Shown here: positions 1 to 64,000 of the stretch, in pieces
Layout of the letters: each line of letters begins with the position of its first letter
How positions within the stretch are numbered: the stretch's first letter is position 1
Assembly: GCA_018333535.1 (NCBI GenBank)
Contig: JAGXTA010000046.1
Coordinates: forward strand, 20,551 to 84,550
Length of the DNA: 64,000 nt
Direction of reading: 5' to 3'
From: Deltaproteobacteria bacterium
GTDB taxonomy: Bacteria; Desulfobacterota; BSN033; UBA1163
Translations under genes and position numbers: made by a program
The notes under the pieces: generated by a model
What the model saw: only the letters and a program-made list of their open reading frames with translations
The model's database searches: none
What the model was told of the DNA's origin: nothing

Positions 1-835
1 TCGCCCGATCCTTCTTCTGCTTTCCGCCAGGGCCTGCGGATATCAGGGAGAGGCGCACATCTCCATGGCCAGTTTAATCGAATTCATCCATACCGCCACG
101 CTTCTCCATGACGATGTCGTGGACCGGGCCGAACTCCGGAGGGGAATGGAGTCGGCCAATGCCAAATGGGGAAATGAGGCCTGTGTCCTGGTCGGGGATT
201 TTCTCTTTACAAAATGCTTCTCCCTGCTCGTGGAAAATGGAAATCGAAAAATCCTTCAAACGATTTCCAGGGCGACCACCCTGATGGCAGAAGGAGAACT
301 TGAGGAATTGATTAAAACGAATGACCTTTCCCTGACCCAGGAGGATTACTTTTCCATCATAGCGCGAAAAACAGCGGCGCTCTTCTCTGCCGCCACTCAG
401 GTTGGGGCTATCCTTGGAGAAGCTTCGAAGGAGAAAGAAACGGCTTTAACCCATTTTGGGATGGATCTCGGAATTGCCTTTCAACTGATTGACGACAATC
501 TCGACTACACGTCCAGGGAAGAGGAATTCGGAAAGAAGATTGGGATCGACCTCCAGGATGGAAAGGTCACGCTTCCTCTCATCTATACCCTGAACCACTG
601 CACTGAGAAAGAGTCGGCCATCATCCGTCAGGCCGTCGAATCCGATCCCATGACCAGTGAATCCTTCTCCCAGGTGATAACGATTATTGATAACTATCGT
701 GGTGTAACCTACACCTGGGAAAAGGCGAGAGAATATGTGGCAAGGGCAAAAGGACACCTCCATCATCTTTCCGGCTCAATGGAGAAGGAAGCCCTCCTAA
801 TCCTGGCTGATTATGTGCTGGAGAGAAGGCTGTAG
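1..835 (+). CDS. Polyprenyl diphosphate synthase (trans-isoprenyl diphosphate synthase family), 5'-truncated at the window edge
   Basis: The frame is open from nt 2. Aspartate-rich motifs LLHDDVVD and FQLIDDNLD are present. The length from the first DDxxD is typical of IspB/GGPPS-type enzymes. Confidence 0.85.
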   Translation, partial: RPILLLLSARACGYQGEAHISMASLIEFIHTATLLHDDVVDRAELRRGMESANAKWGNEACVLVGDFLFTKCFSLLVENGNRKILQTISRATTLMAEGELEELIKTNDLSLTQEDYFSIIARKTAALFSAATQVGAILGEASKEKETALTHFGMDLGIAFQLIDDNLDYTSREEEFGKKIGIDLQDGKVTLPLIYTLNHCTEKESAIIRQAVESDPMTSESFSQVITIIDNYRGVTYTWEKAREYVARAKGHLHHLSGSMEKEALLILADYVLERRL

Positions 836-1101
836 ATGAAGAGGGATGAGTCAGTCCTATAGCAATAAGATTATGAGTAAAAGTGACAATAATGTGTTTT
901 ATAACGAGCGCATTTTAAATCCGAAGCACAAAATCCGGGCGAAGCGTCCAGCAGGACCAATTCGAAACAATCTCAAATGGTCCAATATCAAATGTTCAAA
1001 ACGAAAAAAGTTTAAGAAATTTGAATTTTAAGCATTCGAATTTGTTTCGGATTTCGATATTCGAATTTCGAATTTTTTCAATTAAAATAGAGGAGTGAAA
1101 A

Positions 1102-1434
1102 ATGGTGAATGATTCGAGTTTGCTTCATGTAAACGATAAGAATTTTGCCTCGGAAGTCCTTCAGGCCACCGTTCCGGTGTTGGTTGATTTCTGGGCAACC
1201 TGGTGTGGACCCTGCCGTGCCATCAGCCCCATCGTTGAAGAGCTGGCAAAGGAATTTTCAGGCCGGGTCAAAATAACAAAACTCAATGTGGATGAAAACC
1301 CCGCCATACCCGGTCAGTATGGTGTGCGTGGAATACCCACTCTCATCCTCTTCAAAGAGGGAAAGGTTCTTGATCAGATTGTCGGATCCGTCCCTAAGGT
1401 CCGTTTGAAAGCGTTGATCGAAAAAGCCCTGTAA
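1102..1434 (+). CDS. trxA: Thioredoxin
   Basis: 110 aa with the WATWCGPCR active site. RBS GAGGAG lies upstream. Confidence 0.9.
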   Translation: MVNDSSLLHVNDKNFASEVLQATVPVLVDFWATWCGPCRAISPIVEELAKEFSGRVKITKLNVDENPAIPGQYGVRGIPTLILFKEGKVLDQIVGSVPKVRLKALIEKAL

Positions 1435-1435
1435 T

Positions 1436-1600
1436 AAAGGATATCAGGCTACCAGGAAAACAGGAAGCAGGATACCAGAAGCATTAGAATATCAGGTGAC
1501 ATGAAAGGTAAAAGATTCTAAATCTGACACCCTGATATCCTGATTTCCACCACCTGATAGCCCGATTTTCTGATAACCGATGGGCATTGATTCGAATCTT
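1436..1600. repeat. Intergenic ATCAGG...CCTGAT repeat element, copy A
   Basis: The left arm has repeated (N)ATCAGG units. The right arm has repeated CCTGAT units. The same architecture recurs at about 3790-3965 and 11440-11600. Confidence 0.6.
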
Positions 1601-1622
1601 ATATCCGAAAGGTTGAATATTC

Positions 1623-2144
1623 TTGAGACGTTCTAATCTTTTCTTGCCGTTGCTTCTTATCCTGTGCCTGGGATCACTCTTTCCACTCTTCCATTGTGCC
1701 CAAAGAACGAAGGACCCTGCCTCTGCGCCTGACTTCACGCTTAAAACCATCGAAGGTCACGAGGTTGCCCTCTCCGGATTGAGAGGGAAGGTGGTCTTGC
1801 TCGATTTCTGGGCAACCTGGTGCGGACCCTGCAAGGAATCGATCCCCCATCTGATCCAACTCTATAAAAGTTATCAGGACAAGGGATTCGAACTGATCGG
1901 GATGAGTACGGATAAAGCGGGAGACGTGGAGATGGTCCGCCGTTTTGTCAAATCGATGGACATCCCCTATCCCATCATCATGACTCCCGATGAAGTGGCC
2001 AGAAATTACAAAGTGACCGGCCTTCCCACCACTGTTCTGATCGATAAGGAAGGTAAAGTCCGGGAGAAGATCGTTGGATTTAATAGCGCCATCGGCCAAC
2101 AGATTGCAGCGAGGGTCGAAGAACTCACCTCAGAAAAACCCTAA
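1623..2144 (+). CDS. TlpA/ResA-family thiol:disulfide oxidoreductase (thioredoxin-like), secreted
   Basis: N-terminal hydrophobic signal, WATWCGPC motif and a TlpA-like length. The start is TTG in the ORF track, so the exact start is uncertain. Confidence 0.85.
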   Translation: MRRSNLFLPLLLILCLGSLFPLFHCAQRTKDPASAPDFTLKTIEGHEVALSGLRGKVVLLDFWATWCGPCKESIPHLIQLYKSYQDKGFELIGMSTDKAGDVEMVRRFVKSMDIPYPIIMTPDEVARNYKVTGLPTTVLIDKEGKVREKIVGFNSAIGQQIAARVEELTSEKP

Positions 2145-2215
2145 AATAAATCCAAATGATAGATAGTTTTTATCTTCTAATTCATTTGGCATTTGAACTT
2201 TGACATTTGGTATTT

Positions 2216-2809
2216 CTATTTCTTCCCCTTTTCCTGAAACAACTGAAAGTATCCTTCGATTAACTTCTGAGGATCTAAATTGAGCGCACGGGCATAGGCC
2301 TTCAAAAATCCCTTCAGGTAGACCATAGCGGGGAGATGGTCCAGGTCCTCCTCCTCAATCAGCTCCAGGGTCTTCATATTGATCTTCGTTTCAGCGGAGA
2401 CGGCTTTGAGGTCGATCCCCAGCTTCTCGCGGAGCTGTTTCAGCGACCTTCCTCGATAAGTTATCTCTCCGGTCTCCAGCGAAAGGTCCGTAAAAGAGAG
2501 GTCGCTTCTTATCTCCGATGACTTTACGGGTTTCTCCACCTGTTTTTCCCTTGAAGATCTTTCTATCAGATGGGAGTGAGATTGATCATAACTTCTCCGC
2601 AATGCCTCATCCATCAGAACCCTGTAAGCCTCTTCAATGGCCGCCTGTATCTTCCTCATCTCCTCTTCCGAGAAGAGGGAGTAGATGGCCAGTGAATCAG
2701 CATGAAAGGTCTCCCTCGCATGATCATATGCCCGCTGAATTTCTTTTAAGCCGGCATCAGGGCTCACTTCCAAGATTTCATAATAAGTCTGTTCTTCCAT
2801 CCGTTTCAT
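2216..2809 (-). CDS. HTH (RodZ-like HTH_25/XRE) domain protein with a degenerate J-domain-like N-terminus
   Basis: The C-terminal region SLKQLREKLGIDLKAVSAETKINMKTLELIEE...YLKGFLKAYARALNLD resembles the RodZ HTH. The N-terminal YYEILEV...EIQRAY is J-like but lacks HPD. It is adjacent to and co-oriented with a MinD-like ATPase. Confidence 0.55.
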   Translation of the reverse strand: MKRMEEQTYYEILEVSPDAGLKEIQRAYDHARETFHADSLAIYSLFSEEEMRKIQAAIEEAYRVLMDEALRRSYDQSHSHLIERSSREKQVEKPVKSSEIRSDLSFTDLSLETGEITYRGRSLKQLREKLGIDLKAVSAETKINMKTLELIEEEDLDHLPAMVYLKGFLKAYARALNLDPQKLIEGYFQLFQEKGKK

Positions 2810-2820
2810 TTAATGCCCAC

Positions 2821-3750
2821 TTAAATCCCTGGGTTCATTCGGTGGCTGTTCGCTAATCTGGAGGCAATCTCAGTTACGCATTGGGCCGCCTTGGAACGGT
2901 AGTTCTCAAGAACCAACGGCCTTCTTTTCCGTATGGAGTTCCCCACATCCTGATCATAGACGATATAACCCAGATAGTGGAGTTGAATGCCGAAGTACTT
3001 CTGGCATGCGCTTCGAATCGAAAAACCGATCTCAATATCCTTTTTTGACCGAACCTGGTTTAAAATGAGATTGGGGTGAAACGTTGCGGCCTCCTCGACT
3101 ATCTTCAGGGCATCCTCTTCGTTGATACGCCTCACTTCTCTCAGGAGTTCATAAGGGGAGCGGATGCCCGCCTCGTTTTTCTGATCCATAGCTTCGTCAA
3201 TCAGGCTCTTGGCCGAATAGGAGGAAACGGCCTGTCTCAGTCGCCGATAAAAAGCACTTTTTAAAAACCGGTAGGTATTTTCAATGGAGGTTGGTTCGGG
3301 GGTCACCACCAGGATTCCTCCATCCGACATCAAAAAGAAGTCCAGAACGCTCAGGGCGTTGCCTCCACCCAGGTCGACCAGAATATAATCGCTCTCCAGA
3401 CTCTTAATGGATCGAAGGAGCTTCCTTTTCAGGGCGCTCTTCGCATCGGCCGCATTAAGAAGGTCTTGCGCTCCGGTCAGGAGCTGAAGATTGGGTACGC
3501 CGGTGTGGATGAGCGCATCTTTGAGATGGGGAACCCTCTTCTTGATGAAGTCTGAAAGAGAAGTTACGGGCGGTAGAAGGCCCAGAAAGGTGTGGAGGTT
3601 GGCCCCTCCCAGATCGGCATCGATCAGAATGACCCGTGAGCCCAATTTTGAGAGACAGATTCCGATATTGGTGGTGATAAAACTCTTTCCGCTTCCTCCC
3701 TTGCCGCCACCAATCGTCCAGATGACTCTCTGATGTTGATCTCGGGTCAT
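2821..3750 (-). CDS. MinD/ParA-family P-loop ATPase
   Basis: Deviant Walker A GGGKGGSGKS and the MinD/ParA/FlhG-like fold. 309 aa. Confidence 0.8.
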   Translation of the reverse strand: MTRDQHQRVIWTIGGGKGGSGKSFITTNIGICLSKLGSRVILIDADLGGANLHTFLGLLPPVTSLSDFIKKRVPHLKDALIHTGVPNLQLLTGAQDLLNAADAKSALKRKLLRSIKSLESDYILVDLGGGNALSVLDFFLMSDGGILVVTPEPTSIENTYRFLKSAFYRRLRQAVSSYSAKSLIDEAMDQKNEAGIRSPYELLREVRRINEEDALKIVEEAATFHPNLILNQVRSKKDIEIGFSIRSACQKYFGIQLHYLGYIVYDQDVGNSIRKRRPLVLENYRSKAAQCVTEIASRLANSHRMNPGI

Positions 3751-3789
3751 GCTTGCCTAACCTACCATAGCCAGAAGCCAATAAAGGTT

Positions 3790-3965
3790 TGGAATTAAAA
3801 AATTCAGATATCGATTCTGAAAAGGAAATCAGGAGATCAGGGATTCAGGAGGGAGGGTACCAGAACATCAGGGTACCGGAGAGAATCAAAAAAAGAATGA
3901 CTGACCCTGATGTCCTTATATCCTGATACCTGCAACTTGATATCCTGATATTCTGATAACCATGA
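3790..3965. repeat. Intergenic ATCAGG...CCTGAT repeat element, copy B
   Basis: Units aaATCAGG, agATCAGGG, attCAGG, acATCAGGG lead into CCTGATgtcc, atatCCTGATacc, ttgatatCCTGATattCTGATaacc. Confidence 0.6.
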
Positions 3966-4021
3966 AACTTTGCTTCGGATTTAGATCATAATCAATCGCT
4001 AAAAAATTAGAATACTATTGA

Positions 4022-5029
4022 CTACCAAACGCCGTCAATCTTTGCATGGCAATGCAGGCATTCCCCTCCCACCACCTCATTCCTGACAACCCTGAAACCC
4101 ATCCTTTCGATCACCCTTCGTCCACAATGGGGACATAAGGTATCCTCCCCTTCCTGCCCTGGGATATTACCGCAATAAACATATCGAAGCCCTGCCTTCA
4201 TCCCGATCTCCCTTGCCCGGTGAAGGGTTGCCGCTGGAGTTCTCGGAAGGTTGAGCATCTTATACGTGGGATAGAAGGCGGAGAGATGCCATGGAACCTC
4301 CGCCCCCAACGAGAGGATAAACCGGGCGATCTCTTCAAACTCTCTATCAGAATCGTTGAGGGTCGGAATGACGAGCGTGGTGATCTCCACCCAGATCCCC
4401 AACTCTTTCATCAATTTCAGGCTTTCGAGAACGGGCTTGAGCCTCGCTCCGCACACCTCCTTATAAAACTTCTCCTGAGAGCTCTTCAAATCGACATTCG
4501 CCCCATCGAGATAGGGCTGGATCGTTTTCAGAGCCTCCTCCGTCATATAGCCATTGGTGACAAAGACATTCCTGATCCCTTCCTGACTTGCCAGGACCGC
4601 TGTCTCATACGCATATTCAAAGTAAATGGTGGGTTCGGTATAGGTGTAGGAGATGGAACGGCATCGATTCTCCTTTGCGAGAGAAACGATCTTGGATGGC
4701 GGAACTACGGATCCATCAATTCTTTTTCCGTCGATCGGCATCTGGGAGATCTCATGATTCTGGCACTGGAGACAGTGAAAGTTACATCCCACCGTAGCCA
4801 TGGAGAAGGAGGTCGAACCGGGCAGGAGATGAAAAAGAGGCTTCTTCTCAATGGGGTCGACATTTAGGGAGATGGCCTTTCCGAAAACGAGACTGAAGAG
4901 TAGGCCCTCCCTGTTCTCCCTCACCCCGCAGATTCCACTTTTTGAAGGCGGGATGACACATCGATGACTGCAGAGGTGGCACTTGACCTTTCCCTCTTCC
5001 AAGGGACTATAAAGCATGGCCTCCTTCAT
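4022..5029 (-). CDS. AmmeMemoRadiSam-system radical SAM enzyme (AmrS-like)
   Basis: The N-terminal CHLCSHRC, the GICGVREN motif and the CNFHCLQCQNHEIS radical-SAM cluster motif fit pyruvate-formate-lyase-activase-like AmrS. Confidence 0.75.
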   Translation of the reverse strand: MKEAMLYSPLEEGKVKCHLCSHRCVIPPSKSGICGVRENREGLLFSLVFGKAISLNVDPIEKKPLFHLLPGSTSFSMATVGCNFHCLQCQNHEISQMPIDGKRIDGSVVPPSKIVSLAKENRCRSISYTYTEPTIYFEYAYETAVLASQEGIRNVFVTNGYMTEEALKTIQPYLDGANVDLKSSQEKFYKEVCGARLKPVLESLKLMKELGIWVEITTLVIPTLNDSDREFEEIARFILSLGAEVPWHLSAFYPTYKMLNLPRTPAATLHRAREIGMKAGLRYVYCGNIPGQEGEDTLCPHCGRRVIERMGFRVVRNEVVGGECLHCHAKIDGVW

Positions 5030-5077
5030 ATTCCCTTCCTCTGTGCGTGAGCCGTCCCTGCAGGTGAAGGATAAAAC

Positions 5078-6256
5078 CTAAAGATCGAATTTGGGTAACT
5101 GCTGAAGGACATATTTCCGAATGACCTGAGGAGTGGGCAAGTCCTGAACGACCCTTTTATTCTGAATCAGAGGGAGAAGAAGCTCCTGAAAACGCCCTCC
5201 GCATGAACATCGATTTAACCCCTTGGCGGGGAATCTCCCTCTTGGCCGAAGAGGAACCACCCTGTCCTGAAGACATTTGGAGCATCGGAGGACGCTCTTC
5301 GAACCGGACAGCTTTCCCCTCTTCGCTAATGGCTTTCCTTCGATTTCGACGATGTCCATCGCCAGGTCGACGGACCTCGCGTTGGTAATGGAAGTTCCCA
5401 CTCCATAGGCATCCACCACAGGATTCAGGCTTAAGATACGTTTCTCGTCTAATCCCCCACTGACAAATATCTTCACATGACCAAATCCCCTGAGGTTGAG
5501 CTCCCAGCGGATCTCTTCAATAATCTTCCGGAAGTCTCCCCGCCTTGAACTGGGAGTATCGAGTCTGACGGCATAAAGCTTCTTCCCCAGGGCTTCTGCC
5601 ACACGGATGGCCTCTATCTTTTCATCATTGAAGGTATCGATCAGGGAAACCCGCTTTACCTTGGGATCGATCACCTCGTCAAAGGCTTTGGTCGCTTCCA
5701 CTGTATCGCCGATGAGCAGGACCAGGGCATGGGGCATGGTTCCGGAGGGCTCCTCATGGATCATCTCGGCATCCTTGACAACGGCAACACCGTCACATCC
5801 GCCGATAAAAGCATTCCGTTCCACCATTGGCGCAATCGCCGGATGGATTCGTCTCGCCCCGAAACTGATGACCCTCCGGTCTTCCGCCGCCTTTTTACAG
5901 CGGGCTGCCTTGGTGGCTACGCCGGAAGCCTGGCAGAGGAGACCCAGGATCGATGTCTCGAAGAGACCGAATTCCGTATACATCCCTTCGATCTCCATAA
6001 CCGGCTCGTAGGCCCGAAAGATCGTCCCCTCTTTCATGGCCCTCACTTTGACGGGGAGGTCTTTGAGGAGATAGACCGCCTCTTCAATCCCAGCCAGCAC
6101 GGCCCATCCGTATTCCTCAGGAAACCGTTTGGCGATGAATTCAGCCTTGACCCGTTTGTCAATCTTCTTTGCCTTGAGGATCTCCATCGTCCTCGTAAAA
6201 TAGACATCCGTATACTTGCCGGCCTTGATATCCTTTGGATCAGCGATATGAAACAT
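5078..6256 (-). CDS. Nicotinate phosphoribosyltransferase with a C-terminal zinc-ribbon extension
   Basis: The N-terminal MFHIADPKDIKAGKYTDVYFTRT...LKDLPVKVRAMKEGT matches the NAPRTase family. The C-terminal CSKC...CSCG ribbon is an extension. Confidence 0.8.
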   Translation of the reverse strand: MFHIADPKDIKAGKYTDVYFTRTMEILKAKKIDKRVKAEFIAKRFPEEYGWAVLAGIEEAVYLLKDLPVKVRAMKEGTIFRAYEPVMEIEGMYTEFGLFETSILGLLCQASGVATKAARCKKAAEDRRVISFGARRIHPAIAPMVERNAFIGGCDGVAVVKDAEMIHEEPSGTMPHALVLLIGDTVEATKAFDEVIDPKVKRVSLIDTFNDEKIEAIRVAEALGKKLYAVRLDTPSSRRGDFRKIIEEIRWELNLRGFGHVKIFVSGGLDEKRILSLNPVVDAYGVGTSITNARSVDLAMDIVEIEGKPLAKRGKLSGSKSVLRCSKCLQDRVVPLRPRGRFPAKGLNRCSCGGRFQELLLPLIQNKRVVQDLPTPQVIRKYVLQQLPKFDL

Positions 6257-6404
6257 CGTTAATTCTCTATTAATGGAATTAGAATTCCAATCTATATAAC
6301 AGAAATTTCTCGCCCCTGTCTATAAAAATATTCGGCTCCCCTTTTACAATCCCTCCGTCATAGGGATCATTTCATTTCATTGATAGGTGAAGTCGATAGG
6401 CGGG

Positions 6405-6440
6405 ACAGGAATGACCCGCCTATCGGGTGTAATTTATTTT
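6405..6440. other. Perfect 9-bp stem hairpin (ATAGGCGGG...CCCGCCTAT) between two minus-strand genes
   Basis: Seen directly in the sequence. On the plus strand it is followed by a T-rich tract. Confidence 0.4.
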
Positions 6441-6486
6441 ATCAGGAATTTCGTAACCCCCGTAACCACGGACTTGCCATAGTTTC

Positions 6487-8178
6487 TCAAGATCTTTCCC
6501 CGTGCAAAATCTTTCTCTCCCCTTTTCGTATGGGGATCAGAACGGCCGCCGCACAAAGCCCAAGAACCATCGCAAACGAAACAACAATCCACGCCCATTG
6601 AAATGAGGTTAGGCTTTCCTTGCGGACACCTGACATAAAAAGGCTGTAGACAGGGCCTGCTTCGAGAACCACCACCGCCGCAATAAAGCTCATGCAGAGC
6701 GACATATAGATCAACCCCCCCAGGCTGGTTACCGATTGAGTCGGGCTTTCAGGCTTAAAATCAGGGTAGATGGCGCCCAGTCCTATTCCCATCGCCACAA
6801 TCCCGGGAACCATCAAAAAGACCGTAACCACCGAAAGGACCATCATAAAAGGCGTCACATTCAGGAGAATATTGGTGGAAACGATCAATATTTCGGAGAG
6901 AAGAAGAAGGGGAATGAAATAGACAAAGAACTTAATCCAGAGGAAAGTGCGGATCGATAAAGGGGATGATCTCACGATCCAGAAGGCCTCTCCTTCGAGA
7001 CTCACTGCGGGGAAGACAAATCTCACCGCGATGGCGCTCAGGACAAAGGCGGCTAACCCCATATTTAAAAAAGAAAGGAGGTTTTGAAGATAGTCCAGCC
7101 GTAGGGCGCTTCTCTCAAGAGGAAGGACGGAAAAATTGTAGAGGTAGATCACGATCAATCCCATGACCAGAAAGATTTGAGACCACTGGGTCTGGTCGCG
7201 GAAGAAGGTCTTAATCTCCTTTTCGACAAAACCTCTCATGGGCCGGGGAAGATGATTAAGAAGCAAGTCGTATCCGATCCTTCTCCCACCGATAAACGAA
7301 AACATCTTTCCGGCAGAGGTCTGCGACTTTGAAAAACCCTTGAAATAAAAAGCCCCTGATATCCATGTCGAAATAAAAATCAGGCTGAGGGCGCCGCTCC
7401 AGGCGAGGGCCGTATGGAAGAGAGCGCTTTTCCAGGAACCTGAAAGGCTTGCTTTTAATGTGTCGGAGAACCAGGTGGTGGGTAGGATCGGAGAGCTGAG
7501 AGACTCGAGGGTCCTAAGATAGAGGATGAGAGAGGTGAACGATTCCGGATTGACCAATTTCTCCGGTCTGATCAATCGAAAAGAAAGAATTAAAAGGAGA
7601 GCCAGCAAAAGGCCCAGAAAGACAAAGACACTTCGAATTCGTCCTGCTGGCAGAACAATGGCGGCGATCATGACGATGATCGCGCTGAGACTCGAGGCAA
7701 TGAGACAGAAGGGCAGGAGATTGAGGCCTACCATCGCATAATAGAACCCCCCTGCCCTGTAAACGATGGCATAGGAAAGGAAAACAGGAAGGCTGTAGAT
7801 GAGCACCATCCATGAACTGTCGAGAGTCGATTCCATCCAGCGGGCAAGGAACAGCTTCTCCCTGGATACGGGCATCGAATGAACAAGGAAGAGGTCCTTC
7901 GCCAGATAAAGTTTGGCAAGGGAGGTCAGGATGGCGCTGAAGATGAGGAGGGAAAAGAAGGTAATCAGTGTCATGGAGAGAAGTTTGTAAGCAAGAACAT
8001 CACCAAAGCCTTCTATGCTTTGAAAATAGGTGAGAACCCGGTAAAAGAGAACAAACATCCCTCCCCAGAGCGAAAGGCCAATGGCGCCGAAGATCAGCCC
8101 CCGGAGTCTCCGGCTCGACGCCCCCCGGTTTTTAAAAGACAGAAGTCTGGGCCTCAGAAGGATTAGGACTTCTCTCAT
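6487..8178 (-). CDS. ABC transporter permease (large polytopic membrane protein, ABC-2-like exporter component)
   Basis: 563 aa with at least 10 hydrophobic segments. Its stop overlaps the start of the upstream ABC ATPase. Confidence 0.65.
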   Translation of the reverse strand: MREVLILLRPRLLSFKNRGASSRRLRGLIFGAIGLSLWGGMFVLFYRVLTYFQSIEGFGDVLAYKLLSMTLITFFSLLIFSAILTSLAKLYLAKDLFLVHSMPVSREKLFLARWMESTLDSSWMVLIYSLPVFLSYAIVYRAGGFYYAMVGLNLLPFCLIASSLSAIIVMIAAIVLPAGRIRSVFVFLGLLLALLLILSFRLIRPEKLVNPESFTSLILYLRTLESLSSPILPTTWFSDTLKASLSGSWKSALFHTALAWSGALSLIFISTWISGAFYFKGFSKSQTSAGKMFSFIGGRRIGYDLLLNHLPRPMRGFVEKEIKTFFRDQTQWSQIFLVMGLIVIYLYNFSVLPLERSALRLDYLQNLLSFLNMGLAAFVLSAIAVRFVFPAVSLEGEAFWIVRSSPLSIRTFLWIKFFVYFIPLLLLSEILIVSTNILLNVTPFMMVLSVVTVFLMVPGIVAMGIGLGAIYPDFKPESPTQSVTSLGGLIYMSLCMSFIAAVVVLEAGPVYSLFMSGVRKESLTSFQWAWIVVSFAMVLGLCAAAVLIPIRKGERKILHGERS

Positions 8179-8909
8179 GGGAAGGATTCTCCTTCGGTGA
8201 GGATTAGAAAGACTTTCTCAAGATCCCCTTCTTCAACCCGTGCAGAATCTTTCAGATCCTCCACCGTGCCTATCGCGATCAATTTCCCCTTGTGAATGAC
8301 CCCAATCCGGTCACAGACATCCTCTGCCACACTCAGGGTATGGGTTGACATAAATAGGGTCGTCCCTTTCTCTGATAGATCACGAAAAATATTTTTCATC
8401 ATCCGGATACCCGCAGGATCGAGACCGACCATGGGTTCATCGATCACAAGGACTTTTGGATCGTGAAGAAGGGCGGCTGAAATGATCAGCCGTTGTTTCA
8501 TCCCATGAGAATAAGATTCGATCAGTTCGTCTCTCCAATCATAAATGGAGAACTTCGTTAAGAGGGACCCAGATTTCTCTTTGAACAGGCCATCCTCAAC
8601 CCCGAAGAGGTCTGCCGTAAATCTTAAAAATTCCATTCCTGTCAGCTTTTCGTACAGAAAAGGCCTATCAGGGATGTAACCCATCCTCTGCTTTGCCTTC
8701 TCGGGTTGCCCTGCCATATCGATCCCATCGATGGTCACCGAACCCTCTGTGGGCGAAAGAATTCCGCTCATCATTCGAAGGGTGGTTGTCTTACCCGCGC
8801 CATTGGGGCCGATAAAACCGAAAATTTCACCTTCGGATACGGAGAGGTTGATCCGATTGACTGCCGCCAAGCTTCCAAATTTCTTTGTTAGGTTCTTTAA
8901 TTCGATCAT
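8175..8909 (-). CDS. ABC transporter ATP-binding protein
   Basis: Walker A GPNGAGKTT, signature YSHGMKQRL and Walker B LVIDEP. Confidence 0.9.
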   Translation of the reverse strand: MIELKNLTKKFGSLAAVNRINLSVSEGEIFGFIGPNGAGKTTTLRMMSGILSPTEGSVTIDGIDMAGQPEKAKQRMGYIPDRPFLYEKLTGMEFLRFTADLFGVEDGLFKEKSGSLLTKFSIYDWRDELIESYSHGMKQRLIISAALLHDPKVLVIDEPMVGLDPAGIRMMKNIFRDLSEKGTTLFMSTHTLSVAEDVCDRIGVIHKGKLIAIGTVEDLKDSARVEEGDLEKVFLILTEGESFP

Positions 8910-10384
8910 CTTGTCTCCGATAATATTTCCAGTTTAACCTTCCCAATGACCCCCATCAAATCGACCTGTTGCTCCGTGCCCCGCACAAAACGGATGTGCG
9001 TCACATCGGCAGGAAACTGTCCCATGACCGCATCCGCCGTGATCCATCCTCCGAGATGGAGGACATTCCATGCATGATAATAAAATCTTCCGTTCTGATA
9101 GACCAGACCGGCTTCGATCTCCGCAGGTATGCCCGATGCCCTTGCCAGTGCCGCTAACAGGACGGCATGTTCATTGCAGTCGCCGACCCTGTTTCGAAGC
9201 GTCTCCAGGGCATTGGGAACGGAGAGAACCGGCCTTTTTTGAATGTTCTGATGGACCCATGCCACAAGCTTCTTCGCCTGCACAATATCCGAATCTCCCT
9301 CTGAAACGATCTCTTTCGCTTTGGTCCGGAGTTCAGGATGGTCGGACTGGATAAAAGGGGTGGCCTTCAGGTATCTCGTCCGCTCACTTTGAAACTTCTC
9401 CTCCTCTTTTTGGGAAAGGTTCAAAATCGATTCCTTCCGAATCGTCAATACCCTCTCGTTAAACGACTGTCTGCCCCCGTCTAAAAATAATCCATTCGCC
9501 CCTGTTCCTTCCAACCTGATCCTCAATTCTTTCAGTTCATGGACATTCTGAATGGATTTGTTCGCTGACACAGAGACCACTTCGGCAAGATCCGAACTTG
9601 CAAAGAATGTGCCTTTTTTTAGAGCCTCCTCTCTGGTTGTCCGTTCCAGCCTGATACCAAGCGACCCCTCCTCTCTTAATACCGCTCCATCTCTTCCGAT
9701 CCACGCAAACTGAGGAACCCCCATAAAATCGACTGAAACTTTTTTCGCCCTCTCCTCCCGGCTCATCACGGAAATGGTCTCCTCGATCACCACCGTCACC
9801 TTCATGGGCCTCTGTGCCATGCTCATCGGGTCAAAAACATGGAATATCCGGCTATCCCCCGGCTTCAAATTCTCATTCACCATTGATTCAAGTATGCCGG
9901 TCGGGAGATAAATCTCTTTTTCGATCGGAAGATCGATCTTCTGCTCGGACCCTGTCGGACCGCTATAGAGAGTGAGAAGGTTGTCCTTCACGCCCCCTCT
10001 TGCCTTAAACCGGAAAAGGCTCGATTCCAGTTCAAAGTCGAATGCGGAAAGAGCCAGACGATGATTCAGGTCTCCGATCGTTCTGAACCGGATATCCTGG
10101 ACCATTCCCATGGTGTTGATCCGCATGAAGACCGATTCCAGAATTCGATACCCTTCAGCCGTCCTTAAAAATTGGCGGTGGACATAACCGATTTTCTGTT
10201 CTTTCTGGAAGATATTCATCCATGTCTCACGATCCGATGGAGGTTGAGAAACGGATACCAGAGGAGACATCTCCCATTCATCCTTCTGGAACACTCCAAG
10301 ACGAACAACCAGAAGGGAGACAAAGATGAGGCCAAATAAGATTCCAATGACCCGGTTCAGTTTTATTCGTTGCATGGCCATCAA
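8906..10384 (-). CDS. Transglutaminase-like domain protein (membrane-anchored, putative cysteine protease fold)
   Basis: N-terminal TM helix. The C-terminal DCNEHAVLLAALARASGIPA...YHAWNVL...ADAV triad region is transglutaminase-like. It is first in an operon with the ABC ATPase and permease. Confidence 0.7.
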   Translation of the reverse strand: MMAMQRIKLNRVIGILFGLIFVSLLVVRLGVFQKDEWEMSPLVSVSQPPSDRETWMNIFQKEQKIGYVHRQFLRTAEGYRILESVFMRINTMGMVQDIRFRTIGDLNHRLALSAFDFELESSLFRFKARGGVKDNLLTLYSGPTGSEQKIDLPIEKEIYLPTGILESMVNENLKPGDSRIFHVFDPMSMAQRPMKVTVVIEETISVMSREERAKKVSVDFMGVPQFAWIGRDGAVLREEGSLGIRLERTTREEALKKGTFFASSDLAEVVSVSANKSIQNVHELKELRIRLEGTGANGLFLDGGRQSFNERVLTIRKESILNLSQKEEEKFQSERTRYLKATPFIQSDHPELRTKAKEIVSEGDSDIVQAKKLVAWVHQNIQKRPVLSVPNALETLRNRVGDCNEHAVLLAALARASGIPAEIEAGLVYQNGRFYYHAWNVLHLGGWITADAVMGQFPADVTHIRFVRGTEQQVDLMGVIGKVKLEILSETR

Positions 10385-10426
10385 CCTTTATTTATAATAT
10401 ACTATGTATTCCTTCACTTCAACTCA

Positions 10427-10476
10427 CTCTCCCCCTCTCCCCTCCCTCGACGGGAGGGGGCGAGGGGGAGGGTGAG
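10427..10476. repeat. G/C-rich palindromic REP-like element (CTCTCCCCCTCTCCCC...GGGGGCGAGGGGGAGGGTGAG)
   Basis: Inverted repeat seen directly in the sequence. It is a member of the GGGAGAGGGCGAGGG repeat family dispersed in the window. Confidence 0.5.
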
Positions 10477-10577
10477 CAAAACACACGCGACCCATTTAAC
10501 CAAAGGCTTCGCCTAAAGGCGAGGGTTTTTCTCCCATTCCCCGAATGGGAGAAAAAATATTCCTGAAGAAGTTGAAT

Positions 10578-11435
10578 ATGAAAACATACGGTCTCTTTCT
10601 GCTGGCCCTTTTCTTTACACTCTTACCCTCCCAACAGGGACATGCTTCATCTCCCGGCAAACTCCTCCTCTTTGCAGGAGCGGCAAGCAAGCCTGCGACA
10701 GAAGAGGTGATCAAAACTTTCCGGGAGAAATTTAAAATACCGGTCGATGTAATCTTTGGAGGTTCGGGGTTTGTCCTTTCTCAGATGAAATTATCCAGAA
10801 GGGGGGATATCTATTTCCCGGGTTCATCCGACTTCATGGAAGTGGCAAAAAGAGAGGGGCTCGTCTATCCTGAATCCGAAAAAATCGTTGTCTATCTCGT
10901 CCCTGCCATCAATGTTCAAAAGGGAAACCCAAAGAGGATCTCTTCCCTCAAGGATTTAACGAAGAAGAGAATCCGTTTAGCCATCGCCAACCCGGAGATG
11001 GTCTGCGTAGGGACTTATGCGGTGGAAATTATCGAGAGAAACCTGAATTCACAGGAGAAGGAGAGTCTCAGGAGAAATCTAGTTAATTACACGGAAAGCT
11101 GTGAAAAAACCGCCAATGTCATCTCTCTGAGGGCGGTCGATGCGGTGATTGGCTGGCGGGTATTCCAGTATTGGGACCCGGAACGGATTGAAACGGTCTT
11201 CTTGAAACCCGAAGAAATTCCAAGAATCGGCTACATTCCCATCGCTATCTCCAGGTTTACTCAGGACAAGGTCTTGGCTCAAACGTTTGTCGATTTTATA
11301 CTCTCGCCACAGGGAAAATCCATCTTTCAGAGGTATAACTACATAATGGACCTCCAGGAGGCGCGCCGATTTACAAAACCAGATACCCCTGTGGGAGGAG
11401 AATATATTCTGCCAAAGGAATGGAGAACAAGGTAA
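10578..11435 (+). CDS. Molybdate/tungstate ABC transporter substrate-binding protein (ModA/WtpA-like)
   Basis: Signal peptide MKTYGLFLLALFF. A periplasmic binding fold follows an oxyanion-binding-like GGSG segment (ModA-like). Followed by permease and ATPase genes. An alternative start at 10545 lies inside a hairpin. Confidence 0.75.
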   Translation: MKTYGLFLLALFFTLLPSQQGHASSPGKLLLFAGAASKPATEEVIKTFREKFKIPVDVIFGGSGFVLSQMKLSRRGDIYFPGSSDFMEVAKREGLVYPESEKIVVYLVPAINVQKGNPKRISSLKDLTKKRIRLAIANPEMVCVGTYAVEIIERNLNSQEKESLRRNLVNYTESCEKTANVISLRAVDAVIGWRVFQYWDPERIETVFLKPEEIPRIGYIPIAISRFTQDKVLAQTFVDFILSPQGKSIFQRYNYIMDLQEARRFTKPDTPVGGEYILPKEWRTR

Positions 11436-11439
11436 AAAG

Positions 11440-11600
11440 CAATGAAACGGTTATCAGATGATCAGGTTATCAGGAAGTAGACATCAGGATATTGGGATTT
11501 CAGGTCAAACCAAAAGCCGTTATTCTTTACCTGAGATCCAGGTATCCTGATATTCTGCACCCTGTTATCCTGATCACCTGATATCCGTATTTTCCCGCAT
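11440..11600. repeat. Intergenic ATCAGG...CCTGAT repeat element, copy C
   Basis: GGTTATCAG, gATCAGG, ttATCAGG, acATCAGG, atttCAGG lead into atCCTGATatt, ttatCCTGATcaCCTGATatc. Confidence 0.6.
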
Positions 11601-11644
11601 ACTGGTTATTAATTGGTGATTGGAATTTCAACTAAGGAGGACAA

Positions 11645-12421
11645 ATGGGCTTCAGGTACACCATGATTGGCGCTGCCATATGTATCTTCATCTTCTACTT
11701 TGGCCTTCTTGCCTCGCTCCTCTTCTCGGCAAGCCTGAAGGGTTTCTGGGAATCCCTGTTGCATCCTTCCACCCTCTTCTCCATTCGGCTGAGCCTCATC
11801 GCCGCCACCCTCGCCACACTTTTAGCTGTGGCTATCGGTCTCCCGTCAGCCTATGCCCTCTCCCGCTTCCAATTCAGAGGAAAGCAAATCGTGGATACGT
11901 TTCTCGAAATTCCGATCATCATGTCGCCCATTGCCCTGGGCGCCTCATTCCTCGTCTTCTTTAATACTCCCTTGGGGGAAGCCATCCAGAGAAAAGGAAT
12001 CTTCTTCGTATTTGAATTTCCCGGCATCATCCTTGCTCAATTCGCCACCATTGCAGGTCTGGCAACCCGGCTGATGAAAGCCTCCCTTGATGAAATCTCT
12101 CCACGATATGAAGCCGTGGCCCGCTCTCTCGGCTCCTCCTCATGGCAGGCCTTTTATCGTGTTACACTTCCCCTCTCCTTCCGGGGGCTTTTAGCTGCGA
12201 TCATCCTCTCCTGGGCGAAGGCCGCAGGCGAGTTCGGCGCCACCGTGACTCTTGCAGGCGCCATGCCAGGAAAAACCGAGACCATGCCCATTGCCATCTT
12301 TACGGCTCTGGCTTCAGCCAACATAGAAAAGGCGATTGTTTTGATTCTCATCCTCGTCTTCCTTGGTTTGGTCGCACTCTACGCTGTCCGATTTACCGGA
12401 AAGATCTATCGTTATGATTAA
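11645..12421 (+). CDS. Molybdate/tungstate ABC transporter permease (ModB-like)
   Basis: Six TM segments and the EAA-like loop ...SWAKAAGEFGATVTLAG typical of ModB/CysTW permeases. RBS AAGGAGG lies upstream. Confidence 0.85.
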   Translation: MGFRYTMIGAAICIFIFYFGLLASLLFSASLKGFWESLLHPSTLFSIRLSLIAATLATLLAVAIGLPSAYALSRFQFRGKQIVDTFLEIPIIMSPIALGASFLVFFNTPLGEAIQRKGIFFVFEFPGIILAQFATIAGLATRLMKASLDEISPRYEAVARSLGSSSWQAFYRVTLPLSFRGLLAAIILSWAKAAGEFGATVTLAGAMPGKTETMPIAIFTALASANIEKAIVLILILVFLGLVALYAVRFTGKIYRYD

Positions 12422-12499
12422 GGGATCTTCTCCCAGTCGAGTGGGTAAAAACCTCATGCAGATATGGCTATTTATTATCCCCCTTTGGAAAAGGGCAAA

Positions 12500-12540
12500 C
12501 ACTAACATTCCCCCCCTTTGGCAAAGGGGGGCGAGGGGGG
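12500..12540. repeat. Palindromic hairpin CCCCCCCTTTGGCAAAGGGGGGCGAGGGGGG
   Basis: Perfect palindrome. A related copy lies at 12672-12712 (CCCCCTCTTTGCCAAAGAGGGGG) and another at 50985-51025. Confidence 0.5.
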
Positions 12541-12751
12541 ATTTTAAGAACAAATGCTTTCTTACGATAAACAGTTGAAAATATTTTCCCAGCATCTCAG
12601 AAAAAATATTACAGAGATGTCTTTGAGAATATGGGCGGAGTGATGGAAGGGATATGGAGTTGCTTATGATTTACAAAATCTCCCCTGCCCCCTCTTTGCC
12701 AAAGAGGGGGAGAGAAAAACCAGATATGACCCACTCGATAGGGAAAAGATT

Positions 12752-13846
12752 ATGATTAAGATTGAGGGGCTTACCATCCTTCTCGGTTCTTTTCGTTTAA
12801 AGGATTTCCACATTGAAATTGCGGAGGGAGAGTTTCACTTTCTCCTCGGTCCCACGGGTAGCGGGAAAACCCTGATCCTGGAGTCGATTATCGGACTGCA
12901 TAAACCCAAAAAAGGAAAGATATGGATTGGCGAAAAGGAGGTTCAAAACCTGCCTCCTGAGCGGAGGGAGATTTCTTATGTTCCTCAAGACCTGGCTCTC
13001 TTCCCGCATCTAAGTGTGAAGGAGAATATCCTTTATGGAATTAGGGCAAAAAATCACTCCTTAAAAACCTATGAGGAATATGTCGGGTCTCTCATTCAGG
13101 TCATGAAAGTTGGACATCTTCTCGAACGATACCCGGCCAATCTTAGCGGAGGGGAGAAGAAACGGGTGGCGCTTCTCAGAGCGCTGGCTCCAAAGCCAAA
13201 ACTCCTTTTGCTTGACGAGCCCCTCTCCGGTCTGGACCCCTCCATCAAATTTGAAATTCAGCAACTCTTAAAAACCCTCCACGCCTCTTTTCATCCAACG
13301 GTTTTATGTGTTTCCCATGACTTCGAGGAAGCCTACCTCCTGGGAGATAAGATGACCATTTTCATTGATGGAAAAGTGGAGCAGGTCGGAAAAAGAGACG
13401 ATGTTTTTTTAAAACCCAGATCCCAAAAGGTGGCACAATTTCTGGGGTTAAAGAATCTTTACAGGGGCAAAGTCCTGACAAAGGGGGAGGCCGATCAACG
13501 ATGGGTTCTCGACATCAACGGTCTCCGATTTTCCGTACCGGGCAGTGCCTGTCAGGATCAGATGGAGATAGGAAAAGAGGTGGACATCTACATCCGACCT
13601 GAAGAGGTGATGATCCTCCGTGAAGGGAAGTCTGTCAAAGAATCTCTGAAGAAGAATATCTTCGAGGGGAAAATTTCGGATATTGCCAATAGAGGCAGAC
13701 ACCATACCGTGGCATTCCAGGATGAAGAAAGACGGATCTTTTTCGAAATCTCCATTCCCAATTACGCCTTCCGGAATCTCGATCTGTCGATTGGTAAAAC
13801 CACAAAGGTCGCCCTCCGCGACGAATCCCTCTGGGTGATGGAATAA
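12752..13846 (+). CDS. Molybdate/tungstate ABC transporter ATP-binding protein with a C-terminal TOBE-like domain (ModC-like)
   Basis: Walker A GPTGSGKT, signature LSGGEKKRVAL and Walker B LLLDEP. The roughly 130-aa C-terminal extension is typical of ModC. Confidence 0.85.
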   Translation: MIKIEGLTILLGSFRLKDFHIEIAEGEFHFLLGPTGSGKTLILESIIGLHKPKKGKIWIGEKEVQNLPPERREISYVPQDLALFPHLSVKENILYGIRAKNHSLKTYEEYVGSLIQVMKVGHLLERYPANLSGGEKKRVALLRALAPKPKLLLLDEPLSGLDPSIKFEIQQLLKTLHASFHPTVLCVSHDFEEAYLLGDKMTIFIDGKVEQVGKRDDVFLKPRSQKVAQFLGLKNLYRGKVLTKGEADQRWVLDINGLRFSVPGSACQDQMEIGKEVDIYIRPEEVMILREGKSVKESLKKNIFEGKISDIANRGRHHTVAFQDEERRIFFEISIPNYAFRNLDLSIGKTTKVALRDESLWVME

Positions 13847-13878
13847 TTTAAGAGGATGCTGAAAAAGCCAACCGCCAT

Positions 13879-13947
13879 GTCACTCCCGCGAAAGCGGGAG
13901 TCCAGAAGACCTTTGAAAAACTGGATTCCTGCTTCCGCAGGAATGAC
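13879..13947. repeat. Structured inverted-repeat module IR-a (outer stem GTCAC.../...GTGAC enclosing two hairpins)
   Basis: The hairpins are TCCCGCgaaaGCGGGA and TCCTGCttccGCAGGA, within the outer stem GTCACTCC...GGAATGAC. Confidence 0.55.
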
Positions 13948-14077
13948 CTTCTTCAGCCAGAATGGACTTTTTCAGCAACCTCCTAATAAAACCTCCTAAT
14001 AAATCTTGACGAAGCCGTAGTTTTATGAGATGTTTACAGCACAATGATAGTTGGCACAAACCAAAGGAGAAACTGCG

Positions 14078-14521
14078 ATGGGCGCCCGTGACGAATTCGC
14101 AACCAAAGATGATTTAGAAAAATCCTTAGGAAAATTTAAAGAAGAGATTATCCATGAATTTCATATTGTTGCTGAGGGACTGACTGACCATATGAAACTT
14201 CTGGCTGAAGGCCATTCAGGTTTAGCCCAAAGACTTGACCGGGTGGAAACAAGGCTTGGCGGAGTAGAGATCAGACTTGATCGAACAGAAGCAGGTCAGT
14301 TGGGAATCGTTCAACGACTTGATCATATGGAAACAAGGTTTGACCATATGGAAACAAGGTTTGACCATATGGAAGCAGAAAACGTACGTCAGCACATGGA
14401 AACTCGCTCACTCATTAAACTCTCCTTTTCCGAACTGGACAACCGACTCTCCAGTCTGGAGTTACAGGTCAAAGAACTGCAAGAATGGAGAAAACAGGTC
14501 CAGGATAGGCTTCAAATTTAA
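14078..14521 (+). CDS. Hypothetical coiled-coil protein with tandem heptapeptide-like repeats (RLDHMETRFDHMETRFDHMEAE)
   Basis: RBS AAAGGAG lies 7 nt upstream of ATG 14078. Heptad-like charged repeats. Contains a 21-bp tandem DNA repeat. Confidence 0.5.
   Translation: MGARDEFATKDDLEKSLGKFKEEIIHEFHIVAEGLTDHMKLLAEGHSGLAQRLDRVETRLGGVEIRLDRTEAGQLGIVQRLDHMETRFDHMETRFDHMEAENVRQHMETRSLIKLSFSELDNRLSSLELQVKELQEWRKQVQDRLQI
14321..14383 (+). repeat. Tandem 21-bp repeat x3 (GACCATATGGAAACAAGGTTT) inside the coiled-coil ORF
   Basis: Seen directly in the sequence. The third unit is degenerate. Confidence 0.8.
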
Positions 14522-14805
14522 CATTCCTCTTTTAAACCATTATATCTATCCATCATTATCTTTTCCCTACCCATCAGAAAATACAACCCCTTATTTGCAT
14601 AGAAAATAGCTTCCTTAAATCCCTCCCCGCCTCCCTTTGCCCTCCAGTTCAGAGACCGCTCTGGGTCGGAGACCAAAGGGAGGTGTAATTATCCCCCTTT
14701 GCAAAACTGATCCTTACCCATAACCTGGGTTGCTGGACACAAGGGTTAAGTTGAATATTGTTAACAGGTCGATATCATTATTAATTTTTAAGTTTGTCAT
14801 TCCTG

Positions 14806-14864
14806 CGGAAGCAGGAATCCAGATGTTTCTGTTGGTCCTGGATTCCCGTTTTCACGGGAATGAC
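14806..14864. repeat. Structured inverted-repeat module IR-b (reverse complement of IR-a)
   Basis: The hairpins are TTCCTGCggaaGCAGGAA and TTCCCGttttcACGGGAA, within the outer stem GTCATTCC...GGAATGAC. Confidence 0.55.
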
Positions 14865-15311
14865 ACCTAAATACAGAATGCAAAACCTTCAATTACACCG
14901 GTCATGCCCCCCTTCCTTGTGTTCAGCCCCCCGACTTATGGGACACGGTTAGTTTGCAAAAGGGGGACTGAGGGGGATTTTCATGGTTCGTGCCTGTCCC
15001 GTATAAACGGGAGGTGTCGCTCCGTCATGAAGGATTGCTCTGAAATAAATCCCTCTGGGTGATGAGCTAACTTAAAATCAGAGGAAGTTTGCTACGATTT
15101 TCATGGTTTTTGGTAACCAATTGTACGTGGTCAATTTCCATGATTTTTCAGAATTATTCCCTAAGATTTCTTCCTGAATTATTCAGTTCCTTAATTTCTA
15201 AAAAAGGTGTATATTACAACCCATAAGCAGCGGAATGGTATTTTCTTCATAACAAGATAATTTTCATTTATTGATTTAAAAAATTCCTATTTGGTCATTG
15301 GAGAGCCTGGA

Positions 15312-15608
15312 GTGAAAAAATTATTGGGTTCACTACTTGGCATATTGGTTTTGATTGCAGGATTATACCTTGAATTTTTTGGGATTTATCATTCATTTAG
15401 CAGGCACGGTGTAAAGGATGGGTTAATATCTGTTTTTATTCCACCTTACGGATGGTACCGAGCAATTGAATATTGGTGGCATGATGATTATGCTGGTATA
15501 GAGACCATGAACCCAGTGTGGGAGGCTTTGGGCCCGACAACGATGGTGGATGGAGAAGAAAGGTACTCGGGGGATTCTTTTTTGATAGAAAGAGTATGGA
15601 GAGAATAG
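15312..15608 (+). CDS. Hypothetical small membrane protein
   Basis: GTG start preceded by GGAGAG. One long hydrophobic segment LLGSLLGILVLIAGLYLEFFGI. AT-rich island context. Confidence 0.3.
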   Translation: MKKLLGSLLGILVLIAGLYLEFFGIYHSFSRHGVKDGLISVFIPPYGWYRAIEYWWHDDYAGIETMNPVWEALGPTTMVDGEERYSGDSFLIERVWRE

Positions 15609-15862
15609 AAGGGAAGATCAAATTGTGGGTGAGGATCAAAATACATAATCCAATGGTTCGACGGGAAGGAAAAGAAACTTTTAGATGTGATGAAATCATC
15701 CTAAAATGGATTGTCGATTGTGAAACGAAGGAAGTAAAAACAGATTATATTGTGCTCTATTGGCAGGCGAAGAAACAGTATAGTAAAAAGAAAGATGATT
15801 TGAAGTGGCCTATAATGAAGAACACAAATGCTTATCTGATATACGAATTATTTTGTTTTTAG
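15596..15862 (+). CDS. Hypothetical protein
   Basis: ORF in the AT-rich island, taken from the internal ATG (MERIEGKIKLW...). No recognisable domain. Confidence 0.25.
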   Translation: MERIEGKIKLWVRIKIHNPMVRREGKETFRCDEIILKWIVDCETKEVKTDYIVLYWQAKKQYSKKKDDLKWPIMKNTNAYLIYELFCF

Positions 15863-16626
15863 TGATGAAAGGAGGTAAACTGATAAACTATTTTCAGGTC
15901 GATGGCCGAAGAGAGTAAGATTTGGGGTCTGAATTGACTTCAAGAGGAATGGGTAGCGCTTAACAAATCAGCGGATGGTTTACAAACACCGCTGAATTAA
16001 GTCTTCGGACGGAAGAGATAATGAAAGAAGATGATTACAAACTGACTAAGGCTCAAGGAACCGATTAAGAAGCAGAAAGGACGATGCGCTCTTTCTGGAG
16101 CCGAGATGATTTTTGAGAAGGAATACGGAAATCCAAATATTAACACCAGCGGGTGTCACCCGCTCTATGTGACTATCGACCATATCTCCCCAAATAATGA
16201 TAAATATGGGCACCAGCTTGTGTGCTATGATCTGAACGATCTATTACTCTGGCCAGAATAATGGTAACGTTTTATTCTGAGATAGCTTGCCCACTTCTGA
16301 CCGTATTTTATTGGCCAAAAGCACAATTTCAAAGACATTTTTGGAAGTACCCTTGATCTGTGTGCTCTATGATAAGGATGTTACCTAAATTCAGGCCAAG
16401 GTAGTAAAAGGCTGTCTTCCAAACAAAATTTTCAAGGAACTCCAGGTCACGGAAGCATGGCGACAACTGATGAACGAGTGGCGGTCGCTTGCTAAAAAAA
16501 GACCCTATGGACATAGAGGCGTTCAAGAAGGTGCTTGGAGACTAAAGGTTATTCCAACAGGCGGCTACCTGATCGCCGATAGATCCGGTTTCCAGTGAGC
16601 CGCAATAAACTCATTCGAGGTGATGT

Positions 16627-17337
16627 GTGGTTTTTAATGTAGGATTTTGGGACAGATTTATTCGGGATCAATTAATGCACCAAATAACTATTTTCGTTGA
16701 AAATATAGAGGGACGTCTTCTTCCAACATTTCATGATATAGAAAGTGAGGCTGAAAAAGTTCAAGAGCAGGAATGGAATAGATTGTGTTCCTCGTGTTCC
16801 TCCCCAGATATCGATCTTGCTGATTTAGCGGAGAAAGCCCGTGATGCTGGGATCGATTACTATATGATGGTTTCCGGCGTTAAACAATCCCTTTTGAATG
16901 TTTCGGCAACGAGCTTGTATCACCTTTTTGAGCAACAACTCTTATTTTTTTTACGCCGTGAAATCCTTCATCAATCTGAAGAAAATAATATTGATCTAAT
17001 AAAGATATCTATTTTAAAAGAGCGATGTCTCCAACACAACATCGACGTTGAGATATTTTCATCTTGGCAGACAATAAATGAAATGAGGCTTGTGGCTAAC
17101 ACCGTAAAGCATGCTGAAGGTAAATCTGCCATTGATCTTCGTAAAATCAGACCGGACCTCTTCAGAAATCCTGTCCTGGAAAAATTTGGTCCTAAACTTG
17201 GTGGTAACTTTCGTTGTTTGTATATGCCACTCGCAGGTGAAGATTTGTACCTATCAATTGAGGATCTGAAAAAATACGGTAGAGCTATTACAAGGTTCTG
17301 GGACGAAATGATTTCTGCTATGTACGAACGAAACTGA
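16627..17337 (+). CDS. Hypothetical protein (236 aa, no recognisable domain) in the accessory island
   Basis: Long ORF in an AT-rich region. Confidence 0.45.
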   Translation: MVFNVGFWDRFIRDQLMHQITIFVENIEGRLLPTFHDIESEAEKVQEQEWNRLCSSCSSPDIDLADLAEKARDAGIDYYMMVSGVKQSLLNVSATSLYHLFEQQLLFFLRREILHQSEENNIDLIKISILKERCLQHNIDVEIFSSWQTINEMRLVANTVKHAEGKSAIDLRKIRPDLFRNPVLEKFGPKLGGNFRCLYMPLAGEDLYLSIEDLKKYGRAITRFWDEMISAMYERN

Positions 17338-17479
17338 CTGAAATGCCTCACCTAAAGAATTATTCCAGCGGATGGATTACAGTCACTGCTGTTTTTAGCT
17401 GTTAATGTCCGCTTTCAAAGCGTAATCCTCATCCTCAAGGATCACACTCGGAACAACATTTGTAGGTGCTATAGGCACT

Positions 17480-17704
17480 CTGAAAACTGGAAAGTATAAA
17501 ATAGAGCTTCTGTTAACCCCGTTTGAAGGCCCCAGCATTCCTGCCTGTCGGCAGACAGGTATGCTTGAGGATGGTAGAAATAGAAAGCATCCCTGCCTGT
17601 CGGCAGACAGGAGCTCCTCATTTAGTGTGGGGTTAAACCCCTGCCTCTTCTAACGGGGTTTACTCGCCCTCCATCTGAATCTCAATCTTTTTGGGTTTCT
17701 CGCA
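17480..17704. repeat. Direct repeat DR1 (about 225 bp). It contains two CCTGCCTGTCGGCAGACAGG palindromes and a copy of the last 15 codons of mobB.
   Basis: Near-identical to 18428-18650. The end of the repeat encodes ...CEKPKKIEIQMEGE*, compared with ...IEIQIEGE* for authentic mobB. Confidence 0.75.
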
Positions 17705-17747
17705 ATGGGAGGAAGAATCTGTTGAGAAGAAATAGGTTTAACAACTC

Positions 17748-17778
17748 TTGACAATGATATCAGTAATGGTACTATAAT
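17748..17778 (+). promoter_or_regulatory. Near-consensus sigma-70 promoter upstream of hicA
   Basis: TTGACA, then a 17-19 nt spacer, then a -10 element that is either ACTATA (17-nt spacer) or TATAAT (19-nt spacer), ending about 5 nt before the hicA GTG start. Confidence 0.45.
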
Positions 17779-17781
17779 AAT

Positions 17782-18042
17782 GTGGCTAAAATAGATGATA
17801 TACTTGCACAAATTAAGCAAAATCCAAGAGATGTTCGATTCAGTGATTTGTGCAAGGTATGTAATCATTTTTTTGGGGAGCCTCGCCAAAGTGGGAGCAG
17901 TCATCGAATTTACAAAACCCCGTGGCAGGGTGATCCTCGAATAAATATCCAGAACCATAAAGGAAAGGCCAAGGCATATCAGGTGAAGCAGGTGCTATTG
18001 GCAATTGACAGATTGGAGGTAAGTCATGGCCCTGAAAAATGA
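17782..18042 (+). CDS. hicA: HicA-family toxin (mRNA interferase)
   Basis: Small basic protein with the ...SGSSHRIYKTPWQGDPRINIQNHKGK... motif typical of the HicA/YcfA fold. Overlaps the downstream hicB. Confidence 0.75.
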   Translation: MAKIDDILAQIKQNPRDVRFSDLCKVCNHFFGEPRQSGSSHRIYKTPWQGDPRINIQNHKGKAKAYQVKQVLLAIDRLEVSHGPEK

Positions 18043-18355
18043 TCGATATACCTATCGGGTAACCTGGTCTGAAGATGATAACGAGTATGTGGGTTTGTGC
18101 GCTGAATTTCCCAGCTTGAGTTGGCTGGCTAAGACTCCAGGTATAGCCTTAAAAGGAATCCGTAAATTAGTTGAAGATGTCGTGAAGGATATGCATAACG
18201 CAGGTGAAGCTGTTCCTGATCCAATCGCTTGCAGGCATTACAGTGGAAAATTCATAGTGCGGGTTCCTCCACAAGTTCATCGAAAACTCGCAATCCAAGC
18301 AGCCGAGTCTGGAGTCAGCCTGAACCGTCTTGCCAGTTCAAAGTTAAGTCAATAA
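18026..18355 (+). CDS. hicB: HicB-family antitoxin
   Basis: N-terminal HicB fold (YRVTWSEDDNEYVGLCAEFPSL). C-terminal RHH-like DNA-binding tail (VHRKLAIQAAESGVSLNRL). Confidence 0.75.
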   Translation: MALKNDRYTYRVTWSEDDNEYVGLCAEFPSLSWLAKTPGIALKGIRKLVEDVVKDMHNAGEAVPDPIACRHYSGKFIVRVPPQVHRKLAIQAAESGVSLNRLASSKLSQ

Positions 18356-18427
18356 AGCTCTGCGCCTATCATAACCTTCAATTCCTGAACATGGTTGCAG
18401 TAATGACTTGGAGGTGAAATACGCAAA

Positions 18428-18650
18428 CTGAAAACTGGAAAGCATAAAATAGATATCATGTTTACCCCGTTAGAAAGCCTCAGCATTCCTGCCTGTCGGC
18501 AGACAGGTATGCTGAGGATGGTAGAAATAGAAAGCATCCCTGCCTGCGGCAGGCAGGAGCTCCTTATTTAGGGCGAGGTCAAACCCCTGCCCTTTCTGAC
18601 GGGGTTTACTCGCCCTCAATCTGAATCTCAATCTTTTTGGGTTTCTCGCA
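18428..18650. repeat. Direct repeat DR2 (about 223 bp) overlapping the authentic 3' end of mobB
   Basis: See DR1. Together the repeats bracket the hicAB cassette. Confidence 0.75.
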
Positions 18651-19256
18651 TCCCTTCAATGAACGGACCATTCCCTTAATCGACCCTAACAGGAAATCTC
18701 TGATAAAAGGTTTTAACGGAACGGCCCTGTCATCTACCCTTAGAGTGATTTGTTCTTCCTTTTTTGACTTTAAAAACTTCTTTTCGATAAAATCACCCAC
18801 TCCTTTGACATCATCAAGAAAGAAGCAGGAGACCCCGACATTGAACTCCTTGTCCGATACAATGGCGATGAGGTTATCCTCTTTGGTGCAGAGAAGCTCC
18901 TTGTGCTTTTCCGTTCTGAAGATTTCGATCTTCGGTTGGACATCCTTTTTGTAGCCCTCTGAAAGAATAAGGTCTACATCCTGAACCAACTTGTCCCGGA
19001 TTTCATCCAACCGTAAATCCTTCTCCACATCCCGGATCAGCGCCACTTTGGCAGGAGAGGAGATGATCGTTGTATGGGCGCCTGCCTGCTTATGCCGCCA
19101 GCTATCCTTCCCCTCCCGGTCCACCTCAAACCCGTGAACATCGTGCTTCACGGTTGCGATCCGGTAACCCCTGCGGACTAGCTCAGGCAAAAGTTTCTCG
19201 ATAAATGTGGTCTTTCCGCTATCTGACTTACCAACAATAGAAATGATGGGAATCAC
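18606..19256 (-). CDS. mobB: Molybdopterin-guanine dinucleotide biosynthesis adapter protein MobB
   Basis: IVGKSDSGKTTFIEKL...VKH Walker-A region. Probable GTG start with RBS AAAGGAG 6 nt upstream. The ORF track extends a further 25 codons upstream. Confidence 0.85.
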   Translation of the reverse strand: MIPIISIVGKSDSGKTTFIEKLLPELVRRGYRIATVKHDVHGFEVDREGKDSWRHKQAGAHTTIISSPAKVALIRDVEKDLRLDEIRDKLVQDVDLILSEGYKKDVQPKIEIFRTEKHKELLCTKEDNLIAIVSDKEFNVGVSCFFLDDVKGVGDFIEKKFLKSKKEEQITLRVDDRAVPLKPFIRDFLLGSIKGMVRSLKGCEKPKKIEIQIEGE

Positions 19257-19262
19257 GCTAAA

Positions 19263-19375
19263 CTCCTTTGGAATATTGGAATGTTGGAACAATGGAATAA
19301 TGGGGAAGGCTGAGAAGATTCTTTTCGACACAACATTCCATCATTCCATAATTCCATTCTTCCATGATCAAAAGT
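19263..19375. promoter_or_regulatory. Array of inverted TGGAAT/ATTCCA repeats between moeA and mobB
   Basis: GGAATATTGGAATGTTGGAACAATGGAATAATGG faces CATTCCATCATTCCATAATTCCATTCTTCC. This is either a long imperfect hairpin or an array of protein-binding sites. Confidence 0.45.
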
Positions 19376-20582
19376 TTCGTTCCAGCAATTGCACCTTCAC
19401 TTTCTCCCCTGCCCTGACAATCTCTTGGCTTTCGGGGATGACGATAAGGCCATTGGCCCTGACCATGGATCTCAATATCCCTGACCCCTGTGGACCTGTC
19501 GTTGTCACCGAATAGCCGTCGTTTTCAAATGAGACCATGGCCCGGATAAAATGTTTTTTCCCCGGCTCTTTACGAATTTCCTCCTTTAGAACAGCCTCGA
19601 TAACAGGCTGAAAGATTTGCCGATGGCCCATCATCTTCAAGAGCGATGGCCTTACAAACTGTTCAAAGGTGATCATGGAGGAAACAGGGTTTCCCGGAAG
19701 GCTGAAGGCTGGCTTCTTATCAAACATCCAGAAAGCCACGGGTTTCCCTGGTTTCATTGCGACTCTCCAGAATATCATCTCCACGCCCAGTTCCTTCAGG
19801 ACATCCCTGACGAAATCATAATCCCCTACGGAGACACCCGCTGACGAAATAAAAACATCAGACCGAAGCCCCTGAAGAATCTTCTTTTTAATCTCATCTT
19901 TTTGGTCTTTCGCAATTCCCAATTGAATCGGGATCGCTCCGCACTCCCTGACCTGGGCGGCCAATGTGTAGGAATTGCTGGAGACAATCTTCACCCCATC
20001 CAGGCTCTCACCCACATCCACCAGTTCCTCACCAGTACAGAGGACCGCCACTGATGGCCTTTGATAAACCGAGACGAATGACCTTCCCATAGAGGCAAGC
20101 ATCCCGATTTCTGATGGACGGATGATATCCCCTTTGGTGATCACCCGATCTCCCCTCTTTACATCCTCCCCTGCCCTTCGGATGTACCCACCGGGAAAAC
20201 CAGCCTTCAGAATGATGACAAAACCGTTTCCCCTTTCCGTCTCCTCAACAGGCACAACCGCATCAGCGCCTTTTGGGATGGGGGCGCCGGTCATAATTCT
20301 TATGGCCTGACCCTTTTGGACTGTTTTTTCCGAAATGAATCCAGCGCGAAGATCTTCAATCACTTCTAAGCGGACAGGATTCTTTTCAGAAGCATCCGGA
20401 ATATCTTCATACCTGACCGCATAACCGTCCATCCCCGAATTATCATAAGGGGGAAGATCACGAGGGGCAATCATATCCTCCGCAATCACCCGGCCCAGGG
20501 CATCCAGAATGGATACCTTCTCAAACCCCATGGGCTGGATGTGAGAAAGGGTTTTATCTAAGGCTTCTTCTACGGTGATCAT
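19368..20582 (-). CDS. moeA: Molybdopterin molybdotransferase MoeA
   Basis: 404 aa. MoeA N-terminal and MoCF-biosynthesis domains. SGMDGYAV motif. Confidence 0.9.
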   Translation of the reverse strand: MITVEEALDKTLSHIQPMGFEKVSILDALGRVIAEDMIAPRDLPPYDNSGMDGYAVRYEDIPDASEKNPVRLEVIEDLRAGFISEKTVQKGQAIRIMTGAPIPKGADAVVPVEETERGNGFVIILKAGFPGGYIRRAGEDVKRGDRVITKGDIIRPSEIGMLASMGRSFVSVYQRPSVAVLCTGEELVDVGESLDGVKIVSSNSYTLAAQVRECGAIPIQLGIAKDQKDEIKKKILQGLRSDVFISSAGVSVGDYDFVRDVLKELGVEMIFWRVAMKPGKPVAFWMFDKKPAFSLPGNPVSSMITFEQFVRPSLLKMMGHRQIFQPVIEAVLKEEIRKEPGKKHFIRAMVSFENDGYSVTTTGPQGSGILRSMVRANGLIVIPESQEIVRAGEKVKVQLLERNF

Positions 20583-20697
20583 GGTCGGTATTTATAACAT
20601 AAAACAATTCATATGAAAATTCGAGGATGTTCTTGGGCCCTCATAAGCCATATTCATTTTTTGTTTGGAAATTATTCAAAACTTTCTAAAATACTCC

Positions 20698-20726
20698 TTG
20701 ACAAGTTATGAGCATATGCTTATAAT
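20698..20726 (+). promoter_or_regulatory. Consensus sigma-70 promoter whose spacer contains the palindrome AGCATATGCT
   Basis: TTGACA at 20698-20703, a 17-nt spacer, then TATAAT at 20721-20726. About 25 nt upstream of the DUF134 ATG. Lies in the divergent region with moeA. Confidence 0.6.
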
Positions 20727-20750
20727 TTAGCCTAAAAGTGGGTAATTTGA

Positions 20751-21227
20751 ATGGCAAGGCCAAGACATTGCAGGCGAGTAGAGTGTATTCCTGGAAGCAG
20801 ATACTTTAAACCCAGAGGTATCCCTCTTTCTTCATTAGAGGAAGTCATTTTAACTGTTGATGAATTCGAGGCTATCAGACTGGCTGACCTTGAGGGTTTA
20901 TATCAGGAGCAGGCAGCAGAAAAGATGAACATTTCTCGCCAAACCTTTGGAAGGATTATCGAATCAGCACATCAAAAGGTGGCCGATGCGTTGGTTCAGG
21001 GGAAGGCATTAAAGATTGAAGGAGGTGAGTTTGAAATGGCAGAGAGGAGAAAGTTTAAATGTTATGACTGCCAACACACCTTGGAACTTCCTTACGGAAC
21101 GGGTAGACCGGAGAATTGTCCTTCCTGCAAAAGTGGCAACATTCGCAGAGCAGAAGAAGACAGGGGGAGTGCAAGAGGTTTTGGCAATAGGCAAAAGAGG
21201 GATTGTTTTCGATCTCAGGCAAAATAG
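20751..21227 (+). CDS. DUF134 (UPF0251) family predicted DNA-binding protein with a C-terminal zinc ribbon
   Basis: Hallmark N-terminus MARPRHCRRV. The C-terminus has CYDCQ...CPSCKSG. Confidence 0.8.
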   Translation: MARPRHCRRVECIPGSRYFKPRGIPLSSLEEVILTVDEFEAIRLADLEGLYQEQAAEKMNISRQTFGRIIESAHQKVADALVQGKALKIEGGEFEMAERRKFKCYDCQHTLELPYGTGRPENCPSCKSGNIRRAEEDRGSARGFGNRQKRDCFRSQAK

Positions 21228-21292
21228 CAATGAAGAAAACATTATCGAAGCGTGACAAAATAAATGGACACCCAATAAGAAAGGAGAAAATC

Positions 21293-21532
21293 ATGAAAGT
21301 AGGTTTTGCAGTTCAGACGAACGAAGGAATGGAAAGCAGGGTTTATGATCATTTTGGCTCGGCCCCGGCATTCATCATTGTCGATACCGAAGGGAAAGAG
21401 GTCTTAACAATTAATAATAAGGACTTGCACCATCTTCACGGCGCATGCAATCCAATCATGGCGCTTGATGGGAAGAGCGTCGATGCAATGGTCGTGGGTG
21501 GCATAGGAGCAGGCGCATTGACGAAGTCAGAC
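21293..21532 (+). pseudogene. NifX/NafY-like (dinitrogenase FeMo-cofactor biosynthesis domain) gene, N-terminal fragment interrupted by an IS200/IS605 insertion
   Basis: RBS AAGGAGA. MKVGFAVQTNEG...HFGSAPAFIIVD...MVVGGIGAGAL matches the intact paralogs at 25201 and 25587. The sequence after GAGALTK diverges into IS-end hairpins. Confidence 0.7.
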
Positions 21533-22170
21533 ACCCCCCGCAAAGCGGGTGGCTTGATGAGCGGGGCTGCCTCAAAGGCAGTCGACCCGATAGCTAAACG
21601 TTGCGCTAAAGCGCACCTCAGTTGCCAAATTAAAAATGTTCTCCCGTTCCATCCGCTTCCTCTTGATCGCGGATGTATTGGCGAACTTGCTCTATCTGAA
21701 ATCCAACGGTGGATACCGCATATCCCCGAGCCCAAAGATGTTCCCCTGTGAAATTCCTCTCCTTGCCGCATAGCTGCCTTGAGATCGCAATCGCACTCTT
21801 CCCTTTCAAAAAACCGATCACAGAAGCAACCGCATACTTTGGGGGAATCGCAATACACACATGAACATGATCGGGCATCAGATGACCTTCCAGAATTTGG
21901 CATTCTTTCTGCCGAGCCAAGGCATGAAATATTTCACCTAGGTGGCGTCGTGCCTGCCCAAACAGGGCTCTCCGTCTCTTCTTTGGGATAAACACCACAT
22001 GGTATTTGCAATCCCATTTCGAATGAGATAAGCTTCGATAACCCTGAAAACTTTCTTCCATAACATCCTCCTGTGCCGTTTGCTTTTCTCATCAAGCCAC
22101 GGGAGGATGTTATGCTCAACGGTCAAACCTTTTCAAGTCGCACTGGTAAAACCAGTGGCTTACCTAAATT
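21533..22170. mobile_element. IS200/IS605-family insertion sequence (TnpA only)
   Basis: Contains the HuH Y1 transposase ORF. Subterminal hairpins CCCGCaaaGCGGG, CTGCCtcaaaGGCAG and TGCGCtaaaGCGCA lie at one end, and CACTGGtaaaaCCAGTG at the other. The element splits the NifX-like gene. Confidence 0.8.
21630..22061 (-). CDS. tnpA: IS200/IS605 family transposase TnpA (HuH Y1)
   Basis: 143 aa with SKWDCKYHVVFIPKKRR and the HVHVCIAIPPKY HuH motif. Confidence 0.9.
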   Translation of the reverse strand: MEESFQGYRSLSHSKWDCKYHVVFIPKKRRRALFGQARRHLGEIFHALARQKECQILEGHLMPDHVHVCIAIPPKYAVASVIGFLKGKSAIAISRQLCGKERNFTGEHLWARGYAVSTVGFQIEQVRQYIRDQEEADGTGEHF

Positions 22171-22324
22171 CGAGTTAAACGCATCGGGGATAAGAGTATA
22201 CGGAGCCGGGGCTTCAACCGTAAAAGAAAACCTTTTCCTATTAAGCGAAAATAAGCTCCAGGAGCTTTCGGCGTACAATGCCTGCCGAGCCCATCAGGGC
22301 GGATGCGGACATCAACAAGAATAG
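22166..22324 (+). pseudogene. NifX-like gene, C-terminal fragment displaced by the IS insertion
   Basis: ELNASGIRVYGAGASTVKENLFLLSENKLQE aligns with ALSASGIKVYLVPGGTIREVTEAFKDGKLQE of the paralog at 25587. Confidence 0.65.
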
Positions 22325-22353
22325 TTTGTGAATCAGACAGTTGAGGAATCTTC

Positions 22354-23691
22354 GTGAAAGGGAAAGAGCCGGATAAATTTTTTAATGTCATTCTCAATAG
22401 CATTGCCGATGGGGTGTTCACCACCGACAATGATGGCAAAATCACCTTTATGAATAAAGCTGCTGAGGAGATTACGGGATTTTCGAATAAGGAGGCTATC
22501 GGCCGTTACTGCTTTGACATCTTTCGGGCAGATATCTGTCAGACCAGATGTGCGTTGAAAGAAACCCTCCAGACAAAAAAAGAGATCATCAATCTCAATG
22601 CTACCATTTTGAAGAAGGGAGGCCAAAAAGTCCCCATCAGTATTAGCACTGCTGTATTGAAGAATGAGCGAGGACAAATCATAGGAGGAGTTGAAACCTT
22701 TCGGGATCTCTCTGTCATTGAAGAACTTAAGAAAGAACTCGCCGAAAAATATTCGATTGGCGATATCATAAGTAAAAATCACCTGATTTATGACATCTTC
22801 AACATTCTTCCCGATGTCGCAGAGAGCGATAGCACGGTTCTGATTCAAGGGGCCAGCGGCACGGGAAAAGAGCTTTTTGCAAAGGGCATTCACCATTTGA
22901 GCCGGAGAAAAGAAAAACCTTTCATCAAGGTAAATTGTGGCGCCCTTCCGGATACTCTCCTTGAGTCGGAACTCTTCGGGTACGTCAAGGGAGCCTTTAC
23001 GGATGCGAAAAAAGACAAACCGGGAAGGTTTGCCCTGGCCAACGGGGGAACCTTATTTCTCGATGAGGTAGGGGATATGTCCCCTTCCCTTCAGGTGAAG
23101 TTGCTTCGTGTTCTCCAAGAAAAAGAGTTCGAACCCCTGGGTTCGACGAGTCCCAGAACAACCGATGTCCGAATCATTGCGGCCACCAACAAAGACCTTT
23201 TAAAACTGATGGAAATAGGAAAATTCAGGGACGACCTCTTTTACCGGATCAATGTGGTGAAAATCGAGCTTCCTCTCCTTTCACAGAGAAAGGAGGACCT
23301 CCCCCTGCTCATTGATAGCTTTATTAGGAAATTCAACGCAAAGATGGGAAAACGCATCACCAGGGTATCCGATCAGGCCTTAAGGGTTCTTTTGCGATAT
23401 GATTATCCCGGGAATGTGAGAGAACTTGAAAATATCCTGGAGCATGCCTTTGTTCTCTGTAGGGGAAATCTGATCGATCTTGATTGTCTTCCAAAAGAAA
23501 TGACAGGTGACCAAACGGAAATCGCCTCCTCTTTGCTAACCGATGAGAAGAACCCTCTCGATCAAGCCGAGGCAGAAACCATCCGGCAGGTGTTGAAGAA
23601 ATATGGAGGAGACCGAACCAAAGCAGCCAACGAATTGAGTGTCGGCCGCACAACCCTCTGGAGGAAAATGAAAAAGTATCGGCTTGCCTGA
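22354..23691 (+). CDS. Sigma-54-dependent transcriptional activator with an N-terminal PAS domain and a C-terminal Fis-type HTH
   Basis: PAS region (FNVILNSIADGVFTTDNDGKITFMN), AAA+ sigma-54 interaction domain (GASGTGKELFA...GAFTDA...ESELFG) and C-terminal HTH (RTKAANELSVGRTTLWRKM). Confidence 0.85.
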   Translation: MKGKEPDKFFNVILNSIADGVFTTDNDGKITFMNKAAEEITGFSNKEAIGRYCFDIFRADICQTRCALKETLQTKKEIINLNATILKKGGQKVPISISTAVLKNERGQIIGGVETFRDLSVIEELKKELAEKYSIGDIISKNHLIYDIFNILPDVAESDSTVLIQGASGTGKELFAKGIHHLSRRKEKPFIKVNCGALPDTLLESELFGYVKGAFTDAKKDKPGRFALANGGTLFLDEVGDMSPSLQVKLLRVLQEKEFEPLGSTSPRTTDVRIIAATNKDLLKLMEIGKFRDDLFYRINVVKIELPLLSQRKEDLPLLIDSFIRKFNAKMGKRITRVSDQALRVLLRYDYPGNVRELENILEHAFVLCRGNLIDLDCLPKEMTGDQTEIASSLLTDEKNPLDQAEAETIRQVLKKYGGDRTKAANELSVGRTTLWRKMKKYRLA

Positions 23692-23841
23692 AGGTGCTGA
23701 GACTGGCCTGTCTCATTCTAGCAACTGTTTCATTCAATCCGTTTCATTTATGAAACACAATAAAATCTCCCTTCTTTTCCCCCATAACTTGCATCTCCTC
23801 TAACCTTTTGATATCTCATCTTTTTTATTAAAGCTGATGTT

Positions 23842-23856
23842 TGGCACCTATCTTGC
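23842..23856 (+). promoter_or_regulatory. Sigma-54 (-24/-12) promoter TGGCAC-N5-TTGCT
   Basis: Exact match to the core consensus. It sits 14-20 nt upstream of the two candidate start codons of the NifB/NifX-like gene and directly downstream of the sigma-54 activator gene. Confidence 0.5.
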
Positions 23857-23875
23857 TCTTAATAAGCTCATGGAG

Positions 23876-24256
23876 ATGAAGATTGCAATTCCACTTTTTG
23901 GAACTCGGATTTCACCCCGTTTTGACTTCTCCCAAGAGATTCGGATCATTACGGTAGAGGATGGGAAAGTGGTCCGGAAAGAGAACTTCCCGGTTGCTCA
24001 TCTTAACCTCAGTCAGCGTCTCGACCAATTGGCTTCCAACGGAGTGAGCAAGGTGATTTGTGGCGGAATTGATGGATTCTGCTTAAATCAATTGGGAAGT
24101 AAAGGGATTGAGGTTGTCCACAATGTGGCAGGAGAGGCTGAAATCGCCTCCGACCTTTTCATGAAAGGAAAGCTTCGGACAGGCTTTTGCTGTGAAGGAA
24201 GAGGAAGAAGACGTTTTTGTGTTTGGAAGAAAGGTTCCAGAGGAAGGAGGATATAA
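23876..24256 (+). CDS. NifB/NifX-like dinitrogenase FeMo-cofactor biosynthesis domain protein with a Cys-rich tail
   Basis: MKIAIPLFGTRISPRFDFS...VICGGI...GIEVV. The C-terminus has FCCEGRGRRRFC. The alternative ATG at 23870 is in frame. Confidence 0.75.
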   Translation: MKIAIPLFGTRISPRFDFSQEIRIITVEDGKVVRKENFPVAHLNLSQRLDQLASNGVSKVICGGIDGFCLNQLGSKGIEVVHNVAGEAEIASDLFMKGKLRTGFCCEGRGRRRFCVWKKGSRGRRI

Positions 24257-25204
24257 ATGGCCGAAGAAAAATGTAAAAAAGATGCAGTCTGCGATACCTG
24301 TAACGAATCCAGCTCTTGCAGTCAGCAGGAAAAAGAGGCCCATGCCCAGGAGAGATTGAAATCGAAACTCTCGCATATCCAACATCGAATCATGGTGATG
24401 AGCGGAAAGGGCGGCGTCGGGAAAAGTACCGTATCGACTAATTTGGCTGTTGCACTATCTCTGGATGGGTTCAACGTCGGGCTCCTCGATGCGGACATTC
24501 ATGGCCCCAACATTCCCAAGATGCTTGGAATTGAATCCAAGCATGTGGAGGGATCAGACAAGGGGATGATTCCGGTTGAGGTCTTTCCGAACTTGAAGGT
24601 CATTTCCATGGCCTTTTTCATCGGTGATCGGGATAATCCAGTGGTCTGGAGAGGTCCCCTTAAGCATGGCGCCATCAGCCAATTTCTTGGAGAAGTGGAC
24701 TGGGGAAACCTCGATTTTCTCGTCGTCGATCTTCCTCCTGGGACGGGGGATGAACCGTTAAGTGCAGCTCATCTCATTAAGAATGTGGATGGCTCTATTA
24801 TCGTAACCACTCCTCAGGATGTTGCCCTGCTCGATTCTCGAAAGGCTGTTACCTTCAGTCGGATGCTCAGTATTCCTGTGATTGGGATTGTTGAAAACAT
24901 GAGTGGATTGGAATGTCCTCACTGCCATAAAGAGATTCCTCTTTTTAAGATCGGTGGAGGAGAAAAGGCTGCCCGTGACATGAAGGTTCCCTTTCTTGGA
25001 AGGATCCCTATCGATTCAGAGATGGTTATCGATTGTGATAGAGGAATGCCGTTTGTTATGGCTCATCCAAAATCGGAGGCAGCTAAGGCCTTTAAGGAGA
25101 TAGCCCACCGCTGTAAGGAGTATGTGGGATTCAAGGAGACAGAGAAACAATCTGAAAGGGAAAAATTTCCCTATCATTTCAAAGAACAGGAGGTGAAGAG
25201 ATGA
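24257..25204 (+). CDS. mrp: Mrp/NBP35 (ApbC) family Fe-S cluster carrier ATPase
   Basis: Walker A SGKGGVGKST, CPHCHKEIPLF cluster-binding motif and N-terminal CDTCNESSSC. Confidence 0.9.
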   Translation: MAEEKCKKDAVCDTCNESSSCSQQEKEAHAQERLKSKLSHIQHRIMVMSGKGGVGKSTVSTNLAVALSLDGFNVGLLDADIHGPNIPKMLGIESKHVEGSDKGMIPVEVFPNLKVISMAFFIGDRDNPVVWRGPLKHGAISQFLGEVDWGNLDFLVVDLPPGTGDEPLSAAHLIKNVDGSIIVTTPQDVALLDSRKAVTFSRMLSIPVIGIVENMSGLECPHCHKEIPLFKIGGGEKAARDMKVPFLGRIPIDSEMVIDCDRGMPFVMAHPKSEAAKAFKEIAHRCKEYVGFKETEKQSEREKFPYHFKEQEVKR

Positions 25205-25590
25205 AAAGAATTGCATTAGCTTCTGAAGATGGTTCTGGCCTCGATGGATTGCTGAGTGCCCATTTTGGCAGATGCCCTTTCTATACCTTTGTCAATGTGG
25301 AAGGAGATCGGATTCTGGGATCTGAAGTAGTCAAGAATCCTTACTTTCCAAACCATACACCGGGAGTCATTCCCGAGTTTATCCATTCACAAAAGGCGAA
25401 TGTGATGATCGCAGGAGGAATGGGGCCGAGGGCCATCGACTTTTTCACCCAATTTGGGATTGACGTCGCTACAGGGGCCCAGGGGAAAGTGAAGGATATT
25501 GTTGAGGCCTATTTGAGAGGCGAAATTCAGGGAATCGTTGCTTGTGAGCATCACGGGCATGATCATGAATGTCAGGAGGAGAAACGATGA
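25201..25590 (+). CDS. NifX-like dinitrogenase FeMo-cofactor biosynthesis domain protein
   Basis: MKRIALAS...HFGRCPFYTFVNV...MIAGGMGPRAIDFFTQFGIDV. Start overlaps the mrp stop. Confidence 0.8.
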   Translation: MKRIALASEDGSGLDGLLSAHFGRCPFYTFVNVEGDRILGSEVVKNPYFPNHTPGVIPEFIHSQKANVMIAGGMGPRAIDFFTQFGIDVATGAQGKVKDIVEAYLRGEIQGIVACEHHGHDHECQEEKR

Positions 25591-26126
25591 AAGTTGCTGT
25601 CAGCGCAACAGGAAAAGACCTCAATTGCCAAATCGATCCAAGGTTTGGAAGATGCCAGTATTTTATCTTTATCGATCCTGAGACCATGGAGTTTGATGCC
25701 TTTGGGAATGAAGGGTTAATGGCAATGGGTGGTGCCGGGGTTCAGGCCGCACAGCTTATTGTCCAAAAAGGGGCAAGCGCTCTGATTACGGGCAATCTTG
25801 GACCCAATGCCGCTTCAGCTCTCTCAGCATCAGGAATCAAAGTCTACTTAGTTCCTGGAGGGACAATAAGGGAAGTTACCGAAGCATTCAAGGATGGAAA
25901 ACTTCAGGAGGCAAGTGGGCCTACGGTTCCTCCTCATTTTGGAATATCCCCTTCTCCATCCCTCTCCCCCAAGAGACTGTGTCGTAATTCCGTTCATGGT
26001 TCGAGAGCCTCACCACGAACGGATTATGACATGTTGAAAATCAATCACTTAGCCGTTCGTCCTGAGCGTGTCGAAGGGCGAATGGCTAATTATGACACAG
26101 TCTCCAAGGGGAGAGGGCGAGGGTGA
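25587..26126 (+). CDS. NifX-like domain protein with a low-complexity C-terminal tail
   Basis: MKVAVSATGKDLNCQIDPRFGRCQYFIFID...ITGNLGPNAASAL...GIKVY. The last about 200 nt are highly structured DNA, so the true C-terminus is uncertain. Confidence 0.65.
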   Translation: MKVAVSATGKDLNCQIDPRFGRCQYFIFIDPETMEFDAFGNEGLMAMGGAGVQAAQLIVQKGASALITGNLGPNAASALSASGIKVYLVPGGTIREVTEAFKDGKLQEASGPTVPPHFGISPSPSLSPKRLCRNSVHGSRASPRTDYDMLKINHLAVRPERVEGRMANYDTVSKGRGRG

Positions 26127-26257
26127 GGGGGAGTATGGGTGGCCGTAGAGGTTAAAGAACGAATATTACGAATAGCTACGAATTATTCGAATAAAATCCT
26201 TTCGTTAAATTCGGTACCATTTGAATAATTCGCCTGTGAAAGAAAGGAAGGATAATT

Positions 26258-26470
26258 ATGCCTTACGGAATGGGACCTGCTGGATGGAGACACCATCCTT
26301 ATGGATATGGGAGAGGCTGGTGTTGGAACCCCGGGTCGTACGGAGCGCCTGTTCCACCATGGGGATCTCCAACCAAAGAAGATGAAATCCGATTTCTTGA
26401 AGAGGAAGCCAATTTCCTTCGAGGAGAGTTAGGCCAGATTGAAAAAAGGCTCGACGAACTGAAAAAATAA
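26258..26470 (+). CDS. DUF5320 family small protein, paralog 1
   Basis: Gly/Pro/aromatic-rich N-terminus (MPYGMGPAGW...GYGRGWC). C-terminal coiled helix (EEEANFLRGELGQIEKRLDELKK). RBS GGAAGG. Confidence 0.65.
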   Translation: MPYGMGPAGWRHHPYGYGRGWCWNPGSYGAPVPPWGSPTKEDEIRFLEEEANFLRGELGQIEKRLDELKK

Positions 26471-26478
26471 AAATGCTT

Positions 26479-26615
26479 TAGGGTAAAGGTTAGGAAGCCG
26501 GTTTAGTATTTGGTCATAGGGTTACGGCTTAAAAATTTTAAGCCCCGACTACGTAACCCTTTAACGAAACCGGCATCTTAACCCTAACCTTCCGACTAAC
26601 GACTTTTATTCGAAG
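26479..26615 (+). other. Nested palindromic RNA/DNA structure between DUF5320 paralogs
   Basis: The outer arms TTAGGGTAAAGGTTAGGAAGCCGGTTT and AAACCGGCATCTTAACCCTAACC enclose AGGGTTACG-[GCTTAAAAATTTTAAGCC]-...CGTAACCCT. Confidence 0.4.
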
Positions 26616-26628
26616 GGAGGTGTTTTCT

Positions 26629-26889
26629 ATGCCAGGATTTGATGGAACAGGGCCACGAGGGATGGGCCCAATGACTGGAGGAGGCAGAGGCTTTTGTGCA
26701 ATGCCAAACAGAGGCTACGGTCCATCCGGGTATAGCATGCAGGCACCTTATTATCCACCTTCCGGTGGTTATCCATTTTATGGAAGATCATTTTCCGGCC
26801 CCGTCTTTGGCGCAGGCCGTGATGGCCTCCCATGGGGTGGAGGCCGCGGAAGATGTTTTGGTGGCGGGCGAGGGTTCCGTCGTTGGTAG
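26629..26889 (+). CDS. DUF5320 family small protein, paralog 2
   Basis: MPGFDGTGPRGMGPMTGGGRGFC hallmark. RBS GGGAGGTG. The ORF track begins at an upstream GTG at 26620. Confidence 0.7.
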   Translation: MPGFDGTGPRGMGPMTGGGRGFCAMPNRGYGPSGYSMQAPYYPPSGGYPFYGRSFSGPVFGAGRDGLPWGGGRGRCFGGGRGFRRW

Positions 26890-27047
26890 TGGCAATTTGT
26901 AGTGATTGCATGGGGGCCATCGATGGAACCCAACCCCCTAACCCCTTTAGGGGAGAAGGGAGACCTGCCTACCGGCAGGCATGGGGAGTATTTCTTGCGC
27001 TATACTCTGTGCGCTATGCGGTTTTGTAGGTATAGGAGGTGATAAAA

Positions 27048-27278
27048 ATGCCAAGAGGAGACGGAAAATGTCCCCCCGGAGGCAGTGGTCCAGGAACAGG
27101 AAGGGGTGCCGGAATGGGTGGATCTCGTAAGGGAAGAATGGGTGGTTCCAAAGCAGGTGCAGGCCCTGGAGGAGAATGTATGTGTCCAAAATGCGGGACG
27201 ACTGCTCCTCATGAGGCTGGAGGGCCTTGTTCATTTAAGAACTGCCCGAAATGCGGTGCAAAGATGGTGAGAAAATAA
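27048..27278 (+). CDS. DUF5320-like small protein, paralog 3, with a C-terminal CxxC...CxxC zinc ribbon
   Basis: MPRGDGKCPPGGSGPGTGRGAGMGG... followed by CPKCG...CPKCG. RBS TAGGAGGTG. Confidence 0.65.
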   Translation: MPRGDGKCPPGGSGPGTGRGAGMGGSRKGRMGGSKAGAGPGGECMCPKCGTTAPHEAGGPCSFKNCPKCGAKMVRK

Positions 27279-27300
27279 TTTATTCGATAAGAAAACGAAA

Positions 27301-27777
27301 TTGGATTTAAAAATAGGGGAATCCATGAATGAAATGTTGACCGGTCAAAAAAGGCAGGGAGAAGTCAATCTACACAGAAATTGTTTTGCCTGTGGTTCAA
27401 ATGTCGGAATAGGTTTAGGACTAAAGTTTTATAAGAATGAAGATGGAGCTGTCTTCGGAAGTTTCTTTGCAGATTCGAAGTTTGAAGGTTATTCGGGCAT
27501 CATTCATGGAGGAATTATAGCTACTCTGTTGGATTCTGCGATGACCCACTGTCTCTTAATGAAAGATATCCCTGCCCTCACGGGAAGATTGTCGATCAAG
27601 TATTCTACCCCCATTCGAACAGGAACAGTTGTGAAGTTAGAAGCAAGGATTGTTGACCAAGTCCATGAAATGTTCATTTTACAAGGGAAGGCTTGGGTGG
27701 ATGGGAAGAAGGTGGCAAGTGCAGAGGCCAAATATAGGAGCATGAAAAGAAGGGGCAATCAAGAGGCGAAGAAATGA
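27301..27777 (+). CDS. PaaI/hotdog-fold thioesterase family protein
   Basis: GIIHGGIIATLLDSAM motif and length. Confidence 0.75.
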   Translation: MDLKIGESMNEMLTGQKRQGEVNLHRNCFACGSNVGIGLGLKFYKNEDGAVFGSFFADSKFEGYSGIIHGGIIATLLDSAMTHCLLMKDIPALTGRLSIKYSTPIRTGTVVKLEARIVDQVHEMFILQGKAWVDGKKVASAEAKYRSMKRRGNQEAKK

Positions 27778-27992
27778 CGCTTTTCCCATCTAAGGATCCT
27801 TCTTTAGAAAATAAATTGATCGGGAATATTCTAAGGGAATATCCCCGGATGGCCAGGATCATGGAAAGATATTTTGGTGGACATTGCCTGGAAAGGTCTG
27901 GCTTTAAGATCCAGACACTCGGGATGGCCTGCATCCTATTCGGCGTCGATCAGAAGCAGTTGCTTCAAGAATTTGAGAAAATCCAAAATTGA
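27774..27992 (+). CDS. DUF1858 domain protein (hybrid-cluster-protein-associated redox disulfide-like)
   Basis: IGNILREYPRMARIMERYFGGHCLERSGFKIQTLGMACILFGVD matches the DUF1858 pattern (Y-P...HC...C...TL.EA....G.D). Confidence 0.6.
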   Translation: MTLFPSKDPSLENKLIGNILREYPRMARIMERYFGGHCLERSGFKIQTLGMACILFGVDQKQLLQEFEKIQN

Positions 27993-28951
27993 TAGACATG
28001 ACAAAAAACCCAAGTGGCCCGAAATACATCTTTGGACCGGTTCCTTCCAGAAGATTGGGAAGATCCTTGGGAGTCGATCTTGTCCCATATAAAACCTGTA
28101 CCTTTGATTGCATCTATTGCGATTTGGGAAGGACCACTTTTAAAACAACCTCTCGAAAATCTTATGTATCAACTGAGGAAGTCCAAAGGGAACTGGATCT
28201 TACTTTATCTCCCTTAGAAAAGAAGCCAGATTACATTACTCTCTCCGGGTCAGGGGAGCCCACATTGAATCAAAATATTGGAGATATCATCCACACCATC
28301 AAGCATTGGACTTCTATCCCTGTGGCAGTTCTAACGAACGGCTCTCTCCTCTCTATCGAAGAAGTCAGAAAAGATTTAATTGATGCCGATGTGGTTTTGC
28401 CTTCTCTCGATGCCATCAACGACGTGACTTTCCAGTGTTTGAACAGACCTCACCCGTCGTTAAAAATAGATGAAATCATTTTGGGTCTCATTCAATTTCG
28501 AAATCAGTATCGAGGCCAAATCTGGCTCGAAGTGGTCTTTTGCAGAGGGATAAACGACGATAAAGAGGAGATTGAAAGACTCAAAGGGATCATCGAAAGA
28601 ATCCAGCCCGATAGGGTTCAATTGAACACACCCGTCAGGCCGCCTGCTGAAGAATTTGCTTATCCCTTAACAACAACTCAGATTGAAGAAATAAGGAAAA
28701 AATTGGGAGATAAGGCGGAGATTATTTCTGAATTTACTGCTCCCCTGGGAGAAGAATTTAACTCCGTGAAGGATACAGAGATTCTTAACTTGATCAAGAG
28801 AAGACCTTGCACAACGGAAGATATTTCTAAAGCTCTTGGACTCCGTATAGATGAAGTTGTGAAGCATTTAGATCATCTTACAAAAACAGGGCCAATCCGA
28901 TATCGAATGTATGAGCACCATTGTTATTACGAGTTTAATGTAACTAATTGA
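27989..28951 (+). CDS. Radical SAM protein (COG0731-like) with a C-terminal winged-helix-like region
   Basis: CTFDCIYCDLG CX3CX2C motif near the N-terminus. 320 aa. Confidence 0.8.
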   Translation: MIDMTKNPSGPKYIFGPVPSRRLGRSLGVDLVPYKTCTFDCIYCDLGRTTFKTTSRKSYVSTEEVQRELDLTLSPLEKKPDYITLSGSGEPTLNQNIGDIIHTIKHWTSIPVAVLTNGSLLSIEEVRKDLIDADVVLPSLDAINDVTFQCLNRPHPSLKIDEIILGLIQFRNQYRGQIWLEVVFCRGINDDKEEIERLKGIIERIQPDRVQLNTPVRPPAEEFAYPLTTTQIEEIRKKLGDKAEIISEFTAPLGEEFNSVKDTEILNLIKRRPCTTEDISKALGLRIDEVVKHLDHLTKTGPIRYRMYEHHCYYEFNVTN

Positions 28952-29023
28952 AAAAACCCTCCCCTTTTCCCCTCTCCCTGCTGGGGATAGGGTAAGGGTG
29001 AGGGGTGACAGGTAACGAAGATC

Positions 29024-29890
29024 ATGATCATTTCAATCGCAAGCGGGAAAGGAGGGACCGGAAAGACCACCATCGCCGTTAATTTAGCTCTCTCTCTATC
29101 AAAAGGGACTGTCCAACTAATTGATTGCGATGTGGAGGAACCTAATTCCCACCTTTTTCTATCCCCCACCATCCACCAGGTTACCTCTATGGGAATTCCG
29201 GTCCCCCGAATTGATGAATCAAAATGTACATATTGCGGCAAATGTGGAAAGGTCTGTGAATACCATGCAATTGCTGTCATTTTGAAAAACGTTCTGGTTT
29301 TCGACGAGCTCTGCCACGGATGCGGTGCCTGCTCTTACTTATGCCCAGAAAAAGCCATATTCGAAGTGGAAAGAGAGATTGGAATTGTCCAGGAAGGAAG
29401 TGCGGATGGAATTCCATTCGTTAATGGAGTTCTTAATATTGGAGAACCCATGGCTTCTCCACTGATCCGGAAGGTAAAGGAGAGTATTCAAAAGGATAAA
29501 ACCGTCATTCTCGATGCCCCTCCAGGGACAGCCTGCCCTGTTATTGAAACCGTCAAAGGAAGTGATTTTTGCGTCCTCGTTACAGAGCCGACCCCCTTTG
29601 GGCTGAATGATTTAGAGTTAGCTGTAGGAATGTTGGAAAAATTAGGAATTTCGATGGGAGTTGTAATCAACAAGGCGGATGTTGGGGACCGAGAAGTCTG
29701 GGATTACTGCCAATCGAAAAATATCCCTATTTTAATGGAAATTCCCATGGATCGGAGGATTGCTGAATCCTATTCAAGGGGAGTTCCAATTGTTGTCGAA
29801 TATCCTTCTTACAAGCAGGGATTCAAAGGTCTATTTGAAAAGGTGGAGAAACTCCATGAGTCAAGTCGAAGAAATGGAGCAGTTAAGTGA
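29024..29890 (+). CDS. MinD/ParA-type P-loop ATPase with a 2x[4Fe-4S] ferredoxin insert
   Basis: Walker A ASGKGGTGKTT, then CTYCGKCGKVCEYHA and CHGCGACSYLCP ferredoxin motifs. Confidence 0.85.
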   Translation: MIISIASGKGGTGKTTIAVNLALSLSKGTVQLIDCDVEEPNSHLFLSPTIHQVTSMGIPVPRIDESKCTYCGKCGKVCEYHAIAVILKNVLVFDELCHGCGACSYLCPEKAIFEVEREIGIVQEGSADGIPFVNGVLNIGEPMASPLIRKVKESIQKDKTVILDAPPGTACPVIETVKGSDFCVLVTEPTPFGLNDLELAVGMLEKLGISMGVVINKADVGDREVWDYCQSKNIPILMEIPMDRRIAESYSRGVPIVVEYPSYKQGFKGLFEKVEKLHESSRRNGAVK

Positions 29891-30320
29891 TGAGGTGGGC
29901 TACCTCGTCTATAATGAAACGTTGATCGATCACTTTATGCATCCCAGAAATGCGGGAGAAATAGAAAACCCCGATGCAATGGCGACCGTTGGTGATCCTA
30001 CCTGCGGGGATTTTATTAGGGTGTACCTGAAGGTGGAAGCCGGGAAGATATCCGTCTTTAAATTTTTGACCCAGGGTTGTCCTGGAGCCATTTCCACTTC
30101 CAGCATTGCCACAGAAATGGCTATTGGTAAGACTCTCGATGAGGCGTTGAAATTGACAGACAACGATGTGATCGAAGCTGCCGGTGGCATCCCGTCAAGA
30201 AAAGCCCACTGCTCCCTTCTGGCAATCAGAGGATTGCATCAGGCCATTTTGAATTATCACACCTCATCCCATCCCTCGCCCCAAGAAGGAAGGGGGGAGG
30301 GTGAAGAGGAAAGGAAGTAG
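29856..30320 (+). CDS. NifU N-terminal/IscU-like Fe-S cluster scaffold domain protein
   Basis: HFMHPRNAG...GDPTCGD...TQGCPGAISTSSIATEM...GKTLDEA. RBS GGTGGAG. The C-terminal 17 aa are encoded by a G-rich REP element. Confidence 0.8.
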   Translation: MSQVEEMEQLSDEVGYLVYNETLIDHFMHPRNAGEIENPDAMATVGDPTCGDFIRVYLKVEAGKISVFKFLTQGCPGAISTSSIATEMAIGKTLDEALKLTDNDVIEAAGGIPSRKAHCSLLAIRGLHQAILNYHTSSHPSPQEGRGEGEEERK

Positions 30321-30323
30321 TAA

Positions 30324-31205
30324 GTGGAACAAAATGAAATTAAACAATTAGCCATTGTCAGTGGAAAAGGTGGAACAGGAAAAACCACTCTTGCTGCTGC
30401 TTTTGCCGCTTTAGCTAAGAATAAAGTGATGGTGGACTGCGATGTGGACGCGGCAGACCTGCATCTCTTGCTTCAGCCGAAGATCCTAATGCAAGAGAAG
30501 TACTTTGGGGGAAGATCACCGCATGTCGATTTGGATAAATGCACCCAGTGTGGGCTCTGTACTGAGGTATGCCGCTTCCATGCCATTGATAATGGGGTGG
30601 TTGATCCTGTTTCGTGTGAGGGGTGTGGCTTTTGTAGACACATTTGCCCTGAAGAAGCCATTGTGATGGAAGAGGCTTTTTCAGGAGATTGGTTTGTCTC
30701 CGAAACACCCTATGGTCCATTTGTCCATGCACGATTGGGAATAGGAGAGGAGAATTCCGGTAAACTCGTAACTGTCGTCCGAAAAAAAACGGTTGAGATT
30801 GCAAAAGAGAAGAACCTTGACCTCATACTGATCGACGGCCCCCCAGGCATCGGATGTCCGGTCACGGCCTCGTTGACCGGAGTGAATCTGGTCTTAGCCA
30901 TCACAGAGCCTACTCTTTCAGGAATTCATGATTTGGAAAGAATCTTGAAACTCTCCGATCACTTTAAAATTCCCTCGATGGTCTGCGTCAATAAATTCGA
31001 CATTAACCTTGAGAATACGGCCCAAATAGCATCCTACTGCAAGAAGAACGGTTCCCGCCTCATCGGTCAAATTCCTTACGAGCCAAAAGTGGTCGAGGCA
31101 CTGGTTCAAAGGAAGACAGTGATAGACTACCCTTGCAATGAAGTTCAGGGGATTTTGCTCAAGATGTGGCAGGGCATAGAGATGACTCTGCGGGGCGAAG
31201 CATGA
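30324..31205 (+). CDS. MinD/ParA-type P-loop ATPase with a 2x[4Fe-4S] ferredoxin insert (second paralog)
   Basis: Walker A VSGKGGTGKTT, then CTQCGLCTEVCRFHA and CEGCGFCRHICP. Confidence 0.85.
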   Translation: MEQNEIKQLAIVSGKGGTGKTTLAAAFAALAKNKVMVDCDVDAADLHLLLQPKILMQEKYFGGRSPHVDLDKCTQCGLCTEVCRFHAIDNGVVDPVSCEGCGFCRHICPEEAIVMEEAFSGDWFVSETPYGPFVHARLGIGEENSGKLVTVVRKKTVEIAKEKNLDLILIDGPPGIGCPVTASLTGVNLVLAITEPTLSGIHDLERILKLSDHFKIPSMVCVNKFDINLENTAQIASYCKKNGSRLIGQIPYEPKVVEALVQRKTVIDYPCNEVQGILLKMWQGIEMTLRGEA

Positions 31206-31942
31206 CCGAATACAAGAAATATTGTTATTGGTTGGATTCGAACAGGTTCACATTGGTCAAGAAAGTTCTTGAGGAAGAAGGGAATCAAGGGACCGATGAA
31301 ACTCATTTGCCATGTCGCGTCATCAAAACCTCGACGGAGCTGGGTTATATCGCCCCTTCTGCCTGGAACGGGTTCTGTAAAAGAAGAACTTCCTGGTATT
31401 GGAAGTCTGATAAGGCAGAAAAATTCCTGATTGTCAGTAACAAACCAATGGACATTGCAGGGCGTAAAGATCCAATTACGATTGTGGAGTCGAATTTCAA
31501 ACCCGATCGCTTACCTTCCGAGAAAGAGATTCTTGAATTGATCGAATTAGACGAATACCGCAAGAGAAAACCGAAGGGATGGGACAAGCCTGAGGCTATC
31601 GAAAAGGATTTCTACCAGATATACTTTGAGCGCTATGGGGCCACAGACTCTTTTGATTTCGAAAAACTCCTTAAATACCATTCGGCAAATCATGCCAATT
31701 TCATCGATCCTCAATTCTTCGAAAATATCAAGGGAGAAAAGGCGCCTTATTCGATTTCGGATAGCTTTTATGTCTGTTCCTCATGTCTTGAATTTTTCAA
31801 CATTCTGGGAGAAAAATGGCCAATCAAATATGTAGTGCCGTGCATTGGTGCGGTTAAGTTTGCTGGCCTTCCAATGAACCATTATTTTGAAGTCAAAACT
31901 TTTGGGGCCGTTAACTCAGATGGTAGAGTATCTGCCTTTTAA
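31202..31942 (+). CDS. Hypothetical protein (246 aa, no recognisable domain). The 3' end overlaps tRNA-Lys.
   Basis: Long ORF starting at MTEYKKY, overlapping the stop of the upstream gene. Its last 38 nt run into the tRNA and the stop codon falls in the anticodon loop, so the true 3' end is uncertain. Confidence 0.45.
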   Translation: MTEYKKYCYWLDSNRFTLVKKVLEEEGNQGTDETHLPCRVIKTSTELGYIAPSAWNGFCKRRTSWYWKSDKAEKFLIVSNKPMDIAGRKDPITIVESNFKPDRLPSEKEILELIELDEYRKRKPKGWDKPEAIEKDFYQIYFERYGATDSFDFEKLLKYHSANHANFIDPQFFENIKGEKAPYSISDSFYVCSSCLEFFNILGEKWPIKYVVPCIGAVKFAGLPMNHYFEVKTFGAVNSDGRVSAF

Positions 31943-31977
31943 GCAGAGAGTCGTGGGTTCGAGTCCCGCACGGCCCA
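31905..31977 (+). tRNA. tRNA-Lys (anticodon UUU)
   Basis: Manual cloverleaf fold. Acceptor stem GGGCCGT/ACGGCCC (7/7 bp). D arm ACTC/GAGT. Anticodon stem TCTGC/GCAGA with loop CTTTTAA. T arm GTGGG-TTCGAGT-CCCGC. Discriminator A. CCA is not encoded. Confidence 0.85.
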
Positions 31978-31989
31978 CTATTCTAATAA

Positions 31990-32292
31990 ATGGAACAAAG
32001 ATTCAGTCACGAGATGAAAATGGTCCCCATTGAGTTGAAACCCAATCTATCGAGTTGTATTGAAACCCTATCGAAAAGAGAATATGAAAGGACACTCAAT
32101 CTCCTTCTTAAAGAAGGGAGTGTGGACAAAAGGCTTGGAGAAAGGCTTGAAGTTTTAAGGCTGTTTCTGGAGTCAACAGATTTTGGTCACCTTCGAAGTC
32201 AATATGAAGGATATCTCACGGAGGGGAAAAAGGTCACATTCCTCATCTATCCCGAAGAGGGGAAAGCGAGGTATAAGTTGGTAGTGGAATGA
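31990..32292 (+). CDS. Hypothetical protein
   Basis: 100-aa ORF downstream of the tRNA. No recognisable domain. Confidence 0.35.
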   Translation: MEQRFSHEMKMVPIELKPNLSSCIETLSKREYERTLNLLLKEGSVDKRLGERLEVLRLFLESTDFGHLRSQYEGYLTEGKKVTFLIYPEEGKARYKLVVE

Positions 32293-32407
32293 TAGGGTGT
32301 TACGACAAGCTGATCTGATAGAGGGTTTTTTGCAGCGGGTTGGTGAATTTGCAGGGAAATAATCTAACTGACGAGTCACTCTCTTCAGTTTTTGGAAGGA
32401 GGATTAT

Positions 32408-32641
32408 ATGCCGATTTATGAGTACCGTTGTGAGAGGTGTGGTCAAGAGAATGAATTTCTAATTATAGGAAGGAAGGAGAAACTCCGATGCAAACAATGC
32501 GGGAGCGAGGATTTGACGAAGCTGCTGTCTGCCCATAATACATCCAACAGCTCTTCGCGAAGATCTTCTGAACCCGGTCCCGGAGGCTGTTGCGGGGCGC
32601 CTAATTCCTGCGGAACACCGGGGAGTTGTTGTTCTGGGTAG
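32408..32641 (+). CDS. FmdB-family zinc-ribbon protein with a Cys/Gly/Ser-rich tail
   Basis: MPIYEYRCERCG...CKQCGS hallmark. RBS GGAAGGAGG. Confidence 0.7.
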   Translation: MPIYEYRCERCGQENEFLIIGRKEKLRCKQCGSEDLTKLLSAHNTSNSSSRRSSEPGPGGCCGAPNSCGTPGSCCSG

Positions 32642-32713
32642 GTATGGCACTTCTACGGTTCTTTTCTTAAGAGGGTGTTCGGGTAGTAAAAAGATAAAAA
32701 GGAGGTGAAAACC

Positions 32714-32998
32714 ATGTTATCAAATATACCCATCAATCTTGAGCTTGTTGGAAAGGGAGACACGGACAAAGAAATACTAAGGGCCGGGGTCATCGCGGAA
32801 CTGGACGCTATCAACCTTTACGAACAAATGGCCGCCATGGCCAAAGATAAGAATCTCAAAAAAATTCTGCTTGATATAGCCAAAGAAGAGAAAACTCATG
32901 TCGGAGAATTCCTGACACTGCTCCTGAGAAAAGACGGAGAGCAAGAAGCGGAGCTAGAAAAGGGAAAAAAAGAGGTTGAAGAGTTGATGGAAAAGTAG
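32714..32998 (+). CDS. Ferritin-like/rubrerythrin-like small protein (EncFtn-like)
   Basis: ELDAINLYEQMA...IAKEEKTHVGEF, with the E..H di-iron ligand pattern. Strong RBS AAGGAGGTG. An alternative GTG lies at 32705. Confidence 0.6.
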   Translation: MLSNIPINLELVGKGDTDKEILRAGVIAELDAINLYEQMAAMAKDKNLKKILLDIAKEEKTHVGEFLTLLLRKDGEQEAELEKGKKEVEELMEK

Positions 32999-33131
32999 GA
33001 ATGGTAGGACGTTTCTAAGGATGTTGTCGCCGAGGATATTCATTGTCATATTGAAGATATTGTTTCAAATTCCAAATTGGATTCTAAAAGTGATAAAATG
33101 AGACTAGAACGAAGACCAAAGGAGGTGTCTT

Positions 33132-33839
33132 ATGGCCGAAGCAATAGATGGATGCGTGAAACCGGCAAAAGGGCCAATTATGGCTGGAGAATCGAAAGCC
33201 TCTCAACTGTCACCAATTCAAAAGGAGGAAATCAAAATGATCGCTCGAGTTGGCAAACCGGCGCCCGATTTTGAGGCAAGCGCCTATGTGGATGGGGGAT
33301 TCAAGAACATTAAGCTTTCAAATTATAAAGGAAAGTGGGTCGTCCTTTGCTTTTACCCTGGAGATTTTACCTTTGTCTGACCTACTGAATTGTCGGCAGT
33401 TGCCGCCAAATATCAAGAATTCAAGTCCCTTGGCGTAGAATTTTTATCATTCAGCACAGACAGTCGTTTTACCCACAAGATCTGGCAGGAGGAGGAGCTC
33501 TCAAAAATGGTTCCAGGTGGAGTGCCATTTCCAATGCTGTCAGATGCAGGTGGTCGTATTGGTAGTGTCTATGGAGTCTACGATGAAGATGCAGGGGTGG
33601 ACATTCGGGGTCGTTTTTTAATCGATCCGGATGGAGTCATTCAAGCCATGGAGACGGTCACGCCACCGGTGGGCCGGAACGTTTCTGAACTGATCCGACA
33701 GGTCAAGGCTTTTCAGCATACACGCGTTACAGGTGAGGTGATGCCTTCCGGATGGCAGCCTGGAAAACCGACCTTAAAGCCCGGTCCTGATTTGGTGGGA
33801 AAAGTTTGGAAGGTCTGGAAACCGGAAATGGCCTATTAA
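33132..33839 (+). CDS. Peroxiredoxin (AhpC/Tsa family) with in-frame UGA (selenocysteine predicted) at the peroxidatic-Cys position. Copy 1.
   Basis: ...FYPGDFTFV[TGA 33378-33380]PTEL... where the family has FVCPTE. The ORF track shows two same-frame ORFs split only by this TGA. The N-terminal 35-aa extension is conserved by synonymous changes in copy 2. Confidence 0.8.
33392..33407 (+). promoter_or_regulatory. Candidate bacterial SECIS hairpin 11 nt downstream of UGA in copy 1
   Basis: GTCGGCAGTTGCCGCC, a small stem-loop with GUU in the loop. Conserved in copy 2 at 38734-38749. Confidence 0.4.
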
Positions 33840-33878
33840 ATTTTTTCTGGATATGTCCCAGGGAGGCGGTCACGATCA

Positions 33879-34853
33879 ATGAACGATATCATTCAAGTGA
33901 GAGATCTAACGAAGTTCTATGGGAACACCCCTGCTATTGACCATATCTCCTTTGAAGTCAAAAAAGGGGAGGTCTTTGGTTTCCTTGGACCAAATGGAGC
34001 AGGGAAAACGACCACCATTCGGATGATGGTAGGCCTGACCCAACCCAGTTCCGGCACCGCATTGGTCGATGGCCACGATATTTTGAAGGAACCCGTGGAG
34101 GTCAAAAAGACAATTGGCCTTGTACCTGAAACCTCAAACCTCTATGGGGAGCTTACCGCACTTGAAAACCTTATCTATCAGGCAGAGATCTATGGAGTTC
34201 CAAGAAAAGAGCGCCGAATTAAAGCGATCCAGCTTCTTGAGGAATTCGGTTTGAAGGAACATCAAGACAAATCTTTTCAGAAATTATCGAGAGGATTAAA
34301 GCGAAGGCTAACGATTGCCGCTGCATTGATCCACCATCCCAAAATCCTCTTCCTTGATGAACCCACTACAGGTCTGGATGTGATGAGTGCAAGGGGGCTG
34401 AGGAAACTTATCCTTGATTCAAAAAAGAAAGGATTAACCATCTTTCTCACCACTCATTATATCCCTGAAGCAGAAAGCCTTTGTGATCGTATTGCTATTA
34501 TTGTTCAAGGGAAAATACGGGTCGTGGATACCCCCGAAAATATAAGAGACCAGATGAAGGAGGCCGAAGTCCTTGAGATCGGACTGGATCGCACTCCAGA
34601 GGATTTAAAGAGTAAGCTCCCTTCCGTGGATGGGATCGACAAGATTGTGATAGACGAAAACCGTATCCGTTTTCATACCAGGAGACTCGATCAGGTTGCA
34701 TCTCCTGTTATGAGATTCCTTGAAGGACACGGGGCCAAAATTAAATCGATTAATACGTTGAGTCCAAGCCTTGAAGATGCTTTTGTGAAAATAACCGGTC
34801 TCGATTCAGAGTTGATGAAGATCGATAAGCCAATGAAAGCAGGTCCGGAATAA
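33879..34853 (+). CDS. ABC transporter ATP-binding protein (ABC-2 type exporter)
   Basis: Walker A GPNGAGKTT, signature LSRGLKRRLTIA and Walker B LFLDEP. Confidence 0.9.
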   Translation: MNDIIQVRDLTKFYGNTPAIDHISFEVKKGEVFGFLGPNGAGKTTTIRMMVGLTQPSSGTALVDGHDILKEPVEVKKTIGLVPETSNLYGELTALENLIYQAEIYGVPRKERRIKAIQLLEEFGLKEHQDKSFQKLSRGLKRRLTIAAALIHHPKILFLDEPTTGLDVMSARGLRKLILDSKKKGLTIFLTTHYIPEAESLCDRIAIIVQGKIRVVDTPENIRDQMKEAEVLEIGLDRTPEDLKSKLPSVDGIDKIVIDENRIRFHTRRLDQVASPVMRFLEGHGAKIKSINTLSPSLEDAFVKITGLDSELMKIDKPMKAGPE

Positions 34854-34920
34854 TTTCCTCTCTCTCCCCCATGCGCCTGCCTGCCGGTAGGCAGGGGAGA
34901 GGGCGAGGGTGAGGGGGAAT

Positions 34921-35658
34921 ATGGAAGAACTCAAAAAAGTCTATTTCATAGCTAAAAAAGATATGGGGGCCTACTACCTCAAGCCTCCCTTAATCAGTTG
35001 GGGATTGATGCTTCCCATCGTCTTTGTATTAGCTTTCTATTTCAGAAATCCGGCGGGAATCAAAGAGGTCGTCCCAGGATTGATTGGTTTGACCCTTCTC
35101 TTCTCATGCACGTCCATGGCAGCCATCGTGATTACCTTTGAGAAAAGAATAGGTGCTCTGGAGCGGCTCCTCCTGGCACCATTGGAGATCAGAACGATCC
35201 TCTTCGGCAAGACCCTTGGAAGTTCTGTATTCGGGTTGGTTATCACCATCGTCATCACAATATTTCTCATTCCAATTATAGGCCTTTCTATTAATTATCC
35301 CTTTTCTTTTTCTCTCATTATCATCCTTTCTGGTATCGCCTTCTCACTCCTTGGAATCCTTATTTCTGTAGGAGTAAAGGAAGTCTTCGAAGCCATGACC
35401 ATGTCCAATTTCTTTCGATTCCCAATGATATTTTTATGCGGGGTCTTCTTTCCTGTGCCTTCCATGCCCTTCCCTCTTCCTATCCTCTCTTATCTCCTAC
35501 CATTGACCTATACGGTTGATGGTTTGAAACATTGCCTGTTGGAAGATAAAGGAATGATCCCTTTTTATCTGGATTTATTAATTTTATTAGGATTCGTTTT
35601 TTTACTCTTTAGTCTCTCGTTATTCATTTTTAAGAAAAGAATTCGCCAAGAATTCTGA
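34921..35658 (+). CDS. ABC-2 family transporter permease
   Basis: Six TM segments with an ABC-2-like topology. The ORF track begins at 34909 inside a REP element. Confidence 0.8.
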   Translation: MEELKKVYFIAKKDMGAYYLKPPLISWGLMLPIVFVLAFYFRNPAGIKEVVPGLIGLTLLFSCTSMAAIVITFEKRIGALERLLLAPLEIRTILFGKTLGSSVFGLVITIVITIFLIPIIGLSINYPFSFSLIIILSGIAFSLLGILISVGVKEVFEAMTMSNFFRFPMIFLCGVFFPVPSMPFPLPILSYLLPLTYTVDGLKHCLLEDKGMIPFYLDLLILLGFVFLLFSLSLFIFKKRIRQEF

Positions 35659-35673
35659 AAGGAGGTGAAAACC

Positions 35674-35814
35674 ATGTGCCAAAGTAAATCTGGTTGCACC
35701 CAACCCGAAAATCTGAAGGGAACCCCAAAGGATTGCTCGGCCGAGCAGATCAACGTCTGTCATCCTGGAGAGAAGGGGCATCCCTGTGAGGCTGAGGAAA
35801 CGGAAAGAAAATAG
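35674..35814 (+). CDS. Small Cys-rich protein (46 aa, 5 Cys)
   Basis: Strong RBS AAGGAGGTG, then a 7-nt gap, then ATG. MCQSKSGCTQPENLKGTPKDCSAEQINVCHPGEKGHPCEAEETERK. Below the 60-aa ORF-track cutoff. Confidence 0.4.
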   Translation: MCQSKSGCTQPENLKGTPKDCSAEQINVCHPGEKGHPCEAEETERK

Positions 35815-36093
35815 ATGATGTTTTATAAAAAAGAATGTATCATCAGTTCCGTTGAGACTCAGATTATCTTCACTTAAAAATCCCTCCGAACTTCCCTTTA
35901 GAGAGATGGTGGGATTTGATTTGCAGGGCGAGGCTTTAGCTTTGCATCAAGCAACCCTAAAGAGCTGCCCTACAAATAATTGGAGAAGGGGGTGTATTTG
36001 TTATTTGATCATATGGAAAGGAGGTGATGGACTGAAGATTAAATTCGGTTGGGTGGGGATGAATCTATAAAAATTAAAAGGGAGGTGGAAGTC

Positions 36094-37155
36094 ATGTTAA
36101 AGGAGATGAATCGAAGGGACTTTTTAAAGACAACAGCAGCGACAGGTGCGGTATTGATGGCAGGAGATGTTTTGAAAGGAGGTGCTACAATGGCATATGG
36201 TTCTGTAAAAATCCCAGAGGTTGAAAAATTGGTTATTACCGTCATAACGGACAATTACTATGATTGCCTGAGGCCAAATTACAAGGTGGCTAAGAGATAT
36301 TTCATCATTCCTGGTACATCTATCCATTCAGAGCATGGCTTGGCTTATTACATCGAGACGGCCATCAATGGCAAGCCCAATACCTTTATGTTTGATTATG
36401 GATTGGATTTCCAGGGGGTCGGTAAAAACATGGAGCTTCTCGACATCGACGTGAAGAGAGTAGAGGCACTAGGGATAAGCCATGGCCATTTTGACCATTG
36501 GGGAAATCTTATTGCCATTCTCAAATATAATAGAACGAAAATCAGGAAGGGGATCCCCTTGTATGTAGGTGAGGAAACCTTTTCTCACAGGTTTGCCAAA
36601 CTGCCACCCGGACCTTTCGAAGTAAGTGGTCTCATTGATCTGGAGCAGTTGAGAAGGGATGAGATCGAAAGCCTCGGCACGGTTAAGATTGTAGAGGTAA
36701 AAGATCCGACTCTTATTGTTCCTGGAGCATATCTGACTGGAAATATTGAAAGAGTTACCGAATATGAGAAAGGGTCGCCGATTTTATTAATCAAAAGAGG
36801 AGATAAAATGGATCTCGATCTCTTCATGGGAGAGCAGGCACTGGTATTTAATGTAAAGGGAAAGGGTTTGGTAGTTGTCTCATCCTGTGCCCATGCCGGG
36901 ATTGTCAACACAGTAAAACACGCCCAGAAAATGACTGGAATAGATAAAGTCCATGCCATCATCGGAGGATTTCATTTGAGCGGTGCCAAACCTGAGGTAA
37001 TCCAGAGGACGATTGCCGACATCAAGGCTGTTACTCCAGAATACATCGTTCCCATGCACTGTACTGGATTTGAGGCCGTCACAGCATTCGCCAGAGAAAT
37101 GCCAGGGCAATTTATCATTAACACTGCCGGAACCAGATACATCTTTACAGCTTAG
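36094..37155 (+). CDS. MBL-fold metallo-hydrolase with a twin-arginine (Tat) signal
   Basis: MLKEMNRRDFLKTTAATGAVLMA Tat motif. HGHFDHWG metallo-beta-lactamase motif. RBS GGGAGGTGG. Confidence 0.8.
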   Translation: MLKEMNRRDFLKTTAATGAVLMAGDVLKGGATMAYGSVKIPEVEKLVITVITDNYYDCLRPNYKVAKRYFIIPGTSIHSEHGLAYYIETAINGKPNTFMFDYGLDFQGVGKNMELLDIDVKRVEALGISHGHFDHWGNLIAILKYNRTKIRKGIPLYVGEETFSHRFAKLPPGPFEVSGLIDLEQLRRDEIESLGTVKIVEVKDPTLIVPGAYLTGNIERVTEYEKGSPILLIKRGDKMDLDLFMGEQALVFNVKGKGLVVVSSCAHAGIVNTVKHAQKMTGIDKVHAIIGGFHLSGAKPEVIQRTIADIKAVTPEYIVPMHCTGFEAVTAFAREMPGQFIINTAGTRYIFTA

Positions 37156-37163
37156 ATTGACCC

Positions 37164-37203
37164 GGGGCGTTGAGGTTTCATTCACCTCAACGCCCCCTTT
37201 TTT
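37164..37203 (+). terminator. Rho-independent terminator
   Basis: The stem GGGGCGTTGAGG-tttcatt-CCTCAACGCCCC is followed by CTTTTTTT. Confidence 0.8.
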
Positions 37204-37307
37204 ACAGGGCTTTTTGAGATTGAGATTCAAGTTCTGCTGAATATTTTTGGAGCGAAAAGGTGAGATCCTTTTATCTAAATCAGAAGAGGTGAGGAGGGGG
37301 ATTTTAT

Positions 37308-38459
37308 ATGAGATCTTTTCTTAATCAATATGTTAAATTACCCATCGTTTTATTTGCCTTAATTCTTCCCTTATTTTTTACTATATCAATCTCTCTCGCT
37401 TTAGACTTCGCTCCCATTCGAACCCCGTCCACCGGCTATCAACCTCAATTTCAAGTCTCAGGGAACAAAATCTACTATGTCTGGCATGAGTACGATGGTC
37501 CCTATCGGCAGATTTTCACTGCGGAAATGAACACTGATGGGACAGGATGGAGGTCAGAAAAAAGAACTTCTGGCCAATTTGATAAAGTCTTTCCTCAACT
37601 TCAGGTTGCGAATGACAAGATCTATTATGTTCGTCAGCAACCTGATCTAACAATAAATCGCCAGATCTGGACGATGGAGATGAGCATTGACGGAACAGGA
37701 TGGAAAGAGGTTCAGAGGACGAATACCCCCTTTGATAAGCAGTTTCCCCAGCTACAGGTGGTTGGCAATAAAATTTATTATACCTGGAATGAATCAGATG
37801 GAAAACACCGCCAGGTATGGACAGCAGAGATGAATTTAGATGGGTTGGGCTGGGAGGCAGTGAAAAGGACCTCAACACCTTATGACAAATTTGAGCCTCA
37901 GCTTCAGGTCGTGGGTGAAAAAATCTATTTCGTTTGGAGGGAGTTTGACGGAAGACATTTTCAGATCTGGACGGCTGTCATGGATATTGATGGGAAAGGG
38001 TGGCAAGAAGTGAAGCGGACAAATACCCTGTTCGACAAACATAACCCGCAACTCCAGGTGGATGAAGGAAGAATCTACTATACCTGGCATGAAGCAGATG
38101 GCCCGGATTGGCAAAAAGCAAGATATCAGATATGGACAGCTCAGATGAACATCAATGGAACAGGATGGCTGGCGAATCAAAGAACCTTTGTAGGCTTTGA
38201 TAAGTATACCCCCCAATTACAAGTTCAACGAGGAAGAATTTATTATATCTGGGAGGAATCTGATGGGAAATATCGTCAGATTTGGACGGCTGTGACGAGT
38301 AAGGATGGAACGGGATGGATATCTGAAAAGAGGACGACATCTCCTTATGGAAAATACGACCCCCAATTTCAGATTGTTGGGAATAGAGTTTATTATGTGT
38401 GGCACGAAGACCACGGACCTACTGAACCCATCTGGGTGGCTATAGAGACACTAAAATAG
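37308..38459 (+). CDS. Secreted repeat protein with about 6.5 tandem copies of a roughly 46-aa unit (beta-propeller-like)
   Basis: Signal peptide. Repeats of [48 protein letters not shown]. Confidence 0.7.
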
Positions 38460-38473
38460 AAAGGAGGTTAAAT

Positions 38474-39181
38474 ATGGCTGAAGCAAAAGATGGATGTGTG
38501 AAGCCGGCAAAGGGGCCCATCGGTTTGGCGGAAACCAAAACCTCTCAAACCGCACAAATCCAAAAGGAGGAATTGAAGATGATGGCTCAAGTTGGAAAAC
38601 CAGCACTGGATTTTGAAGCGAGTGCCTATATCGACGGGGGTTTTAAAAATATCAAATTATCTGATTATAAAGGCAAATGGGTAGTCCTCTGTTTTTATCC
38701 CGGTGATTTCACGTTCGTTTGACCTACCGAGTTGTCGGCAGTTGCCGTCAAATACGATGAGTTCAAATCGCTCGGAGTTGAGGTTTTGTCATGCAGTACA
38801 GATAGCCGCTTCATCCACAAGATCTGGCAGGAAGAAGAACTCTCGAAGATGGTGAAAGGTGGGGTTCCCTTTCCGATGCTGTCGGATGCAGGAGGCCGCA
38901 TCGGGAGTGCCTACGGCGTCTACGATGAAGAAGCAGGAGTCAATATTCGGGGTCGTTTTTTGATCGATCCGGATGGGGTCATCCAGGCAATGGAGACTGT
39001 TGCTCCACCGGTCGGCAGGAACGTTCCCGAACTGATCCGGCAGGTCAAGGCCTTTCAGCATGTGCGTGCAACGGGTGAGGTCATGCCTTCCGGATGGCAA
39101 CCTGGGAAACCGACCCTAAAACCCGGACTGGATTTGGTTGGCAAAGTATGGAAAGTCTGGAAACCCGAGATGGCTTTTTAA
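38474..39181 (+). CDS. Peroxiredoxin (AhpC/Tsa family) with in-frame UGA (selenocysteine predicted) at the peroxidatic-Cys position. Copy 2.
   Basis: ...FYPGDFTFV[TGA 38720-38722]PTEL.... About 75-80% nt identity to copy 1 across the whole gene, including the N-terminal extension. Confidence 0.8.
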
Positions 39182-39272
39182 CACTATTCCCTGACCCCCT
39201 GCCTACCGCGAGGCAGGCATCCCTCTCCCCCTGCCTACCGGCAGGCAGGCGCTGGGGAGAGGGAGAGGTAAA

Positions 39273-39734
39273 ATGTACAGATGTATGATGGATAAGGAAG
39301 CTCATCAACTTAAAGATTTTTTAGAATTGGGTGGACTAAAAAGTACCAAAGAAAGAGAAACGATTCTCAAAGAACTTGAAGTTCTGGAGGAACATTTCAA
39401 CGCTGAAAAACTATATTCAATTCTCAGCAGAAAGGGAACGAAGGTCTCACGACCTACTATTTATCGAACGCTAAAGCTTCTTGAACGATTCCATCTCATT
39501 GAAAGGCTCGATGTTAAAAAGAACTGTTTCTATTACGAGCCTATGTCTCATAAAAAGGACCATGGCCATCTGGTTTGCGAGCATTGTGGGAGGATTATTG
39601 ATTTTGCAAGTGAGAGTATTCAAGATTTGAAATCGGAGGTATTCGAGGGGAAGAACTTCAAACTGGACAATATTTCCATTCAGATATTCGGCATATGCGA
39701 GACATGTCAGAAAACATCTAAAATTAAAAGCTAA
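39273..39734 (+). CDS. Fur-family transcriptional regulator (PerR-like by context)
   Basis: HGHLVCEHCG...CETCQ metal sites and the Fur fold. It lies between the Sec-peroxiredoxin and the Sec-NADH-oxidase-like gene. Confidence 0.8.
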   Translation: MYRCMMDKEAHQLKDFLELGGLKSTKERETILKELEVLEEHFNAEKLYSILSRKGTKVSRPTIYRTLKLLERFHLIERLDVKKNCFYYEPMSHKKDHGHLVCEHCGRIIDFASESIQDLKSEVFEGKNFKLDNISIQIFGICETCQKTSKIKS

Positions 39735-39750
39735 ATATGAGGAGAGGAAG

Positions 39751-41118
39751 ATGTTAAAGAAAGAGAAACTTGTCATCATTGGCGGATCGGCCGCTGGCCC
39801 CAGTGCAGCAGCCAGGGCAAAGCGAGTTAATCCTGATCTTGAAGTGACTATGTTCGAACAGGGTCGATTCGTATCCTATGGCTCCTGAGAAACTCCTTAT
39901 TACATCGGTGATGTAGTAAAAGATCAGAGCAAATTGATAGTCCGGACACCCCAACAGTTTAAAGAAATGCAAGATATTGATGTGAAGACCGAGCATCGCG
40001 TCACTAAAATTGATTCCAAAGAGAAAAGGATTGAAGTTGTGAATTTATCAAAATCCGAAACTCAATGGTTTTCTTACGACAAACTTATCGTTGCTACAGG
40101 TGCCCGATCCAGACGTCTCAATATTCCCGGAAGCAATGCCAAGAACATATTCACCCTGAAAGATCTTGATGACGGCATCCGTATTAAGAATTATATCGAT
40201 GAAAAAAGGCCGAAAAGGGTTGCTATCCTCGGTGGTGGCTTTATTGCATTGGAGATGTGCGAGGCTTTTCGGTTAAGAAATTGTGAGACCTTTCTATTCT
40301 GCCGCAGAGATTTACCCGCGGGTAATCTCGAAAGGGAAATCTCTGAAAAAATATTGAAGGAGTTAGAAGAGAATGGCATTCATTTCCTCGCCCATCATGA
40401 ACCCGCAGCATTTAAGATGAATAGTAATGGAGAAGCCATCTCCTTCGAAACCAATAAAGCCGAATATCCTGTGGATATGGTCTTGATGGCCATTGGAGTC
40501 ATTCCGAATGTGGAAATAGCTAAAGAGGCAGGTATTGAGCTTGGAAAGACCGGAGCGATTCGAACAGACACGGCTCAAAGGACTAATCTTACAGACATTT
40601 ATTCGGCAGGAGACTGCTCAGAAGTTTTTAATCTCGTGAGTCAGGATTGGGTTCATACACCCCTTGGAGATATTGCGAACAAACAGGGCCGGGTGGCAGG
40701 TGAGAACGCTGCCGGTGGAAAGGCCACTTTTTCCGGTGCAGTGGGGTCAGCTGCTTTTAAGGTTTTTGAATTGGAGGTGGCCTTCACAGGTTTAGGAACA
40801 CAGACTGCCCGAGGATATGGTTTTGATGTGGATTCACAGATCATTGAGGCTGAATCGAAGGTAGGATATATGCCGGGATCAAAATGGATGCTCATTAAGT
40901 TGATTTTTGATAGAAGGAGTGGAAGGCTTTTGGGTGCTCAGATGGTCGGGAAGGAAGGAGTGGCTCGGAGGATCAACGCCCTTGCGGTCGCGGTTCATCA
41001 GAAGATGAGCGTGGACGAAATTGCACGGCTCGATTTTGCTTATGCGCCTCCTTTCTCCGCTCCCTTGGATCCGATTTTAATAGCTGCCGAGCAGGCAGCG
41101 AAGAAAATCGTTAGGTAG
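39751..41118 (+). CDS. NADH oxidase/CoA-disulfide reductase-family FAD-dependent oxidoreductase with in-frame UGA (selenocysteine predicted) at the redox-active Cys position
   Basis: RBS GAGGAGAGG. N-terminal FAD motif LVIIGGSAAGPSAAARAKR. FVSYGS[TGA 39886-39888]ETPYYIGDVV compares with the family motif ISFANCGLPYYIGG. The frame is continuous with ORF 39934-41118. Confidence 0.75.
39896..39919 (+). promoter_or_regulatory. Candidate bacterial SECIS hairpin beginning about 10 nt after UGA
   Basis: Stem TTATTACATC/GATGTAGTAA with one mismatch. Apical loop GGU. Confidence 0.45.
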
Positions 41119-41164
41119 AAAATACAGGATTCTGAATTTAATAAAAATCCAAAAGGAGGAGAAC

Positions 41165-41341
41165 ATGGCAGTCATTATTGATCTGGAAAAATGCACAGGA
41201 TGCGGTACTTGTGAAGAGGGTTGTCCGGTAGAGGCCATTAAGATTGAGAATGAGAAGGCTGTAGTCGATGCAGAGACCTGCGTTGATTGTGGCACCTGTA
41301 TCGATGAATGTGCTGAAAAAGCCATCAGCGAAGGAACATAA
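41165..41341 (+). CDS. 2x[4Fe-4S] ferredoxin (58 aa)
   Basis: CTGCGTCEEGCP and CVDCGTCIDEC motifs. RBS AAAGGAGG. Below the ORF-track size cutoff. Confidence 0.8.
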   Translation: MAVIIDLEKCTGCGTCEEGCPVEAIKIENEKAVVDAETCVDCGTCIDECAEKAISEGT

Positions 41342-41347
41342 GGAGCA

Positions 41348-41797
41348 ATGAAAAAGTCTGGAAAAGTTGTCGGTGTGTGTACGAGTCAAAGGAGGGCTGA
41401 TCCAAAGATAAATGTTGGTAGGGGTCTCCTCAAAATGGGTCATGGGCTAGTAGGCGATTCTCATGCCGGGACTGAGAAAGAGGTTAGCCTTTTGGCGATG
41501 GAGAGTATCCAAAAACTTTGCCAGGAGACGGGGCTCTCGGCTGGGCCTGGATCCTTTGCTGAAAATATCACCACGGAAGGGATTGATTTGACCTCTCTCC
41601 CCGCAGGTACCCAATTACAGATCGGACAAACAAAACTCAAGGTTATTCAAATTGGAAAAGATCCATCTCAAGCTCACACTTACAACTATCAGGGATTTTC
41701 CATTTTACCGAAGGAAGGCGTGTTTTGTAAGGTCATTGAAGGTGGGGAGATAAAAGTAGGAGATTCTATAAAGATACTCAAAAACCAAGAGGTTTAG
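41348..41797 (+). CDS. MOSC domain protein
   Basis: 149 aa, YiiM/MOSC-like, with GDSHAG and VIEGGEIKVGD. Confidence 0.65.
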   Translation: MKKSGKVVGVCTSQRRADPKINVGRGLLKMGHGLVGDSHAGTEKEVSLLAMESIQKLCQETGLSAGPGSFAENITTEGIDLTSLPAGTQLQIGQTKLKVIQIGKDPSQAHTYNYQGFSILPKEGVFCKVIEGGEIKVGDSIKILKNQEV

Positions 41798-41800
41798 AAG

Positions 41801-42271
41801 ATGATCGGGATAGACATTCCTGGTTGGGGAAATATCAAGATTGAGAATATCGTTCTGGATCTAAACGGGACGATTGCTACGGATGGAAAAATTCCTTCCG
41901 AAGTGAAGGAGAAAATAAATTCCCTATCCAAGAAAACAAAAATTTATATTCTGACGGCGGATACTCAAGAAACTGCCAGCGTCGAGATTTCAGATATGGA
42001 GGTGGTATTGCTAAAGGTTTCAGAAATAGATAGTACTGAAGTGAAATTAAGAGTTTTGGAATCCCTTGACCCGACGAGGACAATTGCTATCGGAAACGGA
42101 AACAATGATCATCTCATTCTGAAAGAGGCTGCTTTGGGCATTGCAGTGTTAGGGGATGAAGGAATGTCTGTCTTAGCGATGAAGAATGCAGATATCGTTG
42201 TAAAGAGTATCTCTGATGCATTGGATATCTTTTTGAAACCCAAAAGATTAATTGCCACATTGCGCGAGTAA
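41801..42271 (+). CDS. HAD-superfamily hydrolase-like protein
   Basis: DLNGTIA...ILTADT...GNGNND motif pattern. Confidence 0.6.
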   Translation: MIGIDIPGWGNIKIENIVLDLNGTIATDGKIPSEVKEKINSLSKKTKIYILTADTQETASVEISDMEVVLLKVSEIDSTEVKLRVLESLDPTRTIAIGNGNNDHLILKEAALGIAVLGDEGMSVLAMKNADIVVKSISDALDIFLKPKRLIATLRE

Positions 42272-42281
42272 GGAGAGGAAT

Positions 42282-43361
42282 ATGTTTCTATTCGATCTTG
42301 GTAAGCTTCCAGGCCAGCAGTCAATGCTAATCTTCCACGCCCTTGCCCGAATGGGAATCGAAGCCCTTATAATCGTATCGCCCATGAGCCCTCTCGTCAG
42401 TATCGGATATTTTCAAGACGCTGAACAGGAAGTGGATATCTCTTACTGTAGGGCCAGCGGTGTCCCGTTCATGCGAAGAGAGGTGGGTGGAGGAGCCACC
42501 TATCTAGATGAGAATCAAATTTTCTATCAACTCATCTGGAGGAAGGACAACCCCAGATTTCCAAAAATCATTCAGGACATTTACCCCTGGTTTTCGGAGG
42601 CTCCTGTGGAGACTTATAGAACCTTCGGAATAAAGGCAGAATATCGAGCCATCAATGACATTGTAACCAAGGAAGGAAAAAAGATTGCAGGTGAAGGTGG
42701 AGGAGATATCGGAGGATGCATGGTCTTTGTGGGCGGCATCCTTCTCGATTTTGATTACAATGCCATGAGCAAAATATTGAAAGTTCCCGATGAAAAATTC
42801 AGGGACAAGGTTTTTAAGACGATGGAAGAAAATTTGACAACGATGAAGAGGGAGCTGGGAGGCATTCCTACGAGGGATGAGGTGGCTGCTGTGCTCAAGG
42901 AGAGATTCGAAAAGAAACTGGGCAAGTTTGCACGGGCCTCTTTAAACTCAGAAATCCTTGGAAAGATGAAACAGTTGGAATCTTGGATGACCTCTGAAGA
43001 ATTTCTCTATAAAAAGACTCCCAAAATCCCGAAAGGGGTGAAAATCAGAGAAGGGGTTGAGATCTTTTATGGCCTTCACAAGGCCAGGGGAGGGCTAATT
43101 CGAGCGGCTGAGGAAATTTCTGAAAAGAAGATTGAAGACATCACCCTTTCAGGGGATTTCACATTTTATCCAAAAGAATATCTAAAGGGGTTGGAAGAAT
43201 CATTGAAAAAGGTACCTCTCGAAGAAAATCAGATCGTTGAAAGGGTGGAGGATTATTACGAAGAAAAGGGGATTGAATCCCCAGGGGTTGAATCCAAGGA
43301 CTTCGCACTGACCATTTTGAACCCTATCCAAGAATTCAAAGAAGATGGGGAGAAAGCTTGA
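42282..43361 (+). CDS. Lipoate-protein ligase A family (biotin/lipoate A/B ligase) protein
   Basis: BPL/LPL catalytic domain region (RREVGGGATYLDENQIFYQLIW...KIAGEGG) plus a C-terminal LplA-like domain. RBS AAGGAGAGG. Confidence 0.75.
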   Translation: MFLFDLGKLPGQQSMLIFHALARMGIEALIIVSPMSPLVSIGYFQDAEQEVDISYCRASGVPFMRREVGGGATYLDENQIFYQLIWRKDNPRFPKIIQDIYPWFSEAPVETYRTFGIKAEYRAINDIVTKEGKKIAGEGGGDIGGCMVFVGGILLDFDYNAMSKILKVPDEKFRDKVFKTMEENLTTMKRELGGIPTRDEVAAVLKERFEKKLGKFARASLNSEILGKMKQLESWMTSEEFLYKKTPKIPKGVKIREGVEIFYGLHKARGGLIRAAEEISEKKIEDITLSGDFTFYPKEYLKGLEESLKKVPLEENQIVERVEDYYEEKGIESPGVESKDFALTILNPIQEFKEDGEKA

Positions 43362-43362
43362 T

Positions 43363-44004
43363 ATGAGGTCAAACAGACAGCGTTACTACGAACTCTTTTC
43401 AAAAGTCTATGACTTCGTCATCCGTTTACACTCTGGGGATAGAGAAGGTTCGCTCAGGGAATTTATCACTGAAAAGGCTAATCTATCAAGGGGAGACAAG
43501 GCTTTAGACCTTTGCACCGGGACGGGTTCAGTGGCTATCGAATTGGCGAGGCGAGCAGGGGAGAATGGATTGGTAATAGGCCTTGATTTCTCTCGGGGGA
43601 TGATTGAGAAGGCGAAAGAGAAAGCTAAGAGAGCTGGGATGGTTCGACTTTATCTGGTCCAGGCCAATGCCAGCCAGCTCCCTTTTCAAAATGCCTCTTT
43701 TCACGGTGTGACCTGCTCCCATGCCTTCTATGAATTAAAAGAAGAAGAAAGAGCCATGGCCATTGATGAGGTGGCAAGGGTTCTCAGGCAGAAGGGAAGA
43801 TTCTGTCTCATGGAGCATGCAAAGCCAGAGAGACCTATACCCAGATTGCTTTTCTACATTCGCCTGCTCTTTCTGGGCTCAAGAGATGTGAGAAAATTTC
43901 TTTCCGAGGAAAATTCTGTCTTTGGAGAAAGTTTCAAAAATATAACAAAGGTGATGAGTCCAACTGGAAAATCAAAACTAATCTATGGAGAGAAAGGGGG
44001 ATAA
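43363..44004 (+). CDS. Class I SAM-dependent methyltransferase (UbiE/COQ5-like)
   Basis: LDLCTGTGSVAIELARR motif I. The ATG at 43345 is an alternative start. Confidence 0.8.
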   Translation: MRSNRQRYYELFSKVYDFVIRLHSGDREGSLREFITEKANLSRGDKALDLCTGTGSVAIELARRAGENGLVIGLDFSRGMIEKAKEKAKRAGMVRLYLVQANASQLPFQNASFHGVTCSHAFYELKEEERAMAIDEVARVLRQKGRFCLMEHAKPERPIPRLLFYIRLLFLGSRDVRKFLSEENSVFGESFKNITKVMSPTGKSKLIYGEKGG

Positions 44005-44008
44005 CGCG

Positions 44009-44476
44009 ATGGAATTATCTATTGAGGAAAAATGGAAACGTTCCAGGGCTGCTCTGTCTATGCTACTGGGGACGTCCATTAAGGCCATATCTGAATCGTA
44101 TGGAAAAGAAGGTCTCGAAAAGGTTGCAAAGGCCTGGGAAGAGAATAATAAAAAGGCGTCCAAAAGGCTGATGGAAATTGTTGGGAGGCAGGAAAGGAAT
44201 CTCGAAACCGTGGCACGAATCATTGATTTTACCGATTCGATATATGGTGTGGAAGGGGAATGGACAGAGATTGGACTAAAAAGAGCTATCAAAATCGAAA
44301 AATCTTGCCCCCTTGCCAAACAATTTCCTTCTGAAACCTGCACGCTATGTTTTTCTGGATCGATGCAGGGAATTGCTCGAGGGGTCTTGGGCCATGATCA
44401 GGTGATCTGTAGAATGCCCAAGTCTCTTCCTGGTGGCGATGACTGTTGTGAAATTATCATTGAAGTTAAAGAATGA
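44009..44476 (+). CDS. Hypothetical protein
   Basis: RBS AAGGGGG. A Cys cluster CPLAKQFPSETCTLCF is its only feature. Confidence 0.45.
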   Translation: MELSIEEKWKRSRAALSMLLGTSIKAISESYGKEGLEKVAKAWEENNKKASKRLMEIVGRQERNLETVARIIDFTDSIYGVEGEWTEIGLKRAIKIEKSCPLAKQFPSETCTLCFSGSMQGIARGVLGHDQVICRMPKSLPGGDDCCEIIIEVKE

Positions 44477-44509
44477 GATCTTGATTTCGGGACTTGCTTA
44501 GAAATCTCA

Positions 44510-45232
44510 ATGAAGATTCTCGACCATCTCCTGTTCAGTCTTAAGGATAATGATTTTCAGGTGAAGAGTGTTCATGCCTGTGTCTTCTGGACGGCTGTGA
44601 TCAGCAAGCATTGTGGCCTTTCCTCCACCTTCAGAGATGAAGGCCCTTCCCATGATCGGGGTGTGAGAGATGTGGGAAAACTCACACAAAAGACTGCCCT
44701 GGAATTGGCAGAATATGCCAGATCAGATAGCCTTTTGGAGGCATCCCTTGGAATGGCAACCATCAATTCACTGATCGATATCGATGAATCGAAATGCGTT
44801 GAGAAAAATGCCTTTGAGATCATTCTGGAAAAGGGAGAGGGGAAACATGTTGCTGTCGTTGGCCACTTCCCCTGGATTCCGAAATTGAGAGAAAGGATAA
44901 AAGACTTTTGGATTCTTGAACAGAGACTCCGGGAAGGAGATTTACCTGCAGAAGAGGCAGAAAGAATTTTACCTCAACGCGATGTTGTAGGTATCACAGG
45001 GACATCCTTCATCAATCACACCCTAGAGGGGCTTTTAAGTCTTTGCAAAGGGGCTTATGTTGTTCTGATCGGTCCCACCTCACCCCTCTCCCCTATTCTC
45101 TTTGATTACGGAATTGATGCCATCTGTGGCTCAAAGGTGATCGATCCTGACCAATTGATTCGTTCCATCAGCGAAGGCGCTACTTTTAAGGAGGTCACTG
45201 GGGTGAGACTTCTCACCTTAACTAAAAAGTAA
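44510..45232 (+). CDS. DUF4213/DUF364 (Rossmann-like, putative metal-chelation) domain protein
   Basis: Domain order and the conserved VAVVGHFPW...GITGTSFIN...VVLIGPTSP pattern. Confidence 0.55.
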   Translation: MKILDHLLFSLKDNDFQVKSVHACVFWTAVISKHCGLSSTFRDEGPSHDRGVRDVGKLTQKTALELAEYARSDSLLEASLGMATINSLIDIDESKCVEKNAFEIILEKGEGKHVAVVGHFPWIPKLRERIKDFWILEQRLREGDLPAEEAERILPQRDVVGITGTSFINHTLEGLLSLCKGAYVVLIGPTSPLSPILFDYGIDAICGSKVIDPDQLIRSISEGATFKEVTGVRLLTLTKK

Positions 45233-45246
45233 TAGGGAGATGGAAT

Positions 45247-45612
45247 ATGCTTGCCCAGTGTGCCAGATGCGGCAAGAAAATAGAAAAGCACCAATGCTAT
45301 GAATACCAGGGCAATTTATTTTGTGAAGATTGTTATATGGATACCCTATCTCCCCCGAAAGCCTGTGATCCATGGGCCGTTCATTCAGCCAAAACCTTTT
45401 TAAGAGGGAAGGACAAACTTTCTGCTTTGACACCTTTGCAGTCGAAGATCGTCGACTACATCAGGGAAAAAGGGGAGGCTACTATAGAAGAAATGGTGGA
45501 GAATCTAAATCTCGCTGAAGAGATATTGAGAAGAGAGTTTGCTGTGCTGAGGCACATGGAAATCCTTAAGGCAACTAAAAAGGGAGATAAGATTTTTTGT
45601 ATACTGTTTTAG
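45247..45612 (+). CDS. Zinc-ribbon plus winged-helix small protein (putative regulator)
   Basis: CARCGKK...CEDCY ribbon. The C-terminal region resembles a wHTH. Confidence 0.45.
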   Translation: MLAQCARCGKKIEKHQCYEYQGNLFCEDCYMDTLSPPKACDPWAVHSAKTFLRGKDKLSALTPLQSKIVDYIREKGEATIEEMVENLNLAEEILRREFAVLRHMEILKATKKGDKIFCILF

Positions 45613-45643
45613 AAACACTACCTCAAAAGGGTTTTTTTAAGAT

Positions 45644-46654
45644 ATGGCCGAGATCAGACAGAATCCCACCACGAAAGATTGGGTCATCATCGCCAGCGAG
45701 AGGACTAAAAGGCCCGATGATTTCAAAGAGCCTCCTTCCCACTCTCACCTACACGAGTATCGGCCTGATTGTCCTTTTTGCCCTGGAAATGAAAAGCTGA
45801 CTCCGAAAGCCATTTTGGTTTTTCCTGGCAACATGGCTCAAGGCTGCCAATCGGAATGGAGCATTCGCGTTGTGGAGAATAAATTCCCCGCACTCCTTCC
45901 ACAGGGCACGGTAGAACGAAAGAGAATGGGACGATTCCATCTCAAAATGAATGGTTGCGGAAGGCATGAGGTCATCATTGAAAGCCCGAAACACAATGCG
46001 ACCATCGGCACCCTTTCTGACCCGGAAGTGGAGATGATTCTACGCGCCTGGCGTTCTCGTTTCCTGGAACTCGGCCAGGATGAACGCATCAGACTGATCA
46101 CCCTCTTTCGTAACCATGGCCTCAAAGCGGGGACCTCCCTGGAACACCCGCATTCACAGATTGTGGCTACGCCAGTGCTTTCCAGCCTGATTCGTCAGCG
46201 GATGGAAGAGGCCACGCGCCATTTGGACACGTATGGAACCTGTCTTTTCTGCGATCTTCTCCGGGAAGAAAAAAAATTGCAGGAAAGGGTGGTGTTAGAG
46301 AGCGAGCATTTTCTGGCCTTTGTTCCCTACGCGCCCCAGGCGACTTATGAGACATGGGTTATTCCCAAGACCCACAAGCCTTCCTTTGGACTGATCGATG
46401 ACACCGAGGTAATTGACCTGGCAAGGAACCTGAATCAAATCCTTGGCATCATGTATCGAAGGCTGAATGACCCGGACTATAATCTGACCCTCAACACGCC
46501 CCCAGTTCGGGAGGCGCGGCAGGAATGTTGCCACTGGCATATCCGAATTCTCCCCCGCATGAGTTATTTATCGGGCTTTGAACTGGGTTCAGGAATTTAC
46601 ATTACCACCACTTACCCCGAAGAGGCAGCCCAATTTCTGCGAGCGGCCAATTAA
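45644..46654 (+). CDS. Galactose-1-phosphate uridylyltransferase (GalT) family nucleotidyltransferase
   Basis: CPFCPGNE zinc site and the HPHSQ active-site His-Pro-His. Confidence 0.8.
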   Translation: MAEIRQNPTTKDWVIIASERTKRPDDFKEPPSHSHLHEYRPDCPFCPGNEKLTPKAILVFPGNMAQGCQSEWSIRVVENKFPALLPQGTVERKRMGRFHLKMNGCGRHEVIIESPKHNATIGTLSDPEVEMILRAWRSRFLELGQDERIRLITLFRNHGLKAGTSLEHPHSQIVATPVLSSLIRQRMEEATRHLDTYGTCLFCDLLREEKKLQERVVLESEHFLAFVPYAPQATYETWVIPKTHKPSFGLIDDTEVIDLARNLNQILGIMYRRLNDPDYNLTLNTPPVREARQECCHWHIRILPRMSYLSGFELGSGIYITTTYPEEAAQFLRAAN

Positions 46655-46682
46655 ATTATATGGGTCTAAATGGAGATAGTTT

Positions 46683-47360
46683 GTGAAGATTCTATTTAAT
46701 GAGAGGGTGGCGCAGGTTTACGACAGATGGTTTGAGATGAAAAAAGGATCGCTGGCAGACTGGTTTGAAAAGGAACTGATGTCGAGAATTGTGGAGCTTA
46801 ACCCGGGAGGGAAAATTTTGGATGTTGGTTGTGGAACCGGGAATCATCTCCAATTCTTCGGGGCAAAAGGAATGAAGGCTATTGGAATTGACATCTCTCT
46901 CCCTATGCTTCGCGTAGCCCAGAAAAAATTAGGTCAGCCGAATGTGTTGTGCCTGGGTAAAGCGGGGGCTCTCCCTTTCAAAGAGAAATCCTTCGACTCT
47001 GTCTCCCTAATCACCACTTTGGAGTTTGTGGAGGATCCATTGAAGGCTTTGCGGGAGGCGGTCCGCGTATCGAGGAAGAAGATCATATTAGGGGTTCTGA
47101 ATAAATACTCTCTTATTGCTATAAGCAGAAGAATAAAAGGGATATTCCGTCCAAGCATTTATAATGAAGCCAAATTTTACAGCATCTGGGAATTGAAGAA
47201 ACTGTTAATTAAAGTTTTAGGGAAAGGCAATCTGAACTGGGGAAGTGCCCTCATGCTACCATTAAGCTTTCAAGAGTGGTTTGGAGGTCTCGAAAGGATC
47301 ATATCCTTCAGAAAGAATCCCTTTGGTGCATTTTTAGTCGTGGGGGTTTGGGCTAAATAA
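46683..47360 (+). CDS. Class I SAM-dependent methyltransferase
   Basis: ILDVGCGTGNH motif I. GTG start. Confidence 0.7.
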   Translation: MKILFNERVAQVYDRWFEMKKGSLADWFEKELMSRIVELNPGGKILDVGCGTGNHLQFFGAKGMKAIGIDISLPMLRVAQKKLGQPNVLCLGKAGALPFKEKSFDSVSLITTLEFVEDPLKALREAVRVSRKKIILGVLNKYSLIAISRRIKGIFRPSIYNEAKFYSIWELKKLLIKVLGKGNLNWGSALMLPLSFQEWFGGLERIISFRKNPFGAFLVVGVWAK

Positions 47361-47391
47361 AAACTTAAAGTTCGAGTGAGAGGGATAGAAA

Positions 47392-48864
47392 ATGGAACAG
47401 ATGGAGACCGAAGTTTTGATCATCGGTGGAGGGGTCTTGGGAGCGGCAGTGGCCAGGGAACTTTCCCGTTACAAGGTGGATGTTATTTTAGTGGAAAAGG
47501 AGGCTGACTTTGGCTGGGGTAGCACCAAGACCAATATGTGTATCGTCTGCCAGGGCGGAGATACCCTGGAGTTCCGTCCGGAATACCACCGTAGCAAACT
47601 CGTCTGGGACAGCATTCCTTTGATGGAGCTTCTCTGTCAGGAGCTTGATGTTCCCTTCAAACGGGTAGGAGAACTCGCCCTCATCCGTAATAATGAGGAG
47701 TTGGGTAAATTCCGAAAGCTGAAATCGAAGGCCGAAAAGTTCGGCCTCGCAGGCCATCAGTTCATAGATCAAGACACACTCAGACAGATGGAACCCAACA
47801 TCACCCGGGAAGCCATCGCGGCACTGTACGATCCAAACATTGCCATTGTTGATCCTGTCAGGCTTACCATCGCCCTCATAGAGAATGCCGGTCAAAACGG
47901 AGTTAAAGTGATGCGGGAGACCGAGGTTCTGAATATCTCTCAGAAAGGTAACCAGTTCGAAGTTGGGACCAATCGCGGCTCGATGAAGTGCCGCTTCATC
48001 GTCAACGCCGCGGGGACCTCGGTGGACAAGATAGCCCGATTGGTGAATTCGGATGATTTTGTTCTTTATCCGATTAGGGGATATGTAGGGATTCTCGATA
48101 AAAACTTAGGGGACTTGATTAAACATGAAATCCATATGCGGCCGGATGCGCCCGGTCAGATGAATATCCTGACGCCCAGCGTCCACGGCAACCTTTTCTT
48201 CGGCACGACCATGCAACCAGCCCGGAGGGGAGATTACTCCACGACCAGGAGAATTGCTCAAATCGGCTTGCAAAATGTCAGGAAAATCATTCCCGACCTT
48301 TCTGAAAAGGACATCATCCATTCCTTTGCTGGATTCCTTATGTTTCGAAACTGGGAAGTCGGCTGGCACGAGTGCGTGGTTCAGGCCTCCCGCAAAGTGT
48401 CACGTTTTATAAGCATATGTATTGGTTACCCCGGGGTGAGCGCAGCTCCGGGGACTGGCCGAGAGGTGGCAGAATTGCTTCGGAGAGAAGGTTTAAGATT
48501 GGAATCAAATCCAGGATTCAGTCCTTTCAGAAAAGCTTCACCGAATTTTAGCAAGCTTTCTGAGGAGCAACAAAAGGAATTGATCGCTCAGGACAGCCGA
48601 TATGGTCATGTGGTCTGTCGTTGCGAGACCGTGACGGAGGGAGAAATCGTTGAGGCAGTCCGCAGAGGGGCCACGACTCTCGATGGGATTAAATTCAGAA
48701 CCAGAGCTGGGATGGGGCGGTGCCAGGGTGGTTTTTGTACTCCTCGTGTCACAAAAATATTAGGTCGAGAACTGGGCCTGCCGGAAGAAAAAATAACCAA
48801 GAAAGGTCGGAAATCCCGACTCTTACTTTATAAGACGAAGGAATTACTTGGGGGAGAGTTATGA
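47392..48864 (+). CDS. FAD-dependent oxidoreductase (GlpA/LhgO-like) with a C-terminal BFD-like [2Fe-2S] domain
   Basis: N-terminal GxGxxG. C-terminal VVCRCETVTEGEI...RAGMGRCQGGFC. Confidence 0.8.
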   Translation: MEQMETEVLIIGGGVLGAAVARELSRYKVDVILVEKEADFGWGSTKTNMCIVCQGGDTLEFRPEYHRSKLVWDSIPLMELLCQELDVPFKRVGELALIRNNEELGKFRKLKSKAEKFGLAGHQFIDQDTLRQMEPNITREAIAALYDPNIAIVDPVRLTIALIENAGQNGVKVMRETEVLNISQKGNQFEVGTNRGSMKCRFIVNAAGTSVDKIARLVNSDDFVLYPIRGYVGILDKNLGDLIKHEIHMRPDAPGQMNILTPSVHGNLFFGTTMQPARRGDYSTTRRIAQIGLQNVRKIIPDLSEKDIIHSFAGFLMFRNWEVGWHECVVQASRKVSRFISICIGYPGVSAAPGTGREVAELLRREGLRLESNPGFSPFRKASPNFSKLSEEQQKELIAQDSRYGHVVCRCETVTEGEIVEAVRRGATTLDGIKFRTRAGMGRCQGGFCTPRVTKILGRELGLPEEKITKKGRKSRLLLYKTKELLGGEL

Positions 48865-50114
48865 AATTCTCGGATGTAGATGTTGCGGTGATTGGCTCTG
48901 GACCAGCTGGAATGGCCGCTGCGATAAAGGCAAAGGAAGAAGGAGCAGAGCATGTCCTTATATTGGAACGTCAGGAACAGCTCGGTGGCCTCCTTCACCA
49001 GTGTGTGCACAATGGTTTTGGACTCCTTTATTTCGGTCAAGACCTGACCGGACCAGAATATGCCTGTCGATTTGTTGAGAAAGTTAGGGATTTAGGAATT
49101 GAGGTACTCCTTGAAACCATGGTGACTCAAATATCCGTTGATCGAAAGCTGACCGCTGTCAACAGTCGCGAGGGACCTATTCACTTGCAGCCGAAGTCTA
49201 TCGTTTTGGCCATGGGATGTCGGGAACGGAGCCGAGGGCAATTGTCCATCCCCGGCACTCGACCCGCTGGAATCTTCACCGCCGGGACTGCCCAGCGACT
49301 GGTCAATGTTGAAGGATTCATCCCTGGGAAAAAAGTGGTCATTTTGGGTTCAGGTGATATAGGCATGATCATGGCTCGTCGCCTCTCATTGGAAGGGGTC
49401 GAGGTGAAAGCGGTTGTTGAGATCCTGCCCTATGTCGGAGGCTTGATCAGAAATGAGGTTCAGTGCCTCCATGATTTCGATATTCCTCTTCTTCTCGAAC
49501 ACACCGTAACACAGATCCATGGTGAACAGCGTGTGGAAGCGGTCACCCTCGCTAAAGTGGACAAGAATAAGAGGCCTGTCGATGGCACTGAACAAAATAT
49601 TGAGTGCGATACTCTGCTGTTGTCGGTCGGCTTGATCCCCGAAAATGAACTTTCGAGAATGGCGGGGGTAGATCTCGATCCGTTGGCCGGTGGGCCCGTC
49701 GTAGATGAACGGAGGGAGACGAACATTCCAGGTATCTTTGCAGGTGGAAACGTGGTTCACGTTCACGACTTAGTCGACGACGTCTCCTGGGAAGCCGAGA
49801 TAGCCGGGGCTTGGGCGGCCAGGCTTCCACAAAAAGGAGATCTTGAAAAGAAAGGGAAAACCATCCTCAGGCCTGGAAGAAATATCCGTTCCATCGTCCC
49901 CCAAACGATCAGTGATCAAAGTGACGTTACCTTCTATATTCGAGTAAAAGAAATGGAAGAAAAAGTTCGGCTGAGGATAGGTGATATTTATCATCGGGCA
50001 TTCAGGGTGGTGAAGCCCAGCGAGATGATCAAGGTCGATCTTCTCAAGAAGGAATTGAAACGGTTGAAGGAAAGAACAACCGAACTAGACGTGGAGTGTG
50101 AAAAGGGAGAATAA
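48861..50114 (+). CDS. NAD(P)/FAD-dependent pyridine nucleotide-disulfide oxidoreductase-fold protein
   Basis: Two Rossmann motifs: VAVIGSGPAGMAAA and ILGSGDIGMIMA. Confidence 0.75.
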   Translation: MKFSDVDVAVIGSGPAGMAAAIKAKEEGAEHVLILERQEQLGGLLHQCVHNGFGLLYFGQDLTGPEYACRFVEKVRDLGIEVLLETMVTQISVDRKLTAVNSREGPIHLQPKSIVLAMGCRERSRGQLSIPGTRPAGIFTAGTAQRLVNVEGFIPGKKVVILGSGDIGMIMARRLSLEGVEVKAVVEILPYVGGLIRNEVQCLHDFDIPLLLEHTVTQIHGEQRVEAVTLAKVDKNKRPVDGTEQNIECDTLLLSVGLIPENELSRMAGVDLDPLAGGPVVDERRETNIPGIFAGGNVVHVHDLVDDVSWEAEIAGAWAARLPQKGDLEKKGKTILRPGRNIRSIVPQTISDQSDVTFYIRVKEMEEKVRLRIGDIYHRAFRVVKPSEMIKVDLLKKELKRLKERTTELDVECEKGE

Positions 50115-50116
50115 AG

Positions 50117-50482
50117 ATGGTGGAAGAAAAAATCATATGTATCGGCTGTCCTCTCGGCTGTGAGACGAATCTAAAGATCGATGATCAGGGAGAGGTGATT
50201 AAAATCACAGGGTACAAATGTAAAGAGGGACGGCAATATGTTCTTGAGGAATATAGGAGTCCGGTTCGCGTGCTTACCGCCACCGTCCTTACCCAAAGCA
50301 GCGCTCGCCCCCTTTTCCCAGTGCGGTCAAATAGACCTCTGCTCAAAACGCAACTCAAGGAGGCAGCGAAAGCGCTTGCAGGAGTGAAGGTCAAACCACC
50401 CATCAGAGTGGGCCAGACCATTTTGTCAAATTTAATGAATACCGGCGTAGATGTGATTGCTACAGATGATCTGACTTATTAG
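50117..50482 (+). CDS. DUF1667 domain protein
   Basis: CIGCPLGCETNL hallmark. Conserved trio with the two upstream flavoproteins. Confidence 0.7.
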   Translation: MVEEKIICIGCPLGCETNLKIDDQGEVIKITGYKCKEGRQYVLEEYRSPVRVLTATVLTQSSARPLFPVRSNRPLLKTQLKEAAKALAGVKVKPPIRVGQTILSNLMNTGVDVIATDDLTY

Positions 50483-50514
50483 AGATATTCGCCTATGATA
50501 AAGAAGGAGCCAAT

Positions 50515-50961
50515 ATGAATGAATTAACCTTGGAGCAGGCCTTAAAAATGATCGAAGCCGCTGAGAGGTGGGCAAGGGATATTGCGGGGTCCCCTTGCAG
50601 CATCGCTGTGGTGGACAAGGCGGGCGCAGCCATCGCTGTCCACCGTATGGATGGAGCGGGCATGGCCACGACAGATATTGCTATTGAAAAAGCCTGGACA
50701 GCAGTTGCCTTTAAAATGCCCACATTAATGGGCTCTCGCTGGCTCGATCCTCGCAACATAGGAAAGCTTTTAGGGGATCACGCCATGGGAATGATTGGAA
50801 GGGGAAAAGGAAGGCTTTGTTTCATTCCTGGTGGGATCCCCGTTACCAACGAAGAAAACGAGGTAATCGGCGCCATCGGTTGCAGCGGTGTTCCATCCGG
50901 TGTGGGAGACATCAGTGATACCTCAGCCAGCCAGGCCGGTGTGACGGCTCTTTATGAATAA
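50515..50961 (+). CDS. GlcG/HbpS-like (DUF336) heme-binding protein
   Basis: DUF336 pattern ...AVVD..G..IA..RMDGA....IAI.KA.TA.... Confidence 0.7.
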   Translation: MNELTLEQALKMIEAAERWARDIAGSPCSIAVVDKAGAAIAVHRMDGAGMATTDIAIEKAWTAVAFKMPTLMGSRWLDPRNIGKLLGDHAMGMIGRGKGRLCFIPGGIPVTNEENEVIGAIGCSGVPSGVGDISDTSASQAGVTALYE

Positions 50962-51033
50962 AGTTGAGAATTTATAATCCCCCCTACCCCCCTTTAGAAA
51001 AGGGGGGGTGGGGGGATTTGAAGGAGATTTTTT

Positions 51034-51465
51034 ATGATGATGAATTTAGAGGCAGCTAAGAAACTACTCCAAACAGGTATTGAGAATGCGAAAGAGATGG
51101 GCAGACCCTGCAGCATCGCTATCGTGGATGAAAACGGATGGTTGGTGGCACTTCATCGTATGGATGGCGCTCCTATCCCTACACCAGAAATCGCCCGCGA
51201 TAAAGCTTGGACAGCCGCCGTTTTTCGGCGACCCAGTTCTGAAGTTTCAGCGTATGGCGATCCCAGGGCGCCGGGATTTGGGCTAAACGCCCAAAACTGG
51301 AACGAACGCCTGACCACCATTCCAGGAGGCATGCCCATCTGGAATGAAAGCCACTTCATCGGGGCGATAGGTGTTTGCAGCGAAACCCCGGAGGAGGACG
51401 TAATTCTCTGCCAGAAAGTGATCAAAGAGATGGGTGCAATACTTAATCGGAAGGTTGGGATATGA
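51034..51465 (+). CDS. GlcG/HbpS-like (DUF336) protein, second paralog
   Basis: Paralog of the preceding gene (SIAIVDENGWLVALHRMDGA). Confidence 0.7.
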   Translation: MMMNLEAAKKLLQTGIENAKEMGRPCSIAIVDENGWLVALHRMDGAPIPTPEIARDKAWTAAVFRRPSSEVSAYGDPRAPGFGLNAQNWNERLTTIPGGMPIWNESHFIGAIGVCSETPEEDVILCQKVIKEMGAILNRKVGI

Positions 51466-51692
51466 CAACTCTGGATCAGGTTTACGAGAATAAGAAAGCA
51501 ACGGTGATCGATATTCAAGGAGGTCAAAGGATAAGGCAACGTCTCGGCCAGATGGGTATTCATCCTGGCGATACGATAACGATGTTGAGGTATGGGGCAC
51601 TCCGAGGTCCTATACTGATTGAGGTGCATGGCAGTCAGGTGGCTCTTGGAAGGGGGATTGCCTCCCGAATCATTGTGGAGAAATTGGAATGA
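51462..51692 (+). CDS. feoA: Ferrous iron transport protein A
   Basis: 76-aa FeoA SH3-like domain. Start overlaps the previous stop, and its own stop overlaps the feoB start. Confidence 0.85.
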   Translation: MTTLDQVYENKKATVIDIQGGQRIRQRLGQMGIHPGDTITMLRYGALRGPILIEVHGSQVALGRGIASRIIVEKLE

Positions 51693-53614
51693 GAATCGCT
51701 CTGGCTGGCCAGCCAAACTGTGGCAAGAGCACCATATTCAACCATATCGCCGGGTACAAAGCGATCACTTCTAACTTTCCTGGAACGACCGTTAAATATA
51801 CCGAAACCAAAACCCATATCGAGGGCTATACCTGTAATTGTATCGATCTTCCAGGAACCTATTCGCTGACTTCGTCAGACCCCGCCGAATTGGAGGCACG
51901 AAAGCATCTCCTTTCCGGAGAAGTGGATGTGATCATTAATGTGGTCGATGCCTCGCTGCTCTGCCGAAGCCTGGAACTGACACTACAGCTTCTTGAGCTT
52001 GAGGTTCCTATGGTCCTTTGCCTGAATATGATGGACGAGGCCCAGAGAAAAGGAATCCAGATTGATGCACAAAAACTCTCGAACCTTCTCGGAGTCCCTG
52101 TTATTTCCACCATAGCCACAACTGGAAAAGGGCTGAAGGAGCTATTTATTGAAGTTTTAAGGGTCCGGGAAGAAAGGAGGATAGGGAAAACCCCAAAATT
52201 CAGCAAAGACATTGAAGAAATCGTAAGTCAATTGGACTCCATACTCAACTCTGAATGGCCAGTAAAAGAAAAGGTTCCCCCTCGGTTTCTTTCCATAAAA
52301 CTCCTTGAAAATGATCAGTTCTTCATTAATGAAACAAAGCGGAATAGTAACGCTATCAATCGAATCAGACCCCTTCAGGAAAAATTGGAGCAAATTCATG
52401 GCGGTCCATCGGATGAAGTTATTTCCTCTGAACGTCATGCCCTGACGATGAATTTATTTGAGAAGGTCTCTACAGTCATCCATCCTCCTAAAAAAGACAT
52501 TCGTATCGTTATCGATCACTGGGTGATGCATAAATTCTTCGGCTATTTAATTCTGGTGGGTGTCTTCTATGGTTTTTTCAATTTCATCTTTGGAATTGGC
52601 GGATATATCGAAGAACCCCTGATGGAGCTCTTTGACCAATGGATCGGTCAGCTGGAGATCGTTTTCGGAAAAGGTACTCTGTCCCACTCTATCTCGAAAG
52701 GAGTCATTCAGGGAATTGCAGGTGGAATTGCGATCGTCCTCCCTTACCTTGTCCCTTTTCTCATCGGGCTTTCCTTGCTTGAGGACATCGGATATCTCCC
52801 GAGAGTGGCTTTCCTGATGGATGTTTTTATGCACCGGATTGGTCTTCATGGGAAATCCATTATTCCATTTATTCTGGGGTATGGGTGCAGCGTTCCTGCT
52901 GTGATGGCCACTCGAATTTTGGAATTCCCTCAACACAGATTTATCGTCTCTATCCTCGCCACCATGATCCCTTGTGCGGCTCGAATCACGATCATCTTCG
53001 GCCTGGTTGCTTTTTTCATCAGCCCCAATGCCGCGCTGGCGATTTTTGCCCTTAACATTCTGGTCGTGGCTATCTCAGGGAAGATCCTCTCCACCCTCTA
53101 TCCAGAACCCGGAAGTCTTGGATTGATTCTCGAAATCCCTGCATACCAATTACCGCCTTTGAAAAATACCTTGAAGAAATCCTGGTATCGAATAAAGGAA
53201 TTTATCGTTATTGCATGGCCTATTCTTATTGTCGGGAGTGCCATTCTGTCCCTGATGGAGTATGGCAAGGTAGACCTTTATTTCAATCGTTTTCTGTCTC
53301 CCCTCACTCACCTCCTCGGCCTGCCGGTTTCTGTGGGGACGACCCTCATTTTCGGCTTATTAAGAAAAGAACTCTCCCTGATCATGCTGACCCAGGCATT
53401 GGGAACCTCCCAGGTCCTTACGGTGATGACCAAAACTCAAATCATTGTCTTTACTGTCTTTGTCACTTTCTATATTCCCTGTCTTGCCACGATTGCTACA
53501 CTCTGGAGAGAGATCGGTAAAAAAGGAGCGCTCCTGGCGATCTTTTTCACTCTATCTGTGGCCATTATTCTGGCGTTGGCAACTCGAATCTTCTTAGGGA
53601 TTTTTTTCTGGTGA
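51689..53614 (+). CDS. feoB: Ferrous iron transport protein B
   Basis: N-terminal G domain IALAGQPNCGKST and the C-terminal polytopic gate domain. Confidence 0.9.
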   Translation: MRIALAGQPNCGKSTIFNHIAGYKAITSNFPGTTVKYTETKTHIEGYTCNCIDLPGTYSLTSSDPAELEARKHLLSGEVDVIINVVDASLLCRSLELTLQLLELEVPMVLCLNMMDEAQRKGIQIDAQKLSNLLGVPVISTIATTGKGLKELFIEVLRVREERRIGKTPKFSKDIEEIVSQLDSILNSEWPVKEKVPPRFLSIKLLENDQFFINETKRNSNAINRIRPLQEKLEQIHGGPSDEVISSERHALTMNLFEKVSTVIHPPKKDIRIVIDHWVMHKFFGYLILVGVFYGFFNFIFGIGGYIEEPLMELFDQWIGQLEIVFGKGTLSHSISKGVIQGIAGGIAIVLPYLVPFLIGLSLLEDIGYLPRVAFLMDVFMHRIGLHGKSIIPFILGYGCSVPAVMATRILEFPQHRFIVSILATMIPCAARITIIFGLVAFFISPNAALAIFALNILVVAISGKILSTLYPEPGSLGLILEIPAYQLPPLKNTLKKSWYRIKEFIVIAWPILIVGSAILSLMEYGKVDLYFNRFLSPLTHLLGLPVSVGTTLIFGLLRKELSLIMLTQALGTSQVLTVMTKTQIIVFTVFVTFYIPCLATIATLWREIGKKGALLAIFFTLSVAIILALATRIFLGIFFW

Positions 53615-53801
53615 GGCCACGAATATTCGAGATTCTTCGCTTCGCCTTGAACCTAATAGGGTTCAGGGCTTCGCTCAGAAGAATGATAGAAAAGGGAATT
53701 CGACGTGTCATTCTGAAGAAGTCACACGTTTGCGGGACGACTGAAGAATCTCATCATTTTTAACGGATTTGCTGAATTAAGAATTCACTGAAATAAGAGG
53801 A

Positions 53802-54107
53802 TTGGGAACATTGATAGAAAATTGGTTTATCCTCCTCTCAAAAAAAATGAAGGGTTGTTCGAAAACCTTTCGAGAGATCCTGTATGGAATGACGGTCCAT
53901 GAAATGGATCTGGAACTGAAAAAGGAAAGGGGAAACTTAGATCACCTTTTTATGCTGATCGTCTTTGGAGATCTTGTAGGATTGCCTTTGCTTCCTCCTT
54001 ATTACTCGATGCGACTTTTGCCTTATATTTTCCCTTCTATTGAGACATGGAAGAGAAGCCTTTTAAGGGAGAGAGATCTGACCGATTTCGCTTCGATGGA
54101 TATTTAA
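53802..54107 (+). CDS. Hypothetical protein
   Basis: ORF only. Confidence 0.3.
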   Translation: MGTLIENWFILLSKKMKGCSKTFREILYGMTVHEMDLELKKERGNLDHLFMLIVFGDLVGLPLLPPYYSMRLLPYIFPSIETWKRSLLRERDLTDFASMDI

Positions 54108-54126
54108 TTTCAATAAGGGAAAGAGC

Positions 54127-54816
54127 ATGGGAAATGAATTGATTTTAAAAGTAAGAAACTTGAATGTAAGGTTGGACCATCAAGGTATCATTGAAAATCT
54201 GTCCTTTGAAGTGAAAAAGGGAGAGGTTCTTACAATTTTAGGGCCAAACGGTGCTGGGAAGTCCGTTTTGCTGAAAACCTTAATCGGGTTATTGCCCTAT
54301 AAGGGAGAAATAGAGTGGGCAAAGGAGTTGAAGATCGGCTACGTCCCGCAGAGGTTACCTTTTATAAAAGATATTCCTCTAAACATTAGAGATTTTTTCA
54401 ATTTAAAAGGATCTCCTGAAAAGGAGACAGAGGCAATTTTAAACTCAGTGGGGTTTCAGAGGGATTTTTTACGAAAAAAAATAGGAGATTTATCTTCAGG
54501 ACAATTCCAGAGGGTATTAATCGCCTGGGGCCTGGTCGGAAAACCGCAGGTTTTACTTTTTGATGAACCGACTACCGGAGTGGATATCAGTGCAGAGGAG
54601 ACCATCTATAATCTTTTGGCAGGGTTGAAAGAGGAGAAGGATTTGACCATTCTATTGGTGACCCACGATTTAAGTGTCGTTTATAAATTTTCTACCGATG
54701 TGATTTGCTTAAATAGACAACCGATATGTTATGGGTCTCCACAGGAGGTGTTGACTCCGGAAAGTTTACAAAAACTTTATGGAGGAGAAGTGAAATATTA
54801 TCAACACAAACATTAG
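54127..54816 (+). CDS. Metal (Zn/Mn-type) ABC transporter ATP-binding protein
   Basis: GPNGAGKS Walker A, LSSGQFQRVLIA signature, ZnuC-like length. Confidence 0.85.
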   Translation: MGNELILKVRNLNVRLDHQGIIENLSFEVKKGEVLTILGPNGAGKSVLLKTLIGLLPYKGEIEWAKELKIGYVPQRLPFIKDIPLNIRDFFNLKGSPEKETEAILNSVGFQRDFLRKKIGDLSSGQFQRVLIAWGLVGKPQVLLFDEPTTGVDISAEETIYNLLAGLKEEKDLTILLVTHDLSVVYKFSTDVICLNRQPICYGSPQEVLTPESLQKLYGGEVKYYQHKH

Positions 54817-54825
54817 GGGCGTAAG

Positions 54826-55590
54826 ATGGATAATCAATTTTTATTGAGTCTAATCGTAGGAATTTGTGTCGGAGGGGTAGCCGGATTCTTAGGATCTCTG
54901 ATGTTAGGCAGAAGAATGGCCCTGGTGGCGGGCCCCCTTGGCCATTTGACCTTGCCGGGGATAGCTCTGGCTTTGATGTATGGTTTCGATGTTTCACTGG
55001 GCGCATTCCCATTTGTTATTTTTGGAATCGTTTTGATCTGGCTCTTTGAGATGAGAACAAAGCTGCCCATGGAGGCTTTAACAGCCGTCGTCTTCGCCTC
55101 AGGAGTGGCTATCGCTTTTTTGCTTTTGCCCATTAAGCAGGCAGAGGCAGTCCTGGTGGGCGATATTACAAAAGTGAGTTTTGCAGAAGCAGCCGTTTCG
55201 GTTATTTTAATCCTTCTTCTTTTCTTTGTGGTAAAGAAAATTTATTCCAAAATCGTCTTGATCAATATTTCTGAAGAGTTGGCCAAATCGGAGAAAATAG
55301 ACATCAGAAGATATAATCTCATTTATTTGGGTTCAATTGCTATCATTGTTGCCTTAGGAGTTAAAATGGTGGGTGGTCTTTTAACCGCAGCTTTGGTGGC
55401 GATTCCGGCTTCCGCTGCCAGAAACCTGAGTCGAAATTTGGCCCAATATGCCTTTGGGGCGATGATCATCGGGGGGCTATCTTCTTCCTTGGGGATTTTA
55501 ACTTTCAAACTTACAGGATTTCCAGCAGGGCCTTTGATCATTTTGGCGAGCACTTTAATCTTTTTGATTTCGATAATCTTCAAAAGATAA
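54826..55590 (+). CDS. Metal ABC transporter permease (ZnuB/MntB-like)
   Basis: 254-aa polytopic protein of the ZnuB family. Confidence 0.8.
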   Translation: MDNQFLLSLIVGICVGGVAGFLGSLMLGRRMALVAGPLGHLTLPGIALALMYGFDVSLGAFPFVIFGIVLIWLFEMRTKLPMEALTAVVFASGVAIAFLLLPIKQAEAVLVGDITKVSFAEAAVSVILILLLFFVVKKIYSKIVLINISEELAKSEKIDIRRYNLIYLGSIAIIVALGVKMVGGLLTAALVAIPASAARNLSRNLAQYAFGAMIIGGLSSSLGILTFKLTGFPAGPLIILASTLIFLISIIFKR

Positions 55591-55627
55591 ATAAGCGGCT
55601 GTGCGCTTGGAGAACGAAAGGACACCT

Positions 55628-56650
55628 ATGAAGAAGATTAGGATCGAAGATGCCGTGGGAATGATTCTCGGCCATGATGTGACCCAGATTATCCCGGGAC
55701 AATACAAGGGACCCCGCTTCAGACGAGGGCACCTGATCAAGGAAGGAGACATTCCTGAATTTATAAAAATCGGCAAGGAACATGTATATGTAATGGAATT
55801 AAAAGCCGGGGTCATTCATGAGGATGAGGCCGCGCTTCGGTTAGGAAGGGCATTCTCTGGAGAAAATATTGACTTGACCGGGCCATCCGAAGGTAAGGTA
55901 ACGTTCCTATCAAAAATAAGCGGAATATTAAAGGTAAACTTATCCTTACTTCACCGTATCAACCTCTCAGGTAATATCATCCTTTCTACCCTTCACCGGC
56001 ATACTCCCTGCTCCCAAAGGATGGCAGTTGGGGCAACCCGAATTATATCTCTCACTGCTCCGGAAAGGCAGATTGAAAAAATAGAAAACTGGCGTGATAA
56101 ATATGGGCCGGTCGTCGAAATTCTTCCTTATCGGACGCTGAATGTCGGTGTGGTGGTAACGGGAAATGAATTCTTTCACGGAAGAACCGAGGACCGATTT
56201 GATGATAGGGTGGGGAAAAAGATTTTAAATTTTGGATCGCAGGTGGTGAAGAAGCAGATCGTTCCAGATGATATTCAACAAATCTCTAAAGCTTTATTAG
56301 AGTTTCAAGATGCCAATATTGACCTCATCTTGATCACAGGAGGGCTTTCTGTTGATCCTGATGATGTCACACGAGCAGGAATCAAAAAGTCTGGCGCCAA
56401 GATCATATTTTATGGTACTCCCGTTCTTCCCGGAGCAATGTTTCTCTATGGGATGCTCGATGGGAAACCAATTCTGGGCCTTCCAGCCTGCGTATTCTAT
56501 CATAAAGCAACTCTTTTTGACGTGATCTTCCAGAGAATTCTGGCGGGTGAAGTGCTCAGCAGGAGAGAAATTAGTCTTCTTGGCCACGGAGGCTTTTGCC
56601 AAGGCTGTGATCCATGTCATTTCCCAGTGTGTCCTTTTGGGAAGGGATAG
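55628..56650 (+). CDS. Molybdopterin-binding (MoCF-biosynthesis) domain protein with a C-terminal Cys cluster
   Basis: LITGGLSVDPDDVT motif. C-terminal GHGGFCQGCDPCHFPVCPFG. Confidence 0.55.
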   Translation: MKKIRIEDAVGMILGHDVTQIIPGQYKGPRFRRGHLIKEGDIPEFIKIGKEHVYVMELKAGVIHEDEAALRLGRAFSGENIDLTGPSEGKVTFLSKISGILKVNLSLLHRINLSGNIILSTLHRHTPCSQRMAVGATRIISLTAPERQIEKIENWRDKYGPVVEILPYRTLNVGVVVTGNEFFHGRTEDRFDDRVGKKILNFGSQVVKKQIVPDDIQQISKALLEFQDANIDLILITGGLSVDPDDVTRAGIKKSGAKIIFYGTPVLPGAMFLYGMLDGKPILGLPACVFYHKATLFDVIFQRILAGEVLSRREISLLGHGGFCQGCDPCHFPVCPFGKG

Positions 56651-56678
56651 ATTCAATTTACGGAAAGGAGGAGTTGCG

Positions 56679-57455
56679 ATGGCTTTTGAAACGATTCTTC
56701 TCGAAAAGAAAGAGCAGGTAGGTCTCATTACACTTAACCGTCCACAAAAGTTCAATACTTTTAGCACACAAATGGCCGAAGAATTAAATGCTACCTTGCG
56801 CCAATTGGATGAAGACACCGAGGTCCGAGTTGTCATCATCAAAGGAGCTGGCAAAGCCTTTTCAACAGGGATTGATGTTAGTGAATTTCACGGAAAGACA
56901 CCTTCCGAGTACCATCGATGGCTTACCCTCATGGATCAGATGCACTTCACCATCGCTTCCATAGGAAAACCCGTGATCGCCATGGTTCATGGATATGCGG
57001 TTGCTAACGGCGCCGGATTGGTGGCGGCTGCGGATTTTGCTATTGTGGCTGAAGGGACTCAAATCGGAACCACAGCGATTAATGTAGGATTGCTATGTAC
57101 CGGACCAATCATCCCCATGAGTTATGGCCTTGGCAAGAAGAAAACCCTGGAGATGCTCTTAAGCGGTGACATGATTGATGCCAGAGAGGCAGAGCGATTA
57201 GGTCTGGTGAATAAGGTCGTGCCAGCAGAAAAACTTGAAGAGGAAACTTTTGCCTTTGCCCAAAAGCTTATTGCAAAAAGTCCTGTGGCAATCGAAATAG
57301 GGAAAAAATTCTACTATCAGATGATCGATATGCCTTTCCGTCAAAGATTTGTGCTCAATAGCGAAATCATGGCCAGGTTGTGCATCACAGAGGATGCCCA
57401 AGAAGGTGTCAAGGCTTTTATTGAAAAACGGAAACCGGTATGGAAAGGGAAATAG
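56679..57455 (+). CDS. Enoyl-CoA hydratase/isomerase (crotonase family)
   Basis: RBS GGAAAGGAGG. ITLNRP...VIIKGAGKAFSTGIDV...MVHGYAVANG. Confidence 0.85.
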   Translation: MAFETILLEKKEQVGLITLNRPQKFNTFSTQMAEELNATLRQLDEDTEVRVVIIKGAGKAFSTGIDVSEFHGKTPSEYHRWLTLMDQMHFTIASIGKPVIAMVHGYAVANGAGLVAAADFAIVAEGTQIGTTAINVGLLCTGPIIPMSYGLGKKKTLEMLLSGDMIDAREAERLGLVNKVVPAEKLEEETFAFAQKLIAKSPVAIEIGKKFYYQMIDMPFRQRFVLNSEIMARLCITEDAQEGVKAFIEKRKPVWKGK

Positions 57456-57508
57456 GCTGTGTAAGAGTATCCCATTTCCCACTTTACGGGAATTGAAGAA
57501 AGGCAAAT

Positions 57509-58894
57509 ATGAAAAAAGGATATCAGGTTGCCATTGTCGGATCAGGGCCATCGGCCCTCTTTGCTGCCCTCACCTTAATGAAGGTGGGTGTGAGGGACAT
57601 CGCCATCTTTGAAAAGGGAAAAGATATCCAGGAAAGAAAGAGAGGGCGAGGAATGGAACTCTTGTGCGGGTGGGGAGGAGCCGGTGCCTTCAGTGATGGG
57701 AAACTTACACTCTCAACAAAGGTGGGTGGTTTCTTAAACGACTTCATCCCCCAAACCGAATTGACAAACCTTCTCAAAAAGGCTGATGAGACTTATCTTT
57801 CCTTTGGCGCTCCAAAGAAAATCCATGGCCAATCCTCTGATAAAACCGAAGCCCTCTATCAGGAGGCAAAACTTGCAGGATTGGAATTCATTCCCATGGA
57901 GATTAGACATCTGGGAACAGAAAATTGTGCGCCCCTTCTCGAAGAGATTCGAGGGGCCATGAGAGACAACGTGGATATTTTCTTCGAAACCCCCGTGAAA
58001 GAAATCCTTGTAGATGGAGGGAAAATCACAGGTGTTCTCCTTCAGAATGGAAGTCGAGCCGAAGCCCAATATGTGATCTGTGGTCCTGGACGGGTTGGAG
58101 CGGAATGGATCAAGAAGGAAGTAGAGCGTCTCGGAATCCCGTCCGTTCCAAGTCCAGTGGATATTGGGCTCCGTGTGGAAGCCCCTGCCTCTATTCTTCT
58201 GAAACTCACCGATATCGCCTATGAAGCAAAATTCATTTACTATTCCAAAACATTTGATGATAGAGTTCGAACTTTCTGTATGAATCCTTATGGAGAGGTG
58301 GTCACGGAAACGATCGATGAGATTGTTACAGTGAATGGACATAGTTATGCTAAAAGGAAAACAGAGAATACTAACTTTGCCATCCTTGTCTCAAGCACCT
58401 TTACCGAGCCCTTCAAGGATCCCATCGGTTATGGGAGGTATATTGCAAGGCTGGCCAATCTCCTGGGTAATGGCGTGATCATCCAAAGACTGGGAGATCT
58501 CCTTGATGGCAGACGCTCCACACCTGAGCGCATCAATCGGTGTATTACGCAACCCACCCTTCCTTCGGCCACTCCGGGCGATCTCAGCTTTGTTCTGCCC
58601 TACCGACATCTGAAGAGCATTATCGAGATGCTGGAAGTCTTGGATCGAATAACGCCCGGCATCTATTCGAGACATACTCTCCTTTACGGCGTAGAGGTGA
58701 AATTCTATACCAATCGGTTGAAACTCTCCCCCACCTTAGAGACTGACATACAGAATTTTTTTCTAATCGGTGATGGGGCAGGTATTACGAGGGGACTCAT
58801 CCAAGCTTCCATCAGCGGGATGATCGCTGCCAATGAAATCTTAAGGAGAATGGGGAAACAAATTAAAGGAAAGGGAGGTAATTACTATGTATAA
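57509..58894 (+). CDS. FAD-dependent dehydrogenase (COG2509-like)
   Basis: N-terminal VAIVGSGPSALFAAL. Confidence 0.7.
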   Translation: MKKGYQVAIVGSGPSALFAALTLMKVGVRDIAIFEKGKDIQERKRGRGMELLCGWGGAGAFSDGKLTLSTKVGGFLNDFIPQTELTNLLKKADETYLSFGAPKKIHGQSSDKTEALYQEAKLAGLEFIPMEIRHLGTENCAPLLEEIRGAMRDNVDIFFETPVKEILVDGGKITGVLLQNGSRAEAQYVICGPGRVGAEWIKKEVERLGIPSVPSPVDIGLRVEAPASILLKLTDIAYEAKFIYYSKTFDDRVRTFCMNPYGEVVTETIDEIVTVNGHSYAKRKTENTNFAILVSSTFTEPFKDPIGYGRYIARLANLLGNGVIIQRLGDLLDGRRSTPERINRCITQPTLPSATPGDLSFVLPYRHLKSIIEMLEVLDRITPGIYSRHTLLYGVEVKFYTNRLKLSPTLETDIQNFFLIGDGAGITRGLIQASISGMIAANEILRRMGKQIKGKGGNYYV

Positions 58895-60059
58895 TTTTCA
58901 ACTTTCAGAAGAGAGGCACCAATTTCAAGAGATGGCAAGGAAATTTGCCGAGAAAGAGATAAAACCTCTAAATGACAAGTTTGAGGACGACTGGGAAACC
59001 CACAGATATATGACCCAGGTATTAAAGAAGGCTGCAGAATTGGGTTTCATGGGGTTAACGATCGATCCTAAGTATGGAGGTATAGGGTCGGACGGAATGA
59101 CGACCATGGCAGTCCTGGAAGAGCTTGCTGCCGTCAATGGGGGTGTAGCGACTGTGATCGGAGATACATGGTTTGCCCAGACGCCGATCATCATTGCTGC
59201 CAATGAGGAACAGAGAGAGCGTTTTCTCAGACCTTTAGCCTCTCGAGAAGAGGTCAATCTTGGGTGCATCTGTATGACAGAACCGGATTCCGGTTCAGAT
59301 ATTGAAGACGAGCGGATGCGTTTCAGGACCGTGAAGACCATTCTTAAAGAGGATGGAGAGCATTATATCCTGAATGGTCTCAAGGCATGGCCCAGCAATG
59401 CGGGGATTGCCTCTCACTATATCGTGGTGGCCACAACGGACCCGAAAATGGAGGAGAAAGGCTCCGGCATCCTTGTTGTAGAAAAGGATAGACCTGGTCT
59501 CTCGTTTGGCAAGATTGAAAGAAAGATGGGAATGGCAGAAGATCAGAATCGCGAGGTGGTATTCGAAAATGTCCGTGTTCCAAAGAGCAATCTACTCGGG
59601 AAGATAGGAGATGGCCTTAGAATCCTCCAAACGACGGTGGCTTATAATAGGTTGGGGGCTGGAATGATTTCCGTTGGGATGGCCAGGGGTGCCTTTGAAT
59701 ATGCCTTACAATATTGCAAGAATCGAGTCGTAGGGGGAAAAGTTCTCGTCAAACACAGTCTAATTTCTGCGATGTTCGCAGATATGGCCACAAAGATTGA
59801 TGCAGCAAGACTGCTTGTATATAGAGCATCATGGGCCCTTAAAAGGAAAGATCCAAATAGAGCAAGGTATTCCAATATGGCAAAGGTCTTTGCCACAAAT
59901 ATGGCAATGGAAGTTACATCCAATTGCGTCCAGGTCATGGGATCCTATGGATACTCAAAAGAATACCCCGTGGAAAAGTATATGAGGGATGCAAAAATAG
60001 TACAGATCTATCTTGGCCCGAATGAGATGGTGCAGCAACTCATTGGAGAAAATCTATAA
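58887..60059 (+). CDS. Acyl-CoA dehydrogenase
   Basis: 390 aa with the ACAD N, middle and C domains. Confidence 0.85.
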   Translation: MYNFQLSEERHQFQEMARKFAEKEIKPLNDKFEDDWETHRYMTQVLKKAAELGFMGLTIDPKYGGIGSDGMTTMAVLEELAAVNGGVATVIGDTWFAQTPIIIAANEEQRERFLRPLASREEVNLGCICMTEPDSGSDIEDERMRFRTVKTILKEDGEHYILNGLKAWPSNAGIASHYIVVATTDPKMEEKGSGILVVEKDRPGLSFGKIERKMGMAEDQNREVVFENVRVPKSNLLGKIGDGLRILQTTVAYNRLGAGMISVGMARGAFEYALQYCKNRVVGGKVLVKHSLISAMFADMATKIDAARLLVYRASWALKRKDPNRARYSNMAKVFATNMAMEVTSNCVQVMGSYGYSKEYPVEKYMRDAKIVQIYLGPNEMVQQLIGENL

Positions 60060-60329
60060 AAGGAAAATGGATCTAGTAGTGGGGTGTTTGAGAATTTAAC
60101 TTTGAAGGAACATTCATATGGATGGCTTAACTTAGTGCTTCGATTCGCAAATACTATCACGTATCCTCATGCTGCGAATTGAAATAATTGCTCACTCAGC
60201 ACTAAGTCCTGAGTAAATAAATACGTTACCGAATTTATGAATCGATGGACTTAGTTTTACACTTCGAAGAAAGGAGGGGTGGGAAAGAAGAGATCGAAGT
60301 AATGGATCGGTACCAACAAAGGATCGATG

Positions 60330-60554
60330 TTACTGAGGATGATTCCTTGAGGAAAATTCTTGAACATAATCGGGATGAAGAGAAGGAACCGACGCCTTGA
60401 ATGGATACCGAAGACCTGTGAACTGGTTTCCTTCAATCTGACCCACAGGAATGTTAAGGTCGATTTTAACCGCCTCACGAACAGGAACACCCGCACATCC
60501 CACCAGAAGTACGAACATTATATGGAAAAGCCATGGACCCAACACCTTTTTCAT
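60330..60554 (-). CDS. Small lipoprotein (74 aa) translationally coupled to znuB
   Basis: The ATG overlaps the znuB TGA as ATGA. MKKVLGPWLFHIMFVLLVGC has a lipobox. Confidence 0.5.
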   Translation of the reverse strand: MKKVLGPWLFHIMFVLLVGCAGVPVREAVKIDLNIPVGQIEGNQFTGLRYPFKASVPSLHPDYVQEFSSRNHPQ

Positions 60555-61378
60555 AAAAGCCTCCTTTTCTTGATATTGTATCTTCTGTGGGCAAACACCA
60601 ACATAAAGATAAAAAAATTGAACAGAACGATCGTTGCACCCGTAGGCAAATTCAACCAAAAAGAAATAAATATCCCTCCGATGACTGACAGAACACCCAC
60701 CAGAGAAGAGATAAGGAGGGAGGCCTTGAAGCCTTTTGAAACCTGTAATGAGGTGACTGCGGGTAGAATCAGAAGGGCAGAGGTCAACAGGATTCCCACG
60801 GCCTTCATCGTTAAGACCACTGTCACGGCGGTCAGAAGGAACAGGAGCGTATTAATCCTCCGTGTCTTGACTCCCGCTGCCTTTGCCGATTCTTCATCGA
60901 AAGTGACGGATAGAAGGTCATGGTAGAAAAAGATAATGACCAAAAACACGACCCCGGAAAGAAGGATCGAGAGGATCATTTCTTCCCGGCTGATCGCCAG
61001 GATATTTCCAAAGAGATAACTGAAGAGATCAATGTTAAAACCGCCTGCCAGACTTGCCAAAAGGATGCCTATGGCAATTCCGAGAGACGACACGATCCCG
61101 ATGGCCGCATCGCCGTGTAGTTTTGCCTTCTCAATCAGTCTCAGGATCCCTAAAGCGCTTATCATCACCACGGGAATGGATACATAAAGGGCAAAGGTTT
61201 TGAAAAACAGCGCCACTGCCACGCTCCCAAAGGTAACATGGGCCAGACCATCGCCGATCAGGGAAAGGCGTCTCAAGACCAAAAAGAAGCCGAGGAAAGA
61301 GCACAAGAGGGCGATAAAAAACCCCGTAATCAGAGCCCTCTGGATAAACCCGTAACTCAAGAAATCGATCATCTCCAT
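60551..61378 (-). CDS. znuB: Zinc/metal ABC transporter permease
   Basis: ZnuB-family polytopic protein. Operon with znuC and znuA. Confidence 0.85.
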   Translation of the reverse strand: MEMIDFLSYGFIQRALITGFFIALLCSFLGFFLVLRRLSLIGDGLAHVTFGSVAVALFFKTFALYVSIPVVMISALGILRLIEKAKLHGDAAIGIVSSLGIAIGILLASLAGGFNIDLFSYLFGNILAISREEMILSILLSGVVFLVIIFFYHDLLSVTFDEESAKAAGVKTRRINTLLFLLTAVTVVLTMKAVGILLTSALLILPAVTSLQVSKGFKASLLISSLVGVLSVIGGIFISFWLNLPTGATIVLFNFFIFMLVFAHRRYNIKKRRLL

Positions 61379-61381
61379 ACG

Positions 61382-62137
61382 TTATTCATGCCTGTGACAG
61401 ATGAGATGCTGAGAGAGACTTCCAAAAAGACTGGACATATCCGTTGAACGACAGAATTCTTCGAAGGTCCCGTAAAAGATGACCCTCTTATCGAGGTACA
61501 TCATCTTGGAGGCATACTTTCCAATACTCCCCATGTCATGGGTCACCAGGATAATCGTGGTTCGCTTCTGATGATTGAGATTCTCCAGGAGATTGAAAAA
61601 TCGTTCCCTCGTCTCCGGGTCGACCGCCGCGGTCGGTTCGTCAAGGATCAGAAGATCAGGTTCGTTAACAATCGTCCTTGCGATGAAGACCCGCTGCTGT
61701 TGCCCTCCGGAAAGCTCGTGAATCAGTTTGTCTTTGATATCGACGATATCCATGCATTCCAAAGCCTTCTCGATAGCCATTTCATCGGAGGACCCCATCC
61801 GTTTTGGAAATCGCTTTTTCGAGAGGAGCCCCATGGAAACAATCTCTTTCACGGTTGCCGGAAAATGATGATAGGAAGCCATGAACCTCTGGGAGAGATA
61901 ACCAACTTTGTACCATTCGCGGAAATCCAAGGAGCTCCTCCCAAATAGGGATACCGTTCCTGCGGATGGCATTAGAAGACCAAGGAGGATTCGGATCAAC
62001 GTTGTTTTGCCGGAACCATTCGGCCCAACAAGACCGATATAGTCTCCGGGCGTGACATCAAAGGATACTTCAGCCAATACCTCTGCCGAGTTATATTGAA
62101 AAGAAAGTTCTCGCACTGAAATGATAGTTACTGACAT
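61382..62137 (-). CDS. znuC: Zinc/metal ABC transporter ATP-binding protein
   Basis: GPNGSGKTT, LSGGQQQRVFIA, LILDEP. Confidence 0.9.
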   Translation of the reverse strand: MSVTIISVRELSFQYNSAEVLAEVSFDVTPGDYIGLVGPNGSGKTTLIRILLGLLMPSAGTVSLFGRSSLDFREWYKVGYLSQRFMASYHHFPATVKEIVSMGLLSKKRFPKRMGSSDEMAIEKALECMDIVDIKDKLIHELSGGQQQRVFIARTIVNEPDLLILDEPTAAVDPETRERFFNLLENLNHQKRTTIILVTHDMGSIGKYASKMMYLDKRVIFYGTFEEFCRSTDMSSLFGSLSQHLICHRHE

Positions 62138-63153
62138 TGAAGTCCAGCCTCAAGATTCTTGCGGTTTTCCTCCATCAATGAGATAAAAGTGACCCCCTTC
62201 TCAAATTCATCTTTGGTCAGATTATGGGCCCCATGGAGCATTAAAAGGGTTGCCCCAGTTTCTTTAGAGAGTGTCTCTGCCACTCTCGGTGTGATCAACT
62301 CCTCATAGTAGATGTGTTTGAGGCCGTGCTTCTTCATGGTCTTCGTTAATTCGATCAGTCTTTTTGGAGACGGCTCCGCATCGGGAGAGAAACCATAGGC
62401 AGCGACGTATTGCAAACCATATCTTCTGGCCAGATATCCAAAGGCGAAGTGCCCGGCATGGATGAATATCTTCTTTTTACAACGGGATAGCGTTTCTTTG
62501 AATTTCTGGTCAAGATCGTTCAACTTCGATTTGTATTGCTCTGCATTCTTGGAATAGAGTTCCTTGTTGGTGGGATCCTTCTTGACAAGACCTTCCAGGA
62601 TATGGTCTACCATCTTCTGGGCATTTGCAAAATTAAGCCAAATATGGGGATCCATTTCATGATCATGCTTGTGCCCTTTTTCATGACTGTGCCTATGTTC
62701 CTTTTCGTGTACTTCCTTCTTCTTTTCATGGTCATGACCGTGCTTCCCCTTTTCTCCCATCAAGGAAATATCCTTGGAAGAATCGACCACGATGAGACTC
62801 TTATTATCTAACCCTTTCAGAATATCGGCCGCCCAGGGTTCCATGAATGGACCCGTATAGATAAAAAGATCCGCTTTGTTGATCCGAACGATGTCATCCG
62901 GCTTCGGCTCAAAGCTGTGAGGCTCAACGCCGGGCGGCAACAAAAGAACAGCATCGACCTTGTCCTGACTTATATTTTTGACAAAGTCATAGAGAGGGAA
63001 AAGGGTTGTGATGACTTGTATCTTTTGAACTTTCTCTACCTTTTGTTCCTTCTTTTGGCAAGATGTAAATGCGAACGCAGCGATCAAAATCAAGGTGAGT
63101 ATAAAAATCCATTTTTGCCGGCGGATAGACATTTTTATAACCTCCTTCTTCAC
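62128..63153 (-). CDS. znuA: Zinc ABC transporter substrate-binding protein with a His-rich loop
   Basis: Lipoprotein signal. HGHDHEKKKEVHEKEHRHSHEKGHKHDHEMDPH is the His-rich loop typical of ZnuA. Confidence 0.85.
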   Translation of the reverse strand: MKKEVIKMSIRRQKWIFILTLILIAAFAFTSCQKKEQKVEKVQKIQVITTLFPLYDFVKNISQDKVDAVLLLPPGVEPHSFEPKPDDIVRINKADLFIYTGPFMEPWAADILKGLDNKSLIVVDSSKDISLMGEKGKHGHDHEKKKEVHEKEHRHSHEKGHKHDHEMDPHIWLNFANAQKMVDHILEGLVKKDPTNKELYSKNAEQYKSKLNDLDQKFKETLSRCKKKIFIHAGHFAFGYLARRYGLQYVAAYGFSPDAEPSPKRLIELTKTMKKHGLKHIYYEELITPRVAETLSKETGATLLMLHGAHNLTKDEFEKGVTFISLMEENRKNLEAGLQCQ

Positions 63154-63502
63154 ATCGGTGAGACAAAAGAGATGGAATCGAACCTGACGTGATACTGTTC
63201 TTTTATGGATAGAAAGTTAGAAGGTTATGCAGGCGGAGCCCGAATGAGGAATTGACCGTGGAAAGTTGAAGGGAATATGAAACGACTCTCCAAAAAAATA
63301 GGAAGATTACAATGAGAGAGTAAAACCGGTTGATCATCCTGAAGAACGATATCTGAATGATGGGCGATGTAAACACAGAGAAGACAGGTGTCATGTACCT
63401 GGCCGTTCTCATGATGGTGAAAGACTGAGACAAGAACAACGAGAAAGAATGCAACCAATAAAACGGAAGCGAACTTTCTGAATATGGAGCCGGGCAACAG
63501 TA

Positions 63503-63940
63503 TCACTGGCAATCCCCACAAAGGCCGTAGAATTCAAGCAGATGATCCAAGACCTTGAAATCCTTTCGCTGAGAGATCTCGTTCTCCTGGCTCAACAAGG
63601 GTTTTTTGAATACCATGGGTTCCACCTTGTTACAGCGAACACAAATGAGATGATGATGATGTACGTCCTGGCAAACCTTGTATCCCCTTTTACTCCCCCC
63701 GACAGGTATCTCGCAAATCATCTTTTTTCCTTTTAAGAAAATGACTTCTCTATAAATGGTGGTTCTATCTGCCCTAATATTATTCCTCGTGAGATTCTCC
63801 TTGATCTCAGAAAGGGAGACAGGGGCTTGACTATTTGCAAGCAAATCAACGATAAATTGCCGGACTTTCGTGAGGCGGTACCCTTGGATCTTGAGTTTTC
63901 TTAGAAGTGGATTCTGTTGAATTTGATCTGAGTGGGTCAT
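63503..63940 (-). CDS. zur: Fur-family regulator (Zur-like by context)
   Basis: Fur fold with HHHLICVRC...CGDCQ. Lies upstream of znuACB. Confidence 0.8.
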   Translation of the reverse strand: MTHSDQIQQNPLLRKLKIQGYRLTKVRQFIVDLLANSQAPVSLSEIKENLTRNNIRADRTTIYREVIFLKGKKMICEIPVGGSKRGYKVCQDVHHHHLICVRCNKVEPMVFKKPLLSQENEISQRKDFKVLDHLLEFYGLCGDCQ

Positions 63941-63953
63941 AAAAAATATTAAC

Positions 63954-63966
63954 GCAACATTGTTGC
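63954..63966. promoter_or_regulatory. Palindrome GCAACA-T-TGTTGC upstream of zur (candidate Fur/Zur-type operator)
   Basis: 13-bp perfect palindrome 14 nt upstream of the zur start, followed by TTGTCA...TATGAT-like promoter elements. Confidence 0.35.
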
Positions 63967-64000
63967 ATTTGTCAAGTATGATGTTAGACCCAAATCCCTA

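Follow-up and report, generated by a model that had tools for sequence, protein, structure and literature searches.

The closest published description found for the repeat treated here is that of the paired tandem-repeat sites of Geobacter metallireducens (Aklujkar et al. 2009, PMC2700814). That paper reports 24, 21 and 8 paired sites, in which 3–5 tandem units of 7–9 nt are repeated on opposite strands, the units of classes 1–3 being GTTGCTYN, TCTCCGTS[Y] and MTYCTGA. The sites are intergenic, one example being the proB–proA spacer, which holds a different repeat in G. sulfurreducens, and insertion sequences are found at fixed distances from some of them. The authors proposed that the sites are bound by global regulators of the IHF or HU type, described them as unique to one genome and did not propose mobility. 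In the paper on G. bemidjiensis, intergenic direct repeats of 6–42 nt and palindromic families are described (PMC2996986).

The stretch of DNA analysed here, called the window below (64 kb), carries an intergenic repeat, the ATCAG element. It is a foldback or MITE/BIME-like bacterial repeat with an unexpected plan of phased hexamers, occurs in many phyla and is under no pairing constraint. A search of the literature by sequence word and by keyword returned Geobacter genome papers and no description of this family, and nothing was found on ISGme8 or ISGme9 in the literature supplements.

Copies, anatomy and distribution

A relaxed scan for paired half-sites (at least 3–4 half-sites with at most one mismatch on each side, the complements lying within 200 nt) finds exactly three copies in the window, c1, c2 and c3, and none of 100 dinucleotide-preserving shuffles of the window gives a cluster. 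The reversed polarity, with CCTGAT first and ATCAGG second, does not occur in the 64 kb. The total number of ATCAGG hexamers is only mildly high (67 against 52 ± 7 expected), so that the signal resides in the clustering of the half-sites. The profile built from the 39-sequence alignment described below (A4) likewise detects c1–c3 only, with 91–114 bits and nearly equal scores on the two strands. Chance or low complexity is ruled out by the shuffles and by a survey of 2.9 million viral contigs, where the 12 pattern matches are all chance matches without arrays. The three copies reported in the sequence-only reading are thus real.

The first copy, c1, occupies 1439–1578 (140 nt), with arms at 1439–1496 and 1523–1578 and a loop at 1497–1522, and scores 91–92 bits on both strands. 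Its left arm runs through the units GGATATCAGG, CTACCAGG and AAAACAGG, the variant AAGCAGGAT and ACCAGA..ATCAGG, and its right arm ends with CTGATAACC. It is located between a thioredoxin gene (1102–1434, plus strand) and an AhpC/TlpA-like gene (1623–2144, plus strand). The second copy, c2, occupies 3824–3961 (138 nt; 97–98 bits), with arms at 3824–3880 and 3906–3961 and central variants at 3850–3858 and 3928–3935, between a ParA/Mrp-like ATPase gene (2821–3750, minus strand) and a radical-SAM gene (4022–5029, minus strand); the site had been recognized correctly, with a start at 3790 that takes in 34 nt of flank. The core of c3 lies at 11449–11586 (138 nt), its arms being 11449–11504 and 11530–11586 and its scores 114 and 103 bits. 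With the remnants of an outer shell, TGAAAC at 11443–11448 and GTATTTTCCCGCATA at 11587–11601, this copy extends over 11443–11601, between the gene of a solute-binding protein (10545–11435, plus strand) and that of an ABC permease (11645–12421, plus strand). A fourth copy, c4, is found on the same contig (L001, JGI sample 3300001813) in the 9 kb upstream of the window, where its neighbours are two ABC-2 permease genes. The intergenic position holds for all three copies of the window, and the proximity to redox or transport genes is incidental: the flanking functions of c1–c3 share nothing beyond being ordinary operon neighbours.

Two other repeats of the window were considered. The 21-nt repeats at 14230–14363 are rejected as iterons or an origin, since they code for the heptad repeats of a coiled-coil ORF. 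At 19266–19368, between a mobB ORF (18606–19331, minus strand) and moeA (19368–20582, minus strand), there is an uninterrupted TGGAAT foldback composed of (TGGAATNN)x4, a loop and (NNATTCCA)x4. It belongs to the same architectural class with another core and stands outside the ATCAG family; in related genomes, ATCAG copies are found inside foldbacks of this kind.

For the description of the element, c1–c3 were aligned in both orientations (six-way), and a MAFFT alignment of 39 sequences (A4) was made with the addition of copies from other genomes. The plan consists of GG, three units NWATCAG(G/A), a variant unit, three further units, a loop, the mirror image and CC; in c1–c3 it is read as runs of NNATCAGG, a spacer and then runs of CCTGATNN. 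Each arm therefore contains six WATCAG-type units in 8-nt phase and one central variant unit, WRGYRGG, of 6–7 nt (e.g. AAGTAG, TAGTGG, ATGCAGG), a more regular build than the four to six units counted at first. The arms are direct arrays of the 8-nt units without self-complementarity, and by mirroring each other they form terminal inverted repeats, the profile scores being alike on both strands. The loop is 25–30 nt of free sequence. The length from GG to CC varies between 129 and 151 nt with a mode of 138–140 nt, and reaches about 215 nt with the outer shell. The GGTTATCAG...CTGATAACC ends seen earlier in some copies are real and generalize to GG-NW-ATCAG...CTGAT-WN-CC.

With both arms pooled, positions 1–5 of the unit (ATCAG) are conserved in 95, 84, 97, 94 and 98%, position 6 is G in 75%, the base preceding the core is T in 60% and the other spacer base is nearly free; the conservation of the outer two units is partly imposed by the search pattern, and that of the inner and variant units is unaffected by it. 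The element has no coding capacity and requires no ORF, and no promoter-like or terminator-like sites are present inside the copies.

Species-representative genomes were scanned with a pattern that fits most, not all, copies, and at least 115 loci are among the matches listed. Among them, at least 78 loci from at least 47 species-level assemblies match the profile, with 25–124 bits and mostly over the full length, the remaining loci being plain chance matches. The carriers among the matches listed bear about ten phylum-level labels. They include Pirellulales, Planctomycetia, Phycisphaerae and Sedimentisphaerales of the Planctomycetota, a PVC-group bin and Spartobacteria, Syntrophaceae, Syntrophorhabdus, Thermodesulfobacteriota/Syntrophia and two Lake Tanganyika ‘Deltaproteobacteria’ MAGs, Elusimicrobia UBA6262, and Anaerolineales, Anaerolineae and Chloroflexia of the Chloroflexota. 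The others are Clostridia, Omnitrophota, Aegiribacteria, Shapirobacteria, a beta-proteobacterial bin, a weak gammaproteobacterial match, two unclassified bins and Sediminibacterium, which has a variant with GATCGGG units.

All profile-matched copies among those listed have the plan of three units, a variant and three units, and c3, with its loop, shows 87% identity to a copy from a different genome. The element, noted at three loci, is thus dispersed well beyond them: further copies exist on the contig of the window, in populations related to it and in at least 47 genomes. The sequence-only reading, which saw a shared architecture rather than a strict sequence, understates the relationship: judged by this identity and by profile scores of 91–114 bits in the window, the family is homologous in sequence, not merely in architecture. 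A plasmid- or phage-borne element was also considered; blastn of c3 against the PLSDB plasmids and the INPHARED phages gives no match, and no transfer vector was found in these collections.

Operon spacers and the hairpin

In the first set of copies, scored with a crude ORF caller, co-directional genes flank 49 of the 62 scorable copies, convergent genes 8 and divergent genes 5, and the median gap from a copy to each neighbouring gene is about 30–50 nt. An all-against-all comparison of the neighbouring ORFs reveals no recurrent protein family beside the copies except the ubiquitous ABC ATPases. Given that these spacers are found inside co-directional genes or between them, a common transcript with the neighbouring genes is probable, and a copy transcribed in this way could fold as a bulged hairpin.

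The long, imperfect, bulged hairpin that had been noted is real and uneven in quality. The RNA folds of c1, c2 and c3 have energies of −41.7, −55.4 and −72.9 kcal/mol and z-scores of −2.1, −4.4 and −9.8, and the z-scores of the single-stranded DNA folds are −2.6, −3.3 and −7.2, with −1.7 for c4. Such a hairpin might be selected as a REP-type cis element of the RNA that stabilizes the upstream mRNA or directs its processing, setting the ratio of the operon products. Most copies do fill short spacers between co-directional genes, c3 occupies the classic REP position, with a binding-protein gene on one side and a permease gene on the other, the predicted hairpins have energies of −42 to −73 kcal/mol and z-scores as low as −9.8, and the symmetry of the element provides a hairpin in either orientation. 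We nevertheless consider this role unlikely in view of the way in which the arms vary. In the mirrored structure of A4, 75.7% of the cells pair, against 77.3% when the letters of the 3′ arm are shuffled among the sequences, all 500 of 500 pairing shuffles score at least as high as the observed alignment, and the pairing is therefore no higher than column composition gives. There is no covariation between the arms in this structure, and at the eight all-spacer pairs 59–79% of the sequences are unpaired. When 63 copies are oriented by the direction of their co-directional flanking genes, no bias towards G·U over A·C is seen on the transcribed strand (98 wobble-type against 84 mismatch-type, no position being significant). 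Some copies, moreover, fold little better than shuffles (c1 as RNA, c4 as single-stranded DNA), copies are not conserved at orthologous sites, and an RNA hairpin would not need the same hexamer across phyla.

The core hexamers are kept independently in both arms and alike on both strands, which means that it is the sequence that is conserved and not the hairpin. To judge from the alignment, this pattern is the signature of DNA sequence recognition and does not indicate a helix conserved in RNA or DNA, and the hairpin looks like a by-product rather than a selected feature.

Three further proposals for an RNA function were examined. A known RNA family is rejected: in the window and nine loci, the Rfam search at the gathering threshold gives tRNA only and no family matched by the element, and the permissive E-value search adds only miRNA-like hairpin matches far below threshold. 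A structured non-coding RNA, and with it the earlier suggestion of small RNAs, is contradicted by the lack of a covariance-model match, of compensatory change and of a strand-specific signal. A CsrA sponge, which the CAGGA motifs of the left arm might bring to mind, was dropped by reasoning, as these motifs would be sequestered in helices and the element is without orientation.

Nesting, turnover and origin of the copies

A scan of metagenomes with a 23-nt string specific to the c3/c4 lineage gives 25 loci; one of them, L150, matches by chance in a region that resembles coding sequence and was left out. The flanking proteins place the remaining 24 loci, together with c3 and c4, at 16 unrelated genomic positions, and the flanking genes are co-directional at all 15 positions that have genes called on both sides. 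Full-length members of this subfamily possess the outer shell that c3 has lost except for its short remnants. On the left, the shell consists of (GTAAC)ACTTTAGCCCTTTGAARC abutting the GG end, and on the right of an asymmetric module of about 35 nt (CGTATTTTnCCnCACAAAAGTCATT...) followed by GTTTCAAAGCGCTAAAnnGTTAC. The asymmetric shell is oriented with transcription in 7 cases and against it in 8, which argues against a strand-specific RNA role and weakly against a strand-biased single-strand mechanism.

Copies of the element are also found within other repeats. L137, L161 and c4 sit at the centre of TGGAAT/ATTCCA foldbacks, and the full-length copies L147 and L152 are enclosed by CCAA/TTGG foldbacks. 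The same probably holds for c3: directly on its 3′ side, at 11602–11630, TTGG-type units of 8 nt form a half array (CTGGTTATTAATTGGTGATTGGAATTTC), which seems to be what is left of the right arm of a CCAA/TTGG foldback around c3. The foldbacks that host nested copies are at unrelated loci. In planctomycetes, copies are enclosed by additional shells made of (AAGTGMGCTAAAG)n and (GGTGAGTG)n units, and an insert of 21–26 nt is seen inside planctomycete copies. Two copies, L149 and L156, are interrupted near the apex by other repeats, and L153 and L141 show internal deletions of the hairpin type.

These features bear on a local origin of the arrays, in which slippage of a short seed in place, combined with template switching across the hairpin, would have produced each copy without any of them having moved. 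Slippage does act on the arrays, as is evident from some genomes (L020, L074, L008, L029) in which one arm has grown to 13 perfect units, and a varying number of units and the existence of one-armed arrays (L022, and L001 at 380–425) are in line with such an origin. Template switching, however, would yield complementary arms, and the arms are not complementary. The plan of three units, a variant and three units, the GG and CC ends and the length recur in at least 47 genomes. Loops and shells are common to copies at unrelated loci (c3, c4, L116 and the 16-locus subfamily), which independent seeds would not produce, and by this last observation a purely local origin is largely refuted; we give it very little weight.

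An exact look-up of the thioredoxin protein leads to L001 and to the contigs L002 and L004–L006, from Lake Tanganyika and elsewhere. The flanking genes of L002, L004, L005 and L006 are 96.5–99.7% identical to those of the window, the identity being 98.6% across trx and ahpC-parA and 96.5% across the radical-SAM gene. None of these four contigs has the ATCAG element at the positions of c1 and c2. Their spacers (1435–1690 and 3754–4020 in the window) are wholly non-homologous, and the repeats that occupy them are a G-rich palindrome, a CCAA/TTGG array and a GGTAACG array. At the c1 locus, the replaced stretch includes the signal-peptide codons of the AhpC/TlpA-like protein, up to the conserved HC|AQ, and the mature proteins are identical. 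At the position of c3, L002 contains only a partial left arm followed by a different repeat. As to the insertion polymorphisms that had been named as a check, c1 and c2 differ in presence between relatives with 98.6% identical coding DNA. In one pair of planctomycete genomes, the element is located at an orthologous site with 85% identity.

The orthologous spacers are non-homologous throughout, so that no clean junction between a filled and an empty site was obtained from these contigs, and a look-up of the permease gene returned the same strain only. In the aligned flanks, which are A/T-rich and partly inverted, inspection by eye shows no consistent direct repeat that would represent a target-site duplication. 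The differences over whole spacers could reflect recombinational replacement of alleles as well as simple insertion. In the fetched loci, about 1.1 Mb in all, no transposase-like gene lies between a pair of arms. The only arm pair around a gene there, at L056, has ATCAGT-type units and surrounds an NGO_1070-like ORF beside an HTH_36 protein; it was considered as an autonomous partner and rejected, neither protein being a transposase. A scan for solo arms gives mostly noise, and no RAYT gene (IS200-like Y1) is seen among the genes neighbouring the copies.

The presence and absence of copies also enters into the alternative in which the element is a host protein-binding array, its WATCAG units being bound by a nucleoid-associated or global regulator and its dispersal being secondary. 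A protein of the carrier would then bind (TATCAGGN)n double-stranded DNA, and the sites would be kept for chromosome organization or gene control. The candidates are an IHF/HU-type protein and a ribbon-helix-helix protein that coats tandem boxes of 7–8 bp, to which MetJ, ParG and the omega repressors bind. Cores conserved without a pairing constraint, and equally on both strands, are what is expected of an array for binding in double-stranded form, and W-ATCA-G equals one half, WATCAR, of the IHF consensus of E. coli, although the TTR half is absent at the right spacing. It is difficult to reconcile with maintained sites that genomes with 98.6% coding identity have unrelated repeats instead of copies in the corresponding spacers, that the functions of the flanking genes are unrelated, that divergent, promoter-containing spacers are avoided, and that a single genome contains the architecture with several unrelated cores. 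A ribbon-helix-helix operator or centromere array of the MetJ, ParG or omega type is rejected on position, as only c2 lies upstream of a ParA/Mrp-like gene and no placement at a cognate operon is seen. On balance, the host-array explanation is judged improbable. The same idea was put forward for the paired arrays of G. metallireducens (Aklujkar et al. 2009, PMC2700814), and if the ATCAG copies were arrays of this type, they would provide a test of that 2009 hypothesis of a global regulator site.

The multi-site regulator array suggested in the sequence-only reading is retained in one respect: conserved cores without conserved pairing are compatible with the binding of a protein to the units. 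Control of particular genes is unlikely, given that the relatives with 98.6% identical coding DNA have no copies in these spacers.

The explanation that is preferred, with a probability of about 0.55, is that the ATCAG copies constitute a non-autonomous, mobile or recently mobile foldback family that behaves like MITEs and has a mosaic composition like that of BIMEs, the units being protein recognition sites. The mobile reading is favoured because of the presence and absence of copies, the 16 unrelated loci, the nesting and the internal deletions. The units would serve as putative recognition sites of a DNA-binding protein with sequence specificity; an enzyme acting in trans to move the element is the likeliest candidate, and a recruited nucleoid protein is the alternative. 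Phased units as protein-binding sites have a counterpart in the subterminal repeats of some transposons and in the arms of eukaryotic foldback elements. The cores would be kept for the propagation of the copies, with the 2-nt spacers and the loop free to drift. Copies settle in the short spacers that separate co-directional genes, frequently in the middle of other foldback repeats, for which they may have a preference, and their turnover is much faster than that of the surrounding genes. The occurrence of TGGAAT and CCAA foldback cores in the same genome means that either several recognition proteins or a core-blind mechanism would be needed.

A wider proposal is put forward more tentatively, as a possibility less probable than mobility of the family itself. 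The ATCAG element might be one member of an undescribed pan-bacterial class of ‘onion’ foldbacks with phased units of 7–9 nt (ATCAG, TGGAAT, CCAAT, CTTTAGC, GGTGAGTG and others), which would home to the centres of hairpin repeats, replace whole spacers and depend on horizontally spread machinery that reads the units.

A non-coding plan of 140 nt that recurs across about ten phylum-level labels, with its cores kept without pairing, points to shared sequence-reading machinery. If mobile, the family adds a foldback-type class to the non-autonomous elements of bacteria and would explain how operon spacers can be wholly different between strains whose genes are 98–99% identical. Repeats of this kind break metagenome assemblies, and several of the contigs analysed here end inside copies. 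They can also mislead searches for small RNAs and regulatory sites, and they may serve as strain markers.

Relation to known repeat families

The ATCAG element resembles the bacterial MITEs, such as Correia/NEMIS, RUP and Nezha, in being small, non-coding, multi-copy and intergenic with inverted ends, in varying in presence between strains and in its probable co-transcription with neighbouring genes, which is frequent among MITEs. Of the features that define a MITE, it has the size and non-coding nature, the terminal inverted repeats and the multi-copy distribution over non-orthologous loci with presence and absence. MITEs, however, have plain terminal inverted repeats derived from known insertion sequences and are flanked by target-site duplications, whereas the whole arm of the ATCAG element is a phased array of 8-nt units. 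The MITE assignment made from sequence is best supported jointly with the BIME-like one, in the sense of a mobile non-autonomous element, a target-site duplication and an autonomous partner not having been found. In build, the nearest match is the eukaryotic foldback type of element.

With the RAYT-mobilized REP, BIME and REPIN sequences, the element shares an intergenic position, often within operons, inverted hairpin doublets, mosaic motifs and the co-existence of several families; an inverted, extragenic hairpin doublet often located in operons is found here as well. A REP sequence is an imperfect palindrome of 20–40 nt with a GTAG/CGTC head, while the ATCAG arm is an array of direct repeats, in which GTAG is confined to some central variant units (e.g. 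AAGTAGAC, TAGTGGGT). The BIME-like character claimed earlier is therefore upheld for the mobile, mosaic behaviour, and strict REP membership fails because the arms are not REP palindromes.

The STRR sequences of cyanobacteria are tandem intergenic units of 7 nt, sometimes in inverted arrays, with very small repeats inserted within them. Heptanucleotide arrays of this type and small dispersed repeats were reportedly described in heterocystous cyanobacteria by Mazel in 1990 and Elhai in 2008. Inserts within the repeat appear to be common to the STRR sequences and the ATCAG element, and the phylum, the length of the unit and its sequence differ.

The paired sites of G. metallireducens come closest. 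Like the ATCAG element, they are composed of paired, opposite-strand arrays of 7–9-nt units around a variable spacer, and they are intergenic, occur in operons and number tens of copies. The class 3 sites (MTYCTGA x5) share the CTGA/TCAG core and the polarity with the ATCAG element. The unit consensus is different, being the 8-nt NWATCAGG here and GTTGCTYN, TCTCCGTS[Y] or the 7-nt MTYCTGA there. Unlike the G. metallireducens sites, the ATCAG element has more units per arm, a central variant unit and a range that crosses phyla.

Replacement of the spacer downstream of the thioredoxin gene

The copy c1 of the ATCAG element, an intergenic foldback of about 140 nt with arms of phased NWATCAGG units, lies at 1439–1578 between a thioredoxin gene and an AhpC/TlpA-like gene. 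Window positions 1435–1690 were compared with positions 477–700 of L002 and 919–1105 of L006, related contigs that lack c1. The replaced block starts at the thioredoxin stop codon and ends inside the AhpC/TlpA-like gene (1623–2144), whose signal-peptide codons are wholly unlike those of the allele in relatives with 98.6–99.7% identical DNA, while the mature protein is identical to that allele from the HC|AQ motif on. In L002 the spacer is occupied by a relative of a second dispersed repeat family, the G-rich palindromes. On the upstream side of this thioredoxin gene, at 1011–1075, TTCGAAT/TTCGGAT units form an array with a period of 7. In Syntrophia-like genomes, the motifs ATCCGAAA/TTTCGGAT also flank ATCAG copies, about 10 nt from their ends.

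Other repeats and composition of the window

The G-rich palindromes (GGGGAGAGGGCGAGGGTGAGGGG and relatives) are found in the window at 10438–10481, 12509–12548 with 12675–12711, 26095–26138, 28970–29013, 30267–30304, 34854–34924, 39188–39271, which includes a 32-nt tandem of the same family (39188–39250), and 50972–51023.

A foldback between moeA and mobB (19266–19368), composed of four TGGAATNN units, a loop and four NNATTCCA units, shares the architecture of the ATCAG element and has a different core; in related genomes, ATCAG copies are found within foldbacks of this kind.

A GTCATTCCTGCGGAAGCAGGAATCC-type repeat is present in inverted orientation at 13885–13947 and 14796–14860 (32 nt, 94% complementary, spacing of 848 nt), on either side of a small ORF at 14051–14521. 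The 21-nt repeats inside this ORF (14230–14363) were rejected as iterons, as they encode heptad coiled-coil repeats. The cumulative GC skew reaches its minimum at ~13000–14000, before which the genes lie mostly on the minus strand, and the GC content falls to 0.41–0.42 at 14–18 kb. A replication-related switch or the boundary of an island may lie at ~13000–14000.

Tandem repeats of ~150 nt (50 codons) each at 37469–38416 were read as a repeat protein (...YYxWxExDG...QIWT..MxxDGxGW...). A 300-nt segment is duplicated 5.3 kb apart (33189–33488 and 38531–38830, 77% identity), and two blocks of ~105 nt in 17460–17704 recur in 18408–18650 with 86–90% identity and a spacing of 946–948 nt.

Separated arms, interruptions and inserts

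At the locus L056 (581–1275), two arms of the ATCAGT type, one of TTATCAGT units and one of the complementary units, are separated by 600 nt, with an NGO_1070-like ORF of 147 aa between them; the gene of an HTH_36 protein is preceded by a third arm of this type.

Near the apex, ATCAG copies are interrupted by another repeat (GATCATTGCAAAATGATCAATTAGCAATGATCA...) at two different unit positions, in L149 (2516–2612) and in L156 (the same site as L002 10428–10476), both loci of the c3 subfamily. The L002 and L156 contigs terminate inside this repeat, which suggests that the assembly breaks there, and L149 extends ~25 nt beyond it.

Planctomycete ATCAG copies carry an insert of 21–26 nt (GCACCGTAAGGCGTCCTGTGG and relatives; L090 ~1700–1730, L094 ~5780–5810, L007 ~5540–5600) within the loop or the mid-arm central variant unit (WRGYRGG), and this insert recalls very small dispersed repeats.

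Follow-up and report, generated by a model that had tools for sequence, protein, structure and literature searches.

The window, by which we mean the whole 64-kb stretch of DNA that was analysed, contains a modC-like gene facing a convergent mobB gene (Table 1). Its product matches Pfam ABC_tran and, weakly, TOBE_2, and ModC homologues with 74-94% identity are found in Syntrophaceae-like MAGs. Between modC and mobB lie a gene for a coiled-coil protein (cc), two short structured modules (A and B), a palindromic repeat cluster, a hicAB pair between the copies of a long direct repeat, and the second of two copies of a 17-nt sequence (DR1 and DR2), the first of which belongs to modC itself. The initial annotation took the 1.2 kb delimited by these two copies for one inserted element carrying the modules. 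That view holds only in part, since this DNA is composite and goes back to no fewer than four separate, nested events.

Table 1. Features of the modC-mobB interval, in window coordinates
Feature	Position	Strand	Basis or remark
modC-like ABC ATPase gene, 364 aa	12752..13846	+	third of modA-modB-modC; C-terminus ..ESLWVME*
DR1, final sense codons of modC (..E S L W V M)	13824..13840	+	repeat search
Last modC codon GAA and TAA ('E*' end)	13841..13846	+	C-termini of 120 homologues; junction alignment A1
Hairpin 3' of modC	13848..13986 (arms 13848-13867 and 13967-13986)		90% complementary; module A and flanks form the loop
Module A, NTS/SRM doublet	13879..13947 (69 nt)	unit 13879-13905 +, unit 13921-13947 -	15-nt spacer
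13-bp tandem duplication AACCTCCTAATAA, 2 copies	13977..14003	+	tandem-repeat search
Conserved block CTTGACGAAG..TTTTATGAGAT upstream of cc	14005..14031	+	alignment A1; L039/L044
cc gene, 147-aa coiled-coil protein	14078..14521	+	ORF; profile searches
21-bp tandem repeat within cc, 2.7 copies	14319..14374	+	encodes RFDHMET heptads
Tail of about 95 nt 3' of the cc stop	14522..14616	+	about 90% conserved in all relic-carrying loci (alignment A2)
9-nt duplication AAATCCCTC	14617-14625, 15047-15055		flanks the 421-nt cluster
Palindromic repeat cluster, 421 nt	14626..15046		not in five related loci (alignment A2)
Palindrome in the cluster	14630-14683
Inverted repeat in the cluster	14692-14744 / 14915-14967
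Module B, NTS/SRM doublet	14796..14864 (69 nt)	unit 14796-14822 +, unit 14838-14864 -	centre of 53-nt-arm inverted repeat
DR2 (17-mer 15048-15064) with AGC TAA CT, relic of 'S*'-type modC 3' end (..WVMS*)	15048..15072	+	relative-locus comparison
Non-coding conserved block 3' of the relic	15065..15180	+	common to all relic-bearing loci; variable island DNA beyond
245-nt direct repeat around hicAB, left copy	17460..17704		last ~40 nt (17664-17704) are a mobB 3'-end relic
245-nt direct repeat, right copy	18408..18650		runs into the real mobB 3' end
mobB	18606-19256	-	convergent with modC

The sequence AATCCCTCTGGGTGATG is present exactly twice in the window, with the 17/17 identity originally reported, and no third copy was found there with up to two mismatches allowed (chance expectation 0.01). 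Such exact direct repeats (15 nt or longer, within 3 kb) are uncommon: a Markov-shuffled window has about 0.3 of them. The likeness between the two sites stretches beyond the 17-mer, to 24/28 positions. By eye, this 28-mer is neither dif/Xer-like nor integron attC-like, its arms having no palindromic symmetry and no conserved GTTRRRY. In the modC frame, each copy is followed by a single codon and a stop, GAA TAA at DR1 versus AGC TAA at DR2. Of the 16 relative loci first retrieved, 15 share the DR1 stretch in full (17/17) and L017 has three mismatches; in the loci retrieved later, one or two synonymous or L/F positions vary. The E* end type is associated with a cc gene immediately downstream, as seen both in 120 homologue C-termini and in junction alignment A1. 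As to the other type, DR2 with its AGCTAA, 23 nt up to the stop, equals the genuine modC end of locus L016, and a ModC C-terminus ..WVMS is found in P0001, P0003 and P0005.

The second 17-mer is an inherited relic of this alternative modC end, carrying its own last codon and stop. Indeed, a relic with AGCTAACTT is found about 95 nt 3' of cc in L019/L024, L022, L025, L027, L060 and L062, matching the modC end at 14-17 of 17 positions, and its position is kept in seven loci. As the initial annotation had it, the 17-mers are paired because the 3' end of modC was duplicated when DNA was added there; neither chance nor slippage accounts for them.

The window has one cc copy. It is preceded by a hairpin whose short homologue follows modC without any insert in L012, and by a block that is mostly unchanged in the eight aligned modC-context loci (alignment A1) and that also forms the left end of the cassette at a hydrolase locus (L039/L044). 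A promoter scan upstream of cc called no canonical sigma-70 promoter. The cc family is small (29 cluster representatives at E <= 1e-10), and comparison of the protein with Pfam, NCBIfam, PHROGs, PADLOC and the PDB returned generic coiled-coil noise only. The 21-bp tandem repeat noted earlier in this ORF is present, with a different copy number in L017, L019 and L012; more generally, heptad and 21-aa repeat numbers vary by lineage, with proteins of 105-164 aa in alignment A3. The tail 3' of cc showed no similarity above shuffles to mobB, to modC or to the tail of the hydrolase locus.

Modules A and B each consist of two 27-nt units, GTCAYTCC-N10-GGARTCCAG, placed tail to tail and 15 nt apart, and all four exact matches to this pattern in the 64 kb lie within them. 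They had been described as reverse complements of each other, which holds for 54/69 positions (47/69 in direct orientation), but this relation is partly trivial because each module is itself self-complementary (46/69). Their identical 27-mers point inward, as a 32-nt inverted repeat (94%), and 848 nt separate the two modules. The three-helix junction proposed for both is the minimum-energy single-stranded fold of module A, with an ensemble frequency of 0.04-0.08, but not of module B. What is robust in the module folds is a pair of 8-bp hairpins, each with a 4-nt loop (z about -4.6 to -5.5). Taken singly as ssDNA, the units form an 8-bp stem with a 4-nt loop (-7.8 to -9.8 kcal/mol, z about -4.1 to -4.4) between oriented, non-palindromic flanks, which is the NTS/SRM hairpin, and they fit the NTS/SRM motif CGTCATTCCCGCGMAVGCGGGAATCYRG.

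Further copies of the module, for which the initial annotation had suggested a search, exist outside the window, which itself holds only the four units: the doublet pattern was found in at least 120 stretches across many phyla, Syntrophaceae and Smithella MAGs among them, and relatives carry doublets at other intergenic sites. BLAST homology of the modules to other genomes ends at their edges, at about 70 nt. The 1.2-kb unit with modules is found in the source contigs only, and both modules are missing from six other loci with the same cc, tail and relic arrangement; since these loci keep the second 17-mer, the modules are later insertions. The modules are NTS/SRM hairpin doublets unrelated to the 17-mer duplication, and the comparison of loci shows that this duplication is inherited in seven of them independently of A and B.

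Module B forms part of the 421-nt palindromic cluster, and the 9-nt duplication around this cluster, together with alignment A2, shows it to be a later, separate insertion. Several other cassettes at the modC-mobB locus share such a duplication signature. The vapBC genes in L022 have a 33-nt flanking duplication (29/33, z = 12), and the 245-nt repeat around hicAB includes the mobB end and is single-copy in L025. At the modB/modC overlap, a 327-nt MITE is flanked by an 11-nt duplication, and empty sites exist for it.

The cc gene is also found at the hydrolase locus, where filled and empty sites can be compared. In the filled sites (L039/L042/L044), the gene end is followed by cc, a tail of about 30 nt and then a relic of the gene end; the empty sites are those of L183-L189, and positions 3802-3842 of L183 align to both flanks of the L039 insert. 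The insertion measures about 570 nt; some 45 nt at the end of the target gene are duplicated, and the hydrolase C-terminus is replaced, ..FLNQDLP* giving way to ..FLT*. This filled/empty pair shows duplicative insertion of a cc cassette in the 3' end of another gene, and the earlier suggestion that cc could be inserted cargo is thereby upheld as a possibility. Around cc, flanking duplications were seen in the modC and hydrolase contexts only, and some 30 further loci had none; two contexts make a small sample.

We consider it probable, if by no means certain, that the modC-mobB interval is a hot spot of cassette addition and that the 17-mer pair represents the displaced modC end beside a cc cassette. 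Small cassettes would have been added one after another between modC and mobB, each duplicating a stretch of its target, and the duplication at modC presumably arose by the same process as that at the hydrolase locus. The incoming segment would have joined modC six bases before the stop. It would have run from a replacement last codon and stop through the conserved block and the cc gene to the ~95-nt tail, and would have measured about 0.65 kb before later additions. As the incoming DNA brings a last codon and stop, modC would remain intact, and its original end (AATCCCTCTGGGTGATG AGC TAA) would be left downstream as a non-functional relic. The two doublets would have landed independently and later, A in the loop of the hairpin after modC, B as part of the 421-nt cluster, which entered at the relic's edge and duplicated 9 nt there. 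Cassette additions would then have left their footprints in relics of the DR2 kind and in the last ModC residue, which is hypervariable. Staggered-break capture, or one-sided homology with illegitimate joining, could account for the insertions; we know of no mobility enzyme for such cassettes. The empty site predicted by this model is CGACGAATCCCTCTGGGTGATGAGCTAACTTAAAAGGAGAGG, with the modC body joined straight to the DNA downstream of the relic. No such site with modC-S* directly joined to post-relic DNA, hence with a single 17-mer, was recovered among the loci retrieved. Moreover, the first ORF 3' of the relic is an orphan, and an attempt to reach the ancestral modC-S*-island arrangement through it gave none.

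The new DNA at the modC locus may, perhaps, be the part to the right of cc. In relatives down to 76% ModC identity, cc lies directly against mobB, without tail or relic and with the same E* left junction (L012-15, L017, L023, L028, L030, L031, L034, L040, L048), so that cc appears to be older here than the relic. An explanation by allele stacking builds on this arrangement. An ancestral modC(E*)-cc-mobB would have received, between cc and mobB, a fragment from a strain with the allele modC(S*)-island-mobB; one end would have been joined by recombination in mobB and the other illegitimately, as in homology-facilitated illegitimate recombination. The fragment would have brought with it ~25 nt from the 3' end of the donor modC, the 17-mer would be a passenger relic, and cc would never have moved here. 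The relic has diverged from modC no more than relic-bearing loci have from one another, which suggests that it is younger than the residence of cc at the locus. A mobB 3'-end relic also lies within the island, and these relics of the two gene ends, one at either side, would bracket a complete alternative intergenic allele. Furthermore, modC is a nucleotide mosaic between lineages, which implies frequent recombination, and all four combinations of left-hand cassette (E*, or S* with vapBC) and right-hand state (relic or none) occur. However, the 95-nt tail between cc and the relic becomes unexplained filler, cc cassettes are able to insert with duplication of a gene end, as the hydrolase locus demonstrates, and a donor-type allele without cc was not found among the loci retrieved. 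We therefore hold this course of events to be possible, but rather unlikely.

The other explanations fare worse. Integration by a tyrosine or serine recombinase, in which the 17-28-nt repeat is an att core and an element-borne modC end (attP) restores the gene, would agree with a repeat at a gene 3' end, with a left border that is sharp and a right border that is ragged (24/28), and with the restored gene end. But the cassette has no recombinase gene, and neither the island nor the window ORFs scanned yielded one. Moreover, one and the same cc cassette has duplicated modC sequence on its flanks at one locus and duplicated sequence of the unrelated hydrolase gene at the other, which indicates that the duplications derive from the target and not from an element-borne att site; we regard it as very improbable. 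Still less credible is the 1.2-kb element that was first envisaged, MITE-like or otherwise non-autonomous with cargo, or an invertible cassette, bounded by the modules and with a 17-bp target-site duplication. The perfect direct repeat and the inward-facing identical 27-mers around cc speak for it, but the modules sit 38 and 183 nt inside the 17-nt repeats, six loci have the repeat and cc without them, module B came in a separate insertion, and the family to which the modules belong is spread over many phyla and other intergenic sites of relatives. No terminal inverted repeats of the MITE type abut the duplication, the sequences adjacent to DR1 and DR2 not being complementary. A single orientation is found in three assemblies and all relatives. 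Neither the vicinity of the element nor the 20 larger window ORFs that were scanned yielded a transposase, an integrase or an invertase. Chance similarity, or slippage during local replication, has only the repeat's shortness in its favour; with the chance expectation given above, a relic position conserved in seven loci and 1.2 kb between the copies that are not themselves duplicated, its probability is negligible.

The successive addition of cassettes, which we prefer, can be compared with several known systems. Integrative elements of tRNA- or gene-end-specific islands enter a gene at its 3' end, which they then restore. The present case likewise combines a duplicated gene end with an intact gene and a relic of the displaced end, but no integrase was found and a single kind of cargo carries flanking duplications from two unrelated targets. 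The minimal mobile elements, or variable intergenic cassettes, of Neisseria were reportedly described by Saunders and Snyder in 2002 and by Snyder et al. in 2007. As in these, differing small cassettes (cc, vapBC, hicAB, orphans) lie between the same two conserved genes depending on the strain, with mosaic flanking genes and short repeats nearby. However, the cassettes here are stacked additively, each bracketed by a duplicated piece of target (9-245 nt), a pattern not produced by plain replacement through double homologous crossover. Homology-facilitated illegitimate recombination is said to have been documented in transformable bacteria by de Vries and Wackernagel in 2002. The term is used in PMC8116780. 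The IS1634/IS1549 group of the IS4 family makes long target duplications of variable length (PMC2266710), as seen here, but these are autonomous elements with a DDE transposase and terminal inverted repeats, and the present cassettes have neither.

Whatever the mechanism, one clean filled/empty pair documents a gene cassette with a putative promoter added within the last codons of a host gene, with about 45 nt duplicated, the C-terminus rewritten and no recognisable recombinase. If a dedicated mechanism is at work, such duplicative cassette insertion would be new; if one-sided homologous and illegitimate recombination is responsible, the locus would illustrate well how, in nature, toxin-antitoxin and orphan genes come to accumulate between conserved neighbours. 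A broader proposal, speculative and in our view distinctly doubtful, is that Syntrophaceae-like bacteria harbour recombinase-free small cassettes (cc, vapBC, hicAB, repeat clusters) that insert at extreme gene ends, duplicate 9, 11, 17-23, 33, ~45 or 245 nt of target and write a new last codon and stop, by a mechanism unlike the known transposition, integron and integrase pathways and maybe tied to Ssn-type single-strand nicking at NTS hairpins.

In the passages of the study concerned that we draw upon, the NTS/dRS3 repeats of Neisseria and the Ssn-related motifs (SRM) are targets of SsnA GIY-YIG ssDNA endonucleases (Nat Commun 2025, PMC11893778). A typical system of this kind has many copies of the motif in the genome and a single-domain GIY-YIG (cd10448) Ssn homologue, frequently with the motif beside its gene, that binds and cuts it solely as ssDNA. 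Measured against these passages, the present unit, GTCATTCC-stem-loop-GGAATCCAG, is nearly identical to the NTS consensus, with the same 8-bp hairpin, oriented GTCA 5' flank and C after the stem; the intergenic location, the grouping around a variable gene (NTS-gene-NTS layout) and the occurrence in many phyla are likewise shared. The SRM expression given there, HGTCWYN(0-2)YYVSBRHN(0-5)WNVSBRGN(0-2)RNCYNB, has its only two matches in the 64 kb in units 1 and 4, and units 2 and 3 depart from its strict form inside the stem only. What differs is the tail-to-tail doublet with a 12-18-nt spacer, an arrangement that the same passages do not mention, the host, a Syntrophaceae-like anaerobe and not a known competent symbiont, and the fact that no ssn gene was found in the 64 kb here.

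REPINs, doublets of REP sequences that form hairpins and are mobilised by RAYT transposases (PMC3116915, PMC3337134), offer a second parallel. As in REPINs, two inverted repeats with a short spacer make up the repeated unit, and the modules are dispersed, intergenic and polymorphic in presence between close relatives; like REPINs, they are likely non-autonomous. By contrast, their 5' tetranucleotide is GTCA instead of the GTAG of REP, and the literature proposes a GIY-YIG nuclease as the partner of this type of repeat, where REPINs have a Y1 HUH transposase; the window ORFs scanned yielded no RAYT (Y1 transposase) gene. By analogy with Neisseria, the doublets may be selfish or domesticated REPIN-like repeats that could mark a variable locus for the cutting of incoming single strands, and an Ssn nuclease might then act at this locus. 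With these observations, the range of the NTS/SRM repeats, described only recently, comes to include anaerobic Syntrophaceae-like bacteria, in which the repeated unit appears to be the tail-to-tail doublet. Natural filled/empty comparisons show that doublets come and go at intergenic hairpins, a turnover that touches the question of NTS/SRM mobility and of the role of Ssn nucleases outside Neisseria.

Crude searches of the 64-kb window for a GIY-YIG (ssn) gene, one using a motif and the other tblastn with two GIY-YIG queries, gave no match. The second query was sensitive enough, since it recovered a real GIY-YIG gene in L181 (Patescibacteria), where, in this one example, a doublet lies 75 nt from the gene. 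At gathering thresholds, Rfam matched tRNA-Lys only in the whole window, and a permissive scan of 13700-15300 gave sub-threshold matches only. Among these was the Wolbachia WsnRNA46 family (30.8 versus 65.3 bits), a match that probably reflects the same repeat type as the modules.

The 17-mer AATCCCTCTGGGTGATG, which makes up the last sense codons of the modC-like gene, is indeed duplicated as claimed by the initial annotation: the window holds two copies only, and no third appears even when two mismatches are tolerated (0.01 expected by chance). Such pairs are uncommon: a shuffled window holds about 0.3 exact direct repeats when a length of 15 nt or more and a distance of up to 3 kb are required. 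Similarity between the two copies runs on to 24 of 28 positions, and in both the modC frame continues after the 17-mer with one codon and a TAA stop, GAA TAA in the first (..WVME*) and AGC TAA in the second (..WVMS*), hereafter the relic.

The window matches metagenome contigs JGI 3300001813, ERZ27300255 and SRR6212587 at 100%. ModC relatives are many (74-94% identity) and are named, where a name is given, as Syntrophaceae, Deltaproteobacteria or Desulfobacterota. In group (a) of the relatives' loci (L numbers), a modC ending in E before the stop (E*) is followed by cc, the coiled-coil gene, and by the convergent gene mobB, whose stop overlaps the cc stop or lies a few bases off; relic and module are both absent from this modC-mobB site. 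In group (b) the order is modC ending in S (S*), vapBC, cc or a cc remnant, and mobB. In group (c), the window's own, modC is followed by cc, a ~95-nt tail, the relic, a conserved ~115-nt block and variable DNA. The group (c) relic, aaaacaaAYCCCTCTGGGTGATGAGCTAACTT, agrees with the modC end in 14-17 of the 17 bases, and relic plus AGCTAA is identical to the real modC end of L016. L022 and L027 combine vapBC at left with the relic at right, so the two sides vary independently of each other. At the nucleotide level modC, too, is mosaic between lineages.

Features of the modC region and loci of relatives (window coordinates unless a locus is named)
Feature	Position or loci	Remarks
MITE-like insert between modB and modC	12423-12749	327 nt
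modC-like ABC ATPase gene	12752-13846	364 aa
17-mer, first copy	13824-13840	
Hairpin	arms 13848-13867 and 13967-13986	module A in loop
Module A	13879-13947	69 nt
13-bp tandem duplication	13977-14003	
cc ORF	14078-14521	147 aa, coiled coil
Tail between cc and palindrome cluster		~95 nt
Insertion holding module B	14626-15046	421 nt
Module B	14796-14864	inside dense palindrome cluster
17-mer, second copy (relic)	15048-15064	
Longer NTS-containing element, modC context	L062 ~650-790	
Longer NTS-containing element, hydrolase context	L042 4555-4650; L044 632-730	
Group (a)	L012-15, L023, L026, L028, L030, L031, L034, L040, L048, L061	ModC identity down to 76%
Group (b)	L006-11, L016-18, L032	
Group (c)	window, L019/L024, L022, L025, L027, L060, L062	

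Among the retrieved ModC homologues P0001-P0120, ESLWVM is nearly invariant and is followed by a hypervariable last residue (E, S, K, N, D, G, T, A, P, V, I, R, H, F and others); in the loci inspected, an E end has cc immediately after it and an S end has vapBC. In the variable island, the ORF at 16627-17337 (236 aa) matches phage family phrog_19541, of unknown function (E = 5e-17), and the small ORFs at 15291-15608 and 15518-15862 have no relatives.

A clean filled/empty pair for the cc cassette is found at a hydrolase locus. Distant cc homologues (~57% identity) follow an alpha/beta hydrolase gene ending ..ILEFLT* in L039, L042 and L044, and a second, decaying hydrolase 3' end with its own stop lies ~30 nt past the cc stop (..AILQFLNQNLP* in L039). 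The hydrolase relatives P0129 and P0162, devoid of cc, end ..FLNQ(D/N)LP*, and at their loci the gene end runs straight into the sequence found beyond the relic in L039. Locus L183 aligns at 3802-3842 with both flanks of the L039 insert, and alignment A4 gives a ~45-nt duplication around a ~570-nt insertion. The cassette, consisting of an upstream block (CTTGACCAA..), the gene and a short tail, has been added inside the last codons of the gene. The insertion duplicated the hydrolase end, and the gene's final codon and stop now come from the cassette. The window has this same architecture, with a 17-nt duplication; in L022 the duplication is 23 nt and both copies end AGYTAA. cc encodes a small coiled-coil protein whose heptad and 21-aa repeat numbers differ by lineage, and homologue searches gave none that was informative. 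The coiled-coil ORF with a 21-bp tandem repeat annotated between the modules is present, with 2.7 repeat copies.

Because of the hydrolase locus, the cc cassette is most likely the added segment at modC, and the relic is best read as the displaced original modC end, left when incoming DNA was added at the end of the gene and duplicated it. Such an addition could occur when DNA is captured at a staggered break that is then filled in, or alternatively by homology-facilitated illegitimate recombination following DNA uptake; the 20 larger window ORFs scanned include no transposase, integrase or invertase. The main caveat is a phylogenetic one. Since more distant relatives have the relic-free cc-mobB order with the same E* junction, and since relic and modC have diverged only about as much as the relic-bearing loci have among themselves, cc seems from these comparisons to be older at the modC locus than the relic. 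This favours a stacking of alleles, in which part of a modC(S*)-island-mobB allele, including the last ~25 nt of the donor modC, would have joined the right side of cc through homologous recombination at one end and illegitimate recombination at the other. Such stacking is in line with the mobB-end relic (17664-17704), but it leaves the ~95-nt tail unexplained; an empty modC site, which would discriminate between cassette and stacking, was looked for and not found. Both models agree that the repeat is the footprint of two pieces joined at the modC end and not a transposon duplication tied to the inverted modules, that the modules are unrelated NTS/SRM doublets (see below), and that nothing indicates inversion. 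Recombinase-free cassettes with long, variable target duplications form an unusual version of the cassette hot spots already known and merit a genome-wide look.

The modules are absent from every other group (c) locus. The alignment of the relic side (A2) places module B inside the 421-nt insertion of the window. This lies between two copies of a 9-nt duplication, AAATCCCTC, the right-hand one extending into the beginning of the relic. On the modC side (A1), module A and its flanks lie in the loop of a hairpin whose L012 counterpart is short and uninterrupted, and only ~10-16 nt separate the modC stop from the conserved cc upstream block in the simplest relatives. The 1.2 kb thus arose through several separate, nested events and not as the single element initially proposed, and the modules are, judging by these alignments, late arrivals. 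A transposon duplication tied to the modules is contradicted by the other group (c) loci, which have the relic and no module, and the proposed invertible cassette finds no support, the three contig sets sharing one orientation. Both doublets sit in loops of larger palindromes, which suggests that they may have inserted into extruded hairpins. A longer NTS-containing element, CCTCTAAAAAT-GTCATT..GAGTGAC-AARTTGA..TTAGAGG, lies just after gene-end relics in both contexts (Table), and repeats seem to pile up beside such relics.

Each module consists of two 27-nt units, GTCAYTCC-N10-GGARTCCAG, arranged tail to tail with a 15-nt spacer; beyond these four units the 64 kb holds no exact match to the pattern. 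Their mutual inversion holds: module A agrees with B at 54/69 positions in reverse complement, against 47/69 in direct orientation; self-complementarity is 46/69 for each. The three-helix junction described for both is the minimum-energy fold of module A, at low ensemble frequency, and is not that of B; in ssDNA folding the robust structures are two 8-bp hairpins. The unit is nearly the Neisseria Transformation Sequence (NTS), CGTCATTCCCGCGMAVGCGGGAATCYRG. NTS is an oriented hairpin repeat encompassing dRS3, bound and cut solely as ssDNA by SsnA, a 94-aa GIY-YIG nuclease, and 'Ssn-related motifs' (SRM) flank ssn genes across many phyla (PMC11893778). The published degenerate SRM expression fits two of the four module units and nothing else in the window.

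Further copies exist in other genomes. A scan of one genome per species with GGAATCCAG-N12-18-CTGGATTCC gave at least 120 doublet stretches in many phyla; the matches listed include Planctomycetota, Nitrospirota, sphingomonads, Rickettsia, Chloroflexota, Patescibacteria, Syntrophaceae, Smithella and others, and most of them carry the full GTCATTCC..GGAATGAC doublet. Since BLAST similarity between the window modules and doublet-bearing genomes ends at the ~70-nt doublet edges, the repeated unit is a doublet, as in REPINs (PMC3116915, PMC3337134). The modules are new members of a kind of repeat described in 2025; that the unit is a doublet, and that filled and empty sites are both seen among Syntrophaceae-like genomes, adds modestly to what is known of it. 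The doublets carry one NTS per strand, and a host Ssn nuclease, if present, would cut ssDNA of either strand beside their hairpins, by analogy with transforming DNA in Neisseria (PMC11893778). Searches of the whole window found no GIY-YIG gene. On a Patescibacteria contig (L181, 5181-5597), a 91-aa GIY-YIG (Ssn-like) gene is accompanied by two NTS doublets, one 75 nt off its 3' end and the other at 1.5 kb, a layout that fits the published ssn-NTS association. Over module B (14775-14884), Rfam gives a sub-threshold match to the Wolbachia sRNA WsnRNA46 (30.8 bits against a gathering score of 65.3), a family that probably contains the Wolbachia version of this repeat type.

Other inserts in these loci are also bounded by duplications. 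The MITE-like insert before modC has ~21-nt terminal inverted repeats and internal CCCCCTTTGG..GGGGGATTTT palindromes, and is bounded by an 11-nt duplication, TTATGATTAAG (span 12412-12760), that leaves modB its stop and modC its start; in L006 and L012 the two genes share 8 nt. The vapBC (RHH + PIN) cassette between modC(S*) and cc in L022 (594-1510; also in L027) is flanked by a 33-nt direct repeat, CCCTATC.TCTTC.CAAT.TTCTCATTAA.AAT (29/33, z = 12). Similarly, hicAB (17782-18355) is bracketed by a 245-nt direct repeat of 89% identity (span 17460-18650) that takes in a small CCCCGTT..AACGGGG MITE as well as ~40 nt from the 3' end of mobB, the mobB relic; in L025 this segment is single-copy with neither hicAB nor MITE, and L060 shares the window's arrangement. 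A MITE family with ends CCCCGTTAGAAAGCC..CTAACGGGG, internal CCTGCCTGTCGGCAGACAGG hairpins and an apparent TTTAC duplication occupies different intergenic sites by lineage (L025 4640-4775; L006 7130-7230; window 17510-17660). Finally, an exact 20-nt repeat, AAAGGAGGTGAAAACCATGT, comprising a ribosome-binding site and ATG (32698-32717 and 35658-35677), flanks ~3 kb with genes for a ferritin-like protein, a peroxiredoxin and an ABC-2 transporter, possibly another duplicative insertion, here at a gene start.

Follow-up and report, generated by a model that had tools for sequence, protein, structure and literature searches.

Accessory and defence genes form chromosomal hotspots between conserved core genes. 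Examples of the hotspot and of the defence island concept are reportedly found in Oliveira et al. 2017 and Makarova et al. 2011. In T6SS effector-immunity/Rhs arrays, orphan 3' remnants of genes were found, and homology-facilitated illegitimate recombination was proposed to account for them (PMC5361080); the process itself is described in PMC3240628.

We analysed a 64,000-nucleotide stretch of DNA from a Deltaproteobacteria bacterium (the window), in which 4759 bp of AT-rich DNA, from 13847 to 18605, separate a modC-like gene from a convergent mobB gene (Table 1). The locus is similar to the known hotspots in that it occupies a fixed spot between core genes, carries lineage-specific cargo (toxin-antitoxin pairs, a GNAT gene, an HNH-headed protein and a coiled-coil gene across the lineage), and has a deviant composition with no dedicated mobility gene. 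Unlike them, it is very small (4.8 kb) and mainly debris, it has no defence system recognised by PADLOC, and its site is an overlapping-stop junction of two convergent genes which share one metabolic theme. With the T6SS/Rhs displacement arrays (PMC5361080) it shares what look like successive insertions anchored in a flank gene, leaving 3'-end remnants of that gene, here of modC and of mobB. It differs from them in that both convergent flanks have left remnants, that effector-immunity pairs are not the cargo, and that the mechanism is inferred from sequence only. Taken as a whole, the locus is probably best explained as a recombination hotspot filled by layered foreign insertions. The island as a whole is ordinary.

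Table 1. Features of the mobB-modC junction and its flanks, in positions of the window.
Feature	Position	Strand	Basis or remark
modA-like gene	10545-11435	+	SBP_bac_11 (Pfam); syntenic in relatives
modB-like gene	11645-12421	+	BPD_transp_1 (Pfam); syntenic in relatives
modC-like gene	12752-13846	+	ABC_tran+TOBE_2 (Pfam); syntenic in relatives
Native modC 3' end, 28-nt direct repeat copy 1	13824-13851	+	…ESLWVME-stop
REP-like palindromic insert, two hairpins	13868-13966		inverted repeat I15; REP motif survey
cc156: conserved upstream region and 156-aa coiled-coil gene	13997-14521	+	CDS 14051-14521
Non-coding REP-rich spacer	14522-15047		inverted repeats I1, I6, I13
28-nt repeat copy 2, putative foreign modC 3' end remnant	15048-15075	+	…SLWVMS-stop
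tm105, 105-aa predicted membrane protein ORF	15291-15608	+	orphan
adh114, 114-aa ORF	15518-15862	+	weak Adhesin_E (PF16747) match, Pfam 1e-6, 29.4 bits
p136, pseudogene of a 136-aa conserved hypothetical protein	16021-16542	+	intact homologs, tblastn
p236 module	16571-17431	+	CDS 16627-17337, GTG start; 56 bp upstream; 3' hairpin 17366-17398
Repeat copy A: REP hairpins, terminator, 45-nt mobB 3'-end remnant	17460-17704		
mobB 3'-end remnant in copy A	17660-17704	-	CEKPKKIEIQMEGE-stop
hicA	17782-18042	+	GTG start; PF07927 0.003; 62-70% identical to annotated 'toxin HicA'
hicB	18026-18355	+	PF05534 5.8e-15, 55.4 bits, cut-off 21
Repeat copy B: functional mobB 3' end, its terminator, REP hairpins	18408-18650		
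mobB	18606-19331	-	PF03205 MobB 2.5e-49; synteny in relatives
moeA	19368-20582	-	MoeA_N, MoCF_biosynth, MoeA_C; synteny in relatives

The top NCBIfam matches of the left-flank transporter are modA, modB and WtpC, all under the equivalog cut-offs, so its substrate is given here as molybdate or tungstate. A GC-content profile showed that the island has a GC of 0.420 against a window mean of 0.462, which places it at the 1.4th percentile of same-size windows, and that its core (15048-17459), with a GC of 0.393, is the lowest of all 2.4-kb windows. In both, the composition deviates from that of the host, as is looked for in islands. No integrase, transposase or recombinase gene or fragment and no tRNA was found in 13847-18605 by searches of ORFs, Pfam, NCBIfam and tRNAs.

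The junction was compared with 18 Syntrophaceae/Syntrophorhabdus-like relatives in which modC and mobB are convergent neighbours, and in which the order moeA-mobB >< modC-modB-modA is kept. The stop-to-stop gap between mobB and modC is -4 to 52 bp in seven of them, with stops overlapping or nearly so and a modC 64-74% identical to that of the window. It is 133-240 bp in two, 405-619 bp with cc156 alone inside in four (L002, L003, L007 and L009), and 804-3351 bp with unrelated cargo in the remaining five. Judged by motifs and not by profile matches, L004 carries a PIN/RHH-like pair there, L020 a GNAT-like gene, and L012, L033 and L039 each a protein of 470-511 aa, alone or together with an MFS transporter; the protein accompanied by the transporter is HNH-headed. 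The ancestral state is two genes with stop codons overlapping or nearly touching. Since other relatives carry different cargo at the same site, the junction is an insertion hotspot and not one integrative element, and the window holds its largest known filling in this lineage. That an AT-rich accessory insertion separates Mo/W-uptake from MoCo genes, as the original prediction had it, is borne out by the GC and by the adjacency of the genes in relatives. The genes tm105, adh114, p236 and hicAB were found in none of the 80 relatives examined.

The left part of the island holds the one gene which is common to relatives. DNA and protein homologs of cc156 lie at the same site in the four relatives named above, where its stop overlaps the mobB stop (TTAA), and from these alignments cc156 appears to be older cargo common to the closest relatives. 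The original prediction had named relatives with the same intervening genes as the evidence that would speak against it; these exist for the left 0.7 kb only, because cc156 and its promoter are in the same place in those four. The gene has internal 21-nt tandem repeats at 14230-14377, and its Pfam matches are to coiled coils, below threshold only. Upstream, the modC terminator hairpin (arms 13848-13867 and 13967-13986) is split by the REP-like insert, while L002 has a short uninterrupted modC terminator hairpin and in L007 and L009 modC runs straight to the cc156 promoter. Homology to L002, L003 and L007 ends exactly at the cc156 stop (14521) and restarts 12 nt inside mobB. The left edge of the spacer, directly after this stop, is the junction with foreign DNA, and it was confirmed in an independent contig, L102.

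This part had been read as an element (13852-15047) bounded by a 28-bp target-site duplication, as a transposon or MITE would be, a reading which did not hold. It has no transposase, and cc156 sits at the same site in the four relatives with no flanking duplication. The two 28-nt copies match at 24 of 28 positions, but the right copy ends in SLWVMS-stop like the modC of L020, whereas the modC of the window ends in SLWVME-stop. The WVME-stop ending is also found in L002, L004, L006, L007 and L011. Because its last codon matches L020 and not the window, the right copy is read as a remnant of a foreign modC end and not as a target-site duplication. The remnant is about 24 nt long and a chance match is possible (we estimate a chance of about 1e-3 for a 24/28 match within the 11 kb searched); its position and its kept in-frame stop argue against chance. 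The 32-nt inverted repeat of the proposed element is two copies of a REP-like palindrome.

The middle part has two overlapping small ORFs, as predicted, whose only homolog in a search of 5.8 billion proteins was the sequence itself. They are followed by gene debris, also as predicted, in the form of the broken p136 gene. Its pieces, recovered by tblastn, lie at 16021-16056, 16049-16243, 16404-16505 and 16489-16542, and the gene has lost an internal stretch, gained an insertion of 160 bp and suffered two frameshifts. Homologs in which the gene is whole (P0268-P0297) show 74-83% identity. The peptide YVTIDHISPNNDKYGHQLVCYDLNDL, which had been suggested to be an HNH-nuclease remnant, sits at 16049-16243. 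It is indeed a gene remnant, but an HNH identity of 16021-16542 found no support: the fragment has no Pfam or PHROG match, the intact 136-aa homologs have no Pfam match at E<=5, and the family has no PDB match. Its AF2 model, with a pLDDT of 56, is too poor for a judgement of the fold, and the only resemblance to HNH is a by-eye C..SG...DH...N..K.

HicAB toxin-antitoxin systems consist of the RNase HicA, which is held in check by HicB, and the C-terminus of HicB is DNA-binding. The pair in the island has the order and the overlap of such systems (hicA then hicB, by 17 nt), and a promoter scan placed a promoter-like site at 17748-17775. HicB is above its Pfam threshold; HicA scores 18.1 bits against HicA_toxin, under the gathering cut-off of 27, and in tblastn its residues 1-80 are 62-70% identical to the products of plasmid genes that carry the annotation 'toxin HicA'. 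A HicB antitoxin domain and homology to HicA toxins are both present. No PDB relative was found by sequence. Based on established knowledge of the family, this predicted type II pair should stabilise the islet or aid abortive defence. The original prediction was right about an intact hicAB between real direct repeats, but these are about 245 bp long and not 225 bp. They are 89% identical, and the final 15 codons of mobB recur in copy A with a single substitution. Copy B is collinear with L001 through mobB. The 3' 250 bp of mobB are 77-84% identical to L001-L003, versus up to 98% mid-gene.

Together these remnants suggest how the island may have been assembled. The first layer is cc156, whose stop once overlapped that of mobB. 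The second would be a 2.66-kb AT-rich piece (15048-17704), the modC-to-mobB intergenic region of another lineage, with 24-28 nt of the donor modC end on its left edge and, on its right edge, a terminator and 45 nt from the end of a mobB. Its cargo would have been the two orphan ORFs, the p236 module, which is still intact, and the 136-aa gene, which has since decayed. A third layer would have brought hicAB together with a new 3' end of mobB and its terminator (copy B), so that the previous mobB end (copy A) was left behind as a direct repeat. As a mechanism, the most economical would be recombination anchored in a conserved flank gene on one side with illegitimate joining on the other, that is, homology-facilitated illegitimate recombination, and REP-like palindromes may have colonised the non-coding parts later. 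A donor genome with modC(VMS-stop)-tm105...p236-mobB was not found, so layers two and three rest on two short remnants and parsimony, and the order of the layers could differ: a mobB end and a terminator of the window type are present in L001 already.

Direct repeats that take in the 3' end of a gene are a typical mark of att sites, and at another locus, L081, the p236 module adjoins a tRNA, an integrase and an HTH_17 excisionase-like gene. Both would fit a genomic island of the integrative kind, single or in tandem, which a site-specific recombinase placed at the 3' end of either modC or mobB, with the repeats as attL/attR and the integrase lost later. We consider this unlikely, given that 13847-18605 has no integrase or recombinase gene or fragment, that neither repeat pair spans the whole island (the 28-nt pair encloses cc156 only, the 245-nt pair hicAB only), and that the repeats, at 86-90% identity, are not identical cores. 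Moreover, cc156 occurs in relatives with no repeats, and the unrelated cargo of relatives has no shared att-like sequence. A degenerate integron-like cassette array that has no integrase, with an attC-like hairpin after each small gene, is very unlikely. Two hairpins in the same orientation, 15969-16001 and 17366-17398, are 79% identical and bracket the p136 pseudogene and p236, and a set of toxin-antitoxin pairs and small orphan ORFs that share one strand is typical of cassettes. But this hairpin, present twice here and once in L081, is not at p136 or other p236 loci, Rfam (which holds no attC model) gave no structured element, no intI is nearby, and the repeats around hicAB are flank duplications and not attC sites.

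That the lineage had the region from the start and relatives deleted it, making the short gaps derived, seems highly improbable even though cc156 is common to four relatives in the same place. It would have to be reconciled with seven relatives whose stops are compact or overlapping, with site cargo that is non-homologous between lineages, with a core GC that is the lowest in the window, with the absence of tm105, adh114, p236 and hicAB from all 80 relatives, and with a p236 module whose counterpart in an unrelated context is 90.7% identical. Finally, the region is repeat-rich and its repeats are where related contigs (L001 and L102 among them) break off, which could point to a chimera in which REP-like repeats caused a mis-join in metagenome assembly. 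This is scarcely credible, as the JGI 3300001813 and ENA ERZ27300255 assemblies are 100% identical over 19.4 kb, a contig from a third run spans the left junction and is 100% identical up to 14645, and the 3' ends of the flank genes are intact and in frame. Layered insertion at a hotspot is the reading we keep.

A scan for known defence systems came back essentially empty: no island protein, HicAB included, has a significant match in PADLOC-DB v2.0.0. The sole match, of cc156 to DruC (E 0.0012, 15 bits), is marginal, and we rejected it as a coiled-coil artefact. The possibility of a novel defence-related function was upheld, with p236 as the island's best candidate. This 236-aa protein, described beforehand as having no recognisable domain, has no Pfam, NCBIfam or PADLOC match; its predicted structure is confident and all-helical, with weak similarity to a HEPN-like fold. 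It belongs to a large unannotated family of about 1700 clusters at 50% identity. Foldseek against PDB returned nothing and there is no PDB profile match. No Pfam match was found for 65 members, one of which reached HEPN_RiboL-PSP at E 0.29 only.

Compared with HEPN toxins and RNases (e.g. the MNT-HEPN toxins 7ae2_A and 5yep_B; Csm6/Csx1, LsoA), p236 has neither sequence-profile nor Foldseek support, and it does not have the canonical Rx4-6H motif. In the 65 aligned members there is no conserved Arg 4-6 residues upstream of H162, which is the only invariant His and lies at a helix end in N158-x2-K161-H162. N158, K161, R110 and Q103 are invariant as well. The conserved polar cluster consists of H99, E102, Q103, R110, N158, K161 and H162. 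In addition, p236 is twice as large as minimal HEPN toxins and has no MNT partner. Our best guess, a tentative one, is that p236 acts alone in defence or as a toxin and is built on a HEPN-like helical bundle.

A copy of the whole module (861 bp, 90.7% identity) lies in L081, in the integrase/excisionase island adjoining the tRNA. Other p236 homologs share the coding sequence only. The homologs adjoin Gabija in 3 of 41 loci (L088, L143 and L166), a raw count with no formal background, and, likewise with no formal background, AbiEi/AbiEii genes, an Abi-family gene with VapC and an integrase, RM, HigB and BrnT genes. p236 is absent from the phage collections searched. From its neighbourhoods p236 appears to move on its own, as a gene carried singly by mobile elements and defence islands. 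The family may possibly, though this is far from assured, be a new single-gene anti-phage or abortive-infection effector: a divergent HEPN-like bundle in which an active site of N-x2-K-H plus Arg/Gln would replace Rx4-6H, carried on a 0.86-kb module that would move between integrative islands, plasmids and chromosomal hotspots, often beside Gabija. The p236 gene is a testable defence candidate.

The island between modC and the convergent mobB lies where the original prediction had placed it, between the molybdenum flanks it had described. It spans 4759 bp (13847-18605) with 42.0% GC against 46.2% for the window, in the lowest 1.4% among same-size windows, and 15048-17459, at 39.3% GC, is the window's most AT-rich 2.4 kb. 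The sequence is not an assembly artefact: the JGI 3300001813 and ENA ERZ27300255 assemblies are 100% identical across 19.4 kb, and a contig from another run (L102) matches identically over the left junction as far as 14645. The best model for the flanking ModC is tungstate WtpC and for ModA it is modA, and since all ModABC scores are below the equivalog cut-offs, the substrate is either Mo or W. A further trace of mobile DNA lies close to the Mo gene cluster: about 1 kb past moeA and a DUF134 gene, a Y1 transposase gene of the IS200/IS605 type (21630-22061, minus strand; PF01797 in the source annotation) runs over the 3' portion of an ORF with a Nitro_FeMo-Co domain (21203-21751, plus strand).

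Features of the island and its flanks, with window coordinates.
Feature	Position	Strand	Description
modA-like	10545-11435	+	binding protein, molybdate/tungstate/sulfate ABC group
modB-like	11645-12421	+	permease, same ABC group
modC-like	12752-13846	+	ATPase, same ABC group
cc156	14051-14521	+	coiled-coil; only sub-threshold coiled-coil matches
tm105 and adh114, overlapping	15291-15862		105-aa predicted membrane protein; 114-aa ORF
p136 pseudogene	16021-16542		broken copy of the p136 gene
p236 module	16571-17431	+	
Copy A	17460-17704		direct repeat left of hicAB
hicA	17782-18042	+	below Pfam threshold; 62-70% identity, residues 1-80, to plasmid 'toxin HicA'
hicB	18026-18355	+	above Pfam threshold
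Copy B	18408-18650		direct repeat right of hicAB
mobB	18606-19331	-	converges on mod genes
moeA	19368-20582	-	converges on mod genes
REP-like palindromes	12474-12711, 13868-13966, 14630-14967, 17540-17611, 18488-18558, 26964, 34876, 39230, 50988		

A MobB scan with one genome per species was used to compare this site across relatives. It gave 80 loci, all from MAGs, labelled Syntrophaceae, Syntrophorhabdus, Thermodesulfobacteriota or Deltaproteobacteria. Relatives having both genes keep the order moeA-mobB >< modC-modB-modA, and the uninterrupted junction that had been anticipated is found in seven of them, with -4 to 52 bp between the stops. Homologs of tm105, adh114, p236, hicA and hicB are absent from all 80 loci. 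From this absence and the gap comparison it follows that the compact arrangement is ancestral. Unrelated cargo has entered the site on independent occasions, and the window holds the largest filling. The central claim of an inserted AT-rich accessory island is thus borne out by the low GC, the compact junction and the unrelated cargo in relatives.

Stop-to-stop distance between mobB and modC in related contigs (L-handles); L005 is left out for a run of N at the junction, and cargo domain names are our own motif readings.
Gap (bp)	Contigs	Content
-4 to 52	L013, L032, L010, L008, L014, L041, L024	none
133 and 240	L006, L011	none
405-619	L007, L009, L002, L003	cc156 homolog only
804	L020	GNAT-like ORF
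921	L027	content without identification
1107	L004	PIN-like and RHH-like pair
2039	L012	470-aa protein
3351	L033	511-aa protein with canonical HNH N-terminus, and MFS transporter

A 470-511-aa protein of unknown function recurs at the site (L033 5321-6856, L012 3216-4628, L039 about 5356-6339); its N-terminus in L033 has the HNH pattern CxxC…DH…N…CxxC, and an MFS transporter adjoins its gene in L033 and L039. Comparison of the L033/L012 protein and the L004 toxin-antitoxin pair with the window revealed no remnants of them in the island.

The left part of the island is shared with relatives. In L002, L007 and L009 the modC stop is followed by the cc156 upstream region, directly or past a short terminator hairpin, and in the window the modC terminator hairpin (arms 13848-13867 and 13967-13986) is split by a 99-nt insert consisting of two REP-like palindromes. 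From 13997 onward, cc156 and its upstream region show 72-80% DNA identity to L002, L003, L007 and L009, and in these relatives the cc156 stop overlaps the mobB stop on the opposite strand (TTAA). Since cc156 sits in place in these four contigs with its stop overlapping mobB, it is older shared cargo and not a transposon. The gene contains internal 21-nt (heptad) tandem repeats at 14230-14377 (…RLDHMETRFDHMETRFDHMEAE…); the homologs are shorter (118 aa in L007, 111 aa in L009), and the repeat number appears to vary by lineage.

Homology to relatives stops exactly past the cc156 stop, and the following 14522-15047 is non-coding and palindrome-rich (I1, I6, I13). At 15048-15075 lies copy 2 of a 28-nt repeat, which the original prediction took as one end of an element bounded by target-site duplications. 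Copy 2 reads …SLWVMS-stop, whereas the window's modC reads …SLWVME-stop. The last modC codon is the variable one across relatives, and L020 also ends VMS-stop, so copy 2 is what remains of a modC end from another lineage. The target-site duplication was rejected on this difference, and the proposed element does not stand: its right copy is a foreign modC end, and cc156 belongs to the relatives as well. REP-like GC-rich palindromes of several families (for example CCCCCTTTGGCAAAGGGGG, GTCATTCCTGCGGAAGCAGGAATC and CCTGCCTGTCGGCAGACAGG) occur in intergenic regions window-wide, including the split modC terminator, and the related contigs L001 and L102 terminate at such repeats.

On the right, hicAB is enclosed by copies A and B, which are 89% identical and each hold REP hairpins, a terminator-like hairpin and the last 15 mobB codons. 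Copy B is the functional mobB end (…CEKPKKIEIQIEGE-stop). Copy A (…IEIQMEGE-stop) is a leftover mobB end, joined abruptly to the hicAB upstream region at 17704/17705. In the related contig L001, collinearity with copy B extends through mobB (343 nt, 86%), and copy A is matched over just 93 nt, also at 86%. The last ~250 bp of mobB are 77-84% identical to L001-L003, against up to 98% in mid-gene. The window and L001 have a MobB that ends …IEGE-stop, with a terminator of its own behind it; in L002, L003 and L007 the ending is …IED-stop (window 18606-18617 versus L002 3797-3805). This difference in tail, together with the separate terminator in place of overlapping stops, indicates that insertion rewrote the last mobB codons.

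The hicA and hicB genes overlap by 17 nt, downstream of a promoter-like site at 17748-17775 (TTGACA-16-TACTAT with TG). The -10-like hexamer ends 6 nt upstream of the hicA GTG, and no Shine-Dalgarno sequence is visible there; this leaves two options, a leaderless transcript or a true promoter at another position.

These remnants lead us to a model in which 15048-17704, with a modC end on its left and a mobB end on its right, would be the complete modC-mobB intergenic region of another genome, nested in the resident one, and hicAB would have been placed between the older mobB end (copy A) and the functional one (copy B). In each step a conserved flanking gene would anchor recombination on one side and the opposite end would be joined illegitimately, a process described as homology-facilitated illegitimate recombination (PMC3240628). 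Both the drop in mobB 3' identity and the C-terminal tail shared by the window and L001 are consistent with such anchored recombination. An explanation along these lines has been put forward for the orphan immunity genes and stranded 3' ends of T6SS and Rhs arrays (PMC5361080), and the nested modC/mobB 3' remnants would be their counterparts here. The order and mechanism of the layering are what we infer from the sequence. No integrase, transposase or tRNA was found in the island, and the search for a donor genome of the nested segment returned none.

Within the nested segment, adh114 has a weak Adhesin_E match (1e-6), and when used as query against 5.8 billion proteins it found no homolog except itself. 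A peptide further along had been taken for an HNH-nuclease remnant. It is part of the p136 pseudogene, whose intact homologs are hypothetical proteins of 134-139 aa, 74-83% identical over the retained parts; in the window copy, residues 13-26 are missing, 160 bp have been inserted past residue 91, and there are two frameshifts. By eye, the pattern C-x2-SG … DH … N-x2-K resembles an HNH motif, but fragment and intact proteins alike had no match to Pfam, PHROG or PDB sequences, and the AlphaFold model is poor (pLDDT 56) and uninformative. The remnant is therefore a broken gene as predicted, and its HNH identity is putative at most. In five Thermodesulfobacteriota metagenome contigs (L107-L111; e.g. 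L107 6001-6411) the intact gene is solitary between genes for an AMP-binding enzyme and a BKACE. The p136 family may represent a selfish or nuclease-like gene that stands on its own. Two hairpins in direct orientation, 79% identical (15969-16001 and 17366-17398), bracket the pseudogene and p236; they may be terminators or mark the edges of cassettes. The second is kept in L081 (7411-7436), the only one of the other p136 and p236 loci where the 26-nt hairpin was found. Rfam and tRNA scans of the island returned nothing.

The 236-aa protein, p236, is without a recognisable domain, as was first thought: it has no Pfam, NCBIfam or PADLOC match, and its full-length match to phrog_19541 (5e-17) is to a family of unknown function. 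It is widespread, with >200 homologs in an indexed search and 1704 cluster representatives at 50% identity in a profile search (E<=1e-3), almost all of them stand-alone proteins of 225-250 aa. The public gene call is shorter, 220 aa from an internal ATG (16675), but residues 1-16, W8 among them, are conserved across the family, which indicates GTG 16627 as the real start. Among 65 members D63, Q103, R110, N158, K161, H162, G165, G204, F224 and W225 are invariant, and H99 and E102 nearly so. The family was modelled confidently. Sequence-profile and Foldseek searches of the PDB found nothing, and BFVD gave one match, an uncharacterised prophage protein. No relatives were found in IMG/VR or INPHARED phages, no informative domain in fusions of relatives (homologs P0102, P0122 and others), no DUF86-type HEPN ORF for profile comparison among the sequences gathered here, and no record in an exact-protein look-up of the Dissulfuribacter homolog.

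The genomic context of p236 argues for mobile, defence-island cargo. A stretch of 861 bp that takes in p236 has a counterpart of 90.7% identity in L081, a tRNA-adjoining island that carries an integrase and an HTH_17 gene; other homologs share just the coding sequence. One homolog, 52% identical, precedes gajA-gajB by 45 nt, and BrnT is close by. PADLOC found GajA and GajB at 3 of 41 homolog loci (139 flanking ORFs), which by a rough estimate is far above the expectation for a random gene; protein size, mutual homology and the Walker and UvrD motifs were our grounds for placing the pair in L088, L143 and L166. Pfam hits among the same ORFs repeatedly include N6_Mtase, ResIII, SNase, AAA_21 and Trypsin_2. 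In Burkholderia vietnamiensis a plasmid-borne homolog has VapC, an Abi-family protein and an integrase as neighbours; in Nitrobacter hamburgensis, also on a plasmid, the neighbours are a DUF6088 protein and an AbiEii-family toxin, which we read as an AbiEi/AbiEii-type pair. Clustering of the 139 neighbours yielded local synteny groups only and no conserved partner. In L142 a homolog (6001-6687) is ~0.9 kb upstream of a HicA homolog (7564-7776; 37% identical to the window's HicA), probably a coincidence of toxin-antitoxin-rich islands. Its repeated adjacency to Gabija, Abi, restriction-modification and toxin-antitoxin genes makes p236 a plausible candidate as a novel gene for defence or a toxin.

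As for the defence role suggested for the island as a whole, scans of all its ORFs against PADLOC, NCBIfam, Pfam and PHROG picked up HicB, phrog_19541, coiled-coil noise and weak matches to HicA and Adhesin_E, and nothing else; no known defence system was detected. The island is ordinary, one more instance of a familiar type: a small hotspot with a toxin-antitoxin pair, orphan ORFs, a pseudogene and REP elements. To our knowledge, such hotspot filling is hardly documented in the uncultured syntrophic lineage from which the island comes. Its residual interest lies in p236, widespread and unannotated, as a defence or toxin candidate, and in the nested modC and mobB 3' remnants, which would be an unusually legible record of integrase-free, layer-by-layer filling of a hotspot between convergent core genes.
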